From an uncultured Methanomassiliicoccales archaeon (lineage in GTDB: Archaea > Thermoplasmatota > Thermoplasmata > Methanomassiliicoccales > UBA472), in NCBI GenBank assembly GCA_963695345.1, contig OY968769.1, positions 448,001 through 512,000 on the forward strand: 64,000 nt of DNA, read 5' to 3'. Each line of letters begins with the position of its first letter. Within the stretch, counting starts at the first letter, position 1. Both the position numbers and the translations under genes were made by a program. The notes beneath the pieces were generated by a model. The model did no database searches and was not told the DNA's origin. It saw only the letters and a list, made by a program, of their open reading frames with translations. Of this stretch, positions 1 to 64,000 are shown piece after piece.

Positions 1-294
1 AATTTCCTTTATCGCCTTGGCCTTGGCCTGAGGGAATCCGGCCGGGCGTACCAGTTCGATCAGCTCATCCAGGTCGGCCGAGGCGATCTCCGCCGGGGTA
101 TCGAACCGGGAGAAGAGCGCCTTCGAAGCGGTGAAGGTGTTCTGGTCCCTGGTACGTTGGGACAGGACGGTAGAGATCAACACATGGAAGGGGTCCCGGG
201 CCCAGACCACATCGATGTGCTCCATCGCTCCTGGATACGCCTCGTCCGCCACCTGCCCCTTCATCATGGTCAGCAAAGACCTAATTCGTTTCAT
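1..294 (-). CDS. nth: Endonuclease III (HhH-GPD glycosylase), runs off the window edge, apparent frameshift near 125
   Basis: Manual translation: MKRIRS...DPFHVLISTVLSQRTRDQNT, then (shifted) ALFSRFDTPAEIASADLDELIELVRPAGF..KAKAIK; start overlaps folC stop. Confidence 0.85.
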   Translation of the reverse strand, partial: MKRIRSLLTMMKGQVADEAYPGAMEHIDVVWARDPFHVLISTVLSQRTRDQNTFTASKALFSRFDTPAEIASADLDELIELVRPAGFPQAKAKAIKEI

Positions 295-1603
295 GAGCGC
301 CCCACCACCGTTTTGCCTCTCCCACGGTGTATAACGAACCTCCGACGATCACCGTATCGCCCTCTGCTGACCTTTCCAAAGCCATGGCCAGCGCCCCCCC
401 GACATCGTGGCTTACAGAGACATCTGCGCAGAAGTGCGCCATGACCTCCTGGACGTGCTCGGCCGGGAACGCCCTTTCGGTGTTCGGCATGGTGGCGATG
501 ACCGAGTCAGCGACCTTGCCGAACTGGCAGGAAATGCCCTCCAGGTCCTTGTCGTTGAGCACGCCCAGGACTACGATCGTGTGTCCCTGCCTGATCTTCA
601 TGATCTCTTGCACCGCCACCTTCGCCCCTTCGGGAGTATGGCTGACGTCGAAGATGACCAATGGCCTGTCCCGCACCACCTCCAGGCGACCGGGCCACAC
701 CACCTGGGACAGTCCGAGGGCGATGGACCCCTCGGTGATCCTGAGCCCTTTCTTTCTCAATTCCAAGGCGGCCTCGCATGCCATCGCGGCGTTCGATGCC
801 TGGTAGTCTCCCAGGAGGGGGACCTGCACCACCCGGCCTATGGACGGCAAATGAACCGCGACACCGGAACGATCGCCGCTGACCAACTGGAATCTGAAGT
901 CGGCGCCCAGCCTCGACAGGCAAGCCCCCTTGTCCCGGGCGATCGAATCCAGGACCTTCAGGACCACTGGGTCGTCCTCGGCGGTAATGACCATTACGGA
1001 CGGCTTGATGATGCCCGCCTTCTCGTAGGCTATCTTGGCCACCGTGTCTCCCAGGTATTGGACATGCTCCTTGCTGATACGAGTGATGACGCACACGTCC
1101 GGAGCTAGGACATTGGTCGCGTCCAGGCGGCCCCCCAAGCCGACCTCGATGACCGCTGCCTCCACTCCCTTCCTGGCAAAGTACAGGAATGCGATGGCGG
1201 TGGTGACCTCGAAGAACGTCAGCGACCCGCCCTCAGCGTCAACGGACCGTTCCCCCGCGCTGCGGACCTCGCCCGCCAGGGCGACTACGTCGGCCTCCGG
1301 GATCATCTGCCCGTCCACCATGATACGCTCCCGGAAATCCACCAGATGAGGTGAGGTATAGAGTCCGGTACGGAGCCCTGACGCCTGCAGGATGGATGCG
1401 GTCATGGCGCAGACGGAGCCTTTTCCATTGGTCCCGGCGACGTGAACGGAACGGAACGAGGACTGCGGATCCCCCAGGTCATGCAGAAGCCGTCTGATCC
1501 GACCTAGGCCGAGCTTGATGCCCATGTTCTCCAGGCCGAAGAGCCAGTCCAAGGTCTCCTGGTATTCCATGTTCCCGGTTACATCGGCGAATGGTTTAAT
1601 CAT
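281..1603 (-). CDS. folC: Folylpolyglutamate synthase/dihydrofolate synthase
   Basis: HVAGTNGKGS, YTSPHL, EVGLGGRLDATN, WPGRLE motifs; ends in TAG. Confidence 0.93.
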   Translation of the reverse strand: MIKPFADVTGNMEYQETLDWLFGLENMGIKLGLGRIRRLLHDLGDPQSSFRSVHVAGTNGKGSVCAMTASILQASGLRTGLYTSPHLVDFRERIMVDGQMIPEADVVALAGEVRSAGERSVDAEGGSLTFFEVTTAIAFLYFARKGVEAAVIEVGLGGRLDATNVLAPDVCVITRISKEHVQYLGDTVAKIAYEKAGIIKPSVMVITAEDDPVVLKVLDSIARDKGACLSRLGADFRFQLVSGDRSGVAVHLPSIGRVVQVPLLGDYQASNAAMACEAALELRKKGLRITEGSIALGLSQVVWPGRLEVVRDRPLVIFDVSHTPEGAKVAVQEIMKIRQGHTIVVLGVLNDKDLEGISCQFGKVADSVIATMPNTERAFPAEHVQEVMAHFCADVSVSHDVGGALAMALERSAEGDTVIVGGSLYTVGEAKRWWGAHETN

Positions 1604-2373
1604 TGCTCTTCCGCGAGCCTGTTCACCATCTCGCCCAGCGTCAGCCCGTCGCGTTTGGCCATCCTCTTCATGGCGTTCATGATGCCCGAGCCGTATTGCG
1701 CCGCCTTCTTCTTCCTATCGGCGATCGGTCCCAGCCCCAGCGCCCGGCCGACATCGCGCAGGATGGCCTTGTTCTCATCGCCGCGCAGGAGCATTTCCAG
1801 CGGCAGATCGAGGGACATCCGGACCACTTCCGGGTCCAGGAAAGGATGGAATAGTGTCTTTCCGAACGATCCCGCAGCCTGTTTCTCTGCTTTCATGCCA
1901 TGGACGAGCAGCGCCTCCAGGTCATGTCCCATGGAAGCCCTCATCCCCTTTTCCTCCATGGAGCGGTAACGGGAGTAACCGGCGTAAAGCTCGTCCGCTC
2001 CCTGGCCGCACATCAGCAGGTCCTCCGCCGCGACGCCTAGCACAAGAAAGAGAGGCATCTCGAACGACAGGGTAAGCGGGGACGTCCCGAAGAAAGGTAC
2101 CATGCCTTTGATGGCCTGACGTATCTCATCCTCGCCTACGACCAGACCCACCCAGTCCAGACCCAGCCCTTCCGCGGTGCTCTTGGCCACCGTCAGGTCG
2201 CTGGCGCCTTCGATGCCTACCGTGTACAGCGTGGTCCGAGAATGGCGCGCCACCAAGGCAGCGACCACACTGCTGTCGATCCCTCCGGAGAAGAGGACCC
2301 CCGTGGTCCCGGTGGATATCTTTTCACGCACCGCCTCGTCCAAGGTGCTTAGTAATTGGTCGATCCGGTTCAC
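1600..2373 (-). CDS. Asparagine synthase C-terminal-domain protein (no glutaminase domain)
   Basis: FSGGIDSS PP-loop, GQGADELYAGY, PFLD, KKAAQYGSG. Confidence 0.8.
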   Translation of the reverse strand: MNRIDQLLSTLDEAVREKISTGTTGVLFSGGIDSSVVAALVARHSRTTLYTVGIEGASDLTVAKSTAEGLGLDWVGLVVGEDEIRQAIKGMVPFFGTSPLTLSFEMPLFLVLGVAAEDLLMCGQGADELYAGYSRYRSMEEKGMRASMGHDLEALLVHGMKAEKQAAGSFGKTLFHPFLDPEVVRMSLDLPLEMLLRGDENKAILRDVGRALGLGPIADRKKKAAQYGSGIMNAMKRMAKRDGLTLGEMVNRLAEEQ

Positions 2374-2465
2374 GCCCGAAGGAAGGCATTCGGGCCTATT
2401 TCACGTATGTCATGCCGGCGCACGAAAGGATTATGGCAAGTAACACTATTTGACACGGGAGTAAC

Positions 2466-2918
2466 ATGGAAAACGTGACCAGGATCGGGGTATCCCTTGA
2501 ACCGGAGCTTCTGGAGAAGTTCGATAAACTGATCGAGGGGAAGGGCTACACCACCCGTTCCGAGGCCATCCGGGACCTGATCCGGGAGGAACTGGTCAAG
2601 GACATCGTGAAGGACGACAATGCCATGGTATTCGGCACCATCACCCTGATCTACGAGCATCACAAAGGCAGTGTGAAGGAGGAGCTCATGGACATCCAGC
2701 ATGCGCATCATACCAGCATCTCTTCGTCGATCCATGTCCATCTCAATCTGGAGCAATGCCTTGAGGTGCTGATCGTTTCCGGTTCGGTCAGGGACATCAA
2801 GCACCTATCAGACGAGATAGGCAGCGTGCGGGGAGTCATGCATATGGAACCGGTCATGATCTCCGGTTCCCTCGGTGGGCACAGCCATCATCAGGGCCAG
2901 GAACAGCATACCCATTGA
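2466..2918 (+). CDS. nikR: Nickel-responsive regulator NikR, His-rich C-terminal tail
   Basis: RHH N-terminus RIGVSL...GYTTRSEAIRDLIR; HVHL...CLEV nickel-site motifs. Confidence 0.92.
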   Translation: MENVTRIGVSLEPELLEKFDKLIEGKGYTTRSEAIRDLIREELVKDIVKDDNAMVFGTITLIYEHHKGSVKEELMDIQHAHHTSISSSIHVHLNLEQCLEVLIVSGSVRDIKHLSDEIGSVRGVMHMEPVMISGSLGGHSHHQGQEQHTH

Positions 2919-3051
2919 GGACGTTCCGTGGTCCGGTCGGTCTCCGAGCAGGACCTCTGGCGCTGGCTATCCAGTCGGAATGGAACCGCTGGAAATCGGC
3001 AGCCAGTTTACCATACTTTCTTATAAGAGATACCTTGTTTGTGCGGTCCGG

Positions 3052-5487
3052 ATGAAGATACTAGTAATCTCTGAGAAGTCGAACGCTGCCGCCAGGATAT
3101 CCTATATTCTTTCCAACGCTTCGACCAAGAGGAAGAATATGGGCGGTGTCCAGGTTTTCGAGTTCAACAGAGAAGGGGACGAGTACTGGGTGGTAGGTCT
3201 CCGGGGTCACATCATCGAGATCGACTACCCTGAGGAGTTCAACGACTGGAATGCGGTCGACCCCAAGAAATTGGTCTATGCGGTCCCGGAAAAGCGGGTC
3301 ATGGCCAAGAACATAATCGCGATATTGACGGACCTGGGCAAGGTCGCCGACCAGATCATCATAGCGACCGACTATGACCGGGAAGGGGAGCTCATCGGAC
3401 TGGAGACCGTGCACCTTCTGGGCGTGGACATGTCCAAGGTCAAACGTTCCAAGTTCTCCGCCTTCACCAAGGTCGAGATCGAGAACGCGTTCAGCAACCT
3501 CACCGATCCGGATGAGAAGCTGGCCAAGGCGGCCGAATCAAGACAGTACATCGATCTTGCCTGGGGAGCGGCATTGACCCGGTTCATCTCACTGAACTCC
3601 GGTCAGGTCGGGTCCAATTTCCTCTCCGTCGGCCGGGTCCAGAGCCCTACCTTGTCGCTCATCGTCGACCGCCACCGGGAGATAACCAGCTTCGTTCCCG
3701 AACCATACTGGAACGTCACTGCCAATTTCTTCAAGGAGACGGCCTTCGGAGGCGTGCACCAGAAGAACCCGTTCAAGTCCGAGGCGGACGCGAACGCCGC
3801 GCTTGCCAAGATCAAGGACGCCAAGGTCGGAACGGTGGAGAAGTTCGAGAAAAAGGAGAAGGACGAGTACCCGCCCGCCCCGTTCAACACCACCATGATG
3901 ATGGCGGAGGCCAACAAGATGGGCATTTCGCCTTCGATGGCGATGAAATTGGCCGAGGACCTCTACACATCTGGTTACATATCATACCCGAGGACGGACA
4001 ATACCGTCTATCCCCGGTCATTGTCGCTGAAGACGATATTGGAGAAGCTCAAGGAATCTCCCTTCAAGTCCGAGGCCGAGGAGATATTGAGGCAGGAATC
4101 GATCCGACCGTCCAGGGGCAAGATCGAGACCACCGACCACCCTCCGATCTATCCCACCGAGGCAGCCTCCCCGGACAAGGTCAAGGGAGAGAAGTGGAAG
4201 CTATACGAGCTCATCGTTCGCCGTTTCTTCGCCACCGTCGCGCCCGCCGCCAGGTCCGAAGGGATCGATGTGACCATCAAGGTGGAGGGCGAACCGTTCG
4301 ACTCCAAGGGCTACCGCATCCTGTTCGAGGGATGGAGGAAATACTATCCTTACTGGCGGGTCACGGAGGTCCTGCTTCCGGCAATGGCTCCGGGAACCGA
4401 GGTCGAGGCCAAGGGCTTTGACGTCGAGACCAAGGAGACCCAACCACCGCGCCGCTACTCCCAGGGCACCCTCCTTCAGGAGATGGAGAAACTGGGCCTG
4501 GGCACCAAGTCGACCAGGCATGACATTATCCAGAAGCTCTACGACCGGAAGTATGCCGTGGGCAACGACCTTATCCCGACCCAGTCCGGGATCGCCGTCG
4601 CCAGCGCCTTGGAGAAGCATGCCAAGATCGTCACCGAGAGCAAGATGACGGCCCACCTGGAACAGGACATGGAGAACATCGCCAATGGCAGCACGACGCT
4701 GCCGGAGGTGGTCGAGGAATCCCAGGACATGCTCTCCGACATCCTCGAGGTGATGGACAAGAACAAGCAGGGCATCGGTGACGAGATAAGGCAGGCCCTC
4801 CATGAGCAGAGCTTCATCGGCCTGTGCCCCGCGTGCGGCGGGAACCTCAGGGTCCTCCGCAGCAGGAAGGGGGCAGAGTTCATCGGATGTTCCGGGTATC
4901 CGGAATGCAAGAAGGCGTTCCCGAAACCCAGGGGAGCGTTGGTCCAGACGACCGATCAGCTTTGCGATGTCTGCAAACTGCCCAAGGTGAGGGTCATCCG
5001 GAGGGGCAGTCCGCCGGCGGTCATCTGCATCGATCCCGAGTGCGAGAGCAACCGTGACACCACCACGGTAGGCCAATGTCCTGATTGCGGGAAAGACCTC
5101 AGAATTCTCTATTCACGCTTCGGAAAGAGGTTCATCGGCTGTTCTGGATACCCGAACTGCAAGCGGACCTATCCTCTGCCCCAGCTTGGAACGGTCTACT
5201 CGACCGGCACCAAGTGCGAGGTCTGCGGAGCTCCGGTGATGGGGGTCAAAGGCGCCCGGTCATGGCAGTTCTGCGCGAACATGGAGTGTACCTCCAACAA
5301 GCGGGCGAAGAAGGAAGGGGAAGAGCCAAAGAAGACCGCGGCCAAGAAGGCGGCGAAGAAGGCACCGGCCAAAAAGAAGGCCGTAGCCGCGGATGAAGAA
5401 GCTCCCGCAAAGAAGACGGCGGTCAAGAAGGCGGCGAAGAAGGCACCGGCCAAAAAGAAGGCAAAGCCGGAAAAGAAGCCCGAGTGA
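3052..5487 (+). CDS. topA: DNA topoisomerase IA with zinc ribbons and Lys/Ala-rich tail
   Basis: ISEKS TOPRIM, ATDYDREGE, SVGRVQSP, ISYPRTD catalytic Tyr, CxxYPxC ribbons; start taken at ATG 3052. Confidence 0.95.
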   Translation: MKILVISEKSNAAARISYILSNASTKRKNMGGVQVFEFNREGDEYWVVGLRGHIIEIDYPEEFNDWNAVDPKKLVYAVPEKRVMAKNIIAILTDLGKVADQIIIATDYDREGELIGLETVHLLGVDMSKVKRSKFSAFTKVEIENAFSNLTDPDEKLAKAAESRQYIDLAWGAALTRFISLNSGQVGSNFLSVGRVQSPTLSLIVDRHREITSFVPEPYWNVTANFFKETAFGGVHQKNPFKSEADANAALAKIKDAKVGTVEKFEKKEKDEYPPAPFNTTMMMAEANKMGISPSMAMKLAEDLYTSGYISYPRTDNTVYPRSLSLKTILEKLKESPFKSEAEEILRQESIRPSRGKIETTDHPPIYPTEAASPDKVKGEKWKLYELIVRRFFATVAPAARSEGIDVTIKVEGEPFDSKGYRILFEGWRKYYPYWRVTEVLLPAMAPGTEVEAKGFDVETKETQPPRRYSQGTLLQEMEKLGLGTKSTRHDIIQKLYDRKYAVGNDLIPTQSGIAVASALEKHAKIVTESKMTAHLEQDMENIANGSTTLPEVVEESQDMLSDILEVMDKNKQGIGDEIRQALHEQSFIGLCPACGGNLRVLRSRKGAEFIGCSGYPECKKAFPKPRGALVQTTDQLCDVCKLPKVRVIRRGSPPAVICIDPECESNRDTTTVGQCPDCGKDLRILYSRFGKRFIGCSGYPNCKRTYPLPQLGTVYSTGTKCEVCGAPVMGVKGARSWQFCANMECTSNKRAKKEGEEPKKTAAKKAAKKAPAKKKAVAADEEAPAKKTAVKKAAKKAPAKKKAKPEKKPE
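5327..5462 (+). repeat. Two 55-bp direct repeats (81-bp period) encoding KKTA(A/V)KKAAKKAPAKKK
   Basis: 5327-5381 vs 5408-5462, two mismatches. Confidence 0.85.
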
Positions 5488-5497
5488 TCTCGTCCGT

Positions 5498-5923
5498 TCA
5501 GTGCTTGTGGTCGCCCGAGCAGGCTTCGTGGTCGTGTTCGTCCAGGTCCTCGACGGTGACCCTCGACACATCCCTGAACCCGGTCAGCACCGCTTTTTCG
5601 ACGATGTCCTCGATGGTCTGTTTGTCCAGACCGTACTGCAGAACGTTCAGCACGATCTCCAGCTTGTCGGACGCGACGGCGAAGGAATTGGAACAACGGG
5701 CCTTTCCATCTGGCGTGGTAACCGAACAGGCGATGTGCAGACCCTCTCCGACCTCTGCGATGCATTTGATGTGCCCGATCAGCCTGGTCCCGGCCTTTAC
5801 GCAATCCAATGCGACCCGGGTCAGCAGCGATTCCACCATATTCTGCATCTGGACAGGCTCGATCCTCTGCTTGAAGGTCACGTGTACCTTGGCGGCGCAG
5901 GCCGCGAAGTCCTCCGCCATCAT
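5498..5923 (-). CDS. Hypothetical protein coupled to CobW-like GTPase, His/Cys-rich
   Basis: LIGHIKC motif, DEHDHEACSGDHKH tail, overlaps upstream stop. Confidence 0.7.
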   Translation of the reverse strand: MMAEDFAACAAKVHVTFKQRIEPVQMQNMVESLLTRVALDCVKAGTRLIGHIKCIAEVGEGLHIACSVTTPDGKARCSNSFAVASDKLEIVLNVLQYGLDKQTIEDIVEKAVLTGFRDVSRVTVEDLDEHDHEACSGDHKH

Positions 5924-6519
5924 GGGCCCACCATCGCTTTGACGACCTGGTCCAGGTTCTCTCCGGTGACCGCCGACACCGAAATCGTTCTTTTCCGGAT
6001 ATCCAGTTCCGCTAGAATGTTCATGACCACCTGAACCGCCTCAGGTCCTGATTCGTCTATCTTGTTAATGACGATGATGTCCGCGGCATTGAGCTGGTTC
6101 TTGATCGGAATGGTCAAGGCATTGAGTATCAACGGAAATCGAACCGCGTCGACCACGACGATGATGCGTATCGGTTCGACCTTCGGGCCGCGGTACATCT
6201 TCATGGTGTCGATGATCTTCGCCGGATCGGCGATCCCGGTCGGTTCGACCAGGATCAGATCGGGCTTGAGATTGATGGCCACCGTGTTTACCGTTTCCAG
6301 GAAATCCGAACCCAATGTGCAGCAGATACAACCGCTCGGCATGTCCTGGACCTCCAGTCCATATTTCTTCATGACGGCGCCATCGATTCCGATCTTGCCG
6401 AAATCATTGACAATGACCACCACTTTCTTTTTGGTGGTCTCGATGTACTTACCGATCGTCGCCAGGATCATGGTGGTCTTGCCAGAACCGAGAAAACCGG
6501 ATACGACTAACATGTCCAT
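5920..6519 (-). CDS. CobW/COG0523 family GTPase (G-domain only)
   Basis: GFLGSGKTT, GCICC, EPTG, NKID motifs. Confidence 0.85.
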   Translation of the reverse strand: MDMLVVSGFLGSGKTTMILATIGKYIETTKKKVVVIVNDFGKIGIDGAVMKKYGLEVQDMPSGCICCTLGSDFLETVNTVAINLKPDLILVEPTGIADPAKIIDTMKMYRGPKVEPIRIIVVVDAVRFPLILNALTIPIKNQLNAADIIVINKIDESGPEAVQVVMNILAELDIRKRTISVSAVTGENLDQVVKAMVGP

Positions 6520-6642
6520 GAATATGACTCCCTTTGCGTTACCGGGTCGGTTGCTATCCGATGAGGCATATATAAAAGTAGGGCGATATGGGCCCGGGGA
6601 CCTCGAACAGAAGTAGGTGGCCACCCGGAACAATATGATGGT

Positions 6643-6891
6643 TTAGAACAGATTTATGACCATTCTAAGGGTTTTTCCGAAGGTGGGGTCACCACTCTCT
6701 TCTTCTTTGATCCCGGTGAAGGCGATGTCTTCTTCCTCTTTTTCTCGGGCGATTCGGGCATTGCGACATTTTCTGCACTCGACCGTCTTCCCGAGCTTGT
6801 GCTTGATCCCCACCACTGACCGGTCAAGCTCGGTCACTGCACCGCATGAGCACAGGATGCGCGACGTCTCAACCTGTTCGACAATGAGCAT
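6643..6891 (-). CDS. Small putative zinc-binding hypothetical protein
   Basis: CSC...CRKC pair followed by charged helix; start uncertain. Confidence 0.45.
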   Translation of the reverse strand: MLIVEQVETSRILCSCGAVTELDRSVVGIKHKLGKTVECRKCRNARIAREKEEEDIAFTGIKEEESGDPTFGKTLRMVINLF

Positions 6892-7376
6892 GCCAGAAGG
6901 CTCAGACGTTAGAGTCTTACATCTGATTGCGGGCATGAATTCATCCCTTCTCCCCAGGATCCCAAATTTTGGTTCGATCTTGTCAGCCCCGTGACCGAAC
7001 GCAGCCTCCGCTAGTTGAACATTATACAACCTATCCCTCCCCACTCAGAAATCAACCATCGGCCATCCGCTTCGCCCACAAGCTACTGGACAGCAGGAAA
7101 TATTGGTTACATCCCGAGTGAAAAACACTAACACTTCAGTATCGTATTAAACGTTTCGCACCTTGTATTAATGACGTATGCCAGATGTCTGACAGACCTT
7201 ATTTTTTCCGACCATAAGGCAAGTGCGTTAAGCCCTTGCCGGAAATGCTGGAAAAGCCCTCGACATGCATCGAATGGCACCCTTGAACTGTTCCGTTCCG
7301 TTTTATGCCTCGAGAGATAAATTGTAGCCCGCGTCATATGCCTTGGCAGCAATTTGGCAGACACTTTTTTTCGGTC

Positions 7377-7820
7377 CTACTCATCCTTTATGGTGGCGAA
7401 GCAGGCGCAGGTGAGAGTCTTGCCGACTCCGTCCATCTGCCTCATCTTGTCGATGACCAGCGAACCTATGCTCTCCATCGATTGACCCCTCACCTTCATC
7501 AGGATGTCGTGCTCCCCGGAGATCAGGTGTACCTCGTGCACCCCTTCCAAGGCGGCGATCTTCAAGCGCCAGCTCCCTCTGGGACATCTTGCTGTTCGGA
7601 AGGAAGGACATCAGGATGAAAGCGGTTATGGGCTCACCCAGCTTGGAAAAATCAGGGACCACGGTGAAGCCCTTGATGATTCCTTTCTCGGACATCCTCC
7701 TGATCCTTTCGTGCACGGTCGCCCTAGGTATCTCCAGGTCCTTGAAGCGATCGCCTTGGTGCTCCGTCTGGCATCCTTCTGGAGCTCTCTCAGGATGGAT
7801 TTGTCCTTATCGTCGAGCAT
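7377..7820 (-). CDS. Lrp/AsnC family transcriptional regulator (frameshifted in this sequence)
   Basis: MLDDKDKSILRELQKDAR / HERIRRM..GIIKGFT / EVHLISGEHDILMKV across three frames; ends in TAG. Confidence 0.85.
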
Positions 7821-7903
7821 ACAACGGTATTATAAATGAGTCTGTTAAGGATTGTCCTCGATCCTGCCGTACTCACGAAGATGTCAAAAAATTACCGGGA
7901 CTG

Positions 7904-8325
7904 TCAGGGTGAGATGACCTCTACGTCCATCGGTATGCCCGCCTTCACGCTCTGGGAGACGATGCAGAAGTCCTCGAATATCTCCTGGCAGAGCTTCAGT
8001 TTGGACGGATCGGACAATTCTGGGTGGAGGATGACCTTGATGTGGGTTATCCTCAGGCGACCGCGTTCGTTCCTCTCCATCCTGCTGAACACCTCGGCGC
8101 TGAGGGACAGCATCTCGGTATGGGTCCTCCGCACGCAGAAGGACAGGCTTTCGCACAGGCAGTTTCCGACCGCCGCCGCCAGGAACTTACCGGCGTTGGG
8201 GTACAGTCGCCAGTGCCCAGAGGCTTTGGCTCGTCCATGAATATCTCCTGCGCGCTGTTCATGTCGATGCGGAACCGGTAACCTTCCACCATCTCCATGC
8301 TGACCTTGAACGTCTCCTCCTCCAT
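7904..8325 (-). CDS. OsmC family protein (frameshifted)
   Basis: MDEPKPLG, AAVGNC region, FEDFCIVSQSVKAGIPMDVEV. Confidence 0.8.
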
Positions 8326-8329
8326 GTGG

Positions 8330-9524
8330 TCACTTCTCCAGTTCCATGCGCTCGATCTGCTTCAGGACCCTTGACCGGATCTCCTTGGGATGGAGCTGGC
8401 GGGCTGACCCTCTTGCCCTTGTCCAGCAGTTTGACCTCGGCCAACCTCATCTCCCGTTGACAGTGTGGGCAGATCGGTATCTCGTCCTCGGAACGGGAGA
8501 CTCCGAACTCGAAGCAGTTCTCGCACCTGAAGGCGAACTTGCGGCCTCCGAACTTGCCCCGTTTGGCAACGTTCTTGCCCTCCTTCTCGACGATGTCCAT
8601 GGCGAAGTCGATGGTCGGAGCGTTGCTGATGCTGGTTCCGACTCCGAATCCGTCCGCACCTGCCTTGGACAGTTCGTTGATTGTGCGGTCGCAGAGCCCG
8701 CCAGAGACGATGATCTTGACCCCCTTGTAGCCTCGGGAGTCCATCTCCCAGCGCACCTCGCGTATGATGTCCGGGAAATTCCCCCGTCTCGACCCAGGTG
8801 TGTCCAGCCGGACGGCGAACAGGTCCTTGATGGTCTCACAGGCCATGATCGCCTCGAACTTCTCGTCACAGTAGGTGTCGACCAGCGCCACCCGCGGGAC
8901 CTCCGGCTCAACGACCTCATCGAACGCCTTGAATGCCTGGCGCTGATCGCCGATCATTATGACCAGGGCATGGGGCATGGTGCCGGATGGCTCCTGCTCC
9001 ACGGTCTCCGCCCCGATGATGGACGATACCGCGTCGCAACCCCCGATGTACGAGGAACGGTCGATGACCGGGGCGATGGCCGGGTGCATGCGGCGCACAC
9101 CGAACGACAGGACCATCTTGCCTTCGGCCGCTATCTTGCAGCGCGATGACATGGTAGCCACGCCGCTGGCGAAGCACATGAACCCCAGGGCCGGCGACTC
9201 GTATGGGCAGTATTCCCCGTAGGGCCCTTCCAGTTTCATGACCGGTACCTTGACCCCGTCGAAGCTGCGGGACCGGAATATCGTTCCCTCCGGAATGCCA
9301 ACCAGGTCTACGTTCTTGCCCTCGAAGAGCCTGATCACCTCCTCGGAACCGCAGAACACGCCCCAAGGCCAGGAGTCGGGCAGAGAGGCCACCGTGAACT
9401 CCGACAGCGTGTCGACCCCGAGAAGGCCTCGCTCCCGGAGGACCTGCATGGTCCTCTCGAAGTAAATGTCGGTCGTCCTGCCATCGGCAATGTCCTCGTC
9501 AGATGCCCCGAAGAACTTACCCAA
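8330..9524 (-). CDS. pncB: Nicotinate phosphoribosyltransferase with C-terminal zinc ribbon (frameshift near 3' end)
   Basis: TTDIYF, SFGVRRMHP, GTMPH, VRLDTP, SGGL, FGVGT. Confidence 0.9.
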
Positions 9525-9608
9525 TTTCCCGCCTCCCTGACCCGAACGGTATCTGACTAAAGAAATGTTCTGGCAGGAAAAATGGAATAAAGGGTTTGCG
9601 GACCCGCT

Positions 9609-10891
<1,283 letters not shown>

Positions 10892-10935
10892 CGGGATCTC
10901 TCCTTACGCAGGAACTGACCCCGAAGCATGGTAGA

Positions 10936-11914
10936 TTACCTAATAGGTTTCGCCTGGTCATCGCCGGTGGTATCGATGATCTCCATGTTGCGTTCGAGGA
11001 GGGCCATCTCCCTGACGCTCAGGGTCCGAGGGTCGACGGAGATGATCAGGGTGGACTTGTACTCCATGACCGCCTCGACGATATGATGCATCATCCTGAG
11101 CACCTTCTCGAAGTCGTTGTTGACGATCAGGAACTCGATCCCGTCTATTATGACGACCGACTCCCCGGATTTCTCCACAAATCGTATGATCGTGTCGGAT
11201 AGGATGCCGATGTTCGTCGGGTTGACGTAGACCTTGCCCAGCTGGTTCGACAGCCATATTATGGGGGTCTTTTCGATCTTCCAGGTGGTCCGGATAGTGG
11301 TCGGATGCTGTCTGGTGACGCAAAGTCCCTGTATGTTATGGGTGACCTGGTCGACGAAGATCTCGAAGGACCTCTCCGGCTTGGATTCCTTGACCACATA
11401 GCCGAAACCTTTTCTCAGCTCATACTGCTTGGCGGACCGCTTGGCCTTCTCCATTCCGGCCGGCGGCGAGCGAGTGGGGACCATCTTGGAGAACATCTTG
11501 GACAGTCCGCTCTGCTTCTTCACTTCCGGCTCGATGACGATCTGGGAGGGAGTCTCCAATACCGCCTTCAGACCTTTCCGTGAGCTCCAGGTTGTTGAAT
11601 GGCTTGCGGATGTAGCCGGAAACCACATCCTGTAGCCCGAAAATGTCGGTACCGATCTCGGTGGTGGCCGTCAGCATCATCACCTTGAGCTTCTCGGTCG
11701 CCCCGACCTCCTTCAGCTTCCTCAGCACCGTCCATCCGTCCATGTCAGGCATGTTGATGTCCAACAGGACCAGGTCCGGCTGCTCGGAGGCCACCTTATC
11801 AAGGCAGTCCTTACCTCCAGTGGCTGTAATCGGGATGTAACCGGCCGAAGAAACCAGCTCGGACACAATCTCCTGAATTGCCGGATTGTCATCGACTATC
11901 AGGACTTTCTTCAC
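10936..11914 (-). CDS. Response regulator receiver fused to DUF835 domain (frameshift near 11580)
   Basis: VLIVDD...LLDINMPDMDG...IRKPF; C-terminal LCVTR/WLSN/IDGIEFLIVNNDF typical of DUF835. Confidence 0.8.
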
Positions 11915-12079
11915 AGTACCACCACTGCAGGCATCATGCAATCCTCTGAGATTGAATTGGACCCTAAAAACTTATCCTCTGAATAATCAGCTCAAACAAA
12001 ACAGAAGATATCAAAATGCGGTCGGGCATCTGACCGACCACAATTTCGTAAAAATGGAAAAGTGGTTGACGAAAGGCGA

Positions 12080-12229
12080 TTACGCCTTTCTTGATTCCTT
12101 AGCCTTCAGGCGAAGGTGATCGTATCCGCATTTCCTGCACCGGGTGGCCCGGGGGGCGTTCCTCGCGTAGCAGTTCATGCAGACCATCTTGTTAAGAAGC
12201 CTAGCATCAGCTTCCTTGAATCGTGCCAT
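12080..12229 (-). CDS. rpl40e: 50S ribosomal protein L40e (49 aa, below ORF-track cutoff)
   Basis: [49 protein letters not shown]. Confidence 0.95.
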
Positions 12230-12294
12230 ATGAGTCCTCTCCGCCTTGAAACATAGAAGGAATATAAAAACGTTGGCAACGCCAAAGCCGTTCC

Positions 12295-13263
12295 CTAACG
12301 TTCACCCTTCGATTTGTCGCCCACTATGACCAGGTGCGCCAGGAGCGATTCTAGCTGAATGCGCTCGTTCGACCCCTCCACGATCCGGAACTCGATCTCC
12401 CCGGTCTTGTCGATGAGCATCACCTTGTCATAATCTGGAATGCTCAGGTCAAAGAATGAGCGGTGTATCTGCTTGATGATGTCCTCTCCGCTCAGGCCGT
12501 ATGTGAGCATGATCTCGTCCAGTTTGTTCCTGGCACCCACGAAATCCCCTGACAGCGCGGTCTCGATCATGGCCAGGACCTCGTCGGGCCGGGCGTTGCC
12601 GGTCGTCTGGTAGACCACCTCCAGTGTGACCTCGGTGCCTACGGCCGCCGCCACCTGCAGGGCATTGATCGACTTCCTCATGTCCCCTTCCCCGACGTGG
12701 ACCACCGCATCCAATGCCTCCTCGGTGATGGACACCTTCTCTTCCAGGGCGATTCGCCTCAGATATTCCTTGACATCCTCCGCCCTGAGGGGCTTGAACC
12801 GGAACACGGCGCAACGGGATTGGATCGGTTCGATGATCTTGGATGAATAATTACAGGAAAGGACGAAACGGCAGTTAGCCGAATACTTCTCCATAGTCCT
12901 TCTCAGGGCAGCTTGTGCGTCGGAGGTGAGCGCGTCCGCCTCGTCCAGGAAGATGATCTTGAATGAAGAACCGCCAATGGGCGAGGTCCTGGCGAAGTCC
13001 TTGATCTTTCCCCGGACCACGTCGATGCCCCTCTCGTCCGAGGCGTTCAATTCCACGAAGTTGTCCCGCCAGCTGCTCCCGAAGAGCTCTCGCGCCAAGG
13101 CCAGCGCCGATGTGGTCTTTCCGGTGCCAGCGGGACCAGCGAACATCAGATGGGGCAGGTTCCCGGATCGAGCGTAGGAGCGCAGCCTATCCACGATCTG
13201 GCTCTGCCCGACGATGTCGTCCAGCGTCTTAGGCCGGTACTTCTCGATCCATATCTCGTTCAT
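12295..13263 (-). CDS. rfcS: Replication factor C small subunit
   Basis: [32 protein letters not shown]; ends in TAG. Confidence 0.95.
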
Positions 13264-13436
13264 GGCTACCGATTCCAGCTAATGACAGCGGTCATGAAAA
13301 TACTTTGGGTTGGGGCGGCGGAAGTGGTCCATCGGTGAGGTTCGGCCTATATGCCGATGACCACCTGAATGGTCAATCATCGAGATGAAGGAGGAGTTAC
13401 GAACAAGATTATTAACCGGACCGCCTCTGAGCGTCC

Positions 13437-14369
13437 GTGGTCCGCTGCACGAAGTGCTCAGAAGATTCGGTAACGTTCATCCGTTACAATGGCAACAGCC
13501 TGTGCCCGACGCACTTCAGTGAATACGTGGAGAAGCGGATCAAGAAGGAGATACGATCGCAATTGGAGATCGGCCGCGGGAAGCACATAACCGTTGCCAT
13601 TTCTGGTGGTAAGGATAGCTCGGTCGCCTTGCACACCATGGCCATGATCCTGGGAGACCGGAGGGATGTCAGGCTGAGCGCGTTCACCGTGGACGAGGGC
13701 ATCGCCAGCTACCGCCCGGCAACCATGGAAAAGGTCATCCAGCTCACCAGAAGGCTGGGGATAGAGCATCACGTGATCAGCTTCCAGGATGAGGTGGGGA
13801 CGACCATGGACGAACTTGCCCCGATATCCGGTGACCAGTCGCCCTGTTCCTTTTGCGGGGTGTTCCGCCGGCGCTGCATGAACAAAGCGGCAAAAGAGCT
13901 CGGGGCGGACATCATAGCCACCGGCCACAACCTGGACGATACCGCGCAGAGCGTTCTGATGAACTTCATGCGGGGGGACGTCGAAAGGCTTGCCCGGCTG
14001 GGTCCGCACCTGCGCATCCAACCAGGCCTGGTACCGAGGATCGAACCGCTCCGGATGATACCGGAGAAGGAATCATACCTCTACGCGCTGCTGAACGACC
14101 TGGAATTCTCCGATGACGAGTGCCCGTACGCGGGGGGGGCACTTCGGAACGACTATCGGGCGATGATCGACGAGATGGAACAGAAGCACCCGGGGACCAA
14201 GTTCTCCATCGTGGCCAGCTATGACGCCATCCGCCCGATGCTGAGGGACCGTTTCCCTGCTTCCGAACTGGGACGATGCCGATGCGGCGAACCCACGTGC
14301 AACGAGCAGTGCATGGCCTGCGAGATGGTGGAGAGAGCCAGGAAAGTTCTGCAAAAGAAGAAGGGTTGA
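13437..14369 (+). CDS. tRNA 2-thiolation protein (TtuA/NcsA, TIGR00269-like)
   Basis: N- and C-terminal Zn fingers, SGGKDS, CSFCGVFRR, TGHNLDD, CPY. Confidence 0.88.
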   Translation: MVRCTKCSEDSVTFIRYNGNSLCPTHFSEYVEKRIKKEIRSQLEIGRGKHITVAISGGKDSSVALHTMAMILGDRRDVRLSAFTVDEGIASYRPATMEKVIQLTRRLGIEHHVISFQDEVGTTMDELAPISGDQSPCSFCGVFRRRCMNKAAKELGADIIATGHNLDDTAQSVLMNFMRGDVERLARLGPHLRIQPGLVPRIEPLRMIPEKESYLYALLNDLEFSDDECPYAGGALRNDYRAMIDEMEQKHPGTKFSIVASYDAIRPMLRDRFPASELGRCRCGEPTCNEQCMACEMVERARKVLQKKKG

Positions 14370-14396
14370 AAAGGGTTTGAAGGGTTTTCAGCGGGC

Positions 14397-15674
14397 TTAG
14401 ACGAGCTCGTGGAACTTGTACGCCTCTTCGCCCTCGCTCAGGCAGTACCTGATCTTGGTGAAGTTCTTTTTGAGCGCCTTGACATCATTCCTGACGGTCT
14501 CCGGCTTCTCCTTCTTCACCACGACGCGGTGGATGAAGCTGGCGACCTCCTTCATCTCGCTCTCCTTCATCCCCACGCGGGTGAGCTCCTGCATGCCCAG
14601 CCTTATGCCGCTGGGCCGGATCGATGATTCGTCACCAGGGAGCATGTTCTTGTTGCAGATGAGGTTGGCCGCTTCCATGTCCCTCGAGGCCTGGTCACCG
14701 CCGCCGTGCGCTCCCACGTTCACCGCGATGGTGTGCGATGCGGTGAAGCCTTTGTGCTCGCATAGGACATCGAATCCCAGCTCGTACATCGCCTGACCGA
14801 GTGCCTTCGCGTTCTTGCATATCTGGGCCGCGTATTGCTGACCGTAGATCTCCCACTCGGCCAAGGTGACGGCGAGGGCCGCCATCTCATGCAGGTGGTG
14901 CGACGACGTGACACCGGGGAAGACCGCCTTGTTCAGCCTCTTCTCCATCTCGTCGGTCACGTTTTCAGCGAGCAAGATACCGTGGTTAGGACCGGGGAAC
15001 GTCTTGTGCGTCGATGCGGAGATCAGGTTGGCCCCCTCATGCAGAGGGTCTTGGAACTGACCGCCGGCGATCAGGCCGAGGACGTGAGCCGCGTCATACC
15101 AAACGGTACATCCCACTTCATCGAACGTGTCCCTCAGCTCCTTAAGGGGGATCGGGAACAGGAAAAGCGACATGCCGAACTGCGCCACCTTCGGCCTGAC
15201 CTGTTCAAGGACCTTTCTGGTCCCATCGATGTCCAGGACCATGTCCTTGGTGTCGAACGGATAGGTTACCGTGTTCACCCCGCGGAACCCGGTGGCTCCG
15301 AACTTGGCGGTGGAGATATGCGCCCCATTGTCCAGCGAGGCGGTGGTGATCGTGTCGCCTGGCTCGGTCAACGCAAAGAGCGCGGCCATGTTGGCCACGG
15401 TGCCTGAGATAGGCCTGACGTCGGCGAACTTGCACTTGAAAATCCTCTGTGCCAGTTCCATGCACCTGATCTCGACCTTGTCAACGTAGATGTTGCCGCG
15501 GTAGTACCTCTTTCCGGGCATACCCTCCGCATAACGATCGGCGAAATCGGAAATCATCATCTCTTTTGCCAAAGGGCTCATGAGGTTCTCCGAGGCGATC
15601 ATTGGGATACACTCCTCGAACCACTTGTTATGCTCCTTGACCTGTTCAATAACCCAGTATGCATCTTCCTTCAT
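14397..15674 (-). CDS. glyA: Serine hydroxymethyltransferase
   Basis: IASEN, YAEGMPGKRYY, DAAH, STHKTFPGP. Confidence 0.95.
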   Translation of the reverse strand: MKEDAYWVIEQVKEHNKWFEECIPMIASENLMSPLAKEMMISDFADRYAEGMPGKRYYRGNIYVDKVEIRCMELAQRIFKCKFADVRPISGTVANMAALFALTEPGDTITTASLDNGAHISTAKFGATGFRGVNTVTYPFDTKDMVLDIDGTRKVLEQVRPKVAQFGMSLFLFPIPLKELRDTFDEVGCTVWYDAAHVLGLIAGGQFQDPLHEGANLISASTHKTFPGPNHGILLAENVTDEMEKRLNKAVFPGVTSSHHLHEMAALAVTLAEWEIYGQQYAAQICKNAKALGQAMYELGFDVLCEHKGFTASHTIAVNVGAHGGGDQASRDMEAANLICNKNMLPGDESSIRPSGIRLGMQELTRVGMKESEMKEVASFIHRVVVKKEKPETVRNDVKALKKNFTKIRYCLSEGEEAYKFHELV

Positions 15675-15767
15675 GCGGAGTCCCACAAGGACATTCATGA
15701 ACGTATTAAAAAAAGGTATTGCTGTTGGCTATGGGGTTGTTGAACCGGGCGGATGCCTACCGCCAGC

Positions 15768-16808
15768 TCATGTCCCGATCCGTTTCTTGAACTCGCCGAT
15801 GACATCCACCGGGGTCGGGTCCACGCCGCATAGCCTGGCCATGTAGTAGCTTACCAGGTCTCCCAGGATGAGCCCGTAGATGAGGTTCTCCATCAGGGTC
15901 TCCCCCTCCAACTGCACCACGATCGGGTCCAATCCCCTCTCGTTGAACATCTGGATCGTGACCTGGGTCATCTTCTTCACGGTGGGCTCCAGGGCGCTCG
16001 GGACTATGAACACGGGTTTCAGTTTGCTGACCTCGAAACCGCTCAGCCAGCCCACCATCTGGTTATGGTTCATCTCCGGGATCTCTCCGGAGAAGGCGAC
16101 CACCTTTGAGTTCTCACTTATCTGGTTCTGCCAACGCACACCAACGCTGCGGATCGAACGAGGACAATACACCGCCGGGACCTTCCCGAACAATGCCAGC
16201 GCGATCTTTTTGGCGGCGTTGTTCGATGTGGGCACGTCCGGGGCCAGCCTTTGCGCGGCAGAACGGGCGAACGGGATCACATCCTCGATTGCCTCCACCG
16301 GAGTGCAGGCGCCGGCCGCTTCCAGTATTACCGCGGCCGATCCGAGAAGATAGCCCAAGGCCGCCCTTGGCTGTATGCCAGCCGGAACGAGGATGAAAGG
16401 GAGACCGTGCTCCTTCGCCTTCCTGATCAACTCCCCGCCCGAGGAGACGCATACCGTCTTCAATTTCCTAGATAGGGAGTCCTCAAAGACATCCAGAGCC
16501 TCCTTGGTATTGCCGGAATAGCTGATGACGACGACCAATGTACTGCTGTCCACCCAGCTGGGCAGGGAAACGCTCCGGACCACTGTTACGTGCTTGTGGC
16601 AAATGGGGGCCAGATAGTCTACGATTATGTCACCGCACATTGCCGATCCGCCAATTCCGCAAAGGCAAATGCTGCTGACGCCAGACAGAGGCTGGACCTG
16701 GTAACCGATGGCCTCCTTGATGTTATTGACGAAGCCATTGATCTGGGATAACATGTCCATTCGGTCCCAGACGGAATAACTCTGGAGGTCGTCGAGCTTC
16801 TCTTCCAT
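15768..16808 (-). CDS. Bifunctional phosphoglucose/phosphomannose isomerase
   Basis: GIGGS, SYSGNT, QPRAA, ENSK, PEMNHN. Confidence 0.88.
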   Translation of the reverse strand: MEEKLDDLQSYSVWDRMDMLSQINGFVNNIKEAIGYQVQPLSGVSSICLCGIGGSAMCGDIIVDYLAPICHKHVTVVRSVSLPSWVDSSTLVVVISYSGNTKEALDVFEDSLSRKLKTVCVSSGGELIRKAKEHGLPFILVPAGIQPRAALGYLLGSAAVILEAAGACTPVEAIEDVIPFARSAAQRLAPDVPTSNNAAKKIALALFGKVPAVYCPRSIRSVGVRWQNQISENSKVVAFSGEIPEMNHNQMVGWLSGFEVSKLKPVFIVPSALEPTVKKMTQVTIQMFNERGLDPIVVQLEGETLMENLIYGLILGDLVSYYMARLCGVDPTPVDVIGEFKKRIGT

Positions 16809-16968
16809 GGGACCGAATTCATTTCCTCGTACTATAAGCCTTTTAGCCATTTCCCGGAAGGAACCTCCGAATTCATCAACTGGAGGCTCGAAACACCAAC
16901 TAACCATTCCCCTTGTAGTTGCACAATGAATAATATCATACCCTCGATTCGTACCGACAAGTGAGAAC

Positions 16969-17677
16969 ATGAAAAGCACTGTGGAAGAAGCGTTGAAGGA
17001 CCTGCGCGCCGGAAAGATCGTGCTGGTCTTCGATTCAGATGACCGTGAGCGGGAGACCGACATGGTCGTGGCATCGGAGTTCGTAACGCCCAGTGTGATC
17101 ATGCAGATGCGCAAGGAGGCTGGAGGCCTTATCTGCACCGCCGCTCATGACGACATCAAGGAGAAGTTCGACCTGCCATTCCTGGTCGACGTCTTCTCAT
17201 GTTCCTCCAAATCCCACCCGGTCATGGATCTGCTGTCGCCAACTGACATCCCTTATGATACCAAGTCCGCATTTTCCATCACCATCAATCACCGAGCGAC
17301 ATTCACCGGGATAACCGATACCGACCGTGCCCTGACCATCTCGGAGTTCGCCAAGCTGGCAAAGCGCACTAAGGACATGACCGGATGAGAACGCCCGCGC
17401 CGAGTTCGGTAGGATGTTCCGGGCACCAGGCCACGTCCATCTCCTCAATGCCAGCAAGGAATTGCTGGTCAAGCGCTTTGGGCACACCGAGCTCTCCACC
17501 GCCCTGTTGGTGATGACGGGATTGACCCCGTCGGCCACGGTCTGCGAGATGATGGGCGACGACGGCAACGCTCTTTCAAAGGAAAAGGCTAAAGAATACG
17601 CTGAGAGGTTCGATCTCTGCTTCCTTGAAGGGAGACAGATCATCGACTCCTGGAAGAAGTGGGAGAAGCATAAATGA
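16969..17677 (+). CDS. ribB: 3,4-dihydroxy-2-butanone-4-phosphate synthase (frameshift near 17385)
   Basis: [37 protein letters not shown]. Confidence 0.92.
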
Positions 17678-18102
17678 CCAGAGTGATGGCCACAGGCGTC
17701 TTCGACATTCTGCATTCGGGGCATCTGAGGTATCTTCAGGAAGCAAAACTGCTCGGCGATGAGCTTGTGGTGGTCGTGGCTACCGATGCCACCGTCCGAA
17801 AGCAGAAGCACGAACCGATCACCCCGGAGAAGATGAGACTGGAACTGGTGGCCGCCTTGAAGCCGGTCGACCGGGCCTTCCTAGGGAAGGAGGGGGACAT
17901 GTTCGAGATCGTCAGGGAAGTGAACCCGGACATAATCGTCCTTGGCTATGACCAGGCATTCGACGAGGAGAAGCTCGAGGCGGAACTGGCCAAGCGAGGT
18001 CTGAAGGCCAGGGTGGTCCGACTGTCGAAGCACGGCGAGGACCTCAACGGGACCCGCAAGATCATCAAGAAGATCATCGACTGGTACTCCAATCAACAAT
18101 GA
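17674..18102 (+). CDS. ribL: Archaeal FAD synthase
   Basis: GVFDILHSGH, LGYDQ, inside riboflavin operon. Confidence 0.88.
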   Translation: MTRVMATGVFDILHSGHLRYLQEAKLLGDELVVVVATDATVRKQKHEPITPEKMRLELVAALKPVDRAFLGKEGDMFEIVREVNPDIIVLGYDQAFDEEKLEAELAKRGLKARVVRLSKHGEDLNGTRKIIKKIIDWYSNQQ

Positions 18103-18123
18103 AAAGTCCGAGGGGGAGAAGAA

Positions 18124-18594
<471 letters not shown>

Positions 18595-18598
<4 letters not shown>

Positions 18599-19014
18599 AG
18601 ATGAAGAAGTACAACATCGGAATAGTGGTATCGGAATTCAACTTCGACATAACCCAGATGATGCTGGAAAGGGCCAAGTCACACGCCGAGTTCCTGGAGG
18701 TGAACGTGGTCAAGGTCATCAAGGTCCCGGGCGTGTTCGACATGCCGTTGGCGATCAAGAAGATGTGCCTGGACAAGGGCATCGATGCGATCGTCACGCT
18801 GGGATGCGTCATCGAGGGCGAGACGGAGCACGACGAGATCGTCATCACCAACGCCGCCAGGAAGATCGCCGACCTATCGGTTGAGTATGGAAAGCCGGTC
18901 GCACTCGGCATCACCGGACCGGGCATGACCAGGCTGCAGGCGGAGGACCGCATCGAGAAGGGACGCGATGCGGTCGAGAGCGTCGTCAAGATGCTGAAGC
19001 GGCTCGAAGAGTGA
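18595..19014 (+). CDS. ribH: 6,7-dimethyl-8-ribityllumazine synthase
   Basis: VVSEFN, VPGVFDMP, LGCVIEGETEHD. Confidence 0.93.
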
Positions 19015-19288
19015 TCTTGAAACCTATTTCCATCCCCTCCATAGTATGAGGCGGATGGAATGCCTCAGAGGTCGGAGCTAAGACCCAGTATGCATGATAC
19101 TGAAGGCCATACCAAATCCGTCATCCACAAGATCGACCCGAAACGACCAGAGTGGATGCGCATGGTATGCCTCACCCTCCTTCTGTCTTCTTCAGAACAG
19201 GGTTTCCTTAGCTGAAGGCTGATAATTATTGGATGATAAAAATGATTTCAAGCCTTCGTCTTTCTTAACGAAGGCGTGAGGGTTTCGT

Positions 19289-20484
19289 TCATGCCACCTT
19301 GTTCATGTAGTCCTCGAGCTGGTCGAAGGCCCTTCCCAGGATCTCCTGGTCCGGCAGGAACACGGCCCTGAAGTGGCCCTTCCCGTAGATGGGGCAGAAA
19401 CCAGAGCCGGGAACGAACAGGACGTGCGCGTTGTGCAGCACGTCCAGAACGAACTCCTTGTCCGTCTTCCACTTCTTCGACTCGATCTTGGGGAAGATGT
19501 AGAACGCCCCCTGCGGCTTCTTGGTGCTGATGCCGGGGATCTCGTTGAACCGCTTGTAGGCGAAGTTCCGGCGGTCCTCCAGCTTGTCCATCATTCCCTT
19601 CAGGTGGTCCTTCGGGTGCCTCATCGCTTCGATGACCGCCATCTGGCATGGGGCGTTGGCGCTGAGCCGCAGCCGGAGCTGCTTATTGACCGCCTCCTTG
19701 ATCTCCTCCAGTTCTCCGGTCGGATCGCGGAAGACGGAATAGCCAAGCCTCCAGCCGGGCAGCAGGTCCACCTTGGAGAACCCGTTGACCAGGATCATCG
19801 GGACGTCCTTGGCCAGCGTGGCCGGCGAGTGATGCACTCCGCCGTCGTAGGTCATCAGGTCGTATATCTCGTCCGAGATCATGAACAGGTTGTACTCCCC
19901 GGCCAGGTCGGCCATCTGCTTCAGCACCTTGTCCGAGTAGAGTGCGCCGGTCGGGTTGTTCGGGTTGATGACCACGATGTACTTCGTGCTGCGGCGTGAT
20001 CTTCTTCCTCAGGTCGTCGATGTCCGGCTGCCAGTTCTCCTCTTCGATGGTGCGGTAGGATACCGGCACCCCGCCGAAGAACTTGGTGAACTCGATATAT
20101 GATGGATAGCTCGGACCGGGAGCCAGGACCTCGTCCCCGGACTCGATGGTGGCGGCGGTGATCATCTGGATGCGACTCGGTGACACCGTTGGTGACGATC
20201 ACGTCGTTCTCGTCGATGTCGATCTTGTTCTTCTTCCGCTCCTTATCGACGATGGCCCGCCTCAGCTCGAGGTTGCCCTCGGACTCCTCGTAACCGTTGT
20301 CGCATTTTTCCACGGCAGCGCAGAGGGCGTCCCTTACGTGCTTCGGGGTCCTGAAATCGAACTTATTTGGATCCCCGATGTGCAGCTTCAGGACCTCGAC
20401 CCCCTTCTTCTCCAGCTCCCTGGCCGGCAGAAGGATGTCGCGGATGGCGTATTCTATGCCCAGCGTGCGCTTCGTTGGCTTCAT
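19289..20484 (-). CDS. Class I PLP-dependent aminotransferase (alanine aminotransferase-like), frameshifted
   Basis: YAIRD, IGDP, INPNNPTG, DEIY, FSK...GWRLG. Confidence 0.88.
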
Positions 20485-20625
20485 GCTAATCGATGCCCAA
20501 ATTAATGTACTACTATTTCTAAGTTCGAGAATAGGTCATTGAATATGCTGGGCAGTTTTGCATCCCTGGAGCGAGCTATGTTCGCCGACGAGATGTTCCA
20601 ATTGAGAATACTTTAAAATACGGGT

Positions 20626-22577
20626 ATGAGGACTCGGCGGGACATGGGCATAGTCAGGCTTGGAGAGCTGCACCTCCGCTGGTGCAGACAGTGCAACGTG
20701 CCGGTCCTGGAATCCACGGAATGCGGCAATTGCCACGGAAGGACCGAACCGGTGAGCATAACACCGCCGGGCGACGTCAGGCCAGCCTTCGCCCATGACA
20801 TCGAATTCATGCGCTCCCTGGCGGAAAGGGACTTCGGACCTGGCTGCGGAAAGGCGCTCCTTCCGGAAGGCCGGATCGTCCTTCTGAACAAGGTCCCCGG
20901 GCTGGACCGGATGGAGGAGATCATCGTGGACGGCACGGTCATTGCCTCCGCCCGGTATGATCTCGGGTCCGGCTGGAAGATAATCCTCAGAGTGGCAGCT
21001 GCCAGGATGATGCAGGACGTCGCGTCCAAGGGCATAGTCGTCGCCGACGACGGGGCGGTCGCCCCGATACAGAAAAGCTCCAGCCTGATGGTGCCGGGAG
21101 TGGTGTCGGCGCTACCCGGGATCAAGAAGGGCGACGAGGTCATCGTGGTCGATTCCAGGCATTTCGCCTTTGCCACCGGAACCGCCAGGATGACCACCGA
21201 GGAGATGTCCCAGCTGGAAAAGGGGGCGGCGGTCAAGACCCGATGGGCGGACCTGCCGGCGGAAAATGTGCCTCGGACAGACCAACAGGACTGGGAGATG
21301 GTGATCAGGGCAAATTCTCCGGTGATGGAGCGCAGGATCTGGGACGCGATCAAGTTCATCAGGGAGACCACGGCGGAGTTCAAGGTCCCGGCGATAGTCT
21401 CCTTCTCCGGCGGAAAGGACAGCCTGGCAACGATGCTGTTGACCAAGGATGCCGGACTGGACCTGCCCGTCGTTCTTCATCGACACCGGGCTGGAGTTCC
21501 CGGAGACCGTTCAGTACGTCTACGATATCGCAGAACAGCTACAAACTGGAACTGATCGTGGAGCACGCGCCGGAACACGCGTTCTTCGGCAACCTCAACT
21601 ACTTCGGACCGCCCGGACGGGATTTCCGCTGGTGCTGCAAGACCAACAAGCTTGGCCCGACGGTGAAGGCCATCATGGAGCATTTCCCTGACGGTGTGCT
21701 GTCGTTCATCGGTCAGCGCAAATACGAGTCGGAGCAGAGGGCGGACAAGCCCCGCATCTGGCGGAACCCATGGACGCCGGGACAGATCGGGGCCTCGCCC
21801 ATCCAGCACTGGACGGCGCTGCATGTGTGGATCTACATCTTCATGCGCAAGGCGCCTTACAACCCCTGGTACGAGCACGGCCTGGACCGGATCGGCTGCT
21901 TCCTTTGCCCCGCCTCGGACCTGGCAGAGCTGGAACTGGTCAAGGAGGAATCGGTCCGTTCCAAGGAGTGGGACGCTTACCTCCACAGATACGCGGAATC
22001 GATCGGTCAGCCCAAGGAATGGGTGGAGCTGCGGATTGTGGCGCTGGAAGACGCATCCCCGCCTCGGTCAAGGAAGAGCTGGCCCGCACCGGCATAACCA
22101 TCCCGGAACGGCAGAGGAAAGAAATGGAGGAGACCGCCTCCAGGACTGCTGACCCTGAGGATGCAGGACGGTTTCTCGCCCTGTGTGCTTGGGTTTCAGC
22201 ATCGAGGGCGCGTTCTCCCGGAAGCTGGACCTGATGCAGGCCGCCAACCTTCTCAACATGGTCGGGGAGGTCACCGTGAACGAGGAGGAGGGCTGGTGTT
22301 CCATCGATGGACGTAACCGTCTTCGATGAGGGCGCGCTCATCGCCAAAGGGCAGTGACCAGAAGACGATAAGGGAAAAAGTGGAAAAGGTGCGCAGAGCG
22401 GTGGTCAAGGCCGAGGAATGCGTCGGTTGCGGGGTGTGTATCGCCAGATGCAAAGAGGGTGCACTTCGACTGGAGCGGGACCGGATTCACGTGATAGCCT
22501 TGAAATGCATCCATTGCGGTGGATGCATGGAACCCTGTCCAGCCATCAGCTTCGGCGACACCACCTTCGATTTTTGA
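20626..22577 (+). CDS. PAPS-reductase family protein with PUA and 2x[4Fe-4S] domains (frameshifted)
   Basis: N-terminal Zn finger, PUA (VADDGA...PGV), SFSGGKDS, WCC, RIGCFLCP, two CxxCxxCxxxC. Confidence 0.85.
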
Positions 22578-22581
22578 ACGA

Positions 22582-22609
22582 CACCCCCTTCCGATAAGAG
22601 GAAGGGGTG
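22582..22609. terminator. Hairpin between convergent genes
   Basis: CACCCCCTTCC...GGAAGGGGTG inverted repeat. Confidence 0.4.
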
Positions 22610-22644
22610 CGTCCACCGACGCAGTCCTCGTTTGCCCCCAGCGT

Positions 22645-23912
22645 TCAGCGCACGAAGTCGATATCGTCGTCGTTGCTGCTGCTGCCTCTGGGCTGCTGGT
22701 ACTGCTGAGGCGCCGGGGCTGGGCCCGTACTTGGGGGTGCCGCTCTCGGTGCCGGCTGGGTGTTCATTCCGCCCATTCCCCTGGCGTCGAGCATGTACTT
22801 GCTCTTGGCGCCGGTGACGATCAGCAGGATCTTGATGGTTCCCTCCAGCTCCGGGTCGATGGAACATCCCCATATGATCCGGGCCCTCTCGCTGACGGAC
22901 TGTGGTGACGATCTCGGCGGCCTTCTGGGCCTCTCCGACGGTCATGTCCGGTCCGCCGACGACACGGATCAACGCGCCCTTGGCCTGCCTTCAGGTCGAT
23001 CTCTCCCAGCATCGGGGAGGTGAGCGCCTCGTGCACCGCCGCCTTGACGCGGTCGTCCTCGTCCGTGTTGGCCTCGCCGATACCGACGAACGCCACACCG
23101 CCCTCGTTCATGACGGTCTGGATATCGGCGTAGTCCAGGTTGACCAGGCCGGGCTTGGTGATGATCTCGGTGAGTCCCTTGATGGTCTGCATCAGGACCT
23201 CATCGGCCACCTTGAACGCGGCGTCGACCGGCAGCTTCGGGACCAGCTCCAGCAGCTTGTCGTTCGGGACGACGATGGTGGTGTCGCAGACCTGCCTCAG
23301 CTTGTTGAGACCGGACAAGCGCGTTCTCCATGCGGACCGTGCCCTCGGCCTTGAAGGGAAGCGTGACGACACCGATGGTCAGCGCCCGGATCTGCTCCTT
23401 GGCGATGCTGGCGACGTAGTGTGCCGAGCCGGTGCCGGTGCCGCCGCCCATGCCTGCGGTGACGAAGACGATGTTCGCCCCGTTGAGGAAGTCCCTGATC
23501 TCGCTGTCGTTCTCGCGGGCGGACTGCCTCTCCGACCTCCGGTCTCGCGCCTGCGCCCAATCCCCTGGTCTTGGATCTTGCCGATGAGGATCTTCCTCGG
23601 GGCGCGGATGGTCAGCAGGTGCTTGGCGTCGGTGTTGATGGCGCAGAGCTGTGCCCCGCTTATGCCGGCGTCGACGCAGCGGTTGATGGTGTTGCAGCCG
23701 CCGCCGCCGCATCCGATGATCTTGATACAGACATCCAGCTGCGCGGCGATGCGGAGCAGTTCCTCGTCCGTTGCGCTCACTTGCGGCGCTGGTGCCGGTG
23801 CGGGCTGGGGCGCCGGTTGGACCGGGGCTGCCTGTTGGTTTCCTACACTTCCGTTTGCTGGCTGCTTGATTCCAGCGTTAGCTAGCGCTTCTTTTACCAA
23901 TGAACTTGGCAT
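22645..23912 (-). CDS. ftsZ: Cell division protein FtsZ (several frameshifts)
   Basis: [37 protein letters not shown]-terminal DDDIDFVR. Confidence 0.95.
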
Positions 23913-24029
23913 AAGTGCATCCCTCTCAATCTTAAACGTGATTCCATAATATAAATATTGCTAGGATAATTTACAAACTGGGTAGTGAGAAAAATGCGAA
24001 GTTTCGGATAATTCCTGGGGATAGGTGGG

Positions 24030-25184
24030 CTATTTCACCATGCGCATGACCACCTCAGGCCAAGTCACAAGAAGAACGCTAGGGTCGCGTTCCAACTCTC
24101 GGTAGTACTTCTGGTAGATATCCTCCGCGGCCATCGGAATGAGGTCGGAAATGAGCATCAGGGACACCAATCCAATGGTGTACACAGTGAAAAGAGCGGA
24201 AGGGTCCTGCATGGCGATGCGGGTATCGGCATTTTTCTCGTAGTAACTGGAGAACTCGTTAACCAGGAAACCGTGGAGCACTTTGAGCGAGGCGGACCGG
24301 GAATCGGTCAGCTTCGACATCGTGGTCATCTGAATGATCTCGCTCATCTTCTCGAACGCCCAGACATCCATTCCATTCAATTCGGACATCGGTATCTCCG
24401 GCCGCACCTTGATGTGCGTCCTTACAATGTCACCGATGAAAAGGAGCTCGTCGCGGATCTCGAGCTCCCGCATTCGATCATCGATCAAACCGATGGTGTA
24501 GTCGAATCTTCTATTGTGGCTGACGTTGAGAGCGGTCTTCAGGGACTCTTCGATCGAGGCCGTTGGCACACCCATCCGGTTAAGCTCGGGGATCGTCCTG
24601 AGCATCTCAGCCAGATAGTTCTTGAGGGTCTCCACGTTGCGGTATCGGAGCTTCACCAGCTCGAGGCAATGTGAGATATCCGCGATGGCCCTGACCGTTT
24701 CCCCCTCCAGGAAGGTGGTCTTGGTGGTGACCGCCAACCGCTCGATGTCGTCCACCGGTACATCCCTCTTGCGGGCGAATCCGATCAACATTATGGTCTC
24801 CTCATACAGTGCGGCATAAGGAGCTGCCTGCGGCCCCCAAAGGTCCTGGATGACGATTTTCACGCCTCGGCGTACGTCCCGGTTCATGTTCGAAACATTG
24901 TCGATGATCGCTTCCTTCCCCAGGGAGGTCTTTGATATCTCCTTGAGAAGGTTCTTGATCGACTCCTTCACCTTCTCATTGTCGCGGTCGTAGTAATGGA
25001 GAAGGACCGTCACCATCTGCTTCGGTTCGGTCTCTGCTGCCTTAAGCACTTTGGCCTCCGTCCTCTTCCTCTCCCCGGGAAAGATGGAAGCCAACGAATC
25101 AAAAAGCTCAGGATCCATCTTAGCTGCCTCCGATTCCGAGTCATCGGGACCGCTGAACAGGCTTTTGAAGGAGATCGGAGCCAT
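24030..25184 (-). CDS. Hypothetical helical protein
   Basis: 384-aa uninterrupted ORF with protein-like composition; no recognised motif; ends in TAG. Confidence 0.7.
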   Translation of the reverse strand: MAPISFKSLFSGPDDSESEAAKMDPELFDSLASIFPGERKRTEAKVLKAAETEPKQMVTVLLHYYDRDNEKVKESIKNLLKEISKTSLGKEAIIDNVSNMNRDVRRGVKIVIQDLWGPQAAPYAALYEETIMLIGFARKRDVPVDDIERLAVTTKTTFLEGETVRAIADISHCLELVKLRYRNVETLKNYLAEMLRTIPELNRMGVPTASIEESLKTALNVSHNRRFDYTIGLIDDRMRELEIRDELLFIGDIVRTHIKVRPEIPMSELNGMDVWAFEKMSEIIQMTTMSKLTDSRSASLKVLHGFLVNEFSSYYEKNADTRIAMQDPSALFTVYTIGLVSLMLISDLIPMAAEDIYQKYYRELERDPSVLLVTWPEVVMRMVK

Positions 25185-25350
25185 CGGAAGGATATATTCC
25201 CTCTCAGATTATATCGGTTTCCTCAGCCTATCGATTTTTGAAAATAAGCTATCGATTTTCATATCTGGATATCACTGATTTCGTTTTCCGACATCAGGTC
25301 AAAAGATATATAATAACAGCTCGGCATATAATGCCAGACGGGTTGGCCAT

Positions 25351-25704
25351 ATGGCAGAGATTGCTCAATTCAATCTAGCGGTTGAACGCCTGCTAAAGAC
25401 ACAACATGTTGTGACGGTCTTCGTTTCATCGAGGGCCGGTGTTTTTGCCTATGGCGAAACGCCAAAGATGACCGACCGGGGAGTGTACGCCGCCATCACC
25501 TCGATGATGCTGGGAGCGGCGGAACAGATGGCCAGCGAGATGGACGAGATCCTCGACTTCGTCGTGCTGAGCATGAGCGAAAGAAAGCTTGTCGTTATCG
25601 GGGCGGGGCCGAAGCATTTGCTGGGGGTCCTGACCGACATGAGCGCGGAACCTGAGAAAATGGCAAAGACGGCGAGGGCCATCATGGCCGAAGCAATGGT
25701 CTAG
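25351..25704 (+). CDS. Roadblock/LC7 (MglB-like) domain protein
   Basis: SSRAG..., AAITSMMLGAAEQM, LVVIGAG pattern; ends in TAG. Confidence 0.75.
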   Translation: MAEIAQFNLAVERLLKTQHVVTVFVSSRAGVFAYGETPKMTDRGVYAAITSMMLGAAEQMASEMDEILDFVVLSMSERKLVVIGAGPKHLLGVLTDMSAEPEKMAKTARAIMAEAMV

Positions 25705-25705
25705 G

Positions 25706-26365
25706 TCACATCCTTTTCATTCCGCGACCGATCCACTCGGAAATGGCCTTTTTACCGTATCGGATCGTTGCCGGCACATCCCTGTCGGTGCCCCCCGTGG
25801 TGGATTTCCCCGAAATGAGCGCCTTCATGACCGAATCGACATCGGTGCAGCTGTCTGGAAATACCGTGTAGGATTTTCCCACCGTTTCCGGCTCATGCGA
25901 ATCGCTTCCGCCGGTGCGCGGTCTAGCCATTTTCTCGGCGAGCTTCACCGCCCTGCGGTTTCCCCCTCTCGTGGAACGGCCGTTCTGACACTCTATGGCG
26001 TCGAATCTCTGGCCGATCACGTTCGATTCCCCCAGGCCCGACCACACCCGATAGGGGTGGGCGGCAACGGCCACTCCGCCCTGGGCGTGAATGCGGTCGA
26101 TGGTATCCGCCACGGTCAGGTCCCTCGGTATTTCCTCGGAGACATTGAATGCCAAGATGTGCCCCTCCGCCGAGGAGACCTCGATTCCGGGAATGACCAG
26201 AAGGCCGCTCTTGATCGCCAGCGCCTCCTTTCCCCCGCGCGTCGAGTTGTGGTCCAATACCACCACCCCATCCATTCCTACTCTCTTGCAGGCGTCCAGT
26301 ATGTCCTGGGCTGAGCTGCACGAATCCCCGGAATAGACGGTGTGGACATGCATGTCGATTCTCAT
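25706..26365 (-). CDS. PHP-family metal-dependent phosphoesterase
   Basis: DMHVHT, DHN, EVSS..GH, AHPY, GGSDSH. Confidence 0.88.
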   Translation of the reverse strand: MRIDMHVHTVYSGDSCSSAQDILDACKRVGMDGVVVLDHNSTRGGKEALAIKSGLLVIPGIEVSSAEGHILAFNVSEEIPRDLTVADTIDRIHAQGGVAVAAHPYRVWSGLGESNVIGQRFDAIECQNGRSTRGGNRRAVKLAEKMARPRTGGSDSHEPETVGKSYTVFPDSCTDVDSVMKALISGKSTTGGTDRDVPATIRYGKKAISEWIGRGMKRM

Positions 26366-28581
26366 TTGACCTGTGCCCCGTTCCCGATCTCACCGTCGAC
26401 CGTGATCACGACCCCCTTGGCGGTGGCCAAGGCCAGGGCCTCCTTCGCGTCGGATGACGGCAAAAGCACCACGACCTGCGCCGGAACGGCCGCCTTCTCG
26501 GGCAGCTTGACCGCCACTTTGTTGCCGATATCCACATTGCCATTCTCGACCGAACCGACCCGGATGATGAACTTCTTGAACTCATCGAAGGAGATCGACT
26601 TCTCCGAAAAGCCCATGCCTGAATCGACCGCCTCTCCCAATTCGGCGTCACCCGAAGGGGTCAGCACCAGGACCTTCCCGTCCTTCTCCGCCGCCAGCAT
26701 CATGCCGTGGGACTCCACTCCCCGAAGCTTCGCCGGTTCCAGGTTGGAGATGTAAACGACCTTCTTTCCGGTGAGCTGTTCCTTGGTGTAGTGGGCCTTA
26801 AGTCCCGCCACCAATTGAACCGGCTTTCCCGCATCCAGCTTGACCACGTATAGCTTCTCGGCGTTGGGGTGGTCTTCCACACTGATGACCTTGGCCACCC
26901 TCAGGTTGAGCTTGGTCATGGAGGCGAACGGATTCTCCACCGGTTTCTCCATGATGACCTTGGAGAACAACGGCTTCGGTTCCGCCAGCTTCGTCCCCGG
27001 CTGGAGCGGTACCTCGACCTGGGTCCAGGACCCCTGCCCCAGAGGAACGTCGTTGCCGAGCATCTTCCAGACCTTCTGGGAGCTGTTGGGCAAGTACGGC
27101 CATGCCAGTACCGCCAGGGCCTTGACGATCTCCATATTGAGGTTCAGAACCGATCCGCACTTCGCCTTGTCGCTCTTCAACAGTGCCCATGGCGCCACCG
27201 AATCGAAGAAACGGTTGCCGAACTGCGCCAGGTCCATGATCGACTTGAGCGCCCGTTTGAACTGGCAGGTGGACAGATAAAGGTCGACCTCGTCCCTCGC
27301 CAGGACAATGGCGTCGCGTACCTCCTGCCTCTCCTTCTCGGCATCCTCCGGTCTCATCTCCGGTATCTGTCCGAAGTTCTTCTGGGTGAAGGAGAGGACG
27401 CGGTGCACGTAGTTGCCGTAGGTGGCGACAAGCTCATTGTTCACCTTGGTCTCGAATTCCTCCCAGTTGAAGTCCGCGTCCCGCTGCTCCGGCATGTTTG
27501 CCCCGAGGAAGTATCGAACCACATCCGCGTCGAATTGCTTCAGGATGTCCTGGACATCGATGCCGATACCCCTGCTCTTGGAGAACTTCTCCCCCTGGAA
27601 GTTCAGGAACTCATTGGCGGGCACATCATATGGCAGGTTCAATCCTCCATAGCCCATCAGCATCGCCGGCCAGATTATGGTGTGGAAGGGGATGTTGTCC
27701 TTACCGATGAAATAGTATGATCTGACATCTGGATCCTCCCAGAACTCCCTCCAGTAGTCCGGTTTCCCGATGATCTTGGAGTACTCCTTGGAGGCGGACA
27801 GGTATCCGATGACCGCCTCGAACCAAACATAGATGACCTTCTCGTTCATGCCTGGCACTGGCACCGTCACTCCCCAGGACATGTCCCGGGTGATGGCCCG
27901 GTCCTTCAGCCCCGCCTCGAGCCAGTTCTGTGTGAACAGCTTCACGTTGGTGCGCCAATGTTCCTTTTCCTTGACCCATCGGATCAACGGCTGCTGGAAC
28001 GCCGATAGCTTGAGGAAATAGTGGTCGGTCTCCCTCAGTTCCGGGGTCGTCCCGCAAACGGTGCACCGGGGATTTCCGAGCTCGCCCGCCTCATAGGTGG
28101 CCCCGCATTTCTCACACTGGTCGCCCCGGGCGCGGTCATCCCCGCATTTCTTGCAGCGGCCCTCCACGTACCGATCGGGAAGGAACTTACCGCATTTGGG
28201 GCAATAATACTGCAGTGCGCCCTGCCGGTAGAGATAGCCGTGCTCCATCAGCTTGTTGAAGACGTCGTGGACCACATCGAAATGATTCTGCGTCGTGGTC
28301 TTTGTGAACAGGGAGAAGTTGATGCCGAGGTCTTCGATGGCCTTCTTGTTGATGCGATGGTAGCGCTCCGCCACCTCCTCCGGAGTGGTCTTCTCCTTCT
28401 CGGCCCTGACGGTGATGGGCGTTCCATGCATGTCCGAGCCGGACACCATGAGGACCTCATTTCCCTTGAGAGAGTGATATTTTGCGAATACATCAGGGGG
28501 CAGGAGGGATCCTGCCACATGTCCGAGATGAAGCGGGCTGTTGGCGTAGGGCCAAGCAACGCAGACCAGTACTTTTACCAT
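26362..28581 (-). CDS. metG: Methionine--tRNA ligase with C-terminal tRNA-binding domain
   Basis: PYAN..HLGH, Zn knuckles, IGKDNIPFH, KFSKS. Confidence 0.96.
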   Translation of the reverse strand: MVKVLVCVAWPYANSPLHLGHVAGSLLPPDVFAKYHSLKGNEVLMVSGSDMHGTPITVRAEKEKTTPEEVAERYHRINKKAIEDLGINFSLFTKTTTQNHFDVVHDVFNKLMEHGYLYRQGALQYYCPKCGKFLPDRYVEGRCKKCGDDRARGDQCEKCGATYEAGELGNPRCTVCGTTPELRETDHYFLKLSAFQQPLIRWVKEKEHWRTNVKLFTQNWLEAGLKDRAITRDMSWGVTVPVPGMNEKVIYVWFEAVIGYLSASKEYSKIIGKPDYWREFWEDPDVRSYYFIGKDNIPFHTIIWPAMLMGYGGLNLPYDVPANEFLNFQGEKFSKSRGIGIDVQDILKQFDADVVRYFLGANMPEQRDADFNWEEFETKVNNELVATYGNYVHRVLSFTQKNFGQIPEMRPEDAEKERQEVRDAIVLARDEVDLYLSTCQFKRALKSIMDLAQFGNRFFDSVAPWALLKSDKAKCGSVLNLNMEIVKALAVLAWPYLPNSSQKVWKMLGNDVPLGQGSWTQVEVPLQPGTKLAEPKPLFSKVIMEKPVENPFASMTKLNLRVAKVISVEDHPNAEKLYVVKLDAGKPVQLVAGLKAHYTKEQLTGKKVVYISNLEPAKLRGVESHGMMLAAEKDGKVLVLTPSGDAELGEAVDSGMGFSEKSISFDEFKKFIIRVGSVENGNVDIGNKVAVKLPEKAAVPAQVVVLLPSSDAKEALALATAKGVVITVDGEIGNGAQVK

Positions 28582-28791
28582 AATATCGAGGGTCAGAATG
28601 TCAGAACATCGATTTAAGCGTTCAGTGGGCCAGTTTGGGATTGGACGGTCCAAGTTTTCTCCCAAGAGGGAAAATGATGGCGGGCACTGCTCTATGAACT
28701 CCGGCTCTGGACGCACGACCTTCTCATCCCTTCCCGCCAACCACCGCTGTGATGGACAGCTTTTTATCAAGGTTCCATATTGCTGAGTACC

Positions 28792-30579
28792 ATGCGCATA
28801 GCTGCCGTCCTGAAGGACCGTTGCCAGACCAAGAAGTGCAATACCGAGTGCATCAAGTATTGCCCCAAGGTCAGGACCGGGGTCCAGGCAATCTGGCTCA
28901 ACGATTCATCCAAGGCCGAGATATCGGAGGAGCTGTGCGTTGGCTGCGGAATATGCGTTCACAAATGCCCTTTCACCGCCATCAAGATCATCGGTCTGCC
29001 GGACGAACTGAAGGAGGACATGGTGCACCAGTACGGGGAGAACGCCTTCCGGCTCTACCGGTTGCCCACCCCCAAGACCGGACAGGTTACTGGTATCCTT
29101 GGTCCGAACGGAATCGGCAAATCCACATCATTCAAGCTGCTTTCCGGCGAGATCGTTCCCAATCTCGGCCGCTTCGATAACCCTCCATCTAAGGAAGAAG
29201 TGCTGGCCCATTTTGCGGGGACCGAACTGCATGACTATCTGGTCAAGGTCTACACCAAGGGTTTCAAGACATCGATGAAACCGCAGTATGTGGACAAACT
29301 GCCCTCGGTGGTCAAAGGACCGGTGCGCGACCTTCTTTCCAAGGTCCAGGAAAGAATGAAACTGGACGAGGCGGTCAAGCTTCTGGAGCTGGAAGAGGCG
29401 ATAACCCGCAATATGACCGAACTATCCGGCGGTGAGCTTCAGCGCGTGGCCATCGCCGCCACCATCATGAAGGACTCGGACATCTATTTCTTCGACGAAC
29501 CATCGTCCTATCTGGACATCTACCAGAGGATGAAGGTGGCGAGGATCATCGAGAAGCTGGCCGAGGAGAAGATGGTGATCGTCATCGAGCACGATCTGGC
29601 CATACTCGACTTCCTGGCGGACAATGTCTATCTGGTCTTCGGCTCCGAGGGGGCCTACGGCATATTCGCTCAGCCGCGTCAGGTCCGCTCCGCGATCAAC
29701 GTCTATCTGGACGGGTACGCGAAAGAGGAGAACATCCGGTTCCGGGACACCCCGATCCGGTTCGAATCGCACCCGCCCCGCGAATCCTTCCAGTCCATGA
29801 ATCTCCTGGAATATCCTGGGCTGGAGATGGCCTACCCCACGTTCAAGCTCAAGGTGGACCCTGGCTCCATCAAGGTGGGAGAGACCGTGGGCATCGTCGG
29901 TCCCAATGGCATAGGAAAGACGACTTTCGTGAAAATGCTGGCCGGAGTGGCCGAACCGACCTCCGGGAAGGTGGAGCAACAGGTGAAGGTGAGCTATAAG
30001 CCGCAGTACATCTCCCCGGACTTCGACGGATCGGTCTCGGACCTGTTCAACACCTACGTCAAGGACTTCTTCGAGTCCGGGTTCTTCCAGACCGAGATCC
30101 AGCACCCGCTGACGCTGAAGCCGTTGCTGGAGAAGAACGTCAAGAACCTCTCCGGAGGTGAGCTCCAGAGGACGGCCATCGCACTGTGCCTGGCACGAGA
30201 GGCGGACATCTACCTGCTGGACGAACCCTCGGCCTACCTGGATTCCAACCAGAGGATGGAGGCGGCCAAGACCATCCGCCGGGTCATGGAGAAGAAGGGC
30301 CGGTCAGCGATGGTCGTTGACCATGACATATATTTCCTGGACATGGTGTCCGATTCGATGATGGTGTTCGACGGCGTCCCCGGACAGAGCGGCCACGGAA
30401 AGGGGCCTTTCGACATGCGCGGGGGCATGAACATGTTCCTCCAGCAGGTGGATGTGACGTTCCGGCGCGACAATGACACGAACCGTCCCAGGATCAATAA
30501 ACCTGGTTCCAGGCTGGATAGGGAGCAGAAGTCTGCCGGGGAGTACTATTACTTCAAGGAACTGCAGAAAAAGGATTGA
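28792..30579 (+). CDS. rli: Ribosome recycling ATPase ABCE1/RLI
   Basis: N-terminal FeS Cys, two GPNGIGK Walker A, LSGGELQR twice. Confidence 0.96.
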   Translation: MRIAAVLKDRCQTKKCNTECIKYCPKVRTGVQAIWLNDSSKAEISEELCVGCGICVHKCPFTAIKIIGLPDELKEDMVHQYGENAFRLYRLPTPKTGQVTGILGPNGIGKSTSFKLLSGEIVPNLGRFDNPPSKEEVLAHFAGTELHDYLVKVYTKGFKTSMKPQYVDKLPSVVKGPVRDLLSKVQERMKLDEAVKLLELEEAITRNMTELSGGELQRVAIAATIMKDSDIYFFDEPSSYLDIYQRMKVARIIEKLAEEKMVIVIEHDLAILDFLADNVYLVFGSEGAYGIFAQPRQVRSAINVYLDGYAKEENIRFRDTPIRFESHPPRESFQSMNLLEYPGLEMAYPTFKLKVDPGSIKVGETVGIVGPNGIGKTTFVKMLAGVAEPTSGKVEQQVKVSYKPQYISPDFDGSVSDLFNTYVKDFFESGFFQTEIQHPLTLKPLLEKNVKNLSGGELQRTAIALCLAREADIYLLDEPSAYLDSNQRMEAAKTIRRVMEKKGRSAMVVDHDIYFLDMVSDSMMVFDGVPGQSGHGKGPFDMRGGMNMFLQQVDVTFRRDNDTNRPRINKPGSRLDREQKSAGEYYYFKELQKKD

Positions 30580-30606
30580 ACAGGGCCGGAGATATATCCG
30601 ACCGCC

Positions 30607-31245
30607 TCAGTCGACCTTGCAGTATTCTTCCCTGGCTTTCAGCCTCTTTCTCCTGCGTAGGTACCACCATGCCACCAAGACCCCGAAGGCGACCACGATA
30701 AGGATGTCCGCCTGCCTGAACCAGACCTCTAAGGTATCCCAGTTCTCGCCCAGAGCGTAACCGACATACGCCAATGCCAGGCACCAGATGGCCGACCCCA
30801 ATGTCGTCAGGATGACGAACTTCTTGAAATCCATCCGGGCCATCCCGGCCGGGAGGGAGATGAAAGTGCGGACGATGGGCATGACCCTGGTCAAGAATAT
30901 CATCACGGTACCGTATTTCTTGAACCATCTCTCTGTAGCATCCAGATGGCCCTCGTTCAGGAAGATGTACTTGCCGTACTTGCATATGAATGGCCTGCCT
31001 CCCTTCATTCCCGCCCAATAGGCCAGCATTGAGCCGGCGGTGCAACCGAACGTTCCAGCCAAGCCGACGATGATCCAGTCCATCTTGCCCTCGAAGGCCA
31101 GCCATCCCCCGAAAGGAAGGATGACCTCACTGGGTATGGGTATGCACATGCTCTCCAGGGCCATGAGCAAGAATATTCCGCCATAGCCACCGAGTTCGAT
31201 GAGCTGCTTGACCAGCTCTATCCCCCATTCGATTATTCCCATCAT
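30607..31245 (-). CDS. DedA family membrane protein
   Basis: ESMCIPIPSE, RTFISLPAG. Confidence 0.88.
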   Translation of the reverse strand: MMGIIEWGIELVKQLIELGGYGGIFLLMALESMCIPIPSEVILPFGGWLAFEGKMDWIIVGLAGTFGCTAGSMLAYWAGMKGGRPFICKYGKYIFLNEGHLDATERWFKKYGTVMIFLTRVMPIVRTFISLPAGMARMDFKKFVILTTLGSAIWCLALAYVGYALGENWDTLEVWFRQADILIVVAFGVLVAWWYLRRRKRLKAREEYCKVD

Positions 31246-31363
31246 TCAGGGCAACAAAGAGGGCACGTATAAACATATGCGATTGATTTCTGAGGGACCT
31301 TTGAAGGAACGAAACACAGCAAACGATAGATATCCGTTCGTGCAATAATCGCCGGGAGAGCAT

Positions 31364-32545
31364 ATGGAAGCAGTCAAGATAGCAGACGACATCTATTGGG
31401 TGGGGGCCATCGACTGGAACTCGAGGAATTTCCATGGATATGATACGCCTCGGGGAACATCATACAATTCGTTCCTGATCCTGGACGAGCACCCGACCCT
31501 GATCGATGCCGTCAAGGCACCGTTCTTCTCCCAACTGGCCCAAAGGATCAGGTCGGTCATCGATCCGCGCAAGATCGAGTACATCATCTCCAACCACTCA
31601 GAACCGGACCACGCCTCCGGCCTCAGGATGGCGCAGGCCCTCACGGGCGGGGCCAAGGTCTTCTGCTCCAAGATGGGGAAAGAGGACCTGAGGATGAACT
31701 TCGGGGAGATGGACGTGACCGTGGTCGAGGACGGCTCTGAGATGAGCATCGGCAAGCACACCCTCAGGTTCGTCTATACACAGATGGTGCACTGGCCGGA
31801 CTCCATGATGACCTATGTCCCGGAAAAGGGGATACTGTTCTCTATGGACGCTTTCGGACAGCACTTCGCCTCGTCGAAGCGTTTCGACGATGAGGTGGAT
31901 GAGGGCGTCCTGTTCGAAGAGGCGGAGATCTACTATGCCAACATCATCATGCCTTACGGGCCTCAGGTGATAAAGGCGCTAGATAGGTTGAAGGAACTCG
32001 ACCTGAAGATACTGGCCACCGCCCATGGCATCCTATGGCGTAAGAACATCGCCAAGATAATCGATAAATACGTGGCCTACGCCAACTACCGCACCGAGCC
32101 CCGGGCCGTCGTCGTGTACGATACCATGTGGGGTTCCACTCAGATAATGGCGGAGATCATTGGAGACGCCATCGCATCAGAGGGTGTGCCAGTCAGTGTG
32201 ATGAGGATAACGGACACGCCGCGCAGCTCAATATTGAGGGAGGTAATGATGTCCCGGGCCTTGGTCCTGGGCTCGCCAACGCTCAACAACGGGATGTTCC
32301 CCAGTGTCGCGGACATCGGCACATACATCAAGGGATTGAAGCCCAAGGGCCATCTCGCCGCCATATTCAACTCATACGGATGGGGGGCGGGCACGGCCAA
32401 ACAGATGAGGGACCTGCTCAACGGGAGCGGGATGGAACTGCCTTTCGAGGACATGCAGGTTCAGTTCGTGCCGGACGAGGCGGCTAGGGCGAAATGCAAG
32501 GAGTTCGGAAAGCGGATCGCCCGGAAGATCCTGGAGAGCCCTTAG
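31364..32545 (+). CDS. fprA: Flavodiiron protein FprA
   Basis: GTSYNS, NHSEPDH, HWPD, DAFG, flavodoxin YDTMWGST; ends in TAG. Confidence 0.92.
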   Translation: MEAVKIADDIYWVGAIDWNSRNFHGYDTPRGTSYNSFLILDEHPTLIDAVKAPFFSQLAQRIRSVIDPRKIEYIISNHSEPDHASGLRMAQALTGGAKVFCSKMGKEDLRMNFGEMDVTVVEDGSEMSIGKHTLRFVYTQMVHWPDSMMTYVPEKGILFSMDAFGQHFASSKRFDDEVDEGVLFEEAEIYYANIIMPYGPQVIKALDRLKELDLKILATAHGILWRKNIAKIIDKYVAYANYRTEPRAVVVYDTMWGSTQIMAEIIGDAIASEGVPVSVMRITDTPRSSILREVMMSRALVLGSPTLNNGMFPSVADIGTYIKGLKPKGHLAAIFNSYGWGAGTAKQMRDLLNGSGMELPFEDMQVQFVPDEAARAKCKEFGKRIARKILESP

Positions 32546-32689
32546 GAAGGAACTGAACGGTTTTTCGTTCATCGGGCCGTAGAAGCCGAGCCCTGGTCGT
32601 TTACAGATGAAGTGCCGGGCAGAACTGGAACACAGGATTTGATGTCCTTCCCGAATGCTTTAAAACGCTAAACCCCCTTGAACCACGCG

Positions 32690-33613
32690 ATGCTAAGTAA
32701 GGCGGATATCCACGTCCATACCAAGTACTCGGGACTGGCGCATTACAAGTTCCTGAAATTCCCAGAGTCAGCATCGAATCCTGAGGACGTGGTGAAGATC
32801 GCCAAGCAGGTCGGGCTTTCTGTCCTCTGCATTACCGATCACAACAGCATCGCCGGGGCGTTGAAGGCGGCCGAGTACGCCAAGGACGACCCGGAGATAG
32901 AGGTGGTCATCGGTGAAGAGGTAAGCACCAGGGACGGGGAGGTCATAGGTCTCTTCCTGACCGAGGAGATCCCGATGGACCTATCCGCCGAAGAGACCAT
33001 CCTCAGGATAAGGAAGCAGGGAGGGGTCGTGCTCGCACCGCATCCTTACTCGGGGCATGTCTCGGCCATCGGAAACCTGATTGATACGCTGGACATCGAT
33101 GGCATAGAGGTCATTAACGGCGGCCACATCGATGGCATTGCCAATAACAAGGCGCTCGAGCATTCGAAGTGCGGAAAATGGGCTTGTGTGGCCGGCAGCG
33201 ACGCGCATGCCCTTGGTCAGCTGGGATGCTGTTGCACCTTGTTCGAAGGCAAGACGGCGGCAGACCTGAGGGCGGCCATCCTCAACAAGACCACGCAACC
33301 CTTCGGGTCCAGCACCACGCTCGACCGGGGCATCAAATGGAGCATCGGAGTGGTCATCTACGCCGACAAGCTGGTGCTCAAGTCCTTCTTCGGATGGTTG
33401 AGGGAAGAGGACCCCAACGACCCGATCATCAAGGTCATAAAGAACATGGCGTTCTCCAAGAAGATCATCACCCTCTGCGGTTCGCTGCTGTATTTGACGC
33501 CTCCGATCCCTTATCTCGTGGGCATAACCTCGGAGAAGATCCTGAAGAAATGGAACCATACGGTAGATGCCAAGAACTCTGAGGCCACCAGAAAGCACAG
33601 TCCGACGAAGTAG
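32690..33613 (+). CDS. PHP-family phosphoesterase
   Basis: DIHVHT, TDHN, PHPY, GSDAH; ends in TAG. Confidence 0.85.
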   Translation: MLSKADIHVHTKYSGLAHYKFLKFPESASNPEDVVKIAKQVGLSVLCITDHNSIAGALKAAEYAKDDPEIEVVIGEEVSTRDGEVIGLFLTEEIPMDLSAEETILRIRKQGGVVLAPHPYSGHVSAIGNLIDTLDIDGIEVINGGHIDGIANNKALEHSKCGKWACVAGSDAHALGQLGCCCTLFEGKTAADLRAAILNKTTQPFGSSTTLDRGIKWSIGVVIYADKLVLKSFFGWLREEDPNDPIIKVIKNMAFSKKIITLCGSLLYLTPPIPYLVGITSEKILKKWNHTVDAKNSEATRKHSPTK

Positions 33614-33745
33614 GCTTTTTCCAATAGGCCCTGAACGGGCATCGCCAGGTCATTGATCGTTTTCCTGAGGGACCGCCTGTCCCGTATCTACGCGGGAAGA
33701 TCAACAGTTAGACACACGCTCGAGTGAATCTTGGCAAACCCAATT

Positions 33746-33795
33746 CCTTAGGCGGGAGGCGCCCTTCCCCGGACCCCCTACCCTCCCGCCTGAGG
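33746..33795. terminator. 14-bp stem-loop between convergent genes
   Basis: CCTTAGGCGGGAGG / CCTCCCGCCTGAGG, one mismatch, 22-nt loop. Confidence 0.45.
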
Positions 33796-33802
33796 TCTTA
33801 TT

Positions 33803-35210
33803 CTAACCCTCCTCGTGCTGGTGGACGTGAACATGCTCCGGGTCGTGCAGGTTCCCGAATGCGTTGACCATCACCTCGCTGAGCGCAGGATGGATGGTCT
33901 GGCTCCTCGCTAGGGGAATGTAGGTGCGGTCGCCGGCGTTCATCAGGTAGACCATCGATTGGACGAGGATCGAGGCGTTCGTTCCCACCGCGGAAACTCC
34001 GATAATGTTGTATGAGCTCTGGTCGACCACGACCTTGGCGAAGGAATCCCTCTCCCCCATGGCGTATCCCTTGGCGCAGTCGTAATATTCGCTCACCCCG
34101 ACCAGCACCTTGATGCCTTTGGCCTTGGCCTCCGATTGGGTGATGCCGACAGAAGCGACCTCTGGATAACCGAAGACCGCGTGAGGGACGGCGTGCTCGT
34201 CGATCTTCATCTTGTTCTTGGCGAAGGCATTGATCCAGACTAGCTGGGCATGGTAGTTCGCGGTGTGGCGGAACATCGTTCTGCCTATTATGTCGCCCAT
34301 GGCGAATATCCCGGGAACGTTGGTCTCGAGGAACTCGTTGACGATGATGTACCGTCCCGCATCGGTCTTGATGCCGGAGGCCTCCGGTTCAAGCATATCG
34401 GCGTTGCTCTGAACGCCAGTCGTCAGCAGTATCTCGTCCGCCTCCAGTTCCATAACGGTGCCATTGTTGCGGTCCTTGATCACCACGATCTTGCCCTTCT
34501 CCCCCTTCCTGACAGAGACGACATCCTGATTAACCTTCAGGTTGAGATACTCCATCATCTTTGCCAGGACAAGATCGCTGACCTCCTCCTCTTCGCGGGG
34601 AAGGATGCGGGGATTATGGCCGACGATGGAGACCTTGGTCCCGAACGCGGAGAAGAAATGACCGAATTCGCAGGCTTTGTATCCGCCCCCGAGGATTATC
34701 ATCGATCGTGGCAGGGTCTGCAGATCGAAAATGCTCTCGGATGTCTCGAACCCGGTCTCCCTCAACCCGGGTATGTTGGGGATGAATGTCCTCACACCGA
34801 TCGCCAGGACGATCTTCGGCGCTTTGATCTGCTCCTGTCCTACCTGCAGAGTATAAGGCCCGATGAAGCGTGCGGTGGTGTGGTAGAAGTCCAGGCCCGT
34901 GTCCGCAGCCACTCCTTCTTCCATACCACGCCTGTCCCTGAGGACCAGCTCCCACATCCGCTTGCGGACCAGCTCATAAGTCGAGAGACTCGATCTTGGC
35001 ATTGATGCCGATCTCCCGGGCATGCTCTATCTGCCGGACCATCTCCGCCGGATAGGTCAGTATCTTGCTCGGAATGCAACCCCGGTTGAGACAGGTCCCC
35101 CCAAAGACCCAGTTCTCCACCAAGGCCACCTTCAGGCCAGCGTTCCTAGCCTTTGAGACCACGTTCATCCCAGCCCCGGACCCGATCACGATAAGATCAT
35201 ATTCCTTCAT
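33803..35210 (-). CDS. Pyridine nucleotide-disulfide oxidoreductase (dihydrolipoamide dehydrogenase/mycothione reductase-like), frameshift near 34985
   Basis: GSGAG, GGTCLNRGCIPSK, GGGY, IHPALSE; ends in TAG. Confidence 0.88.
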
Positions 35211-35854
35211 CAGACCGCCCATCTATTGTGTGTATAACATTAATTGATTTCCTAATTCACAGACGACCAAATCGTTGGATTGTATGTTCATGCAAAGATG
35301 GACGACATGGAAAATGCGCGTTCCATTGAGCAAGGGTGAGGACATACATCGATCACCGGGAATCGGCAAATGGATCCTAAGAACCATTCCGATTCCAGAA
35401 AAGATTGTGCAAAGGTTACCTGGCTTATGACCTTGCTTTCAAGGACTGCTTATTTATGGGAATCAAGGAACTTCCCAACATATCGTCCAAGCCCGGGACG
35501 AATCTACCGAACAGTTTCTCGGATTCCATTAAGAATCAAAAACAAAGCGCGCGAATATGGTTCGAATATGACCCTAGTTCGAAAGTACCTAGAAAGCCAG
35601 AGGAAAAAAGCCTATTGAATTTTGATTAATTTCTGTGAAAAATTGACCGATTCTTATTGTACACTTGTCTAGTATTTTTGGTACAACTATTCATTTGATG
35701 CGTGCGAAAAGCTTTTATTAGCCCTTTGTCTATCGATTTAACAATGTGCGGGACAAACATCGGATTCCAAACCGAAAACACCATGAAGAGGTGTGGCGAA
35801 TATGAATCCGATATCCCGCATGTTCCGGCCGAAGGCCGGTTGAGGTGATTCAAA

Positions 35855-37186
35855 GTGAAAAAGTCCAACGCAATAAAGATCGGATTATTGATGGCACTGG
35901 TGATCATGATATTACCAGCCCTGTCAACGCCCGTGGCGGCGACTACTGGGGTGATTGAGGATATCAACACCGGCGACACAGCATGGATATTGGTGGCGAC
36001 TGCCCTTGTGTTCATCATGACACCGGCTGTAGGTTTCTTCTACGGCGGCATGTTGAGGAAGGAAAGTTTCCTTTCCATCCTTGGTCAGACTATTATCATC
36101 ACTGGAATAGTCACCTTGATTTGGGTTCTGTTCGGTTACTCGCTGGCATTCGGGGGTTTCCATTCCGACCTGATCGGTAACTTTGACTTTATTGGGATGA
36201 AAGGCGTCGGGCAACTGCCTGATACTGACTATGCCAGATCGATCCCGTCGATATTGTTCTCGATGTACCAGCTGATGTTCGCCATCGTCACGGTCTGCCT
36301 GATCATCGGCGGTGTTGCTGAGAGGATGAAACTCAAGGCAATGGTCGCATTCCTAGCGATATGGACCATTATCGTTTACCTGCCTGTAGCTCACTGGGTG
36401 TGGGGCGGGGGCTGGCTCTCGAAGCTTGGGGCATTGGACTTCGCTGGCGGTACCGTCGTGCACATCACCGCAGGTGTGTCGGTATTGGCTGCAGCAATAG
36501 TGCTGGGCAAGAGGTTGTCTGTACAGGCCGGTAACGGCGAACACCCGCACAACATCCCGATGGTCGTCCTGGGCGGCGGCCTGCTGTGGATGGGCTGGTT
36601 CGGGTTCAATGGCGGCAGTGCGCTGGGCGCTAACGGTCTGGCAGCTCAGGCATTCGCCAACACGACGATCGCCGCAGCAATGGCGGCGATCATGTGGGGC
36701 TTGGTCTCGTGGTTCCACCAGGGGAGGCCAGGCGTGCTAGGCCTCATATCCGGCGGCATCGCCGGTCTGGTAGCGATCACACCTGCCTGCGGCTTCGTTG
36801 ACACGACTGGTGCCATAGCGATCGGTCTTGGCGCCGGGGTTGTCTGTTACGGTGGTATACTGGCCAGGAAGAAGTTGGGCTTCGATGACTCTCTCGATGT
36901 GTGGGGCGTACACGGTATCGGCGGTACCTTCGGTGCCATCGCCACCGGTCTGTTCGCCACCAGCTCAGTGAACAGCGTGGTTACGAACCAAGGCCTGTTC
37001 TATGGCGGCGGCTTCACACTGCTCGGCAACCAGCTGATCGCGGTCGCAGCGGTTTGGGCATTTGCCTTCGGTATCACCTTCATCCTGCTGAAGGTGCTGG
37101 GCAAGATCACGCCACTGAGGATGACAAAGGACGAGGAACGCATCGGTGCTGATATCATCCAGCACGGGGAGAGCGCATACAGCTAA
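35855..37186 (+). CDS. amtB: Ammonium transporter
   Basis: DFAGGTVVH, GWFGFNGGS, DDSLDVWGVHG (twin His). Confidence 0.95.
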   Translation: MKKSNAIKIGLLMALVIMILPALSTPVAATTGVIEDINTGDTAWILVATALVFIMTPAVGFFYGGMLRKESFLSILGQTIIITGIVTLIWVLFGYSLAFGGFHSDLIGNFDFIGMKGVGQLPDTDYARSIPSILFSMYQLMFAIVTVCLIIGGVAERMKLKAMVAFLAIWTIIVYLPVAHWVWGGGWLSKLGALDFAGGTVVHITAGVSVLAAAIVLGKRLSVQAGNGEHPHNIPMVVLGGGLLWMGWFGFNGGSALGANGLAAQAFANTTIAAAMAAIMWGLVSWFHQGRPGVLGLISGGIAGLVAITPACGFVDTTGAIAIGLGAGVVCYGGILARKKLGFDDSLDVWGVHGIGGTFGAIATGLFATSSVNSVVTNQGLFYGGGFTLLGNQLIAVAAVWAFAFGITFILLKVLGKITPLRMTKDEERIGADIIQHGESAYS

Positions 37187-37193
37187 GAGGTGA

Positions 37194-37535
<342 letters not shown>

Positions 37536-37641
37536 CGCTGACCCCCCCTAACAAACCTTTTCCTTTTTCATATCATGGCCCATCGGATAGCCTCACGGCG
37601 CGTGAGAACGGGCCTTATGTCGTCTGGATTGGAGCATCGCG

Positions 37642-38421
37642 ATGAGGTTACATTCCATGAGGTTCAAGAACGAAGTGTTGGAGAGTCTGAAGAAATCGGT
37701 CGAATGCTGGGACTTGGAATTGGCCAGGAGCTCGGCAAAGGAAGCGTTGGAGCTCGGCATCACGCCTTCGGAGGCGATCGAGGACGGATTGAGCAAAGGC
37801 ATGACCAGCATCAGCCAGAGGTTCGATGAGGCGGTCATCTTTCTGCCCCAGCTGCTGGCCGCATCCCATGCGATGGAAGAGGCGATGAAAATATTGGACC
37901 CGGTGATGGGAGCGAACAGCGTTGCCAGAAAAGGAACGATAGTCTTGGGAACAGTCCTGGGGGACGTGCACGAGATAGGCAAGAACGTCATCGGGGCGAT
38001 GCTGCGCGGTGCTGGTTATCGGATCATCGATCTGGGTAGAGACGTATCGATTGGCAGATTCATAGACGAATGCAAGGTATCCAACGCCGATATCGTCGGC
38101 GCCTCTGCGTTGATGACCACCACATTGTGGGGTCAGAAGGCGATCGCCGAAGGAATAAGGGATGAGGGCATGCGCACCAGGACGGTCTTCGGAGGCGCCC
38201 CATGCAATCAACGTTGGGTGGAAAGTTTCGGCGGTGATCTCTATTGTCCCAACGGAGCCGAGGTGGTTGACATGGTGGAAAGGCTGATGGTCAGAATGAG
38301 ACTGGAGAATGCCATAAAGATGGAGACTGAACTGGACGGAAAACGACGTAGAGGCGCAAAGGATTGGAACTGCAACGTCATGAAGGGCATGACCTATGGG
38401 ATCAACAGCCTATCGCACTGA
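37642..38421 (+). CDS. Orphan MtmC-like corrinoid protein with C-terminal extension
   Basis: GDVHEIGKN, DLGRDV, SALMTTT, FGGAPC; N-terminus resembles both MtmC copies; likely start 37657. Confidence 0.85.
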   Translation: MRLHSMRFKNEVLESLKKSVECWDLELARSSAKEALELGITPSEAIEDGLSKGMTSISQRFDEAVIFLPQLLAASHAMEEAMKILDPVMGANSVARKGTIVLGTVLGDVHEIGKNVIGAMLRGAGYRIIDLGRDVSIGRFIDECKVSNADIVGASALMTTTLWGQKAIAEGIRDEGMRTRTVFGGAPCNQRWVESFGGDLYCPNGAEVVDMVERLMVRMRLENAIKMETELDGKRRRGAKDWNCNVMKGMTYGINSLSH

Positions 38422-38492
38422 TATTTCCAGATATCACCATATATGCCTTCCGCCAATTTCCCTTCAATTACAATATTTTCGAGGTGGACCCA

Positions 38493-39110
38493 GTGAGAAT
38501 TGCTGTGATCGCCTGTGACATATTCCAGAAGGAGCTCGACCTACTGATCGGCAACGACCCGAACATCGTCCACAAGGAATATCTTGAGTTCGCCCTGCAT
38601 GATCATCCGGAAGACCTCAAGGCCAGGATATTGGAGAAGGTCAATGGACTGGTCGGTAAGGTGGACGCCGTGTTCCTGGGGTACGCTGTATGCCAATCAT
38701 TGAAGGGGATAGTGAACGAGCTCCCCATACCCACGGTCATGCTGGATGCCGATGATTGCATTGGGGTCTTCCTTACCCCTTCCGAGTACGCCGAAGAAAA
38801 GGAGAAATGCCCCGGGACCTGGTTCAATAGCCCCAGATGGGCGGAGTTGGGGGTAGAAGGAGCGAACAGGGAGCTTCACCTTGACTGCCTTAAGGACCAG
38901 GGCTTTGAGCCGATGTATTTCCTGAAGATAATGTTCGAGGGATATGAACGATGCCTGTTTCTGGACACGGGAGTCCCGGAAAAGGAGAAGTGGGAATCCC
39001 TATCGAAGGATTTCGCTGACCAATTGAAGTTGCGGCACGAGTGCCGCACCTGCGACCTGAGGATGCTGGAAGGCGGCTTGACCATGACCAAGTCAAAGGT
39101 CCAGAACTGA
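38493..39110 (+). CDS. DUF1638 domain protein
   Basis: IAC..FQKE, LHDHPEDL, LGYAVC, DDCI, GTWF; GTG start after GAGGTGG. Confidence 0.75.
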   Translation: MRIAVIACDIFQKELDLLIGNDPNIVHKEYLEFALHDHPEDLKARILEKVNGLVGKVDAVFLGYAVCQSLKGIVNELPIPTVMLDADDCIGVFLTPSEYAEEKEKCPGTWFNSPRWAELGVEGANRELHLDCLKDQGFEPMYFLKIMFEGYERCLFLDTGVPEKEKWESLSKDFADQLKLRHECRTCDLRMLEGGLTMTKSKVQN

Positions 39111-39320
39111 CCCCTGGATTTCTAAGAGCACGCATCTGATCGCGTCATTTTGGTTATTGCGGACAACATGGCCTTTTCTTAATTTTCCGATACCGTGGGA
39201 AACGGGGGTTAATTCCTTTTTATACCAATATCACGATTCATAATAACGTTCCTAGGAATGAACATCTGAAATAACCCCATGGAAAAATCATAACTCCAAT
39301 ATCGCCAAGGATTTGCTGAG

Positions 39321-39971
39321 ATGAGCAGAAAGGAAGAGATACTGAACCGGCTGAAGATAGCCGTCGAGACCTGGAACATCGAATTGGCCAGGTTTGCAGC
39401 CAAACAGGCTATTGAGCAGGGTATCGATCCTACTGAAGCCATCGTCAATGGGTTGGGCGAAGGAATGGTCAGCATCAGCGCGAGGTTCGACGAGGCGAAG
39501 ATATTCTTGCCCCAGGTGTTGGCCGCGTCCAAAGCCATGGAAGCGGCCCTGCAGGAGTTCGCCCCAGTCATGAAAGGATCTCCGGTCCAGACCAATGGAA
39601 CGGTCGTGATTGGAACGGTTCAGGGGGACGTACACGAGATCGGCAGGCATGTGGTCTGTGCATTCCTCCGCGGGGCCAGGTACAACGTCATTGACCTCGG
39701 TAGGGATGTCCCGTCAGAAAATTTCGTGGAAGCTGCGATCAAGTTCAAGGCTGATGTCGTGGGGGCGTCAGCACTAATGACCACGACCATGATAGGTCAG
39801 GCTCAAATAGTGGAACTAATTAAGGAGGCTGGCTTAAGTGTCAAAACTATTTTTGGGGGTGCGCCATGCACACAAAAATGGGTCGACAGCATAGGTGGCG
39901 ACGCATATTGCCCCAGCGGGGGCGAGGTCGTGGCCACTGTTGAAAGTCTACTGAGAAAGGCAAAGGATTGA
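39321..39971 (+). CDS. mtmC: Monomethylamine corrinoid protein
   Basis: GDVHEIG B12 motif; directly upstream of mtmB. Confidence 0.88.
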   Translation: MSRKEEILNRLKIAVETWNIELARFAAKQAIEQGIDPTEAIVNGLGEGMVSISARFDEAKIFLPQVLAASKAMEAALQEFAPVMKGSPVQTNGTVVIGTVQGDVHEIGRHVVCAFLRGARYNVIDLGRDVPSENFVEAAIKFKADVVGASALMTTTMIGQAQIVELIKEAGLSVKTIFGGAPCTQKWVDSIGGDAYCPSGGEVVATVESLLRKAKD

Positions 39972-39972
39972 A

Positions 39973-41355
39973 ATGAGCGTCGTGGACAAGGCATTGACGG
40001 TCTATGAGACGTATCTCAGGTCCGAGAAAGGCACCAAAATGCCAGAGAGCCATTGGGACAACAAAGTGGTTCCCGAAACAGCGACCATGCTGAAGGAAAA
40101 ATACCAGATCAAGTTCGGATCAGAGATCATTCCCACCGACAAGAAGATGATCAAGAATCTGTACCTGGCCGGTCTCGAAATGCTTGTTACAACTGGCATC
40201 TACAACGCCGATACTAGCAGAGTGGTCAAGGTCACCGAGAGCGAAGTCAAGGAGGGCATCAAGAAGGCCCCGAAGAGGCTTAAGTTCGGCGAGTACCGTG
40301 ATTCCGCTTATATGGAGCCCAGAAAGGGCAACTCACCCCAGAAACCGATCATCCAGGGAGGGCCGACTGGAGCAACCGTTTCGGAGGATGTTTTCATCCC
40401 TATGATCCAGAGCTACGCTCAGGAACCGGTCATCGATACCATCGTCAACGGCGTTATGGCAACCATTGATGGCATGCCCGCCACCACAAACACGCCATTC
40501 GAGATCAAGGCCACTCTGGCGGAGATCCGCGCCATACGCGAGGCCTGCAATCGTGCCGGCAGACCCTATATGGGCATATAGGGTCCGGAGACCCCCCTCT
40601 CCGCTGCGGGGCGTCTTGCCAGCGATCTCAAGGATTGTCTGAAGCCCAGTGACAGTCATGAGGTCTCCCAGCTGAATGAGATGAAGATCGACAATTCCGC
40701 CCTCAACATGATAGCAGGGTGGCTGCACAATGGCGATACTATAATGGTGGAGCAGATGCCCATCTTCGGCGGCTACATCGGAGGAGTGGAGGAGACCGCG
40801 ATCTGCGACGTGGCCACGACCCTGACGTCATTCACGCTTCTGAACGCCTCATATCACCTGGACGGTCCAATTCACATCCGCTGGGGAATAACCACCGCAA
40901 AGGAGACGCTGACGATAGCGGCAAATGTCGCTGCCGCAATCGATATGAACACTGACCTGTTGATCGCCAACCAGTATTACCCAATAGCCGGCCCATGCAC
41001 CGAGATGTGCCTTCTGGAAACGGCTGCCCAGGCTATGGTGGATACGGCCAGCGGGAGGGAACTGGTTTCCGGTTGTGCCGCAGCCAAGGGAGTAGCGGAG
41101 GATTACACCACCGGAATGGAAGCCCGGATCATGGGAGAGGCAGCGATCGCCACCGCGGGAATGAAAATCGACGACGTGAACAAGATCCTCGATAACCTGG
41201 TCCGCGGTTATCAGAAATCGTTCCCCCGTGCACCCCAGGGAAAACGATTCCAAGAATGCTACAATGTAAAGAAGGTCCTTCCAAACAAGGAATATCTAGA
41301 GGTCTATGAAAGGACCTGTGTGGCACTGAGGAATCTTGGCCTCGATATCCAGTAA
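39973..41355 (+). CDS. mtmB: Monomethylamine methyltransferase, Pyl at codon 203 (TAG 40579-40581), 460 aa
   Basis: IQGGPTG, MGI-O-GPETPLS, SQLNE, LDGPIHIRWG; frame continuous across TAG. Confidence 0.95.
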
Positions 41356-41612
41356 TGGATTGATCTTTCTTGTTCAATGGGAACATTCTTGGTCGTTCTT
41401 GGTGACACCACATTTTCTAGATTAAGACCATGGACGGTTCGATTTGACAAAGCCACTCAATCTGGACGGTCTTGATTATTGATGAAAAAATCAGTTTGGA
41501 GGCCCCATGCCCTTGCAGGGGACCCCCGAGGTGCGAAGAAAAAATTTGAGCTACAGAAGGGGTTTGGTTGGAGTAGTTTTCTATCTGGGGGGATAGACAT
41601 ATTCAGTGTAGC

Positions 41613-42992
41613 TCATTTCATATTCAGACCAAAGTTCCTCAAGGTCGCCTTTGCGCCGTCATATACCTTCAGATATTCATCTGTCGGCTTGACGGTCTTG
41701 ACATCGTAGCATTCCTGGAAGCGCTTGCCTGCCGGAGCCTTGTTGTAGCTCTTTTCGTAGCTGCTGATCAAGGTTTCCAGTACCTCGTTTACCTTGGATA
41801 TCTTCATACCTGCCGTCGCAATCGCCGCTTCGCCCATGATCCTAGCCTCCATGCCGGTGGTCTTGTCAATAACGACACCCTTGGCGGCCGCGGAACCAGA
41901 CAGCAGCTCACGTCCAGATGCGGTGTCGGTGATCGCCTGTGCGGCGGTCTCCAGCAGACACATCTCGGTGCATGGTCCTGCGATCGGATAGTACTGGTTG
42001 GCCAGCAACAGGTCGGTGTTGGCATCGATGGCCGCCGCCGCGTGAGCGGCGATCTGCAGGGTTTCCCTGGAGGTGGTTATGCCCCAGCGGATGTGGATCG
42101 GACCGTCCAGGTGGAAGTTGCCACTGAACAGCGAGAAGGAGGCCAGCGTCGTTGCGACATCGCAAATGGCTGTTTCCTCTATGCCGCCGCAGTATCCTCC
42201 GAAGATCGGCATCTGCTCCACCATTATGGTGTCGCCGTTCGCCGTCCATCCTGCGATCATGTTCAATCCGGCCATGTCGATCTTGAGCTCGTTTAGCTGC
42301 GATACCTCATGGGCGTCGCAGTTCCTCTGACCGCCAAGCAGGTCACCGGCGAGACGTCCCGCTGCGGACAGCGGGGTCTCTGGGCCCTATATGCCCATGT
42401 GCGGGCGGCCAGCGCGGATACGCGCCTCTCTGACTGCCCTCAGCTCGGCCATCGTGGCACGGATCTCCCAGGGCGTGTTGGTGGTGGCGGGGTGGCCCTC
42501 GATCGTGGCCATGACACCGTTCACCAGGTGATCAACGGTCGCCTCCTGGGCGTAGCTTTGCATGATCTGGATGAATACTTCTTCAGACACCGGAGCGCCG
42601 GTTGGGCCGCCCTGGATGATCGGCTTCCTGGCCTCGTTACCGTGACGCGGGACGAAATCGACGGCATCCTTATGCTCCCCGAGTACCAATTTCTTCGGGG
42701 TCTTCTTGATGCCTTCCCAGACCTCTTCCTCAGTGAGCGTGATGACTCTTCCCAGGTCTGAATTGTAGAACCCGCTGGTCACTAGCATGTCGAGACCTGC
42801 CTGGAACAGGCGGTTCATGAGGCCCTTGTCCTCTGGAATGATCTCTTTGCCGAATTGGATCTGGTATTTTTCCTTCATCAAAGCGGCGTTGGTCGGTATT
42901 ACCTTGTAGTCCCAATCCGCCTCTGGCAGTTTCTTACCGGCTTTCGAGCGCTCGTATGTCTCGAAGATATCGATTGGTCTTTGGGCTGACAT
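41613..42992 (-). CDS. mtmB: Monomethylamine methyltransferase (second copy), Pyl at codon 202 (TAG 42387-42389), 459 aa
   Basis: Same motifs; ORFs 42387-42992 and 41613-42275 join in frame via TAG. Confidence 0.95.
42351..42380 (-). promoter_or_regulatory. PYLIS-like hairpin starting 6 nt after the mtmB amber codon
   Basis: GAGAC-CCCGCTG-TCCG-CAGCGGG-AC-GTCTC (5+7 bp, UCCG loop). Confidence 0.55.
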
Positions 42993-42997
42993 TTTGT

Positions 42998-43639
42998 TTA
43001 CCTCCCCATCATCTGGTTGACCAATGCCACTGCTTCAGCTCCCGAGGGGCAGTACATGTCCCCGCCGATGCTCTCTACCCATTCGGGGTTGCATGGCGCG
43101 CCTCCGAAGATCGTCTTGGCGACGACATTCTCTTCCTTCAGCATGATGACAATGTCCTTTTGAACGGTGACAGTGGTGGTCATCAGGGCGGATGCTCCGA
43201 CGATGTCGGCCTTCTTGTCACGGGCAGCCTCTATGAACTTCTCAGGCGACACATCCCTTCCAAGGTCGATAACGGTGTAGCCTCCGCCGCGTAGCATAGC
43301 GCCCACGACGTTCTTTCCTATCTCATGGATGTCACCCTGAACGGTTCCGATGACGATTATTCCCTTTGCGAGGGTTGTGCCCTTTGCCATCGCAGGTTCG
43401 AGAATCTTCAACGCAGATTCCATGGCAGTAGATGCGGCCAGAACCTGCGGTAGGTAAATCTTAGCCTCATCGAACAGTTGACTGATCATCTGCATGCCCA
43501 TGCCGAGCCCCTTTTCGACGGCTTCCGACGGGTCGATTCCGGCATCGAGAGCCTGTGCTGCGGATTGCTTAGCCAGTTCGATGTTCCACGTTTCGATTGA
43601 CTTTTTAAGGTTAGCCAATATCTCCTCTTTTTTTTCCAA
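42998..43639 (-). CDS. mtmC: Monomethylamine corrinoid protein (second copy), TTG start
   Basis: GDIHEIGKN; GGAGGAG RBS; upstream of second mtmB. Confidence 0.88.
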   Translation of the reverse strand: MEKKEEILANLKKSIETWNIELAKQSAAQALDAGIDPSEAVEKGLGMGMQMISQLFDEAKIYLPQVLAASTAMESALKILEPAMAKGTTLAKGIIVIGTVQGDIHEIGKNVVGAMLRGGGYTVIDLGRDVSPEKFIEAARDKKADIVGASALMTTTVTVQKDIVIMLKEENVVAKTIFGGAPCNPEWVESIGGDMYCPSGAEAVALVNQMMGR

Positions 43640-43903
43640 TTTATTCTCCTCCTAGAAGAACGTGTTTTAATTGCAAAAGTATCATCTTCATTTTAGTATT
43701 AATAATTATGAGTAGCATTCGGATAGGTTAAAATATAGATATGTTGGGACTAAACAGCCTAAAAGATATCTTTATATATTAAATAATTAAGATGCTCCAA
43801 GCAAATAGCATAGTTTAAATATAATAAAACTTGATGCAAATGTAGGTGTTTGCTGAATATTCTCAGTAACGCCACCAAAATGCTGTATCAAGGGAGGAGC
43901 AAA
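43640..43903. promoter_or_regulatory. AT-rich divergent promoter region mtmC/mtbC
   Basis: TATA-like boxes (TTTATATAT, TTTAAATA); RBS on both sides. Confidence 0.6.
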
Positions 43904-44554
43904 ATGAGCGGAAAAGGGGAATTAGCAAAAAAAGAGCTGTTTGATGCAATTGTTGCATATGACAAAGATAGAACACTTAAGAGTGTTGAAGTGGCGCGGA
44001 GCGTTCTGACTCCACAAGAAATCATCGATTCACTTGCAGCTGGTATGAATGAAGTTGGAATAAGATTCGAAAGAGGTCGCCTATTCCTTCCTCACGTAAT
44101 GGTGGCTGCAAGTGCAATGACCTCGGGAGTTGAGATCATAAAGCAAGACCTCCCGAAAGGTGAGGGCGGTAAGAGTCTTGGCGTTATTGTCACAGGGACA
44201 GTGGAAGGGGACGTACATGACATTGGTAAATCCATCGTCTCCACGATGCTACAGTGCGCCGGATATGAAGTTCATGATCTGGGTAGAGATGTCCCTACAA
44301 AGAACTTCATTGACACAATAAAGGAAAAGAAAGCAGACATGGTCGGTCTGTCCGCATTGATGACCACATCTATGCAGACCCAGCGGGAAGTCATCGAGAA
44401 TTTGGTAGAAATGAATTTGAGAAAGAATATTAAGGTCATGGTGGGTGGCGCGCCAGCAACTCAATCATGGGCGGACAAGATTGGCGCTGACGGTTATGGA
44501 GAGAACGCTAGTGAGGCGGTCAAGAAGGCCGGAGAACTCCTCAAGAAGAAGTGA
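43904..44554 (+). CDS. mtbC: Dimethylamine corrinoid protein
   Basis: GDVHDIGKS, SALMTTSM, VGGAPATQ; upstream of mtbB. Confidence 0.88.
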   Translation: MSGKGELAKKELFDAIVAYDKDRTLKSVEVARSVLTPQEIIDSLAAGMNEVGIRFERGRLFLPHVMVAASAMTSGVEIIKQDLPKGEGGKSLGVIVTGTVEGDVHDIGKSIVSTMLQCAGYEVHDLGRDVPTKNFIDTIKEKKADMVGLSALMTTSMQTQREVIENLVEMNLRKNIKVMVGGAPATQSWADKIGADGYGENASEAVKKAGELLKKK

Positions 44555-44585
44555 GAAATGCCAGTGTTCAAGGAGGTAAGAGAAA

Positions 44586-45993
44586 ATGTCAAACGAATAT
44601 GCGCTTAGAATGGGAGATGGCAAGAGAGTCTATCTTTCTAAGAAACAGATTGTGGATGATGTTACCGCCGGTTCGGAAGATGCTGCAGATCTTGGGAGCA
44701 TCCCAACCATGAGCTCCGAGGACATGGAAAGGCTCGTGGAAATTCTGATGATGCCTGGGAGAATGGTGGGCGTTGAGCATGGGATGGAAGTGCCGGTTAC
44801 TCATGATATCGGAACTATCCGCCTAGATGGAGATCAGGGTAACAGCGGAGTCGGAATTCCCTCCAGCAGATTGGTCGGAATGATGACACATGAACGGGCT
44901 CTAGGGGCAGACTCTATGGAACTTGGTCACATCGACTATAGTTTCAAACCAGTCAAACCGGTGATCGCCCAAGAGATGCAGACGATGGAGATCGTCCAGC
45001 AGAACATGATTGTTCCGGTGCTTTACGGTGCGATGCCGAACATGGGCCTCTATTATCGCCCTGATGGTCCCTTTGACAACCCTGGTGACCTCATGAAGGC
45101 CTTCAAAATCGAGGAGGCTCAGAGATCGACAGAGCATGCCGCAGAGCATTTGACACGCGACATGATCTGGGTAATGCAGAGAATTATGAAATCAGGATCA
45201 GATGGAGTCAACTTTGACACTACTGCGGCTGCGGGAGATGGCGATTTCTTTGCCACACTCAATGCGATCGAAGTATTGAGGAAGGAATTCCCAGAAATGT
45301 ATATAGAATCCGGTATGGCTGGAGAGCTTGTACTTGGAATGCATGGAGAACTAAAGTACAAAGGTGAGACCCTTGCCGGCATGTGGCCTCATCAACAGGC
45401 AAAAATGGTGGCCAAGGCTGGTTCTAACATTTTTGGCCCGGTGGTCAATACCAACACCAGCAAGTCAGGTGCCTGGAACCTGGGAAGGGCCGTCACCTTC
45501 GTGAAAGCTGCGGTTAAGGCATCTCCAATACCTTGTCACGTAAACATGGGGATGGGCGTCGGCGGAATACCGATGTTTGAGACCCCCACGATTGATGCGG
45601 TCTCCCATGCTAGCAAGGCGATGGTCGAGATCGCCCATGTCGACGGCATATAGGTTGGGGTCGGCGACCCGATGGGTATGCCGATCACACACGTAATGAC
45701 GTCCGGAATGAGTGGACTCAGGGCAGCAGGCGATCTGGTCTGTAGGATGGAGTTTGCGAAAAGCATGAGAATCAACGCAGGCGAAGGAGTTCGTTGCCAA
45801 GAAGGTGGGAGTCGACACCGTGGACCTCAGCGACGAATTTGTCATGCGAGATATCAGAGAGAGTCTCGGAATTGGCGTAGTTACCTCAGTTGCAGGAGCG
45901 CCGAAAGGCATTGCAGCCAAGATGAACATAGAAAAATTATTGGGCATCAAGATCAACTGCTGCGAAAAGTTCAGGGCACAGGTGAAGAAGTAG
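44586..45993 (+). CDS. mtbB: Dimethylamine methyltransferase, Pyl at codon 356 (TAG 45651-45653); +1 frameshift near 45777
   Basis: [49 protein letters not shown]; ends TAG-TAA. Confidence 0.93.
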
Positions 45994-46108
45994 TAAAAAA
46001 TCAAACGCTTAATCTATCTATCTCTGGACCAGCTTCTAACTGTTAATTACCTTAGGTCCAGAGAGCGGTTTTTTCTACATTCAGTGGAGGAGAGAGGAGG
46101 GGTGATTC

Positions 46109-47590
46109 ATGGTTGATATTCAAGAAGGAGGAGGTAGTCCTATGGAAACCGAGTCGAAAAAAGGGAATTCGAACGAACTACAAAGGACTATAGATTGGAA
46201 ACAAGGATTAATGATAGCTGTTGGCGTACCATTGTTGATATTGCCATCGATTGGCTATACTGCAAGTTATCTTTGGGCAGCTGCGATAATACTCTGGGTG
46301 GCATCGGTTCTTCAGGGATTCATGCAGAATATTGCCTATGGAGAAATGGCGACGGCGTTCCCCAAAGCATCAGGGTTGCCTGGTTTTGCCCAAGCTGTAT
46401 TTAAAACAAATAATAATGTAAATAAATATGATAGAGGAAAGTTAATCGGCGGATTCAGCGCCTGGGGCTATTGGTTTGCCTGGAATCCGGTATTGGCGAT
46501 CTTTTCATTGACAATCGCAAGCTATCTGCAGGGTATGATTCCGGCATTGGCTGATTACGATTTCGTGTCATTAGCCTTAGTTTGTGGGGCGTTAATATTC
46601 GTGGCCTTAATTCTCATAAACATGAAAGGATTGGCGAACGGCGCCAGGATCGGATTGATTCTAGCAGTAGTGTCTCTTATCCCGTTGATTGTAATCTCGA
46701 TAGCGCCATTTGCCACTGGTGATTTCAACGTTTCGAATATCACTAACAACTTGGTGCCCACGGGTTGGACGTGGGATTGGCAACATATTCTGATAATCTT
46801 TGGTCTATTTGCCATCGCCCAATGGAGTGCGTGCGCGTGGGAGACTGCGGCAATTTATGGACCACAATACAAGAAACCTGGTTCGGATGTGCCCAAAGCA
46901 CTATTCACCTGTGGGATAATTTGCTTAATTATCTTTGCCCTTGTTCAGACATCTGTGACTGGTACACTGGGCATTGATGGCATTCTTGCACAACCGGTCT
47001 CGCCCCTAGTACCCATGGCTGAAACGACATTTGGCTCGCTCGGTTCATCTGTCATGATTGTCATGCTCGTAGCTGCAATGATCTTGATAATCCAGACGGC
47101 GTTCCTGGGCTCTGCAACGTCGATGCACTCCATGGCGTCTGAAGGAAATCTTCCAAAATTCTTCAGCAAGTTGAACTCAAGTGGAGTTCCAGTTCGGGCA
47201 ATGATCGCAATTGCACTATTCAATATGGCACTGATCTCTCTGAAGACCCCGACCGCAATATTAGCCGCCTCAGCGATTGGATACACTTGCGCCAACGGAA
47301 TCAGCCTTTTTGCGTATGTCAAGGCGAAGAGGGATCCAGAGCTAAAGAAGTTGAATAGGCCGTTCAAGGCACCACGGGGCTGGACATATGTTGCCCTTGC
47401 ATTCGGGCTGTTCAACATTCCACTCTGTCTAATTGGTGTCATGTATCTGAACAGTCTAGAAAGTGGGATAACGGCAATCATTGTCGGAGTTATCGTTCTT
47501 GCAGCCTATTTGCCGATCTGGTTCTGGTCTCAGCATAAGAATTCAGAACTCCAAGAAAAAGAGGGAGTAATGGAGGCGGCTGAGGAGTAA
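46109..47590 (+). CDS. APC-family methylamine permease (MtbP/MtmP-like)
   Basis: ~12 hydrophobic segments, WSACAWETAAIYG, follows mtbB. Confidence 0.8.
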   Translation: MVDIQEGGGSPMETESKKGNSNELQRTIDWKQGLMIAVGVPLLILPSIGYTASYLWAAAIILWVASVLQGFMQNIAYGEMATAFPKASGLPGFAQAVFKTNNNVNKYDRGKLIGGFSAWGYWFAWNPVLAIFSLTIASYLQGMIPALADYDFVSLALVCGALIFVALILINMKGLANGARIGLILAVVSLIPLIVISIAPFATGDFNVSNITNNLVPTGWTWDWQHILIIFGLFAIAQWSACAWETAAIYGPQYKKPGSDVPKALFTCGIICLIIFALVQTSVTGTLGIDGILAQPVSPLVPMAETTFGSLGSSVMIVMLVAAMILIIQTAFLGSATSMHSMASEGNLPKFFSKLNSSGVPVRAMIAIALFNMALISLKTPTAILAASAIGYTCANGISLFAYVKAKRDPELKKLNRPFKAPRGWTYVALAFGLFNIPLCLIGVMYLNSLESGITAIIVGVIVLAAYLPIWFWSQHKNSELQEKEGVMEAAEE

Positions 47591-48000
47591 ACAGGCATTG
47601 AATTGAGAGTTCTATGGACAGAAATGACTGTCCATTCTAAATCATTTTCATCCCTTTACGATAAAATGTATCAAAATGATGAGAGTTAAGAATGGATGGA
47701 ATTCGTTCGCTAATTTGATCAGGAAGGAAAAATCTGGAGAGGAATGCCTTCAACAATTCTGTCCATAACAATTCATGGGATGATGCATGGGAACGTTTTC
47801 GAACAATAGGCTCGCCCGGTCTTCTTTGGACTTGTTATTTCATGTAGACAATCACCAAAATGGAAGCCGTTCATAGCCGAGAGGATTAGATGGTGTCTGA
47901 TCCGGCCACCGTGAAGGCGGCATACTGACAAATATGGAATTAGAATTGAGATAAGATGCATCCATAATTGTCAGCGCCGGTTGAAAATTCACCAGATTTG

Positions 48001-49569
48001 AAGGCTGTCCCATTATTGAGTTTTCAGAGTGCCGGTTGAATTTTTACTATCAAATTTGTTCGATATCTTAACGCCTGTTGAGTAAGATCCAACCGGCCGT
48101 TCCTCTTCTGACAGAATCAGGTCCGCAGTCCGATCCTATTGGTCCATAGCTTCCTCAGGTTATGGCCCATACAAGCCAGCGTCCACTCGCTCCTTACTCT
48201 TCTTAAACCCTTACAGAAGAATTCTCGCACTCCGCGATTCTCTTTGATGTTTCCGAAGAAGCACTCGACGGTGCGACTTCGCCTGGAGAAGATGGCATGA
48301 CCCTCATCGGTGAGCAGCTTGGCCGCCATCTCCTCCATGACCGTTGGGGCTCGTTTCTTGATCCGTGGCGGGCGTTTCATCCTGGTGTCGTAGCTTAACT
48401 GGGTGACGATGTACAGGTCGACTCCGTCGCCCTGTTCGACCATTGGAGTATTGAAGTAGCCAGCATCGGCCAGAAGTTTTTCAGGCCGTCTGTCCTTAAA
48501 TTTCTCAATCTCGTCCAACATCGGCAACAGCTGATTCATATCGTTGCAGTCCTGGACGGCGACCTCGGCTACGATTACCTGGCTGTCGCAATCGACCACC
48601 GCCTGAGCATTGTACGCCTGGGCGTATCCGTTCTGAGTAATCATGATCCTGCACTCTTGGTCCGATGGATTCCTCCGCTCTGATCTCTTCTCGAGCTCCA
48701 TCTTCGACTTCCTGCTCCTGACCTTCCTCCCCTTCGCTGCCCATTCTTCCTCCAGGCGGAGCCGTTCCTCGATCTTCGCCTTCTGTTCCGCTTCCGCCTT
48801 CTCCTCTGCCTCCTTGAGCTGGCGGAGTGTATCGGCGATACGCTGCCTCCTTCCATCCCTGCGTCTCAGGGACGGCGGCAACGGATTCCCGTCATCATCG
48901 CCAAGTCGATCATCCTCGTCTTTATCGGCCTTTCCGCCTCTTTCATTATCCGATCGATCCTCTCGTCGATCTCGTCTAGCTCCTTCTGCAGGTCCTCCTT
49001 CTCCATGTTCTTCTAGATGTTCGCGTTCGCCTTGATCTTCGTTCCATCCAGTGAAACAACCTGGAGATCGGCTAGACCTTCTTCCGCGCAGAGCTGGACG
49101 ACCTGGCGGAACGCTTCCGCATGCTCGGTGCGGAAGCGGCAGATTGTTCTGAAATCGGGAAAGTTATTTGATGCCAGCACACGGAACGCAATATTCTCCC
49201 TCGTTGCTAAAAGAGATCTGTCTGGATGATCGAAGGCCTAAGCTGTAGGCATAGGCCAATATCTTGACCATCATCTTCGGGTCGTAGGGCGGGTAGCCAG
49301 GTGCTGGGGCATATCGGGCATAGATCGATGCCAGGTCCGGTTCATCGATCACTTCGGAGATGAAGTAGGCCAGATGATCCTCGGGTAGCCATTCATGAAG
49401 GTCCGGAGGCAATAAAAGCGTCTGGTCGGGATCGTATCGACGGAACGTCTTTTTCCGAGCTGGCATGATATCATTCACGCCATCTGAATTTATTTAAAAA
49501 TTGTAACCAGATTTGTTACTAAATCCAAATATAAATTAGTCAGAATCTATATAAAACTGTGACAGTCTC
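48001..49569 (-). mobile_element. IS1182-family insertion sequence
   Basis: Transposase motifs; imperfect terminal IRs AAGGCTGTCCCATTATT (48001) vs GAGACTGTCACAGTTTT (reverse complement of 49553-49569), 12/17; no clear target duplication. Confidence 0.75.
48117..49478 (-). pseudogene. IS1182 transposase with two homopolymer frameshifts (~49210, ~48932) and an in-frame TAG (49013-49015)
   Basis: LLLPPDLHEWLPEDHLA, PYDPKMM, SSRQI, PDFRTI, LDGTKIKANA, YNAQ, LADAGY, VECFFGNIK, HNLRK. Confidence 0.8.
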
Positions 49570-50199
49570 CAGAAATGGATAAAATTCAACTGCCACTAAC
49601 AATCATGAGCGAAAAAACTGAACGACAATAGTATAATATCCGTTAACATGATCATAAATGCGGAGGAAAATGATCGAGCTAGAGAAGATATTTGGTCCAT
49701 CAAGTCAGTAGTAATTGAATAGGAAGGACGATTAAAAATTCCTTACTATGATTATCTATTGGAATATGATGATTAGTTTAGAGAAGAATATTGTGACCCA
49801 TTGGATTGGAGTTCACGGCAGATGTGGTGATTTTTGTTCTTTACCGATTGGCCATTTAGGGCCTCCTCTCTCCTTTGCCATTCTAAAGACGTTCAGGATT
49901 GTACCAGATAAAACCGTCGGCCGTTGGGTGAAATAGGAAGTAATGAAGAAGATGCTCGTCTAGGTTCCTAAACATAATCCTAGGAGGTCAGATGAACGAT
50001 GAAACACTATTCATTTACTATAAATAATTATGAGGTATTAAAAGAATGATTTATATACTGATGTTACAAGACTTAACAGTCAATAGGTTAAATTTATATA
50101 TAATAAATTAAAGAGGAAGTCAATGTCTAATAATATTTATATATAAAGAATCTCGATACTCGAATAGACGTTAATCAAGTCACAATCGATGTCAGGTGG

Positions 50200-50640
50200 A
50201 TGGGCGTCGGCGGAATACCGATGTTCGAGACCCCGACGATCGATGCGGTCTCCCATGCTATCAAGGCAATGGTCGAGATCGCTCATGTCGATGGAATATA
50301 GGTTGGGGTCGGCGACCCTATGGGTATGCCGATCGAACACGTCATGACATCCGGTATGAGCGGACTGCGCGCAGGCGGAGATTTGGTCGCACGCATGGAA
50401 TTCGCCATGAGCATGCGCCTGAAGGATGCCAAGGAATACGTGGCTAAGAAGCTGGGAGTGAACCCGATGGACCTGAGCAACGAACATGCCATGAGAGAGG
50501 TCAGGGAAGCGTTCGGCCTGGGCGTCATCACCTCGGTGGCGGGTGCCCCGAAGGAGATAGCAGCGAAGATGAACATCGAAAAGGCGCTGGACATCGAGAT
50601 TAACTGCTGCGAGAAGTTCAGGAACCAGCTGAAGAAGTGA
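50200..50640 (+). pseudogene. mtbB: 5'-truncated second mtbB (C-terminal 146 codons, Pyl TAG retained at 50299-50301)
   Basis: [20 protein letters not shown]...[14 protein letters not shown]...AAKMNIE, collinear with 45552-45993. Confidence 0.85.
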
Positions 50641-50697
50641 GAATAGCCGGAACTAGCGATGAATAATTTGGTGGATTAAAGAAAGGAGGAGAAAACA

Positions 50698-52185
50698 ATG
50701 GGACAACACTACTACCCCGGAAGGGATAGATTGGAGGGCGTAAAGCTCGAGATGTTCAATACGGACGATCTCAGGCAGATCGATTACGCCAGTATGGAAG
50801 TGCTGCTGAACCCTGGCGTACAGGTTTCTGATGTAGAGGCAAGGAAGCTCTTCAAGGAAGCCGGATGCGAGGTCAACGAATCGACCAGGATCGTCAAGAT
50901 CCCCCAGTGGTTGGTCCGCAAGGCATTGATGATGGCGCCCTCGAAGTTCTATCTATACGGAAGGGACAAGAAGAACACAGTCCCCCAGGAACACAAAGGC
51001 AAGGTCCACTGGACCTGCTTCGGTACTGGGATCAAGATGTGTAACTACCTTGGACCAGGCAACTTCAAGACCGTCGACTCGACCGAGAAGGACGTCGCCA
51101 ACACCGCGAAGATCGTTGACTGGGCGGAGAACGTGGATTACTACTCACTGGCAGTGTCCGCAAGGGACTGGGCAGGAAAGGGCGCACAGGACGTGCACGA
51201 GACCCTCACCTCGCTGTCCAACACCACGAAGCACTTCCAGCACATCGACCCCGTCGGAGGCAACGTCGAATTCTACTGGGAAATCGCCAAGGCCTACTAC
51301 GGTGGCAACGAGGAGATGGCCCGCGCTAAGCCGATATTCTCGATGCTGCTATGCCCGACCAGCCCGCTGGAGCTGAGCTCCAACGCCTGTCAGGTCATCA
51401 TCAAGGGCGCCAGGTTCGGAATCCCGGTCAACGTCCTGAGCATGGCCATGTCCGGAGGGTCCTCGCCGATATTCCTGGCCGGTACCCTTGTCACCCACAA
51501 CGCCGAGGTGTTGGCAGGCATCACCCTGTCCCAGATCGCCCAGCCGGGCGCAAAGGTCTGGTACGGAAGCTCCACCACCACCTTCGACGTCAAGAGGGGA
51601 ACCGCTCCGGTAGGTTCACCAGAACTCGGAATGATCAGCGCCGCTGTGGCCAAACTTGGACAGTACTACGGACTGCCCACGTTCGTGGCGGGCATATAGG
51701 CTGACGCCAAGATACCTGATGTACAGGCAGGTCACGAGAAGACCATAACGACCCTTCTCCCCGCCCTCGCCGGTGCTAACACCATCTATGGTGCAGGTAT
51801 GCTTGAACTTGGCATGACATTCTCGATGGAGCAGCTTGTAATCGACAACGACATAATCGCCATGACGAAGAAAGTGATGTCCGGGATCCCGGTAAACGAG
51901 GAGACCATGGGAGTGGAATCGATCCAGAAGGTTGGAATCGGCAACAACTTCCTGGGACACAAGTCGACCAGGGCGAACATCAACCTACCGTCGGACCCGA
52001 TGCTGATCAACAGGGACATGATCGGAGACTGGACCGCGGCCGGATCGAAGGATCTGATAACCGTGGCCCACGAGAAGGTCCTGAACATCATGAAGACCCA
52101 CGAGGTAACACCAATCGACGCCGACCTGCACAAGGACATGGTCGCGATCATGAACAAGGCGGACAAGGCGTTCCAGGGTAACTAA
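50698..52185 (+). CDS. mttB: Trimethylamine methyltransferase, Pyl at codon 334 (TAG 51697-51699), 495 aa
   Basis: [44 protein letters not shown]. Confidence 0.95.
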
Positions 52186-52198
52186 GGGGGACAAATAA

Positions 52199-52858
52199 AT
52201 GTCAAAAGCAAACGAAATAATCGAGAAGGCGAAGAGCGCGGTCCTGGCATACGATCAGGAGGCCGCAGAGGAAGTGGCGCAGGAGGCGCTGAAGGCAGGG
52301 ATCAGCCCGGTCGATGTGATCCAGCTCGGATTCACAAAGGCAATGACGGAAGTCGGCGACAGGTATGCCGCCAAGGAGCTCTATTTGCCCCACGTCATCG
52401 CGGCCTCGGAAGCCATGACCGCCGGAGTGAAGATCCTCACCCCGGCCCTGGAAAAGATGGGCGGCGACCAGTCGAAGGGATTGGGGACCGTGGTCATCTG
52501 CACCATCGAGGGAGACATCCACTGCATCGGGAAGGACATCGTCGGCATCATGATGAAGGTCGCCGGATTCAACGTCATCAACCTGGGCAGGGACATCCCG
52601 GTCAAGGAGATCGTGGCGGCAGTGAAACAGCACAACCCATTGGCGGTCGGAACCTCCGCCCTGATGACCTCGACAATGGTCAACCAGATTGCCGTGGAAG
52701 AGATGCTCAAAGAACAAGGGATCAGAAAGGGCGTCAAGACCATGGTCGGCGGTGCTCCATGCACCCAGCAGTGGGCCGACAAGATCGGGGCCGACATCTA
52801 TGCCGAGAACGCGGGCGATGCGGTCAACCGGCTGAAGGCAGTCGTTGAGCAGAAGTAA
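52199..52858 (+). CDS. mttC: Trimethylamine corrinoid protein
   Basis: EGDIHCIGKDIV, SALMTSTM; follows mttB. Confidence 0.9.
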   Translation: MSKANEIIEKAKSAVLAYDQEAAEEVAQEALKAGISPVDVIQLGFTKAMTEVGDRYAAKELYLPHVIAASEAMTAGVKILTPALEKMGGDQSKGLGTVVICTIEGDIHCIGKDIVGIMMKVAGFNVINLGRDIPVKEIVAAVKQHNPLAVGTSALMTSTMVNQIAVEEMLKEQGIRKGVKTMVGGAPCTQQWADKIGADIYAENAGDAVNRLKAVVEQK

Positions 52859-52935
52859 AAGCGGTCGCGGCACCGCAACATAAACCCTTTTCATCAATCT
52901 TTCATCTTAACAGATAAATCTTAGGGGGGAAAAAC

Positions 52936-54006
52936 TTGGTGGATTTGGAAGAAAGGAGACAATTGGAACATAAGAAAAGGATCAGGATAGGGTATCTCAT
53001 GGCTCTGTTCTGCGCCATCCTGTGGGGCCTTTGGTACCTGCCGGGAAACGCCCTTTGGAGCTTGGAGCCGTTCTCGTCGATGTTCACTGCGGTGGATGCC
53101 ACCCATGGAGGCACGGTCGCCCTGATCGTTGTGGCGGTGCTGATATCTGGGTTCAACGCAATCACCGTGATTATCGCCCTGTTCATCTGGAATGGCGGAC
53201 TCGGCAAATATAAGGAGATGTACCGGACCGCCAGGCAGTTCAGGCCATGCACCAAGTACTACTTCTTCGCATCCATATTCGGCGGACCGATGGCGATCCT
53301 TGGTTCATTCATGGCCATGGGATTTGTCGGAGCGGCTTTCGCAGCGGTCGCGGCCCTGTTCTATCCGGTCGTAGGATCCCTGCTATCATATTACTGGCTC
53401 GGCCAGAAGGTATCGAGGAGGGCGCTCATAGGAATTCTGATCATCGTGTTCGGAAGCCTTGCTATCTACGCCGGAGGCCTGATAAACGACCTCACCAACG
53501 GAGGCGGCAACGTCATGGGCTACGTAGGTGGCCTGATGGCTGCGGCCGGCTGGGGCATTGAGGGAGCAGTAGCCGCTAAGGCACTGGACATTTCGGAACC
53601 GGACATCGGCATCACGCTCAGGTTCCTGGGTGAGAACATCATCTGGTGGGTCGTCGTCATACCGATACTATTCCTGCTGGGATTCCCGATGTACGACTAT
53701 GCGTTGCAGGTCTTTGAGCCGACGGTGCTGCTGGTCCTGCTGATGGCGGGTATAACCTTTGGTTTCTGTTATGTCGCCTGGTACAAATCCTTCCCCCTCA
53801 TCGGCGTGGGGAGAGGACAGGGCATTGGAAACCTCTACGGAATATTCGCAGTGGTATTCATCGCGTTGTTCGTCGGAACCATCCCGGAATGGACGATCTT
53901 GCTCGGAGGAGTGATGTGCATCATCGGCAGTTTGGTCATGTTCACCGAAGGCAGCATTGCGCTGGAATCGTTGAGACGTGACGAACCCAAGGGGGAAACG
54001 AAATGA
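52936..54006 (+). CDS. mttP: Trimethylamine permease (DMT/EamA family)
   Basis: ALFCAILWG.WY, FGGPMA, AAAGWGIEG, WYKSFPLIGVGRG; synteny. Confidence 0.8.
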   Translation: MVDLEERRQLEHKKRIRIGYLMALFCAILWGLWYLPGNALWSLEPFSSMFTAVDATHGGTVALIVVAVLISGFNAITVIIALFIWNGGLGKYKEMYRTARQFRPCTKYYFFASIFGGPMAILGSFMAMGFVGAAFAAVAALFYPVVGSLLSYYWLGQKVSRRALIGILIIVFGSLAIYAGGLINDLTNGGGNVMGYVGGLMAAAGWGIEGAVAAKALDISEPDIGITLRFLGENIIWWVVVIPILFLLGFPMYDYALQVFEPTVLLVLLMAGITFGFCYVAWYKSFPLIGVGRGQGIGNLYGIFAVVFIALFVGTIPEWTILLGGVMCIIGSLVMFTEGSIALESLRRDEPKGETK

Positions 54007-54290
54007 CGGCTGAATATCCGATCAAGTTCAGGGTCCTCGAGCTGTTCAGTGACGGCAAGGACCACTGGAACAGCGAGATAGTCAAGACCATCATGAAAGA
54101 GTACGGGATCACCTCGGACTTCGGCAGGGACTCCATCAACTTCGACCTCATCGAACTGGCCGCGGGCGGCATGATCAAGGAGATCGATGTCAAACTGGAT
54201 GACGGTTCCTACAAGAAGGAGGCGTTGCTGCACAAGTATGTGATCACCGACTTCGGGAAGGTCCGCCAGAAGGACACCTGTGTGATGTAA
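54003..54290 (+). CDS. Small winged-helix-like hypothetical protein coupled to mttP
   Basis: ATGA overlap; helix-helix-helix-wing pattern ending YVITDFGK. Confidence 0.65.
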   Translation: MTAEYPIKFRVLELFSDGKDHWNSEIVKTIMKEYGITSDFGRDSINFDLIELAAGGMIKEIDVKLDDGSYKKEALLHKYVITDFGKVRQKDTCVM

Positions 54291-54305
54291 TAAGGAGGAA
54301 ACAAA

Positions 54306-54443
54306 ATGACAAACGCAGAAGTAATGGTCGATTATTTCGCTAACGGTTTCATCCCAAGCTCCGACATACTCTACATGGTGGTCATCGTGGCGGTCGCCGC
54401 GATAGCTCTGTGGCAAGCGAGAGTATTCGTCGCTAAGTTCTGA
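54306..54443 (+). CDS. 45-aa single-pass membrane peptide (not in ORF track)
   Basis: AGGAGG RBS; MTNAEVMVDYFANGFIPSSDILYMVVIVAVAAIALWQARVFVAKF. Confidence 0.65.
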   Translation: MTNAEVMVDYFANGFIPSSDILYMVVIVAVAAIALWQARVFVAKF

Positions 54444-54662
54444 CGCATGGAAGGTATCTACCTGACGAAAGAACTGAGACCACAAACCCTTTCCCCATCT
54501 TTCCTTTCAATATACTATCAACAGACCGGGGCTCAGAAAATAATGAAAGAGACAAACCCGATATCATCGCCGGAATTCACCTATCCTGGATCAGAGCCAG
54601 ATAGCAAAGAAAACCTTAAATTCGGAGTCGTTCATCAATCCTTAGCTGAGCAATCTCACAAT

Positions 54663-54733
54663 GGAGGGTTGGTCAGGGACCGCCGGGCCTCTACAGCTAT
54701 GGCAGCCGGGTTCGATTCCCGGGCCCTTCGCCA
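54663..54733 (+). tRNA. pylT: tRNA-Pyl (anticodon CUA, 54691-54693)
   Basis: Acceptor GGAGGGT/GCCCTTC, G discriminator, encoded CCA; D-arm GGTC-AGG-GACC; interrupted anticodon stem; T-arm CCGGG-TTCGATT-CCCGG; upstream of pylS. Confidence 0.95.
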
Positions 54734-54771
54734 CTATTCTCAACGCATCCTCTTACCCCGAGGTGGATAGG

Positions 54772-55599
54772 ATGCCGATTATCTGGACCTCTTCCCAATC
54801 CCAGAGAATTCGAGAGCTGGGCGGGGAACCCAAGCAGAATGAGGAGTTCCCCACGGAGGAAGAGAGGGAGAAAGCTTTCTCGGTGCTAATCGAGAAGCTT
54901 CAATCTCAACACCGAAAGATGATCCGCGATCTCTCCGCCAATCCCCGCAGGCACCAGCTTGCCGAGCTGGAGGGTTCTTTGGCCAACATGCTTGTGGGCA
55001 AGGGATTCCTCGAAGTAAGGACTCCTACCATCATTTCCTACGAGGCCCTCAGGAAGATGGGGATCACGAAGGAGCACCCCCTCTACGAACAGGTCTTCTG
55101 GCTTGATGAGAAGAGGTGCCTGCGGCCGATGCTGGCACCCAACCTGTACTTTCTCATGAGACAACTGAAACGGAACGTGAAGATGCCGTTGATGATGTTC
55201 GAGATCGGGACCTGTTACCGCAAGGAGTCACACGGCAATTCTCACCTCGAGGAGTTTACCATGCTGAACCTCGTGGAGATGAGGCCGGACATTGACGCGA
55301 CAGAGCGGTTGAGAGAGCATATCGTGTCCGTCATGGACCTCATCGGCCTGAGATATGAACTGGTGGCCGCCGAGTCCGAGGTATATGTCAGCACCATCGA
55401 TGTGGAGGTCGGTGGTGTGGAGGTCGCATCGGGCGCGGTTGGACCCCATGTCCTTGACAAGGCCCACGGGATCACAGACCCATGGGCGGGAGTGGGGTTC
55501 GGGTTGGAACGCCTGCTTCTGATGAAGAGCGGCGACCTGAACATCAAGAAGGTGGGTCGGAGCCTGATCTACCTCAACGGAGCTAGGATCGATATCTGA
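54772..55599 (+). CDS. pylS: Pyrrolysyl-tRNA synthetase lacking the N-terminal domain (275 aa)
   Basis: LRPMLAPNLY, CYRKES..HLEEFTMLN, GFGLER; GAGGTGG RBS. Confidence 0.96.
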   Translation: MPIIWTSSQSQRIRELGGEPKQNEEFPTEEEREKAFSVLIEKLQSQHRKMIRDLSANPRRHQLAELEGSLANMLVGKGFLEVRTPTIISYEALRKMGITKEHPLYEQVFWLDEKRCLRPMLAPNLYFLMRQLKRNVKMPLMMFEIGTCYRKESHGNSHLEEFTMLNLVEMRPDIDATERLREHIVSVMDLIGLRYELVAAESEVYVSTIDVEVGGVEVASGAVGPHVLDKAHGITDPWAGVGFGLERLLLMKSGDLNIKKVGRSLIYLNGARIDI

Positions 55600-55601
55600 G
55601 G

Positions 55602-56696
55602 GTGAACAAGATGATTGCAGAGGATGATCTAGATATCATAATGTCAAAGGCCCGTGACGGGCGGGTTCTGGGCGATGGAGAGATCGCCTATCTCCTGGGC
55701 CTTCGCGATGAGCTGTCCGTCGGAAAGCTTTTCGAAGCGGCGCGCGACGTAAGGGACAGGAACTTCGGCCACAAGGTGTTCCTGTATGGCTTCGTTTACT
55801 TTTCGACCCACTGCCGGAACAACTGTTCCTTCTGCTTCTACAGAAGATCCAACGAAGAGAGCGTGAGGTACCGTAAGAACCGGGAGGAGATCATCGGCCT
55901 GGCCACTGCGCTGGAGGATTCCGGCATCCACCTGGTCGACCTGACCATGGGGGAGGACCCGCTGTACCACGGCAAGGCCGGCCACCACGAACTGATCGAC
56001 CTGGTCCAGAACGTGAACGATTCGGTCAACGTGCCCATCATGGTATCCCCTGGCGTAATGCCCAGGGAGATGTTCGCCTCGCTGCGGAACGCCGGGACGG
56101 ATTGGTTCGCGTGCTATCAGGAGACCCATAACCGTGAGCTCTTCAGCAAACTGCGCCCCGACCAGGACTACGACGTCCGCCTGAACCAAAAGACCTGGGC
56201 CGGGGAGGGGGGAATGCTGACGGAAGAAGGCATCATGATCGGCGTTGGAGAGACGATCGCCGACCGGGTGAACTCCATCAGGATGATGGGAAGGCTGGGA
56301 GTGCAACAGGTGAGGGCCATGACCTTCGTTCCGCAGGCGAACACCCCGATGCAGGGGATGCCTTCAACGTTGATGATCGAGGAATTGGTGACCCTGGCGG
56401 TCATGCGGCTGGTGCACCAGGATAAGCTCATCCCGGCCAGCCTGGACATCGAAGGAGTCAAGGGTCTGCGCCCACGATTGGATGCAGGCGCGAACGTGAT
56501 CACGTCCATAATCCCCCCTAGCAGAGGCCTGGCAGGAGTAGCCCAGCATGAACTGGACATTGAGAATGGGGAACGATCGAAGGGCAATATCGAGGACATG
56601 CTGGACGCGATCGGGATCAAGGTCGCCAGATTGTCCGAGTACACTGGCCTGATCGCCTCCCGGAAGGACAGGCTGGGAATCGAGGTGATCCAGTGA
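55602..56696 (+). CDS. pylB: Methylornithine synthase (radical SAM)
   Basis: YFSTHCRNNCSFCFYR, LTMGED, YQETH, IPASLDIEG. Confidence 0.95.
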   Translation: MNKMIAEDDLDIIMSKARDGRVLGDGEIAYLLGLRDELSVGKLFEAARDVRDRNFGHKVFLYGFVYFSTHCRNNCSFCFYRRSNEESVRYRKNREEIIGLATALEDSGIHLVDLTMGEDPLYHGKAGHHELIDLVQNVNDSVNVPIMVSPGVMPREMFASLRNAGTDWFACYQETHNRELFSKLRPDQDYDVRLNQKTWAGEGGMLTEEGIMIGVGETIADRVNSIRMMGRLGVQQVRAMTFVPQANTPMQGMPSTLMIEELVTLAVMRLVHQDKLIPASLDIEGVKGLRPRLDAGANVITSIIPPSRGLAGVAQHELDIENGERSKGNIEDMLDAIGIKVARLSEYTGLIASRKDRLGIEVIQ

Positions 56697-57862
56697 AGGT
56701 GGGCATCGTGGGCGGGGCGCTGCAGGGAACGGAAGCGGTCTACCTGTCCCGGAAGGCGGGAATCGAGACGGTCGTGCTCGACCGGAGAAGACGGGCGCCC
56801 GCCATGTCGCTGGCGGATGAGGCGGTGAACGTCGACATCATCAAGGAACCTAGACGGGCCGTACGGGTTTTCGAGGACTGTGACGCCGTCATTCCGGCGA
56901 ACGAGAACTATGAGACGCTGACCGCTCTGGTCAAGCAGTTCGAGAATATCGATGTCCCGCTCATGTTCGACATGGAGTCATACGACCTCTCGTCATCCAA
57001 GGTCCGCTCCAATGAGATGATGAGGAAGCTCAACATCCCCATGCCCGGGGATTGGCCGGGATGCGGGTTCCCGGCCGTGGTGAAGCCTTCCGGTCAAAGC
57101 GGCAGCACCGGCGTCGTGAAGGCGACCGACCAGCAGCAGCTGGAGGAAGGGATGGACCGGGTGCGGAGCATTGGCGACGATTGTGTGGTGCAGGAGTTCG
57201 TTGAAGGTCCAAACATATCCGTGGAGGTCATCGGGAACGGTATCGAGATGGTGCCCCTGGTCATCACCGAGGTAGTTTTGGACGACCAGTACGACTGCAA
57301 GATGGTCCGTTCCCCCTACCGAAAGCTCGATGCGGATACCGAGCTCATCTTCCTGGCGGCCAGCGAAAAGATGGCCCAGAGCATGACCCTCAACGGCATA
57401 ATGGATGTGGAGGCGATCGTCAAGGACGGCCTCCCAAAGGTCCTGGAAATTGATGCCCGGATACCTAGCCAGACCCCGGCGGCGGTGCTCGGTTCGAGCG
57501 GTATCAACATCATGTCGATGCTGACGGATTCCTTTGTCAAGGGAAAACTGGAAAAACCCAGACCGACAAGGGAAGGATCGGCCTTCTATGAACATATCGT
57601 CGTCAGCGGCAAGACCATGAGGTCCTGCGGCGAAGGCGTGTTCGCCGAGGTGGACCAGCCCGAGCTAATGCCCGGTCTATTCGGCTCTGACGAGATGATC
57701 ACCGATTACAGGCCAGGGAAGAAGAAGTGGAGGGCCACCATCATAAACTCCGGTCCCTCCGAAGAGAGTGCCTGGCATAAGCGGCTGGCCTGCCTATGGG
57801 AGATCATGGAGCAGACCGGAGTGACGAGATACATCAACCCAACACCGGAGGCAGTGAAATGA
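56693..57862 (+). CDS. pylC: 3-methylornithine--L-lysine ligase
   Basis: GGALQGTE, KPSGQSGS, EIDARIPSQTP. Confidence 0.95.
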   Translation: MKVGIVGGALQGTEAVYLSRKAGIETVVLDRRRRAPAMSLADEAVNVDIIKEPRRAVRVFEDCDAVIPANENYETLTALVKQFENIDVPLMFDMESYDLSSSKVRSNEMMRKLNIPMPGDWPGCGFPAVVKPSGQSGSTGVVKATDQQQLEEGMDRVRSIGDDCVVQEFVEGPNISVEVIGNGIEMVPLVITEVVLDDQYDCKMVRSPYRKLDADTELIFLAASEKMAQSMTLNGIMDVEAIVKDGLPKVLEIDARIPSQTPAAVLGSSGINIMSMLTDSFVKGKLEKPRPTREGSAFYEHIVVSGKTMRSCGEGVFAEVDQPELMPGLFGSDEMITDYRPGKKKWRATIINSGPSEESAWHKRLACLWEIMEQTGVTRYINPTPEAVK

Positions 57863-58719
57863 CCCGTTTGACCTATGAGATGATAGAGAACGTCCCGGAC
57901 AGCATGGGTCTTCGCGATGAGCGGCTGAGACACGACCTGGGCATGAACATGAAAGGCCTGGCCTACCTGGCCCTCGGACTCGAGGACGGCGACCTGAACC
58001 TGACCGGCTTCAAAATGGCGGCGGTTCCGGTCACCAGCGGTAAGGGCGTCACCCCGGGCTTTTGCGAATCGGTGTGCGCGATCACCTCGCATCTTGGCAT
58101 GAAAAGCCATGTCACCGAGGGAACGGACGTGACCGGATTCTATCAGGCGATGGAAGCGGGAGCGGACATCGTCTTCATGGCGGACGATCAGGAGTTCGTA
58201 GCTGTCAACATGAGGGAACGAAGGGCAGCGGACAATACGCACTCGACGGCTTTGGGGTACTTCACGGCACTGAAGAGGGCTGTGGGCCCCCTGAAGGGGA
58301 AGGCCGTGCTGGTCATCGGCGCAGGGAGAGTAGGCAGTTGCGCTATCGACCTCCTCGCGGACGAACGGGCTACCATAACGGTGATCGATCCGGACGTTGC
58401 GAAGATAGAGGCGGTGAGAAGGAGATACCCCGAAATCAAAGCGGTGCATGATCTGGAAATGGCGGTCTCCGGGGCGGGCGCCATTCTCAATGCCTCCCCA
58501 GCAAGGATCAAAGGCGAATGGATCCAGGAAGGCGCGGTCATCTCATCCCCGGGAATGCCTTACTCATTTGATGACCTGGGAGAATCCAAGGCCCGGGTTC
58601 TGGTGCACGATCCGCTGCAGATAGGTGTGTCCGTAATGGCTGCCTGGAGCGCCAGCTATTCGATGCATCGTAAGCCGAAGAACATTGCCTGGGCCCATGC
58701 CATAGAGGTCATCCAATGA
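57859..58719 (+). CDS. pylD: Pyrrolysine synthase (dehydrogenase)
   Basis: MTRL, VPVTSGKG, MADD, GAGRVG, HDPLQIG. Confidence 0.95.
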   Translation: MTRLTYEMIENVPDSMGLRDERLRHDLGMNMKGLAYLALGLEDGDLNLTGFKMAAVPVTSGKGVTPGFCESVCAITSHLGMKSHVTEGTDVTGFYQAMEAGADIVFMADDQEFVAVNMRERRAADNTHSTALGYFTALKRAVGPLKGKAVLVIGAGRVGSCAIDLLADERATITVIDPDVAKIEAVRRRYPEIKAVHDLEMAVSGAGAILNASPARIKGEWIQEGAVISSPGMPYSFDDLGESKARVLVHDPLQIGVSVMAAWSASYSMHRKPKNIAWAHAIEVIQ

Positions 58720-60350
58720 CCAAATACGGCATCGCCCTGGACATAGGGACCAGCGGGTTCCGGGCCCAGGCCATCGACCTGGAGAGCAACGAGGTCATCT
58801 CGACGGCGATCACCATAAGGCATCCCATCCCGGGAGCGAACGTGATCGACCACGTCAATTTCGCGGTGGTGGCCGGAAAGGACGAGACCCATCGCCTCAT
58901 GACCGATTCCATCAACCGGCTCCTGGAGAAGCTGGACATCGACCTGGCCAAGGTGGAGCGGATGGCGGTATGCGGAAATCCGTTCCAGCTCTCCCTGTTC
59001 CAGAACATCGAGATCCGAGACCTGGCATATGCCGGGAAGAACATGCTAGATAGGTTGGGGGTAGTGCCCCCCAAGAGGGATGGGGAAATCGTCAAGGCGA
59101 AGGACCTGGACTTGAACCTTTCCCCGGAAACCATGGTGATGATACCCCCGGCGGTCAGCCACGAGATCGGGGCAGACGCGCTGGCCATGCTGCTTATGAC
59201 CGGGATAATGGACCAGAAGGAGCCTTGCCTGGTCATCGACTACGGCACCAACGCGGAGATGGCGCTGGTCGTCAATGGGAACGTCTATTCGGGCTCGGCG
59301 GCGGCCGGGCCTGCCCTGGAAGGACAGCAGGTGGAGATGGGCATGCTGGCGGCACCCGGGGCCATATGTGACGTGAACATCGAACCGGAAGGATGGCACT
59401 GTTCGGTCCTCGATGACGGGTTCATGGCCCTGGAAGGGGACACCATGGATCCGATAGATGGCAGAAGGACCCTGACCGGGAAGATGCATGGTAAGGCCAC
59501 CGGCATCACCGGAACCGGGTTGATAGCGGCGATCGCCAGCGGGATCAGGTCAGGATTGATCGTGCCGCCCAACATCAAGACCCCGGACCATCGTCTGCAT
59601 CTGCAGGATGGAGTGTACATCACGGAGAACGATGTCTCGGAGGCGGGAAAGGCGATCGGGGCCATCAGGGCCGGGTTCCTGACCCTCATGTTAGAGGCGG
59701 GTCTCTGGACAAAGGATGTCAGGACGGCGTTCATGTCAGGGGCCTCTGGACTGTACGTCGACGCGGTGAAGGCGCAGAGCATCGGGTTGGTGCCTCCCGA
59801 GAGCGATCACATCATCCAGCTGGGCAACACCTCACTAGCCATGGCAAGGGAGCTGGTCCTGCGGCCGGAGAGGTTCCAGGAGATGAAATCGTTCGCCAAG
59901 GAGCTGAGGGCCAGCCATTGCATGTTCGCCACCTCGGAGAGGTTCAAGAACATATATTCCATCGAGCTCTCGCTGTGGTACTACTCGATGCCCATGTCGG
60001 CATACAGCGATATGCTGGCCATCTACAAGCTTCCGCCTCTTCCGGCCCAGGCGGCTCACGTCGACGTCGAGAGAAGGATGAGCCGTGACATACCGGACCT
60101 GGGCCGAAAGGGCATCACCATACTGAGGGATATCGGGGTTTCCCTCGAATCCTATCTGGAAGGATGTATCCAATGCGGTAAGTGTTCCGAGGAATGCCCG
60201 GAGGGTGCCATAAGCATCATCGAGACCGGAGACGCATTGAAAGCGGTCATCCGGTCGGAGCTCTGCTCCGGTACGGCCTGCCGCAGATGCGAACAGACCT
60301 GCCCGACCCAGTCGATCAATTTCAACGGCATGAGGGCGAACCGCGGCTGA
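58716..60350 (+). CDS. ramA: Methylamine corrinoid protein reductive activase
   Basis: DIGTSGFR, HPIPGANV, DYGTNAE, GSAAAGPA, C-terminal ferredoxin Cys clusters. Confidence 0.93.
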   Translation: MTKYGIALDIGTSGFRAQAIDLESNEVISTAITIRHPIPGANVIDHVNFAVVAGKDETHRLMTDSINRLLEKLDIDLAKVERMAVCGNPFQLSLFQNIEIRDLAYAGKNMLDRLGVVPPKRDGEIVKAKDLDLNLSPETMVMIPPAVSHEIGADALAMLLMTGIMDQKEPCLVIDYGTNAEMALVVNGNVYSGSAAAGPALEGQQVEMGMLAAPGAICDVNIEPEGWHCSVLDDGFMALEGDTMDPIDGRRTLTGKMHGKATGITGTGLIAAIASGIRSGLIVPPNIKTPDHRLHLQDGVYITENDVSEAGKAIGAIRAGFLTLMLEAGLWTKDVRTAFMSGASGLYVDAVKAQSIGLVPPESDHIIQLGNTSLAMARELVLRPERFQEMKSFAKELRASHCMFATSERFKNIYSIELSLWYYSMPMSAYSDMLAIYKLPPLPAQAAHVDVERRMSRDIPDLGRKGITILRDIGVSLESYLEGCIQCGKCSEECPEGAISIIETGDALKAVIRSELCSGTACRRCEQTCPTQSINFNGMRANRG

Positions 60351-60369
60351 CGGGAGTGGGGGATAGACG

Positions 60370-61383
60370 TTGTGCGAGGAGGGAGGCCTGAACAGATGGG
60401 AGAGCACCCAGCCTATGGTCTTGATGTTGGCCATGGTAATCGGGTTGGTGGCTGGAAACTTCATCGGCGGCGCATGGAACGACAGCAACTCCATCATCTA
60501 TGTCAGCCTCATCCTGCTGGTCTACGGGATTGCCCTCGGTACGCCGTTGAGTGCGGTCGCCAGGTCATACAAGAACCGACGGTTCATCGCCATCGCCCTG
60601 ATCGAGAACTTTGTGGTCATTCCCATCATAGGTTTCGTCCTGGCGCTGGGATTCCTCTACTCAACGCCGCTGATATTCGTGGGTTTCATACTCTATGTGG
60701 TCAATCCGTGCACAGATTGGTTCCTGGTCTTCACTGGAATGGCTAAAGGGGATGTCCCGCTGGGCTTGGCCCTCCTCCCCATCAATCTGATCGTCCAGAT
60801 ATTGCTGATCCCGGTGTTCCTCCTGCTTTTCGCGGGCGAGCTGATCACCATCCCGCTTTGGGCGTTCGTGGAAACGTCGGCCGTATTCATCGCGATCCCT
60901 TTCGCCGGTGCGGTCGCGACGAACTGGACGGTGATCCGTTCCAAAGGGATGGACTGGAAGGGCAGGCACATGGGCAAGACCCCGATCCAGATCCAGACCA
61001 TAACCTTGGCCGTGATCATCTTCTTCATGTTCGGGAGCCAGACGCCCATCATCCTCGACAACTTGGTGCCTCTGTCGGTTGTGCTGGTGCCGGTGGCGAT
61101 CTTCATCGTCGCATCCTATCTGGTCGCCAGGTCGGTGGGGATATGGGCCAGACTGAACTATGAGGAGTATGCCCTCCTGACGTGCACGACGATCGCACGC
61201 AACTCGCCGCTGGCGCTGGCGATATCCTATGGACTCTTCCCCGGGGAGCCGCTCATTCAGGTGGCCATCATAATCGGCGTCCTGGTGGAGCTCCCGGCAT
61301 TGGTGCTGGTGGTGAAGGTCCTTAGGAAGGGCAGGGAAGGATACTCGTGCCGGGTGAAGGCGGAGACATCTGGCGGAATATAA
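60370..61383 (+). CDS. ACR3/bile acid:sodium symporter (BART) family transporter
   Basis: NPCTDWFLVFTG, LPINL, ARNSPLALAI, LVELP; ~10 TM segments. Confidence 0.78.
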   Translation: MCEEGGLNRWESTQPMVLMLAMVIGLVAGNFIGGAWNDSNSIIYVSLILLVYGIALGTPLSAVARSYKNRRFIAIALIENFVVIPIIGFVLALGFLYSTPLIFVGFILYVVNPCTDWFLVFTGMAKGDVPLGLALLPINLIVQILLIPVFLLLFAGELITIPLWAFVETSAVFIAIPFAGAVATNWTVIRSKGMDWKGRHMGKTPIQIQTITLAVIIFFMFGSQTPIILDNLVPLSVVLVPVAIFIVASYLVARSVGIWARLNYEEYALLTCTTIARNSPLALAISYGLFPGEPLIQVAIIIGVLVELPALVLVVKVLRKGREGYSCRVKAETSGGI

Positions 61384-61389
61384 TAAACG

Positions 61390-63396
61390 GTGAGTCAAAT
61401 GAAACTGGGATTGGGCATTGATACGGGCGGAACCTTCACGGACAGCGTGATCATGGACCTGGAGAACGGTCAGGTCATCAGAAAATCCAAGGCCCTCACG
61501 ACAAGGGAGGACCTGGCGATAGGGATAAAGAACTCCCTGTCATCCCTGGGGGAGATGGATATGGGGCAGGTGCGCCTGGTCTCCCTGTCATCGACCCTGG
61601 CGACCAATTCGGTGGTCGAAGGCAAGGGCTGCCGTGTGGCATTGGTCATGATCGGCATGGAACGACGGGAATTCATGCCGGTGGACCACTTCGTGGAGGT
61701 GGCTGGCGGCCACTCGCTCCAAGGCCTGGAACAACAGGTGCTGGATACGGAAAAGGTCGAGGGGTTCATCGAGTCCGTCTCCGGCAAGGTGGACGCCTTC
61801 GCCGTCTCTGGCCTGTTGAGCATCAGGAATCCGGAGCACGAGCTGAAGGTCAAGGACCTGATCGCGGCCAGGTGCTCCCTTCCAGTGGTATGCGGCCATG
61901 AACTGTCATCACAGCTCGGATTCTACGAAAGGACCATCACCGCAGTGCTCAACGCCAAACTGATACCCATAATCGCTGAACTTATCGCCGCCGTCAAGGG
62001 AGTGCTGAATGAACATGGCGTGACCGCTCCCCTGATGATCGTGAAGGGCGATGGCTCGCTCATGAGCGAGAGCATGGCGGCGACGCGTCCGGTGGAGACC
62101 GTGCTTTCCGGCCCGGCCGCAAGCATAGTCGGGGCCAAGTTCCTGACCAAAGAGAAGGACGCGGTAATAGTGGACGTCGGGGGAACCACCACCGACATCG
62201 GCATACTGAGGAACGGCAAGCCCCGGTTGGACCCAGAAGGGGCGCTTATCGGCGGGTGGAGGACTCGGGTCAAGGCGGTAGACATCATGACCTCTGGCAT
62301 AGGTGGTGACAGCCGGATAATCGTCACCAAGGACGGTTTCAGACTGTCGCCGCTCCGGGTAGTGCCGCTGTGCGTCGCCTCGAGGATATATCCGCAGATC
62401 GTCGAAAGCCTGAAGGCCACACTATCGAACTTCCCGCGACAGAGGACCCGATACTACGACGCGAACCTGATCCCCCAGCTGGTGGAGTTCTTCATCTTCT
62501 CGAAGGATGTGCCAGGCATCGATCTTTCGCCGATGGACAGGGCTCTCATCGCCACCGTCAAGAAAGGGCCTATCACGATATTCGGGATCGCCGAGGTCAC
62601 CGGGATCGACCCGTACGCGTACAGCGTCAGGCATCTGGAGGAGCTCGGGATGGTCGCCAGGATCGGCCTCACGCCGACCGATATCCTCCATGCCAACGGC
62701 TCCTATGTGGAGTTCGACAAGGAGGCTTCGGACCTTGGGGTGGAGATACAGTCGAAGGTCATGTCCACCAGCCCAGGCGAGTTCTGCGCCATGGTGAAGC
62801 AAGGGACCATCGACAAGATCGCCAAGGAAGTGCTGCTGAAGCTGATCCAGGAAGATCCGAGGTACGAGGCGGACAACGAACTGAGCCGGCGTTTCATCCA
62901 CAAGCTCGTCACCAGGGAGATGGGCATCGATTACTCCCTCAACCTCAACCTCAACAAGAAGATCATCGGCATAGGGGCACCGGTCAGCGCTTACCTCCCC
63001 GATGTGGCGGCGAAGTTCAACACAGATCTTCTGTTGCCGGTGAACTCCGAGGTAGGGAATGCCGTCGGCGCCATCACCGGGACTGTAATGGAGACCGTCG
63101 AGGTCCAGATTAAGCCCAAGGCAGGGATGAGCAACACCGACAATCCCCCATCGGTCATCTTCACCTCGAAGGGTCGGAAGGCCTTCCCCAACTTGGAGGA
63201 GGCAAAGGCCTTCGCCATCGAATTCGCGAACAAGGAGGCGACGGACCTGGCAATGAAGGCCGGTGCCGACAGCGTTGAGCTTGTCTGCGAGGTACGGGAC
63301 GATTACGGAAAGTTGGGCAACAGCTATGGCGATGGCGGGATCCTGCTGGGAACGACAGTGCTGGTCATGGCCGTGGGAAAGCCCAAAATGCATTGA
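61390..63396 (+). CDS. Hydantoinase/oxoprolinase A-like ASKHA ATPase, stand-alone
   Basis: GIDTGGTFTD, STTLATN-like SSTLATN, SGPAAS, DVGGTTTD, GIGGDS, TPTD, NAVGA. Confidence 0.85.
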   Translation: MSQMKLGLGIDTGGTFTDSVIMDLENGQVIRKSKALTTREDLAIGIKNSLSSLGEMDMGQVRLVSLSSTLATNSVVEGKGCRVALVMIGMERREFMPVDHFVEVAGGHSLQGLEQQVLDTEKVEGFIESVSGKVDAFAVSGLLSIRNPEHELKVKDLIAARCSLPVVCGHELSSQLGFYERTITAVLNAKLIPIIAELIAAVKGVLNEHGVTAPLMIVKGDGSLMSESMAATRPVETVLSGPAASIVGAKFLTKEKDAVIVDVGGTTTDIGILRNGKPRLDPEGALIGGWRTRVKAVDIMTSGIGGDSRIIVTKDGFRLSPLRVVPLCVASRIYPQIVESLKATLSNFPRQRTRYYDANLIPQLVEFFIFSKDVPGIDLSPMDRALIATVKKGPITIFGIAEVTGIDPYAYSVRHLEELGMVARIGLTPTDILHANGSYVEFDKEASDLGVEIQSKVMSTSPGEFCAMVKQGTIDKIAKEVLLKLIQEDPRYEADNELSRRFIHKLVTREMGIDYSLNLNLNKKIIGIGAPVSAYLPDVAAKFNTDLLLPVNSEVGNAVGAITGTVMETVEVQIKPKAGMSNTDNPPSVIFTSKGRKAFPNLEEAKAFAIEFANKEATDLAMKAGADSVELVCEVRDDYGKLGNSYGDGGILLGTTVLVMAVGKPKMH

Positions 63397-63493
63397 CCTG
63401 AACGGATACCACACATGGTGCGGCCGTTACTGCTGGGAGCGCCCCCATGACATTAGATTAACCATTGACGTGGATGATACCGGAAGGAAGGAA

Positions 63494-64000
63494 ATGAACG
63501 TCGAAGAGATCATCGGGTTCCTTGAATCGAACAAGAGCGAGGTCAACCGGGAAGGTATGTCACGATACGGCATCAAGGTCGACCGGGCCTTCGGGATATC
63601 GATGGTCGACCTCCGCTCCCTGGCCAAGAAGATCGGGAAGGACCACCAGCTGGCCCTTGACCTGTGGGAGACGGGGTTCCATGAGGCAAGGATAATGGCG
63701 ACCGTCATCGACATACCGGCCCAGGTTACCGTTGACCAGATGGAGCGATGGGTCGCCCAGTTCGATTCCTGGGACATATGCGACCAGTGCTGCAGCAATC
63801 TCTTCTCCCGGACGCCGTTCGCGGTCACGAAGGCAAAGCAGTGGGCTTTGCGTGACGAAGAGTACGTAAAACGCGCTGGCTTCGTGATGATGGCGGCCTT
63901 GGCGGTCCATGACAAGAAGGCTCCGAACGAGCTGTTCCTTGATCTCCTCAGGACTATCGATTCCGATGCCGCGGACGACGACCGGCCATTCGTGAAAAAG
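63494..64000 (+). CDS. DNA alkylation repair protein (AlkD-like), runs off the window edge
   Basis: Manual translation MNVEEII...LRSLAKKIGKDHQLALDLWETGFHEAR...FDSWDICD...EYVKRAGF. Confidence 0.8.
   Translation, partial: MNVEEIIGFLESNKSEVNREGMSRYGIKVDRAFGISMVDLRSLAKKIGKDHQLALDLWETGFHEARIMATVIDIPAQVTVDQMERWVAQFDSWDICDQCCSNLFSRTPFAVTKAKQWALRDEEYVKRAGFVMMAALAVHDKKAPNELFLDLLRTIDSDAADDDRPFVKK

Follow-up and report, generated by a model that had tools for sequence, protein, structure and literature searches.

How do cells in which UAG is ambiguous secure the insertion of pyrrolysine (Pyl) in key enzymes? The question is raised by a window of 64,000 nucleotides (the whole stretch of DNA analysed) from an uncultured Methanomassiliicoccales archaeon, and it is addressed here through the ATA codon that stands directly upstream of the Pyl codons. 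According to the available excerpts of a review from 2021 and a PNAS study from 2025, no conserved cis cue for Pyl is known (PMC8211752, PMC12626013). A reading of the window made from the sequence alone had proposed that this 5' context identifies UAG as a Pyl codon instead of a stop.

Results

The pylS-like and pylB-like genes show the locus to be a Pyl island (Table 1), and the 2.56 Mb genome has no members of the mtmB, mtbB and mttB families other than the methyltransferase genes of the window. Each of the five Pyl codons found there (two in mtmB genes, one each in mtbB, a 3' fragment of mtbB and mttB) lies in the context GG(C/A)-ATA-TAG-G, as the sequence-only reading had correctly noted; the TAGs are in frame and the Pfam families agree. 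The decamer GGMATATAGG occurs six times in the window, compared with 0.08 expected from shuffles, and five of these matches are Pyl codons with TAG in frame at the Pyl position each time. The hexamer ATATAG alone is not enriched in the window (11 observed, 9.46 expected), and the signal is therefore specific to the Pyl sites. The five sites do not amount to as many independent events, because one lies in a duplicate (the mtbB fragment) and mtmB1 and mtmB2 (68% identity) are paralogues. The MtmB, MtbB and MttB orthologues listed contain exactly one TAG apiece, in frame at the conserved position.

The frame of the window mtbB is disrupted by a 1-nt insertion near 45776-45781, and its PF09505 match spans profile positions 1-396 of 463 only. 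ARAGORN found 34 tRNAs in the whole genome and none within the window, and Rfam detected no tRNA near pylS; tRNA-Ile2 and pylT were thus not located. The sixth decamer match, missed by the sequence-only reading, is intergenic (13346-13355, minus strand) and unrelated to the Pyl sites.

Table 1. Genes and Pyl codons of the island, in window coordinates
Feature	Position	Strand	Assignment or detail
Corrinoid gene	37642-38421	+	Pfam B12-binding, B12-binding_2
mtmC-type corrinoid protein, adjoins mtmB1	39321-39971	+	Pfam B12-binding, B12-binding_2
mtmB1, monomethylamine methyltransferase	39973-41355	+	Pfam PF05369, E 5.9e-229
mtmB1 Pyl codon 203	TAG 40579-40581; ATA 40576-40578; GGC 40573-40575	+	
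mtmB2, mtmB paralogue	41613-42992	-	Pfam PF05369, E 1e-238
mtmB2 Pyl codon 202	TAG 42389-42387; ATA 42392-42390	-	
Corrinoid gene	42998-43639	-	Pfam B12-binding, B12-binding_2
Corrinoid gene	43850-44554	+	Pfam B12-binding, B12-binding_2
mtbB, dimethylamine methyltransferase	44586-46046	+	Pfam PF09505 (Dimeth_Pyl)
mtbB Pyl codon 356	TAG 45651-45653; ATA 45648-45650	+	
Second mtbB copy, 3' fragment	50200-50640	+	Pfam profile positions 321-463
mtbB fragment Pyl codon 34	TAG 50299-50301; ATA 50296-50298	+	GGA before ATA
mttB, trimethylamine methyltransferase	50698-52185	+	Pfam PF06253 (MTTB), E 4.4e-80
mttB Pyl codon 334	TAG 51697-51699; ATA 51694-51696	+	GGC before ATA
Corrinoid gene	52199-52858	+	Pfam B12-binding, B12-binding_2
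pylS-like class II aaRS core	54661-55599	+	Pfam match; name pylS inferred from context
pylB-like radical SAM gene	about 55600-56696	+	Pfam match; name pylB inferred from context

ATC had been judged by eye to be the majority Ile codon, and this holds genome-wide among 1858 crude ORFs (ATC 67.1%, ATA 21.7%, ATT 11.2%); the five window Pyl genes contain 94 ATC, 27 ATA and 18 ATT, with the five -1 sites counted in. In every lineage sampled ATA is a minority choice for Ile, at 12-28% of the Ile codons in the Pyl genes themselves. Nonetheless, in a deduplicated, archaeal set of 401 genes with TAG, drawn from Methanomassiliicoccales and Methanosarcinales, Ile at -1 of Pyl is encoded by ATA in 224/239 genes, so that the predicted enrichment over Ile codon usage is borne out among relatives. 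The counts of ATA against other Ile codons are 94 to 3 in mtmB, 111 to 12 in mtbB and 19 to 0 in mttB, and orthologues do not revert to ATC or ATT at background frequency, ATA being 3-4 fold enriched even in family f7. A general ATA-TA codon-pair bias is rejected, as Ile preceding Tyr TAY codons is ATA in just 22% of cases genome-wide. A protein search for bacterial Pyl genes gave archaeal-type matches only, mostly 333-aa fragments ending at TAG.

As a control within the same alignments, we considered invariant columns of at least 3-fold degeneracy in sequences with Ile at -1, leaving out family f7. The -1 ATA is the sole codon-monomorphic column among 66 in mtbB (n=91, mean amino acid identity 0.82) and among 69 in mtmB (n=64, amino acid identity 0.67), and is one of two monomorphic columns of 38 in mttB (n=17). 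The remaining conserved-Ile columns are all codon-polymorphic, with ATA in the minority and mostly ATC or ATT. Judged by these codon patterns, the synonymous -1 site is under purifying selection, beyond what chance or Gly-Ile conservation would give, and the alignments support the view that ATA before Pyl is held by codon-level selection in all three families of this lineage. Pairwise hhalign comparisons of the families (probabilities 0.1%, 2.8% and 0.07%) detected no homology, in agreement with the sequence-only reading; therefore, the feature common to them is the adjacent UAG. Deep homology that would place a G-I-O tripeptide at an ancestral position is likewise rejected.

It is informative to examine the Pyl sites that lack ATA. 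Methanosarcinales mttB has Ile at -1 in 0/38 genes and uses TCG (15), TCC (11), ACC (7) or ACT (5) instead. TCG accounts for 15/26 of the -1 Ser codons there, yet it is the rarest Ser codon in these genes (2%); by these counts one clade of Methanosarcinales mttB has a second rare codon fixed at -1. In mtmB from Methanosarcinales, GTT, GTC or CTG stands at this position in nine of 45 copies, with GTT or GTC in the "A-V" paralogues. In family f7 the codons other than ATA are ATC, ATT, GTN and ATG, the last of these predominating in mttB, where A is not enriched at -1 (column rank 81 of 265). Counted as monophyletic same-codon groups, f7 Ile is ATA in 14/17 groups of mtmB (p 5e-6) and 14/23 of mtbB (p 1e-6), and Val is GTA in 7/20 and 7/15, also an enrichment over a background of 10-11%. 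The pooled groups (Ile: ATA 28, ATC 7, ATT 5; Val: GTA 14, GTC 12, GTT 9) show enrichment of GTA and GTT, both minority codons for Val, and depletion of GTC, the majority one. GTG, which makes up 10-21% of Val codons, is never used at -1. By the Ile counts and the column control, synonymous codons are not equivalent at -1, and the effect would attach to the codon or tRNA rather than the amino acid.

Several simple accounts of these preferences were rejected. Transition toggling among Val, Ile and Met does not explain ATA, as the Ile mix in f7 is unlike the Val mix and no toggling occurs outside f7. Avoidance of CTAG does not explain the missing ATC, as Pyl sites often read GTC-TAG, TCC-TAG or ACC-TAG, and a plain "purine at -1" rule fails on the absent GTG and the frequent TCC, ACC and GTT. 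No one property is common to ATA, TCG, GTT and ACC; the -1 base, the tRNA wobble type and codon rarity each account for part.

TAG terminators provide a further comparison. Among the crude ORFs of this genome, A is found at -1 of 87/328 TAG terminators (26.5%) and of 443/1526 other stops (29%; p 0.38), and the TAG terminators preceded by Ile comprise one ATA, four ATC and three ATT. Crude-ORF TAG-stop rates in the locus flanks were 16.7% (f1/f6), 15.7% (f7) and 4.4% (Methanosarcinales); the first two, both from GC-rich sequence, were set aside because the recurrence of the same -1 codons hints at spurious antisense ORFs, and homology-anchored terminators were used in their place. On that basis TAG makes up 1/364 anchored terminators in f7 and 10/171 in f1/f6. 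The ten f1/f6 cases, all in methylamine-cluster genes, have A at -1 in 0/10 (G 6, C 2, T 2), although they are few and mutually related; five of them are mtmB genes whose own Pyl site reads ATA-TAG.

Discussion

At the level of synonymous codon constraint, the comparisons demonstrate that the codon is under selection and where it lies, that this recurs in three non-homologous families and that it is weaker in one family. Across two orders of archaea, the most constrained synonymous site of two abundant enzymes is a single silent codon. We infer that selection acts on how efficiently UAG is decoded, and that the agent is the tRNA in the P site or the nucleotide at -1.

Archaeal AUA is decoded by an agmatidine-modified tRNA-Ile2, and aRF1 is the archaeal homologue of eRF1. 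The mechanism that we favor, and to which we give an even chance, is that the selected 5' AUA acts as a quantitative P-site codon or tRNA effect favoring Pyl-tRNA over aRF1. Specifically, with UAG in the A site, AUA would occupy the P site, paired with the minor tRNA-Ile2 (agmatidine-C34), and an A would sit directly 5' of UAG. This arrangement would reduce the rate of aRF1-mediated termination, or of another kind of failure, compared with that at which Pyl-tRNA is accepted, with the outcome that more full-length methyltransferase is made from each mRNA. Pyl insertion would neither require AUA nor be guaranteed by it, and the data fit such a quantitative enhancer, not a switch.

Two other readings appear unlikely, and to a similar degree. 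In the first, ATA belongs to a UAG-spanning mRNA sequence or structure resembling PYLIS, kept for base pairing or protein binding. It draws on strong synonymous conservation just 3' of UAG, from +2 to +10 in mtbB (+3 GTC 87/88, +4 GGC 87/89, +5 GAC 89/89, +8 GGT 86/89, +10 CCG 85/86) and from +3 to +12 in mtmB (+3 GAG 43/43, +6 CTG 40/43), from which it follows that ATA could be part of a local RNA element. In addition, the mtbB alignment can be read as a possible 5-bp hairpin (GGGUC-GGC-GACCC) 3 nt past UAG, and RNAalifold pairs A(-1)-U-A-G-G-G of mtmB with downstream CC.CUGU. However, RNAalifold finds no consensus structure in mtbB (0 pairs) and reaches only -2.9 kcal/mol in mtmB, where the ATA and TAG pairs are invariant and hence uninformative on pairing; no conserved RNA structure at ATA-TAG emerges from these predictions. 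A hairpin beginning 3 nt after an A-site UAG falls within the ribosome footprint and would be melted once UAG occupies the A site. Furthermore, the 3' sequences are wholly unlike among the three families, and ATA is common to all. The suggestion that a 5' signal is distinct from PYLIS agrees with our results, because the effect is located 5' of UAG.

The second is selection for a slowly decoded rare codon immediately before UAG, and it is just as improbable. The minority status of ATA in all lineages, the fixation of TCG in a Methanosarcinales mttB clade and the preference of f7 for GTA and GTT over GTC are what it would lead one to expect; the common codons TCC, ACC (Methanosarcinales mttB) and GTC (f7) are nevertheless also stable at -1, and GTG is absent despite being a minority codon. 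Moreover, the pause would fall one codon ahead of UAG in the A site, and no mechanism ties such a pause to UAG decoding.

That ATA-TAG is a discriminating signal for "Pyl here, not stop", the strong form of the original proposal, is very improbable. All five window sites carry it and none of the ten anchored f1/f6 TAG terminators has A at -1, but the proposal is contradicted by Pyl genes that do without ATA (Methanosarcinales mttB, the mtmB paralogues and f7) and by the commonness of Val, Met, Ser and Thr codons at -1. The crude-ORF comparison shows no avoidance of A at -1 by the genome's TAG terminators, and one of those terminators is a genuine ATA-TAG. UAG in foreign contexts is decoded as Pyl, according to the available excerpts of two studies (PMC8211752, PMC12626013). 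By the same token an obligatory signal of the SECIS kind is not found, as ATA is missing from 38/38 Methanosarcinales mttB and many f7 genes. Chance with Gly-Ile conservation, the caveat of the sequence-only reading, or shared ancestry or horizontal transfer lacking codon selection, has next to no probability: only three families are involved, and the window mtbB groups with Methanosarcinales mtbB (75-82% amino acid identity) within a single 91-sequence clade, but relatedness affects every column alike, and the other invariant columns vary in codon (65/66 and 68/69), with other conserved Ile columns mostly ATC or ATT.

It is also worth considering the P-site effect in light of known systems. 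In yeast, ribosome profiling links P-site AUA, and also ACA, ACC and CUG, to higher stop-codon readthrough (PMC8087045), and available excerpts of a study of New1 describe termination efficiency as set by which tRNA isoacceptor occupies the P site (PMC11160720). As here, what counts is which codon lies directly 5' of the stop, regardless of the amino acid it specifies, and the four yeast codons are also found at -1 of Pyl sites. In eukaryotic readthrough it is a near-cognate tRNA that competes, whereas at Pyl sites it is the cognate suppressor Pyl-tRNA(CUA), and the yeast effect is measured readthrough, whereas the archaeal one is known from synonymous constraint. PYLIS, a proposed stem-loop 3' of the mtmB UAG, is likewise a candidate non-essential cis enhancer of Pyl insertion; unlike it, ATA is a single codon, 5' of UAG, common to three families with unrelated 3' sequences. 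Selenocysteine insertion also recodes a stop codon to a non-standard amino acid, although SECIS/SelB relies on a structure that is obligatory and on an elongation factor of its own, and the ATA context is dispensable and implies no factor. The iPASS rules for amber suppression, in the excerpts available, similarly describe nucleotides on both sides modulating tRNA-Pyl decoding of UAG, but in mammalian cells at engineered sites and with no natural conserved -1 codon described there (PMC8216290). The available portion of a Methanosarcina acetivorans ribosome-profiling paper makes no mention of AUA (PMC13663744). An effect of upstream AUA on the Pyl UAG was not reported in the literature searched, older subscription papers being outside reach, and ATA before the Pyl UAG suggests that upstream context influences how an ambiguous codon is read, in a way not described before.

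If the P-site effect is real, it would tie archaeal aRF1 termination to eukaryotic P-site effects, help gene callers to separate Pyl codons from stops, and possibly improve amber-suppression design with PylRS/tRNA-Pyl. A bolder version, which we regard as doubtful, is that AUA, read in the P site by tRNA-Ile2, constitutes the long-sought cis/trans determinant of archaeal Pyl decoding and specifically weakens aRF1. If AUA weakened aRF1 at the next UAG, lineages that use UAG terminators would therefore keep ATA absolutely, and f7, in which such terminators are nearly abandoned, would let it drift. In that version, the -1 context may compensate for a termination-favoring purine at +4.

Results

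Within the window, the motif GGMATATAGG occurs six times, compared with 0.08 matches expected from shuffles, and five of the six are in-frame pyrrolysine (Pyl) positions in the mono-, di- and trimethylamine methyltransferase genes mtmB, mtbB and mttB; ATATAG on its own is not enriched there. These genes are surrounded by corrinoid-protein genes, a permease gene, and pylS-like and pylB-like genes (Pfam). The sixth match, GGCATATAGG, is intergenic and outside any Pyl gene: it sits upstream of the minus-strand gene for the replication factor C small subunit, with a plus-strand ORF on its other side, and is probably due to chance. The genome is a single contig of 2.56 Mb with 56% GC, and a genome-wide search found no additional copy of the MtmB, MtbB or MttB families. 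Across 1858 crude ORFs, Ile is encoded by ATC in 67.1%, ATA in 21.7% and ATT in 11.2% of cases; the sequence-only reading was therefore right both about the GG(C/A)-ATA-TAG-G context shared by the five in-frame sites and about ATC as the main Ile codon. Taken alone, this genome provides no more than about three or four independent events.

Features in the window, with the Pyl codon and Pfam family where applicable
Feature	Coordinates	Strand	Pyl codon	Pfam
Sixth motif match	13346-13355	-		
ORF beside sixth match	13437-14369	+		
mtmB1	39973-41355	+	203	MtmB
mtmB2	41613-42992	-	202	MtmB
mtbB, full-length	44586-46046	+	356	Dimeth_Pyl
mtbB codons after UAG	45657-45671			
mtbB 1-nt insertion (region 45741-45830)	near 45776-45781			
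DDE transposase gene	48117-48881			
mtbB 3′ fragment	50200-50640	+	34	Dimeth_Pyl
mttB	50698-52185	+	334	MTTB
Region beside the pylS-like gene, examined for tRNAs	53900-54800			

Compared with both a same-genus orthologue and the downstream fragment, mtbB at full length has a 1-nt insertion that shifts the frame of its final ~87 residues; the true C-terminus lies in the next frame and ends in TAG-TAA. Downstream follow the transposase gene and the 3′ fragment, in which the C-terminus is intact, and the frame break reflects either an assembly indel or a pseudogene with IS-linked duplication; the contig is closed, yet genome completeness stands at only 85%. ARAGORN and Rfam found no pylT or other tRNA gene adjoining the pylS-like gene or in the whole window; given that ARAGORN reports only 34 tRNAs in the entire genome, tRNA detection is probably incomplete.

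Orthologues were gathered with their DNA, family by family, from 201 genomes of the same order, from 60 more Methanomassiliicoccales stretches, from 80 loci with 10-kb flanks in named genomes found by MtbB alignment (mostly Methanosarcinales: Methanolobus, Methanosarcina, Methanomethylovorans and Methanosalsum), and from 151 Methanosarcinales genomes searched for mtmB. Once duplicates, paralogues lacking a TAG, N-containing sequences and matches of <250 residues were excluded, 145 mtmB, 141 mtbB and 115 mttB genes remained. The sample thus represents two archaeal orders, Methanomassiliicoccales and Methanosarcinales. Its largest family, here f7, has small genomes and is probably Methanomethylophilaceae, a name that we infer. 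One MAG labelled as a Tissierellaceae bacterium (G205; loci L104 and L235) carries mtbB and mtmB on contigs of ~2 kb, both with the ATA-TAG context and 54–78% identical to archaeal genes; these are possibly a binning contaminant.

Codons directly before the Pyl UAG (position -1) in the deduplicated set
Gene	n	Codons
mtmB	145	ATA 94, GTT 24, GTC 12, GTA 10, ATC 3, ATG 1, CTG 1
mtbB	141	ATA 111, GTA 8, ATT 7, GTC 6, ATC 5, GTT 3, TTA 1
mttB	115	ATG 30, ATA 19, TCG 15, ACC 13, TCC 12, ACT 7, GTC 5, GTT 5, ACA 3, TCA 2, AAC 2, GCC 1, GTA 1

Where Ile precedes Pyl, it is encoded by ATA in 224 of 239 genes across the three families, which confirms and much strengthens what had been noticed in the window; all 15 exceptions belong to f7. 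Other columns of the same sequences served as the control for selection. In the codon alignments ATA makes up 12–28% of Ile codons, and at all other conserved-Ile columns the codons are mixed, with ATC or ATT dominating. Among Methanosarcinales, the window's family and its sister family f6, only 2 of 177 conserved degenerate columns in mtmB and 2 of 230 in mtbB are codon-monomorphic, the -1 ATA being among them in each gene. A stricter test was confined to columns with an invariant amino acid and at least 3-fold degeneracy, in sequences outside f7 with Ile at -1. In mtbB (91 sequences, sharing 0.82 identity on average and 0.54 at the least) the -1 ATA is here the sole monomorphic column of 66; in mtmB (64 sequences, average 0.67) it is the sole one of 69; and in mttB (17 sequences) it is one of two among 38, together with the adjacent GGC. 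Likewise, when columns are ranked by their share of A-ending codons, -1 comes first of 256 in mtmB, first of 222 in mtbB and, in families f1 and f6, first of 270 in mttB. Profile comparison found no homology among MtmB, MtbB and MttB, and hence the feature that they have in common is the neighbouring UAG. Taken together, these comparisons show that ATA before the Pyl UAG is a selected, codon-level 5′ context.

The pattern changes in particular lineages. In f7 the -1 codon is frequently altered, and enrichment there was counted over monophyletic same-codon groups: among Ile groups ATA remains enriched, accounting for 14 of 17 (mtmB, p 5e-6) and 14 of 23 (mtbB, p 1e-6), and among Val groups GTA accounts for 7/20 and 7/15, respectively, against a background of 10–11%, with no occurrence of GTG among the Val groups of either gene. 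The -1 column of f7 mttB is unremarkable (A-ending share, rank 81 of 265). In Methanosarcinales, 9 of 45 mtmB copies have other codons at -1 (GTT 7, GTC 1, CTG 1), and Methanosarcina sp. T3 holds one copy with ATA and one with GTC. Methanosarcinales mttB has Ile at -1 in 0/38 genes (TCG 15, TCC 11, ACC 7, ACT 5). One clade of these (among L093-L170) has TCG fixed at -1 (15/15), although this codon is the rarest for Ser (2% in the genes concerned) and other conserved Ser columns show it in at most 5 of 38, giving a second instance of an unusual codon kept before UAG. Among the mttB and mtbB loci examined, the mttB -1 and +4 bases (+4 being the base after UAG) co-vary: a purine stands at -1 in 27/34 genes with +4 G and 11/45 with +4 T, and ATG in 29/36 with +4 A. 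This covariation may be phylogenetic, arising from few clades.

Terminator UAGs were examined in crude ORFs of the window's genome and, separately, in genes whose products are homologous to the methylamine-cluster proteins of the window. In the crude ORFs, A at -1 is not avoided by TAG stops (87/328, compared with 443/1526 at other stops; p 0.38), and with Pyl sites removed, terminators after Ile follow ATA once, ATC four times and ATT three times. Placement by homology gave TAG terminators in 10/171 genes of f1/f6, 1/364 of f7 and 0/335 of Methanosarcinales. The ten from f1/f6, few and related, have G six times, C twice, T twice and A never at -1, which fits a context effect. Published TAG shares are 1.6% in 'Ca. 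M. alvus', 4–5% in Methanosarcina and 11% in M. luminyensis, and the scarcity in f7 matches these figures (PMC4153887, PMC3941956). Downstream of the codon, G at +4 is enriched in TAG-ending crude ORFs, where it makes up 40%, as opposed to 29% where the stop is TAA or TGA (p 7e-5, odds ratio 1.67). It likewise follows the window's Pyl UAGs, which would apparently be a termination-type 3′ context.

Discussion

The idea that ATA-TAG marks Pyl as opposed to stop holds in so far as ATA is a selected codon-level 5′ context (224/239), and fails as a discriminator between Pyl and stop (0/38 in Methanosarcinales mttB; p 0.38 at stops). The sequence-only interpretation is in this sense partly supported, and the data fit an enhancer-like context with no discriminating role. 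The best-supported reading, to which we would commit only halfway, is that the codon or tRNA in the P site at AUA would shift the competition between Pyl-tRNA and aRF1, the archaeal homologue of eRF1. From sequence alone, tRNA-Ile2, the -1 adenine and slow decoding are all candidate agents. In Pyl-bearing bacteria such as Desulfitobacterium, Acetohalobium and Bilophila, termination is by RF1 and AUA is decoded by a lysidine-tRNA. The -1 ATA would belong among P-site context effects on stop-codon decoding. In yeast, AUA directly before a stop codon is among those linked to raised readthrough (PMC8087045); P-site isoacceptor identity is described as controlling termination efficiency (PMC11160720), and G at -1 as accompanying lower readthrough in human cells (PMC10954755). 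The near-lack of TAG terminators may account for the relaxed -1 constraint in f7. Methanosarcinales, however, avoid TAG terminators yet hold ATA strictly, and therefore the link between TAG use and ATA is not a simple one.

It is also worth considering a constraint at the RNA level as the cause of ATA. Synonymous conservation is strong directly 3′ of the UAG (+2 to +10 in mtbB, +3 to +12 in mtmB), implying that such constraints exist near the site, and this explanation is kept for that reason; it is nonetheless rather improbable, as RNAalifold finds no consensus structure around the UAG in mtbB and only a weak fold in mtmB, where the pairs involving ATA and TAG bases never vary. Across Methanosarcinales and Methanomassiliicoccaceae (L091-L170), the mtbB codons after UAG are near codon-invariant (GGG GTC GGC GAC CCN), as are GGT at +8 and CCG at +10, and a 5-bp hairpin, GGGUC-GGC-GACCC, might fold 3 nt past the UAG; RNAalifold does not call it. 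Relatedness of the sequences, like gene conversion or transfer, would act equally on all columns and cannot account for ATA at -1. Nor is there a general preference for ATA before codons starting with TA, Ile before Tyr being only 22% ATA.

Published statements hold that no conserved cue for Pyl decoding is known (PMC8211752, PMC12626013). The codon before the Pyl UAG goes unmentioned in the accessible parts of the literature on Pyl genomics, Pyl gene prediction and archaeal recoding, of the M. acetivorans ribosome profiling, and of a Chem Rev review (2024) and a PNAS study (2025); an earlier description may exist in older papers (Zhang 2005, Longstaff 2007, Namy 2004, James 2001).

The window's MtbB is 75–82% identical to Methanosarcinales MtbB (L091-L170) and only ~60% to that of f7 (L044-L060), and the MtbB tree unites 91 sequences from both orders in one clade, which suggests that mtbB was transferred between them.

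Five of the ten f1/f6 genes ending in TAG are mtmB genes, and the same five carry ATA-TAG at the Pyl site. In these f6 genes (L004, L008-L011), an internal ATA-TAG-G is accompanied by a terminator TAG after CCG, AAC or AGT; L011 has no next in-frame stop within the stretch examined, and in the other four it lies 20–38 codons past the terminator. With a Pyl TAG and a terminator TAG in one mRNA, they are natural two-context test cases.
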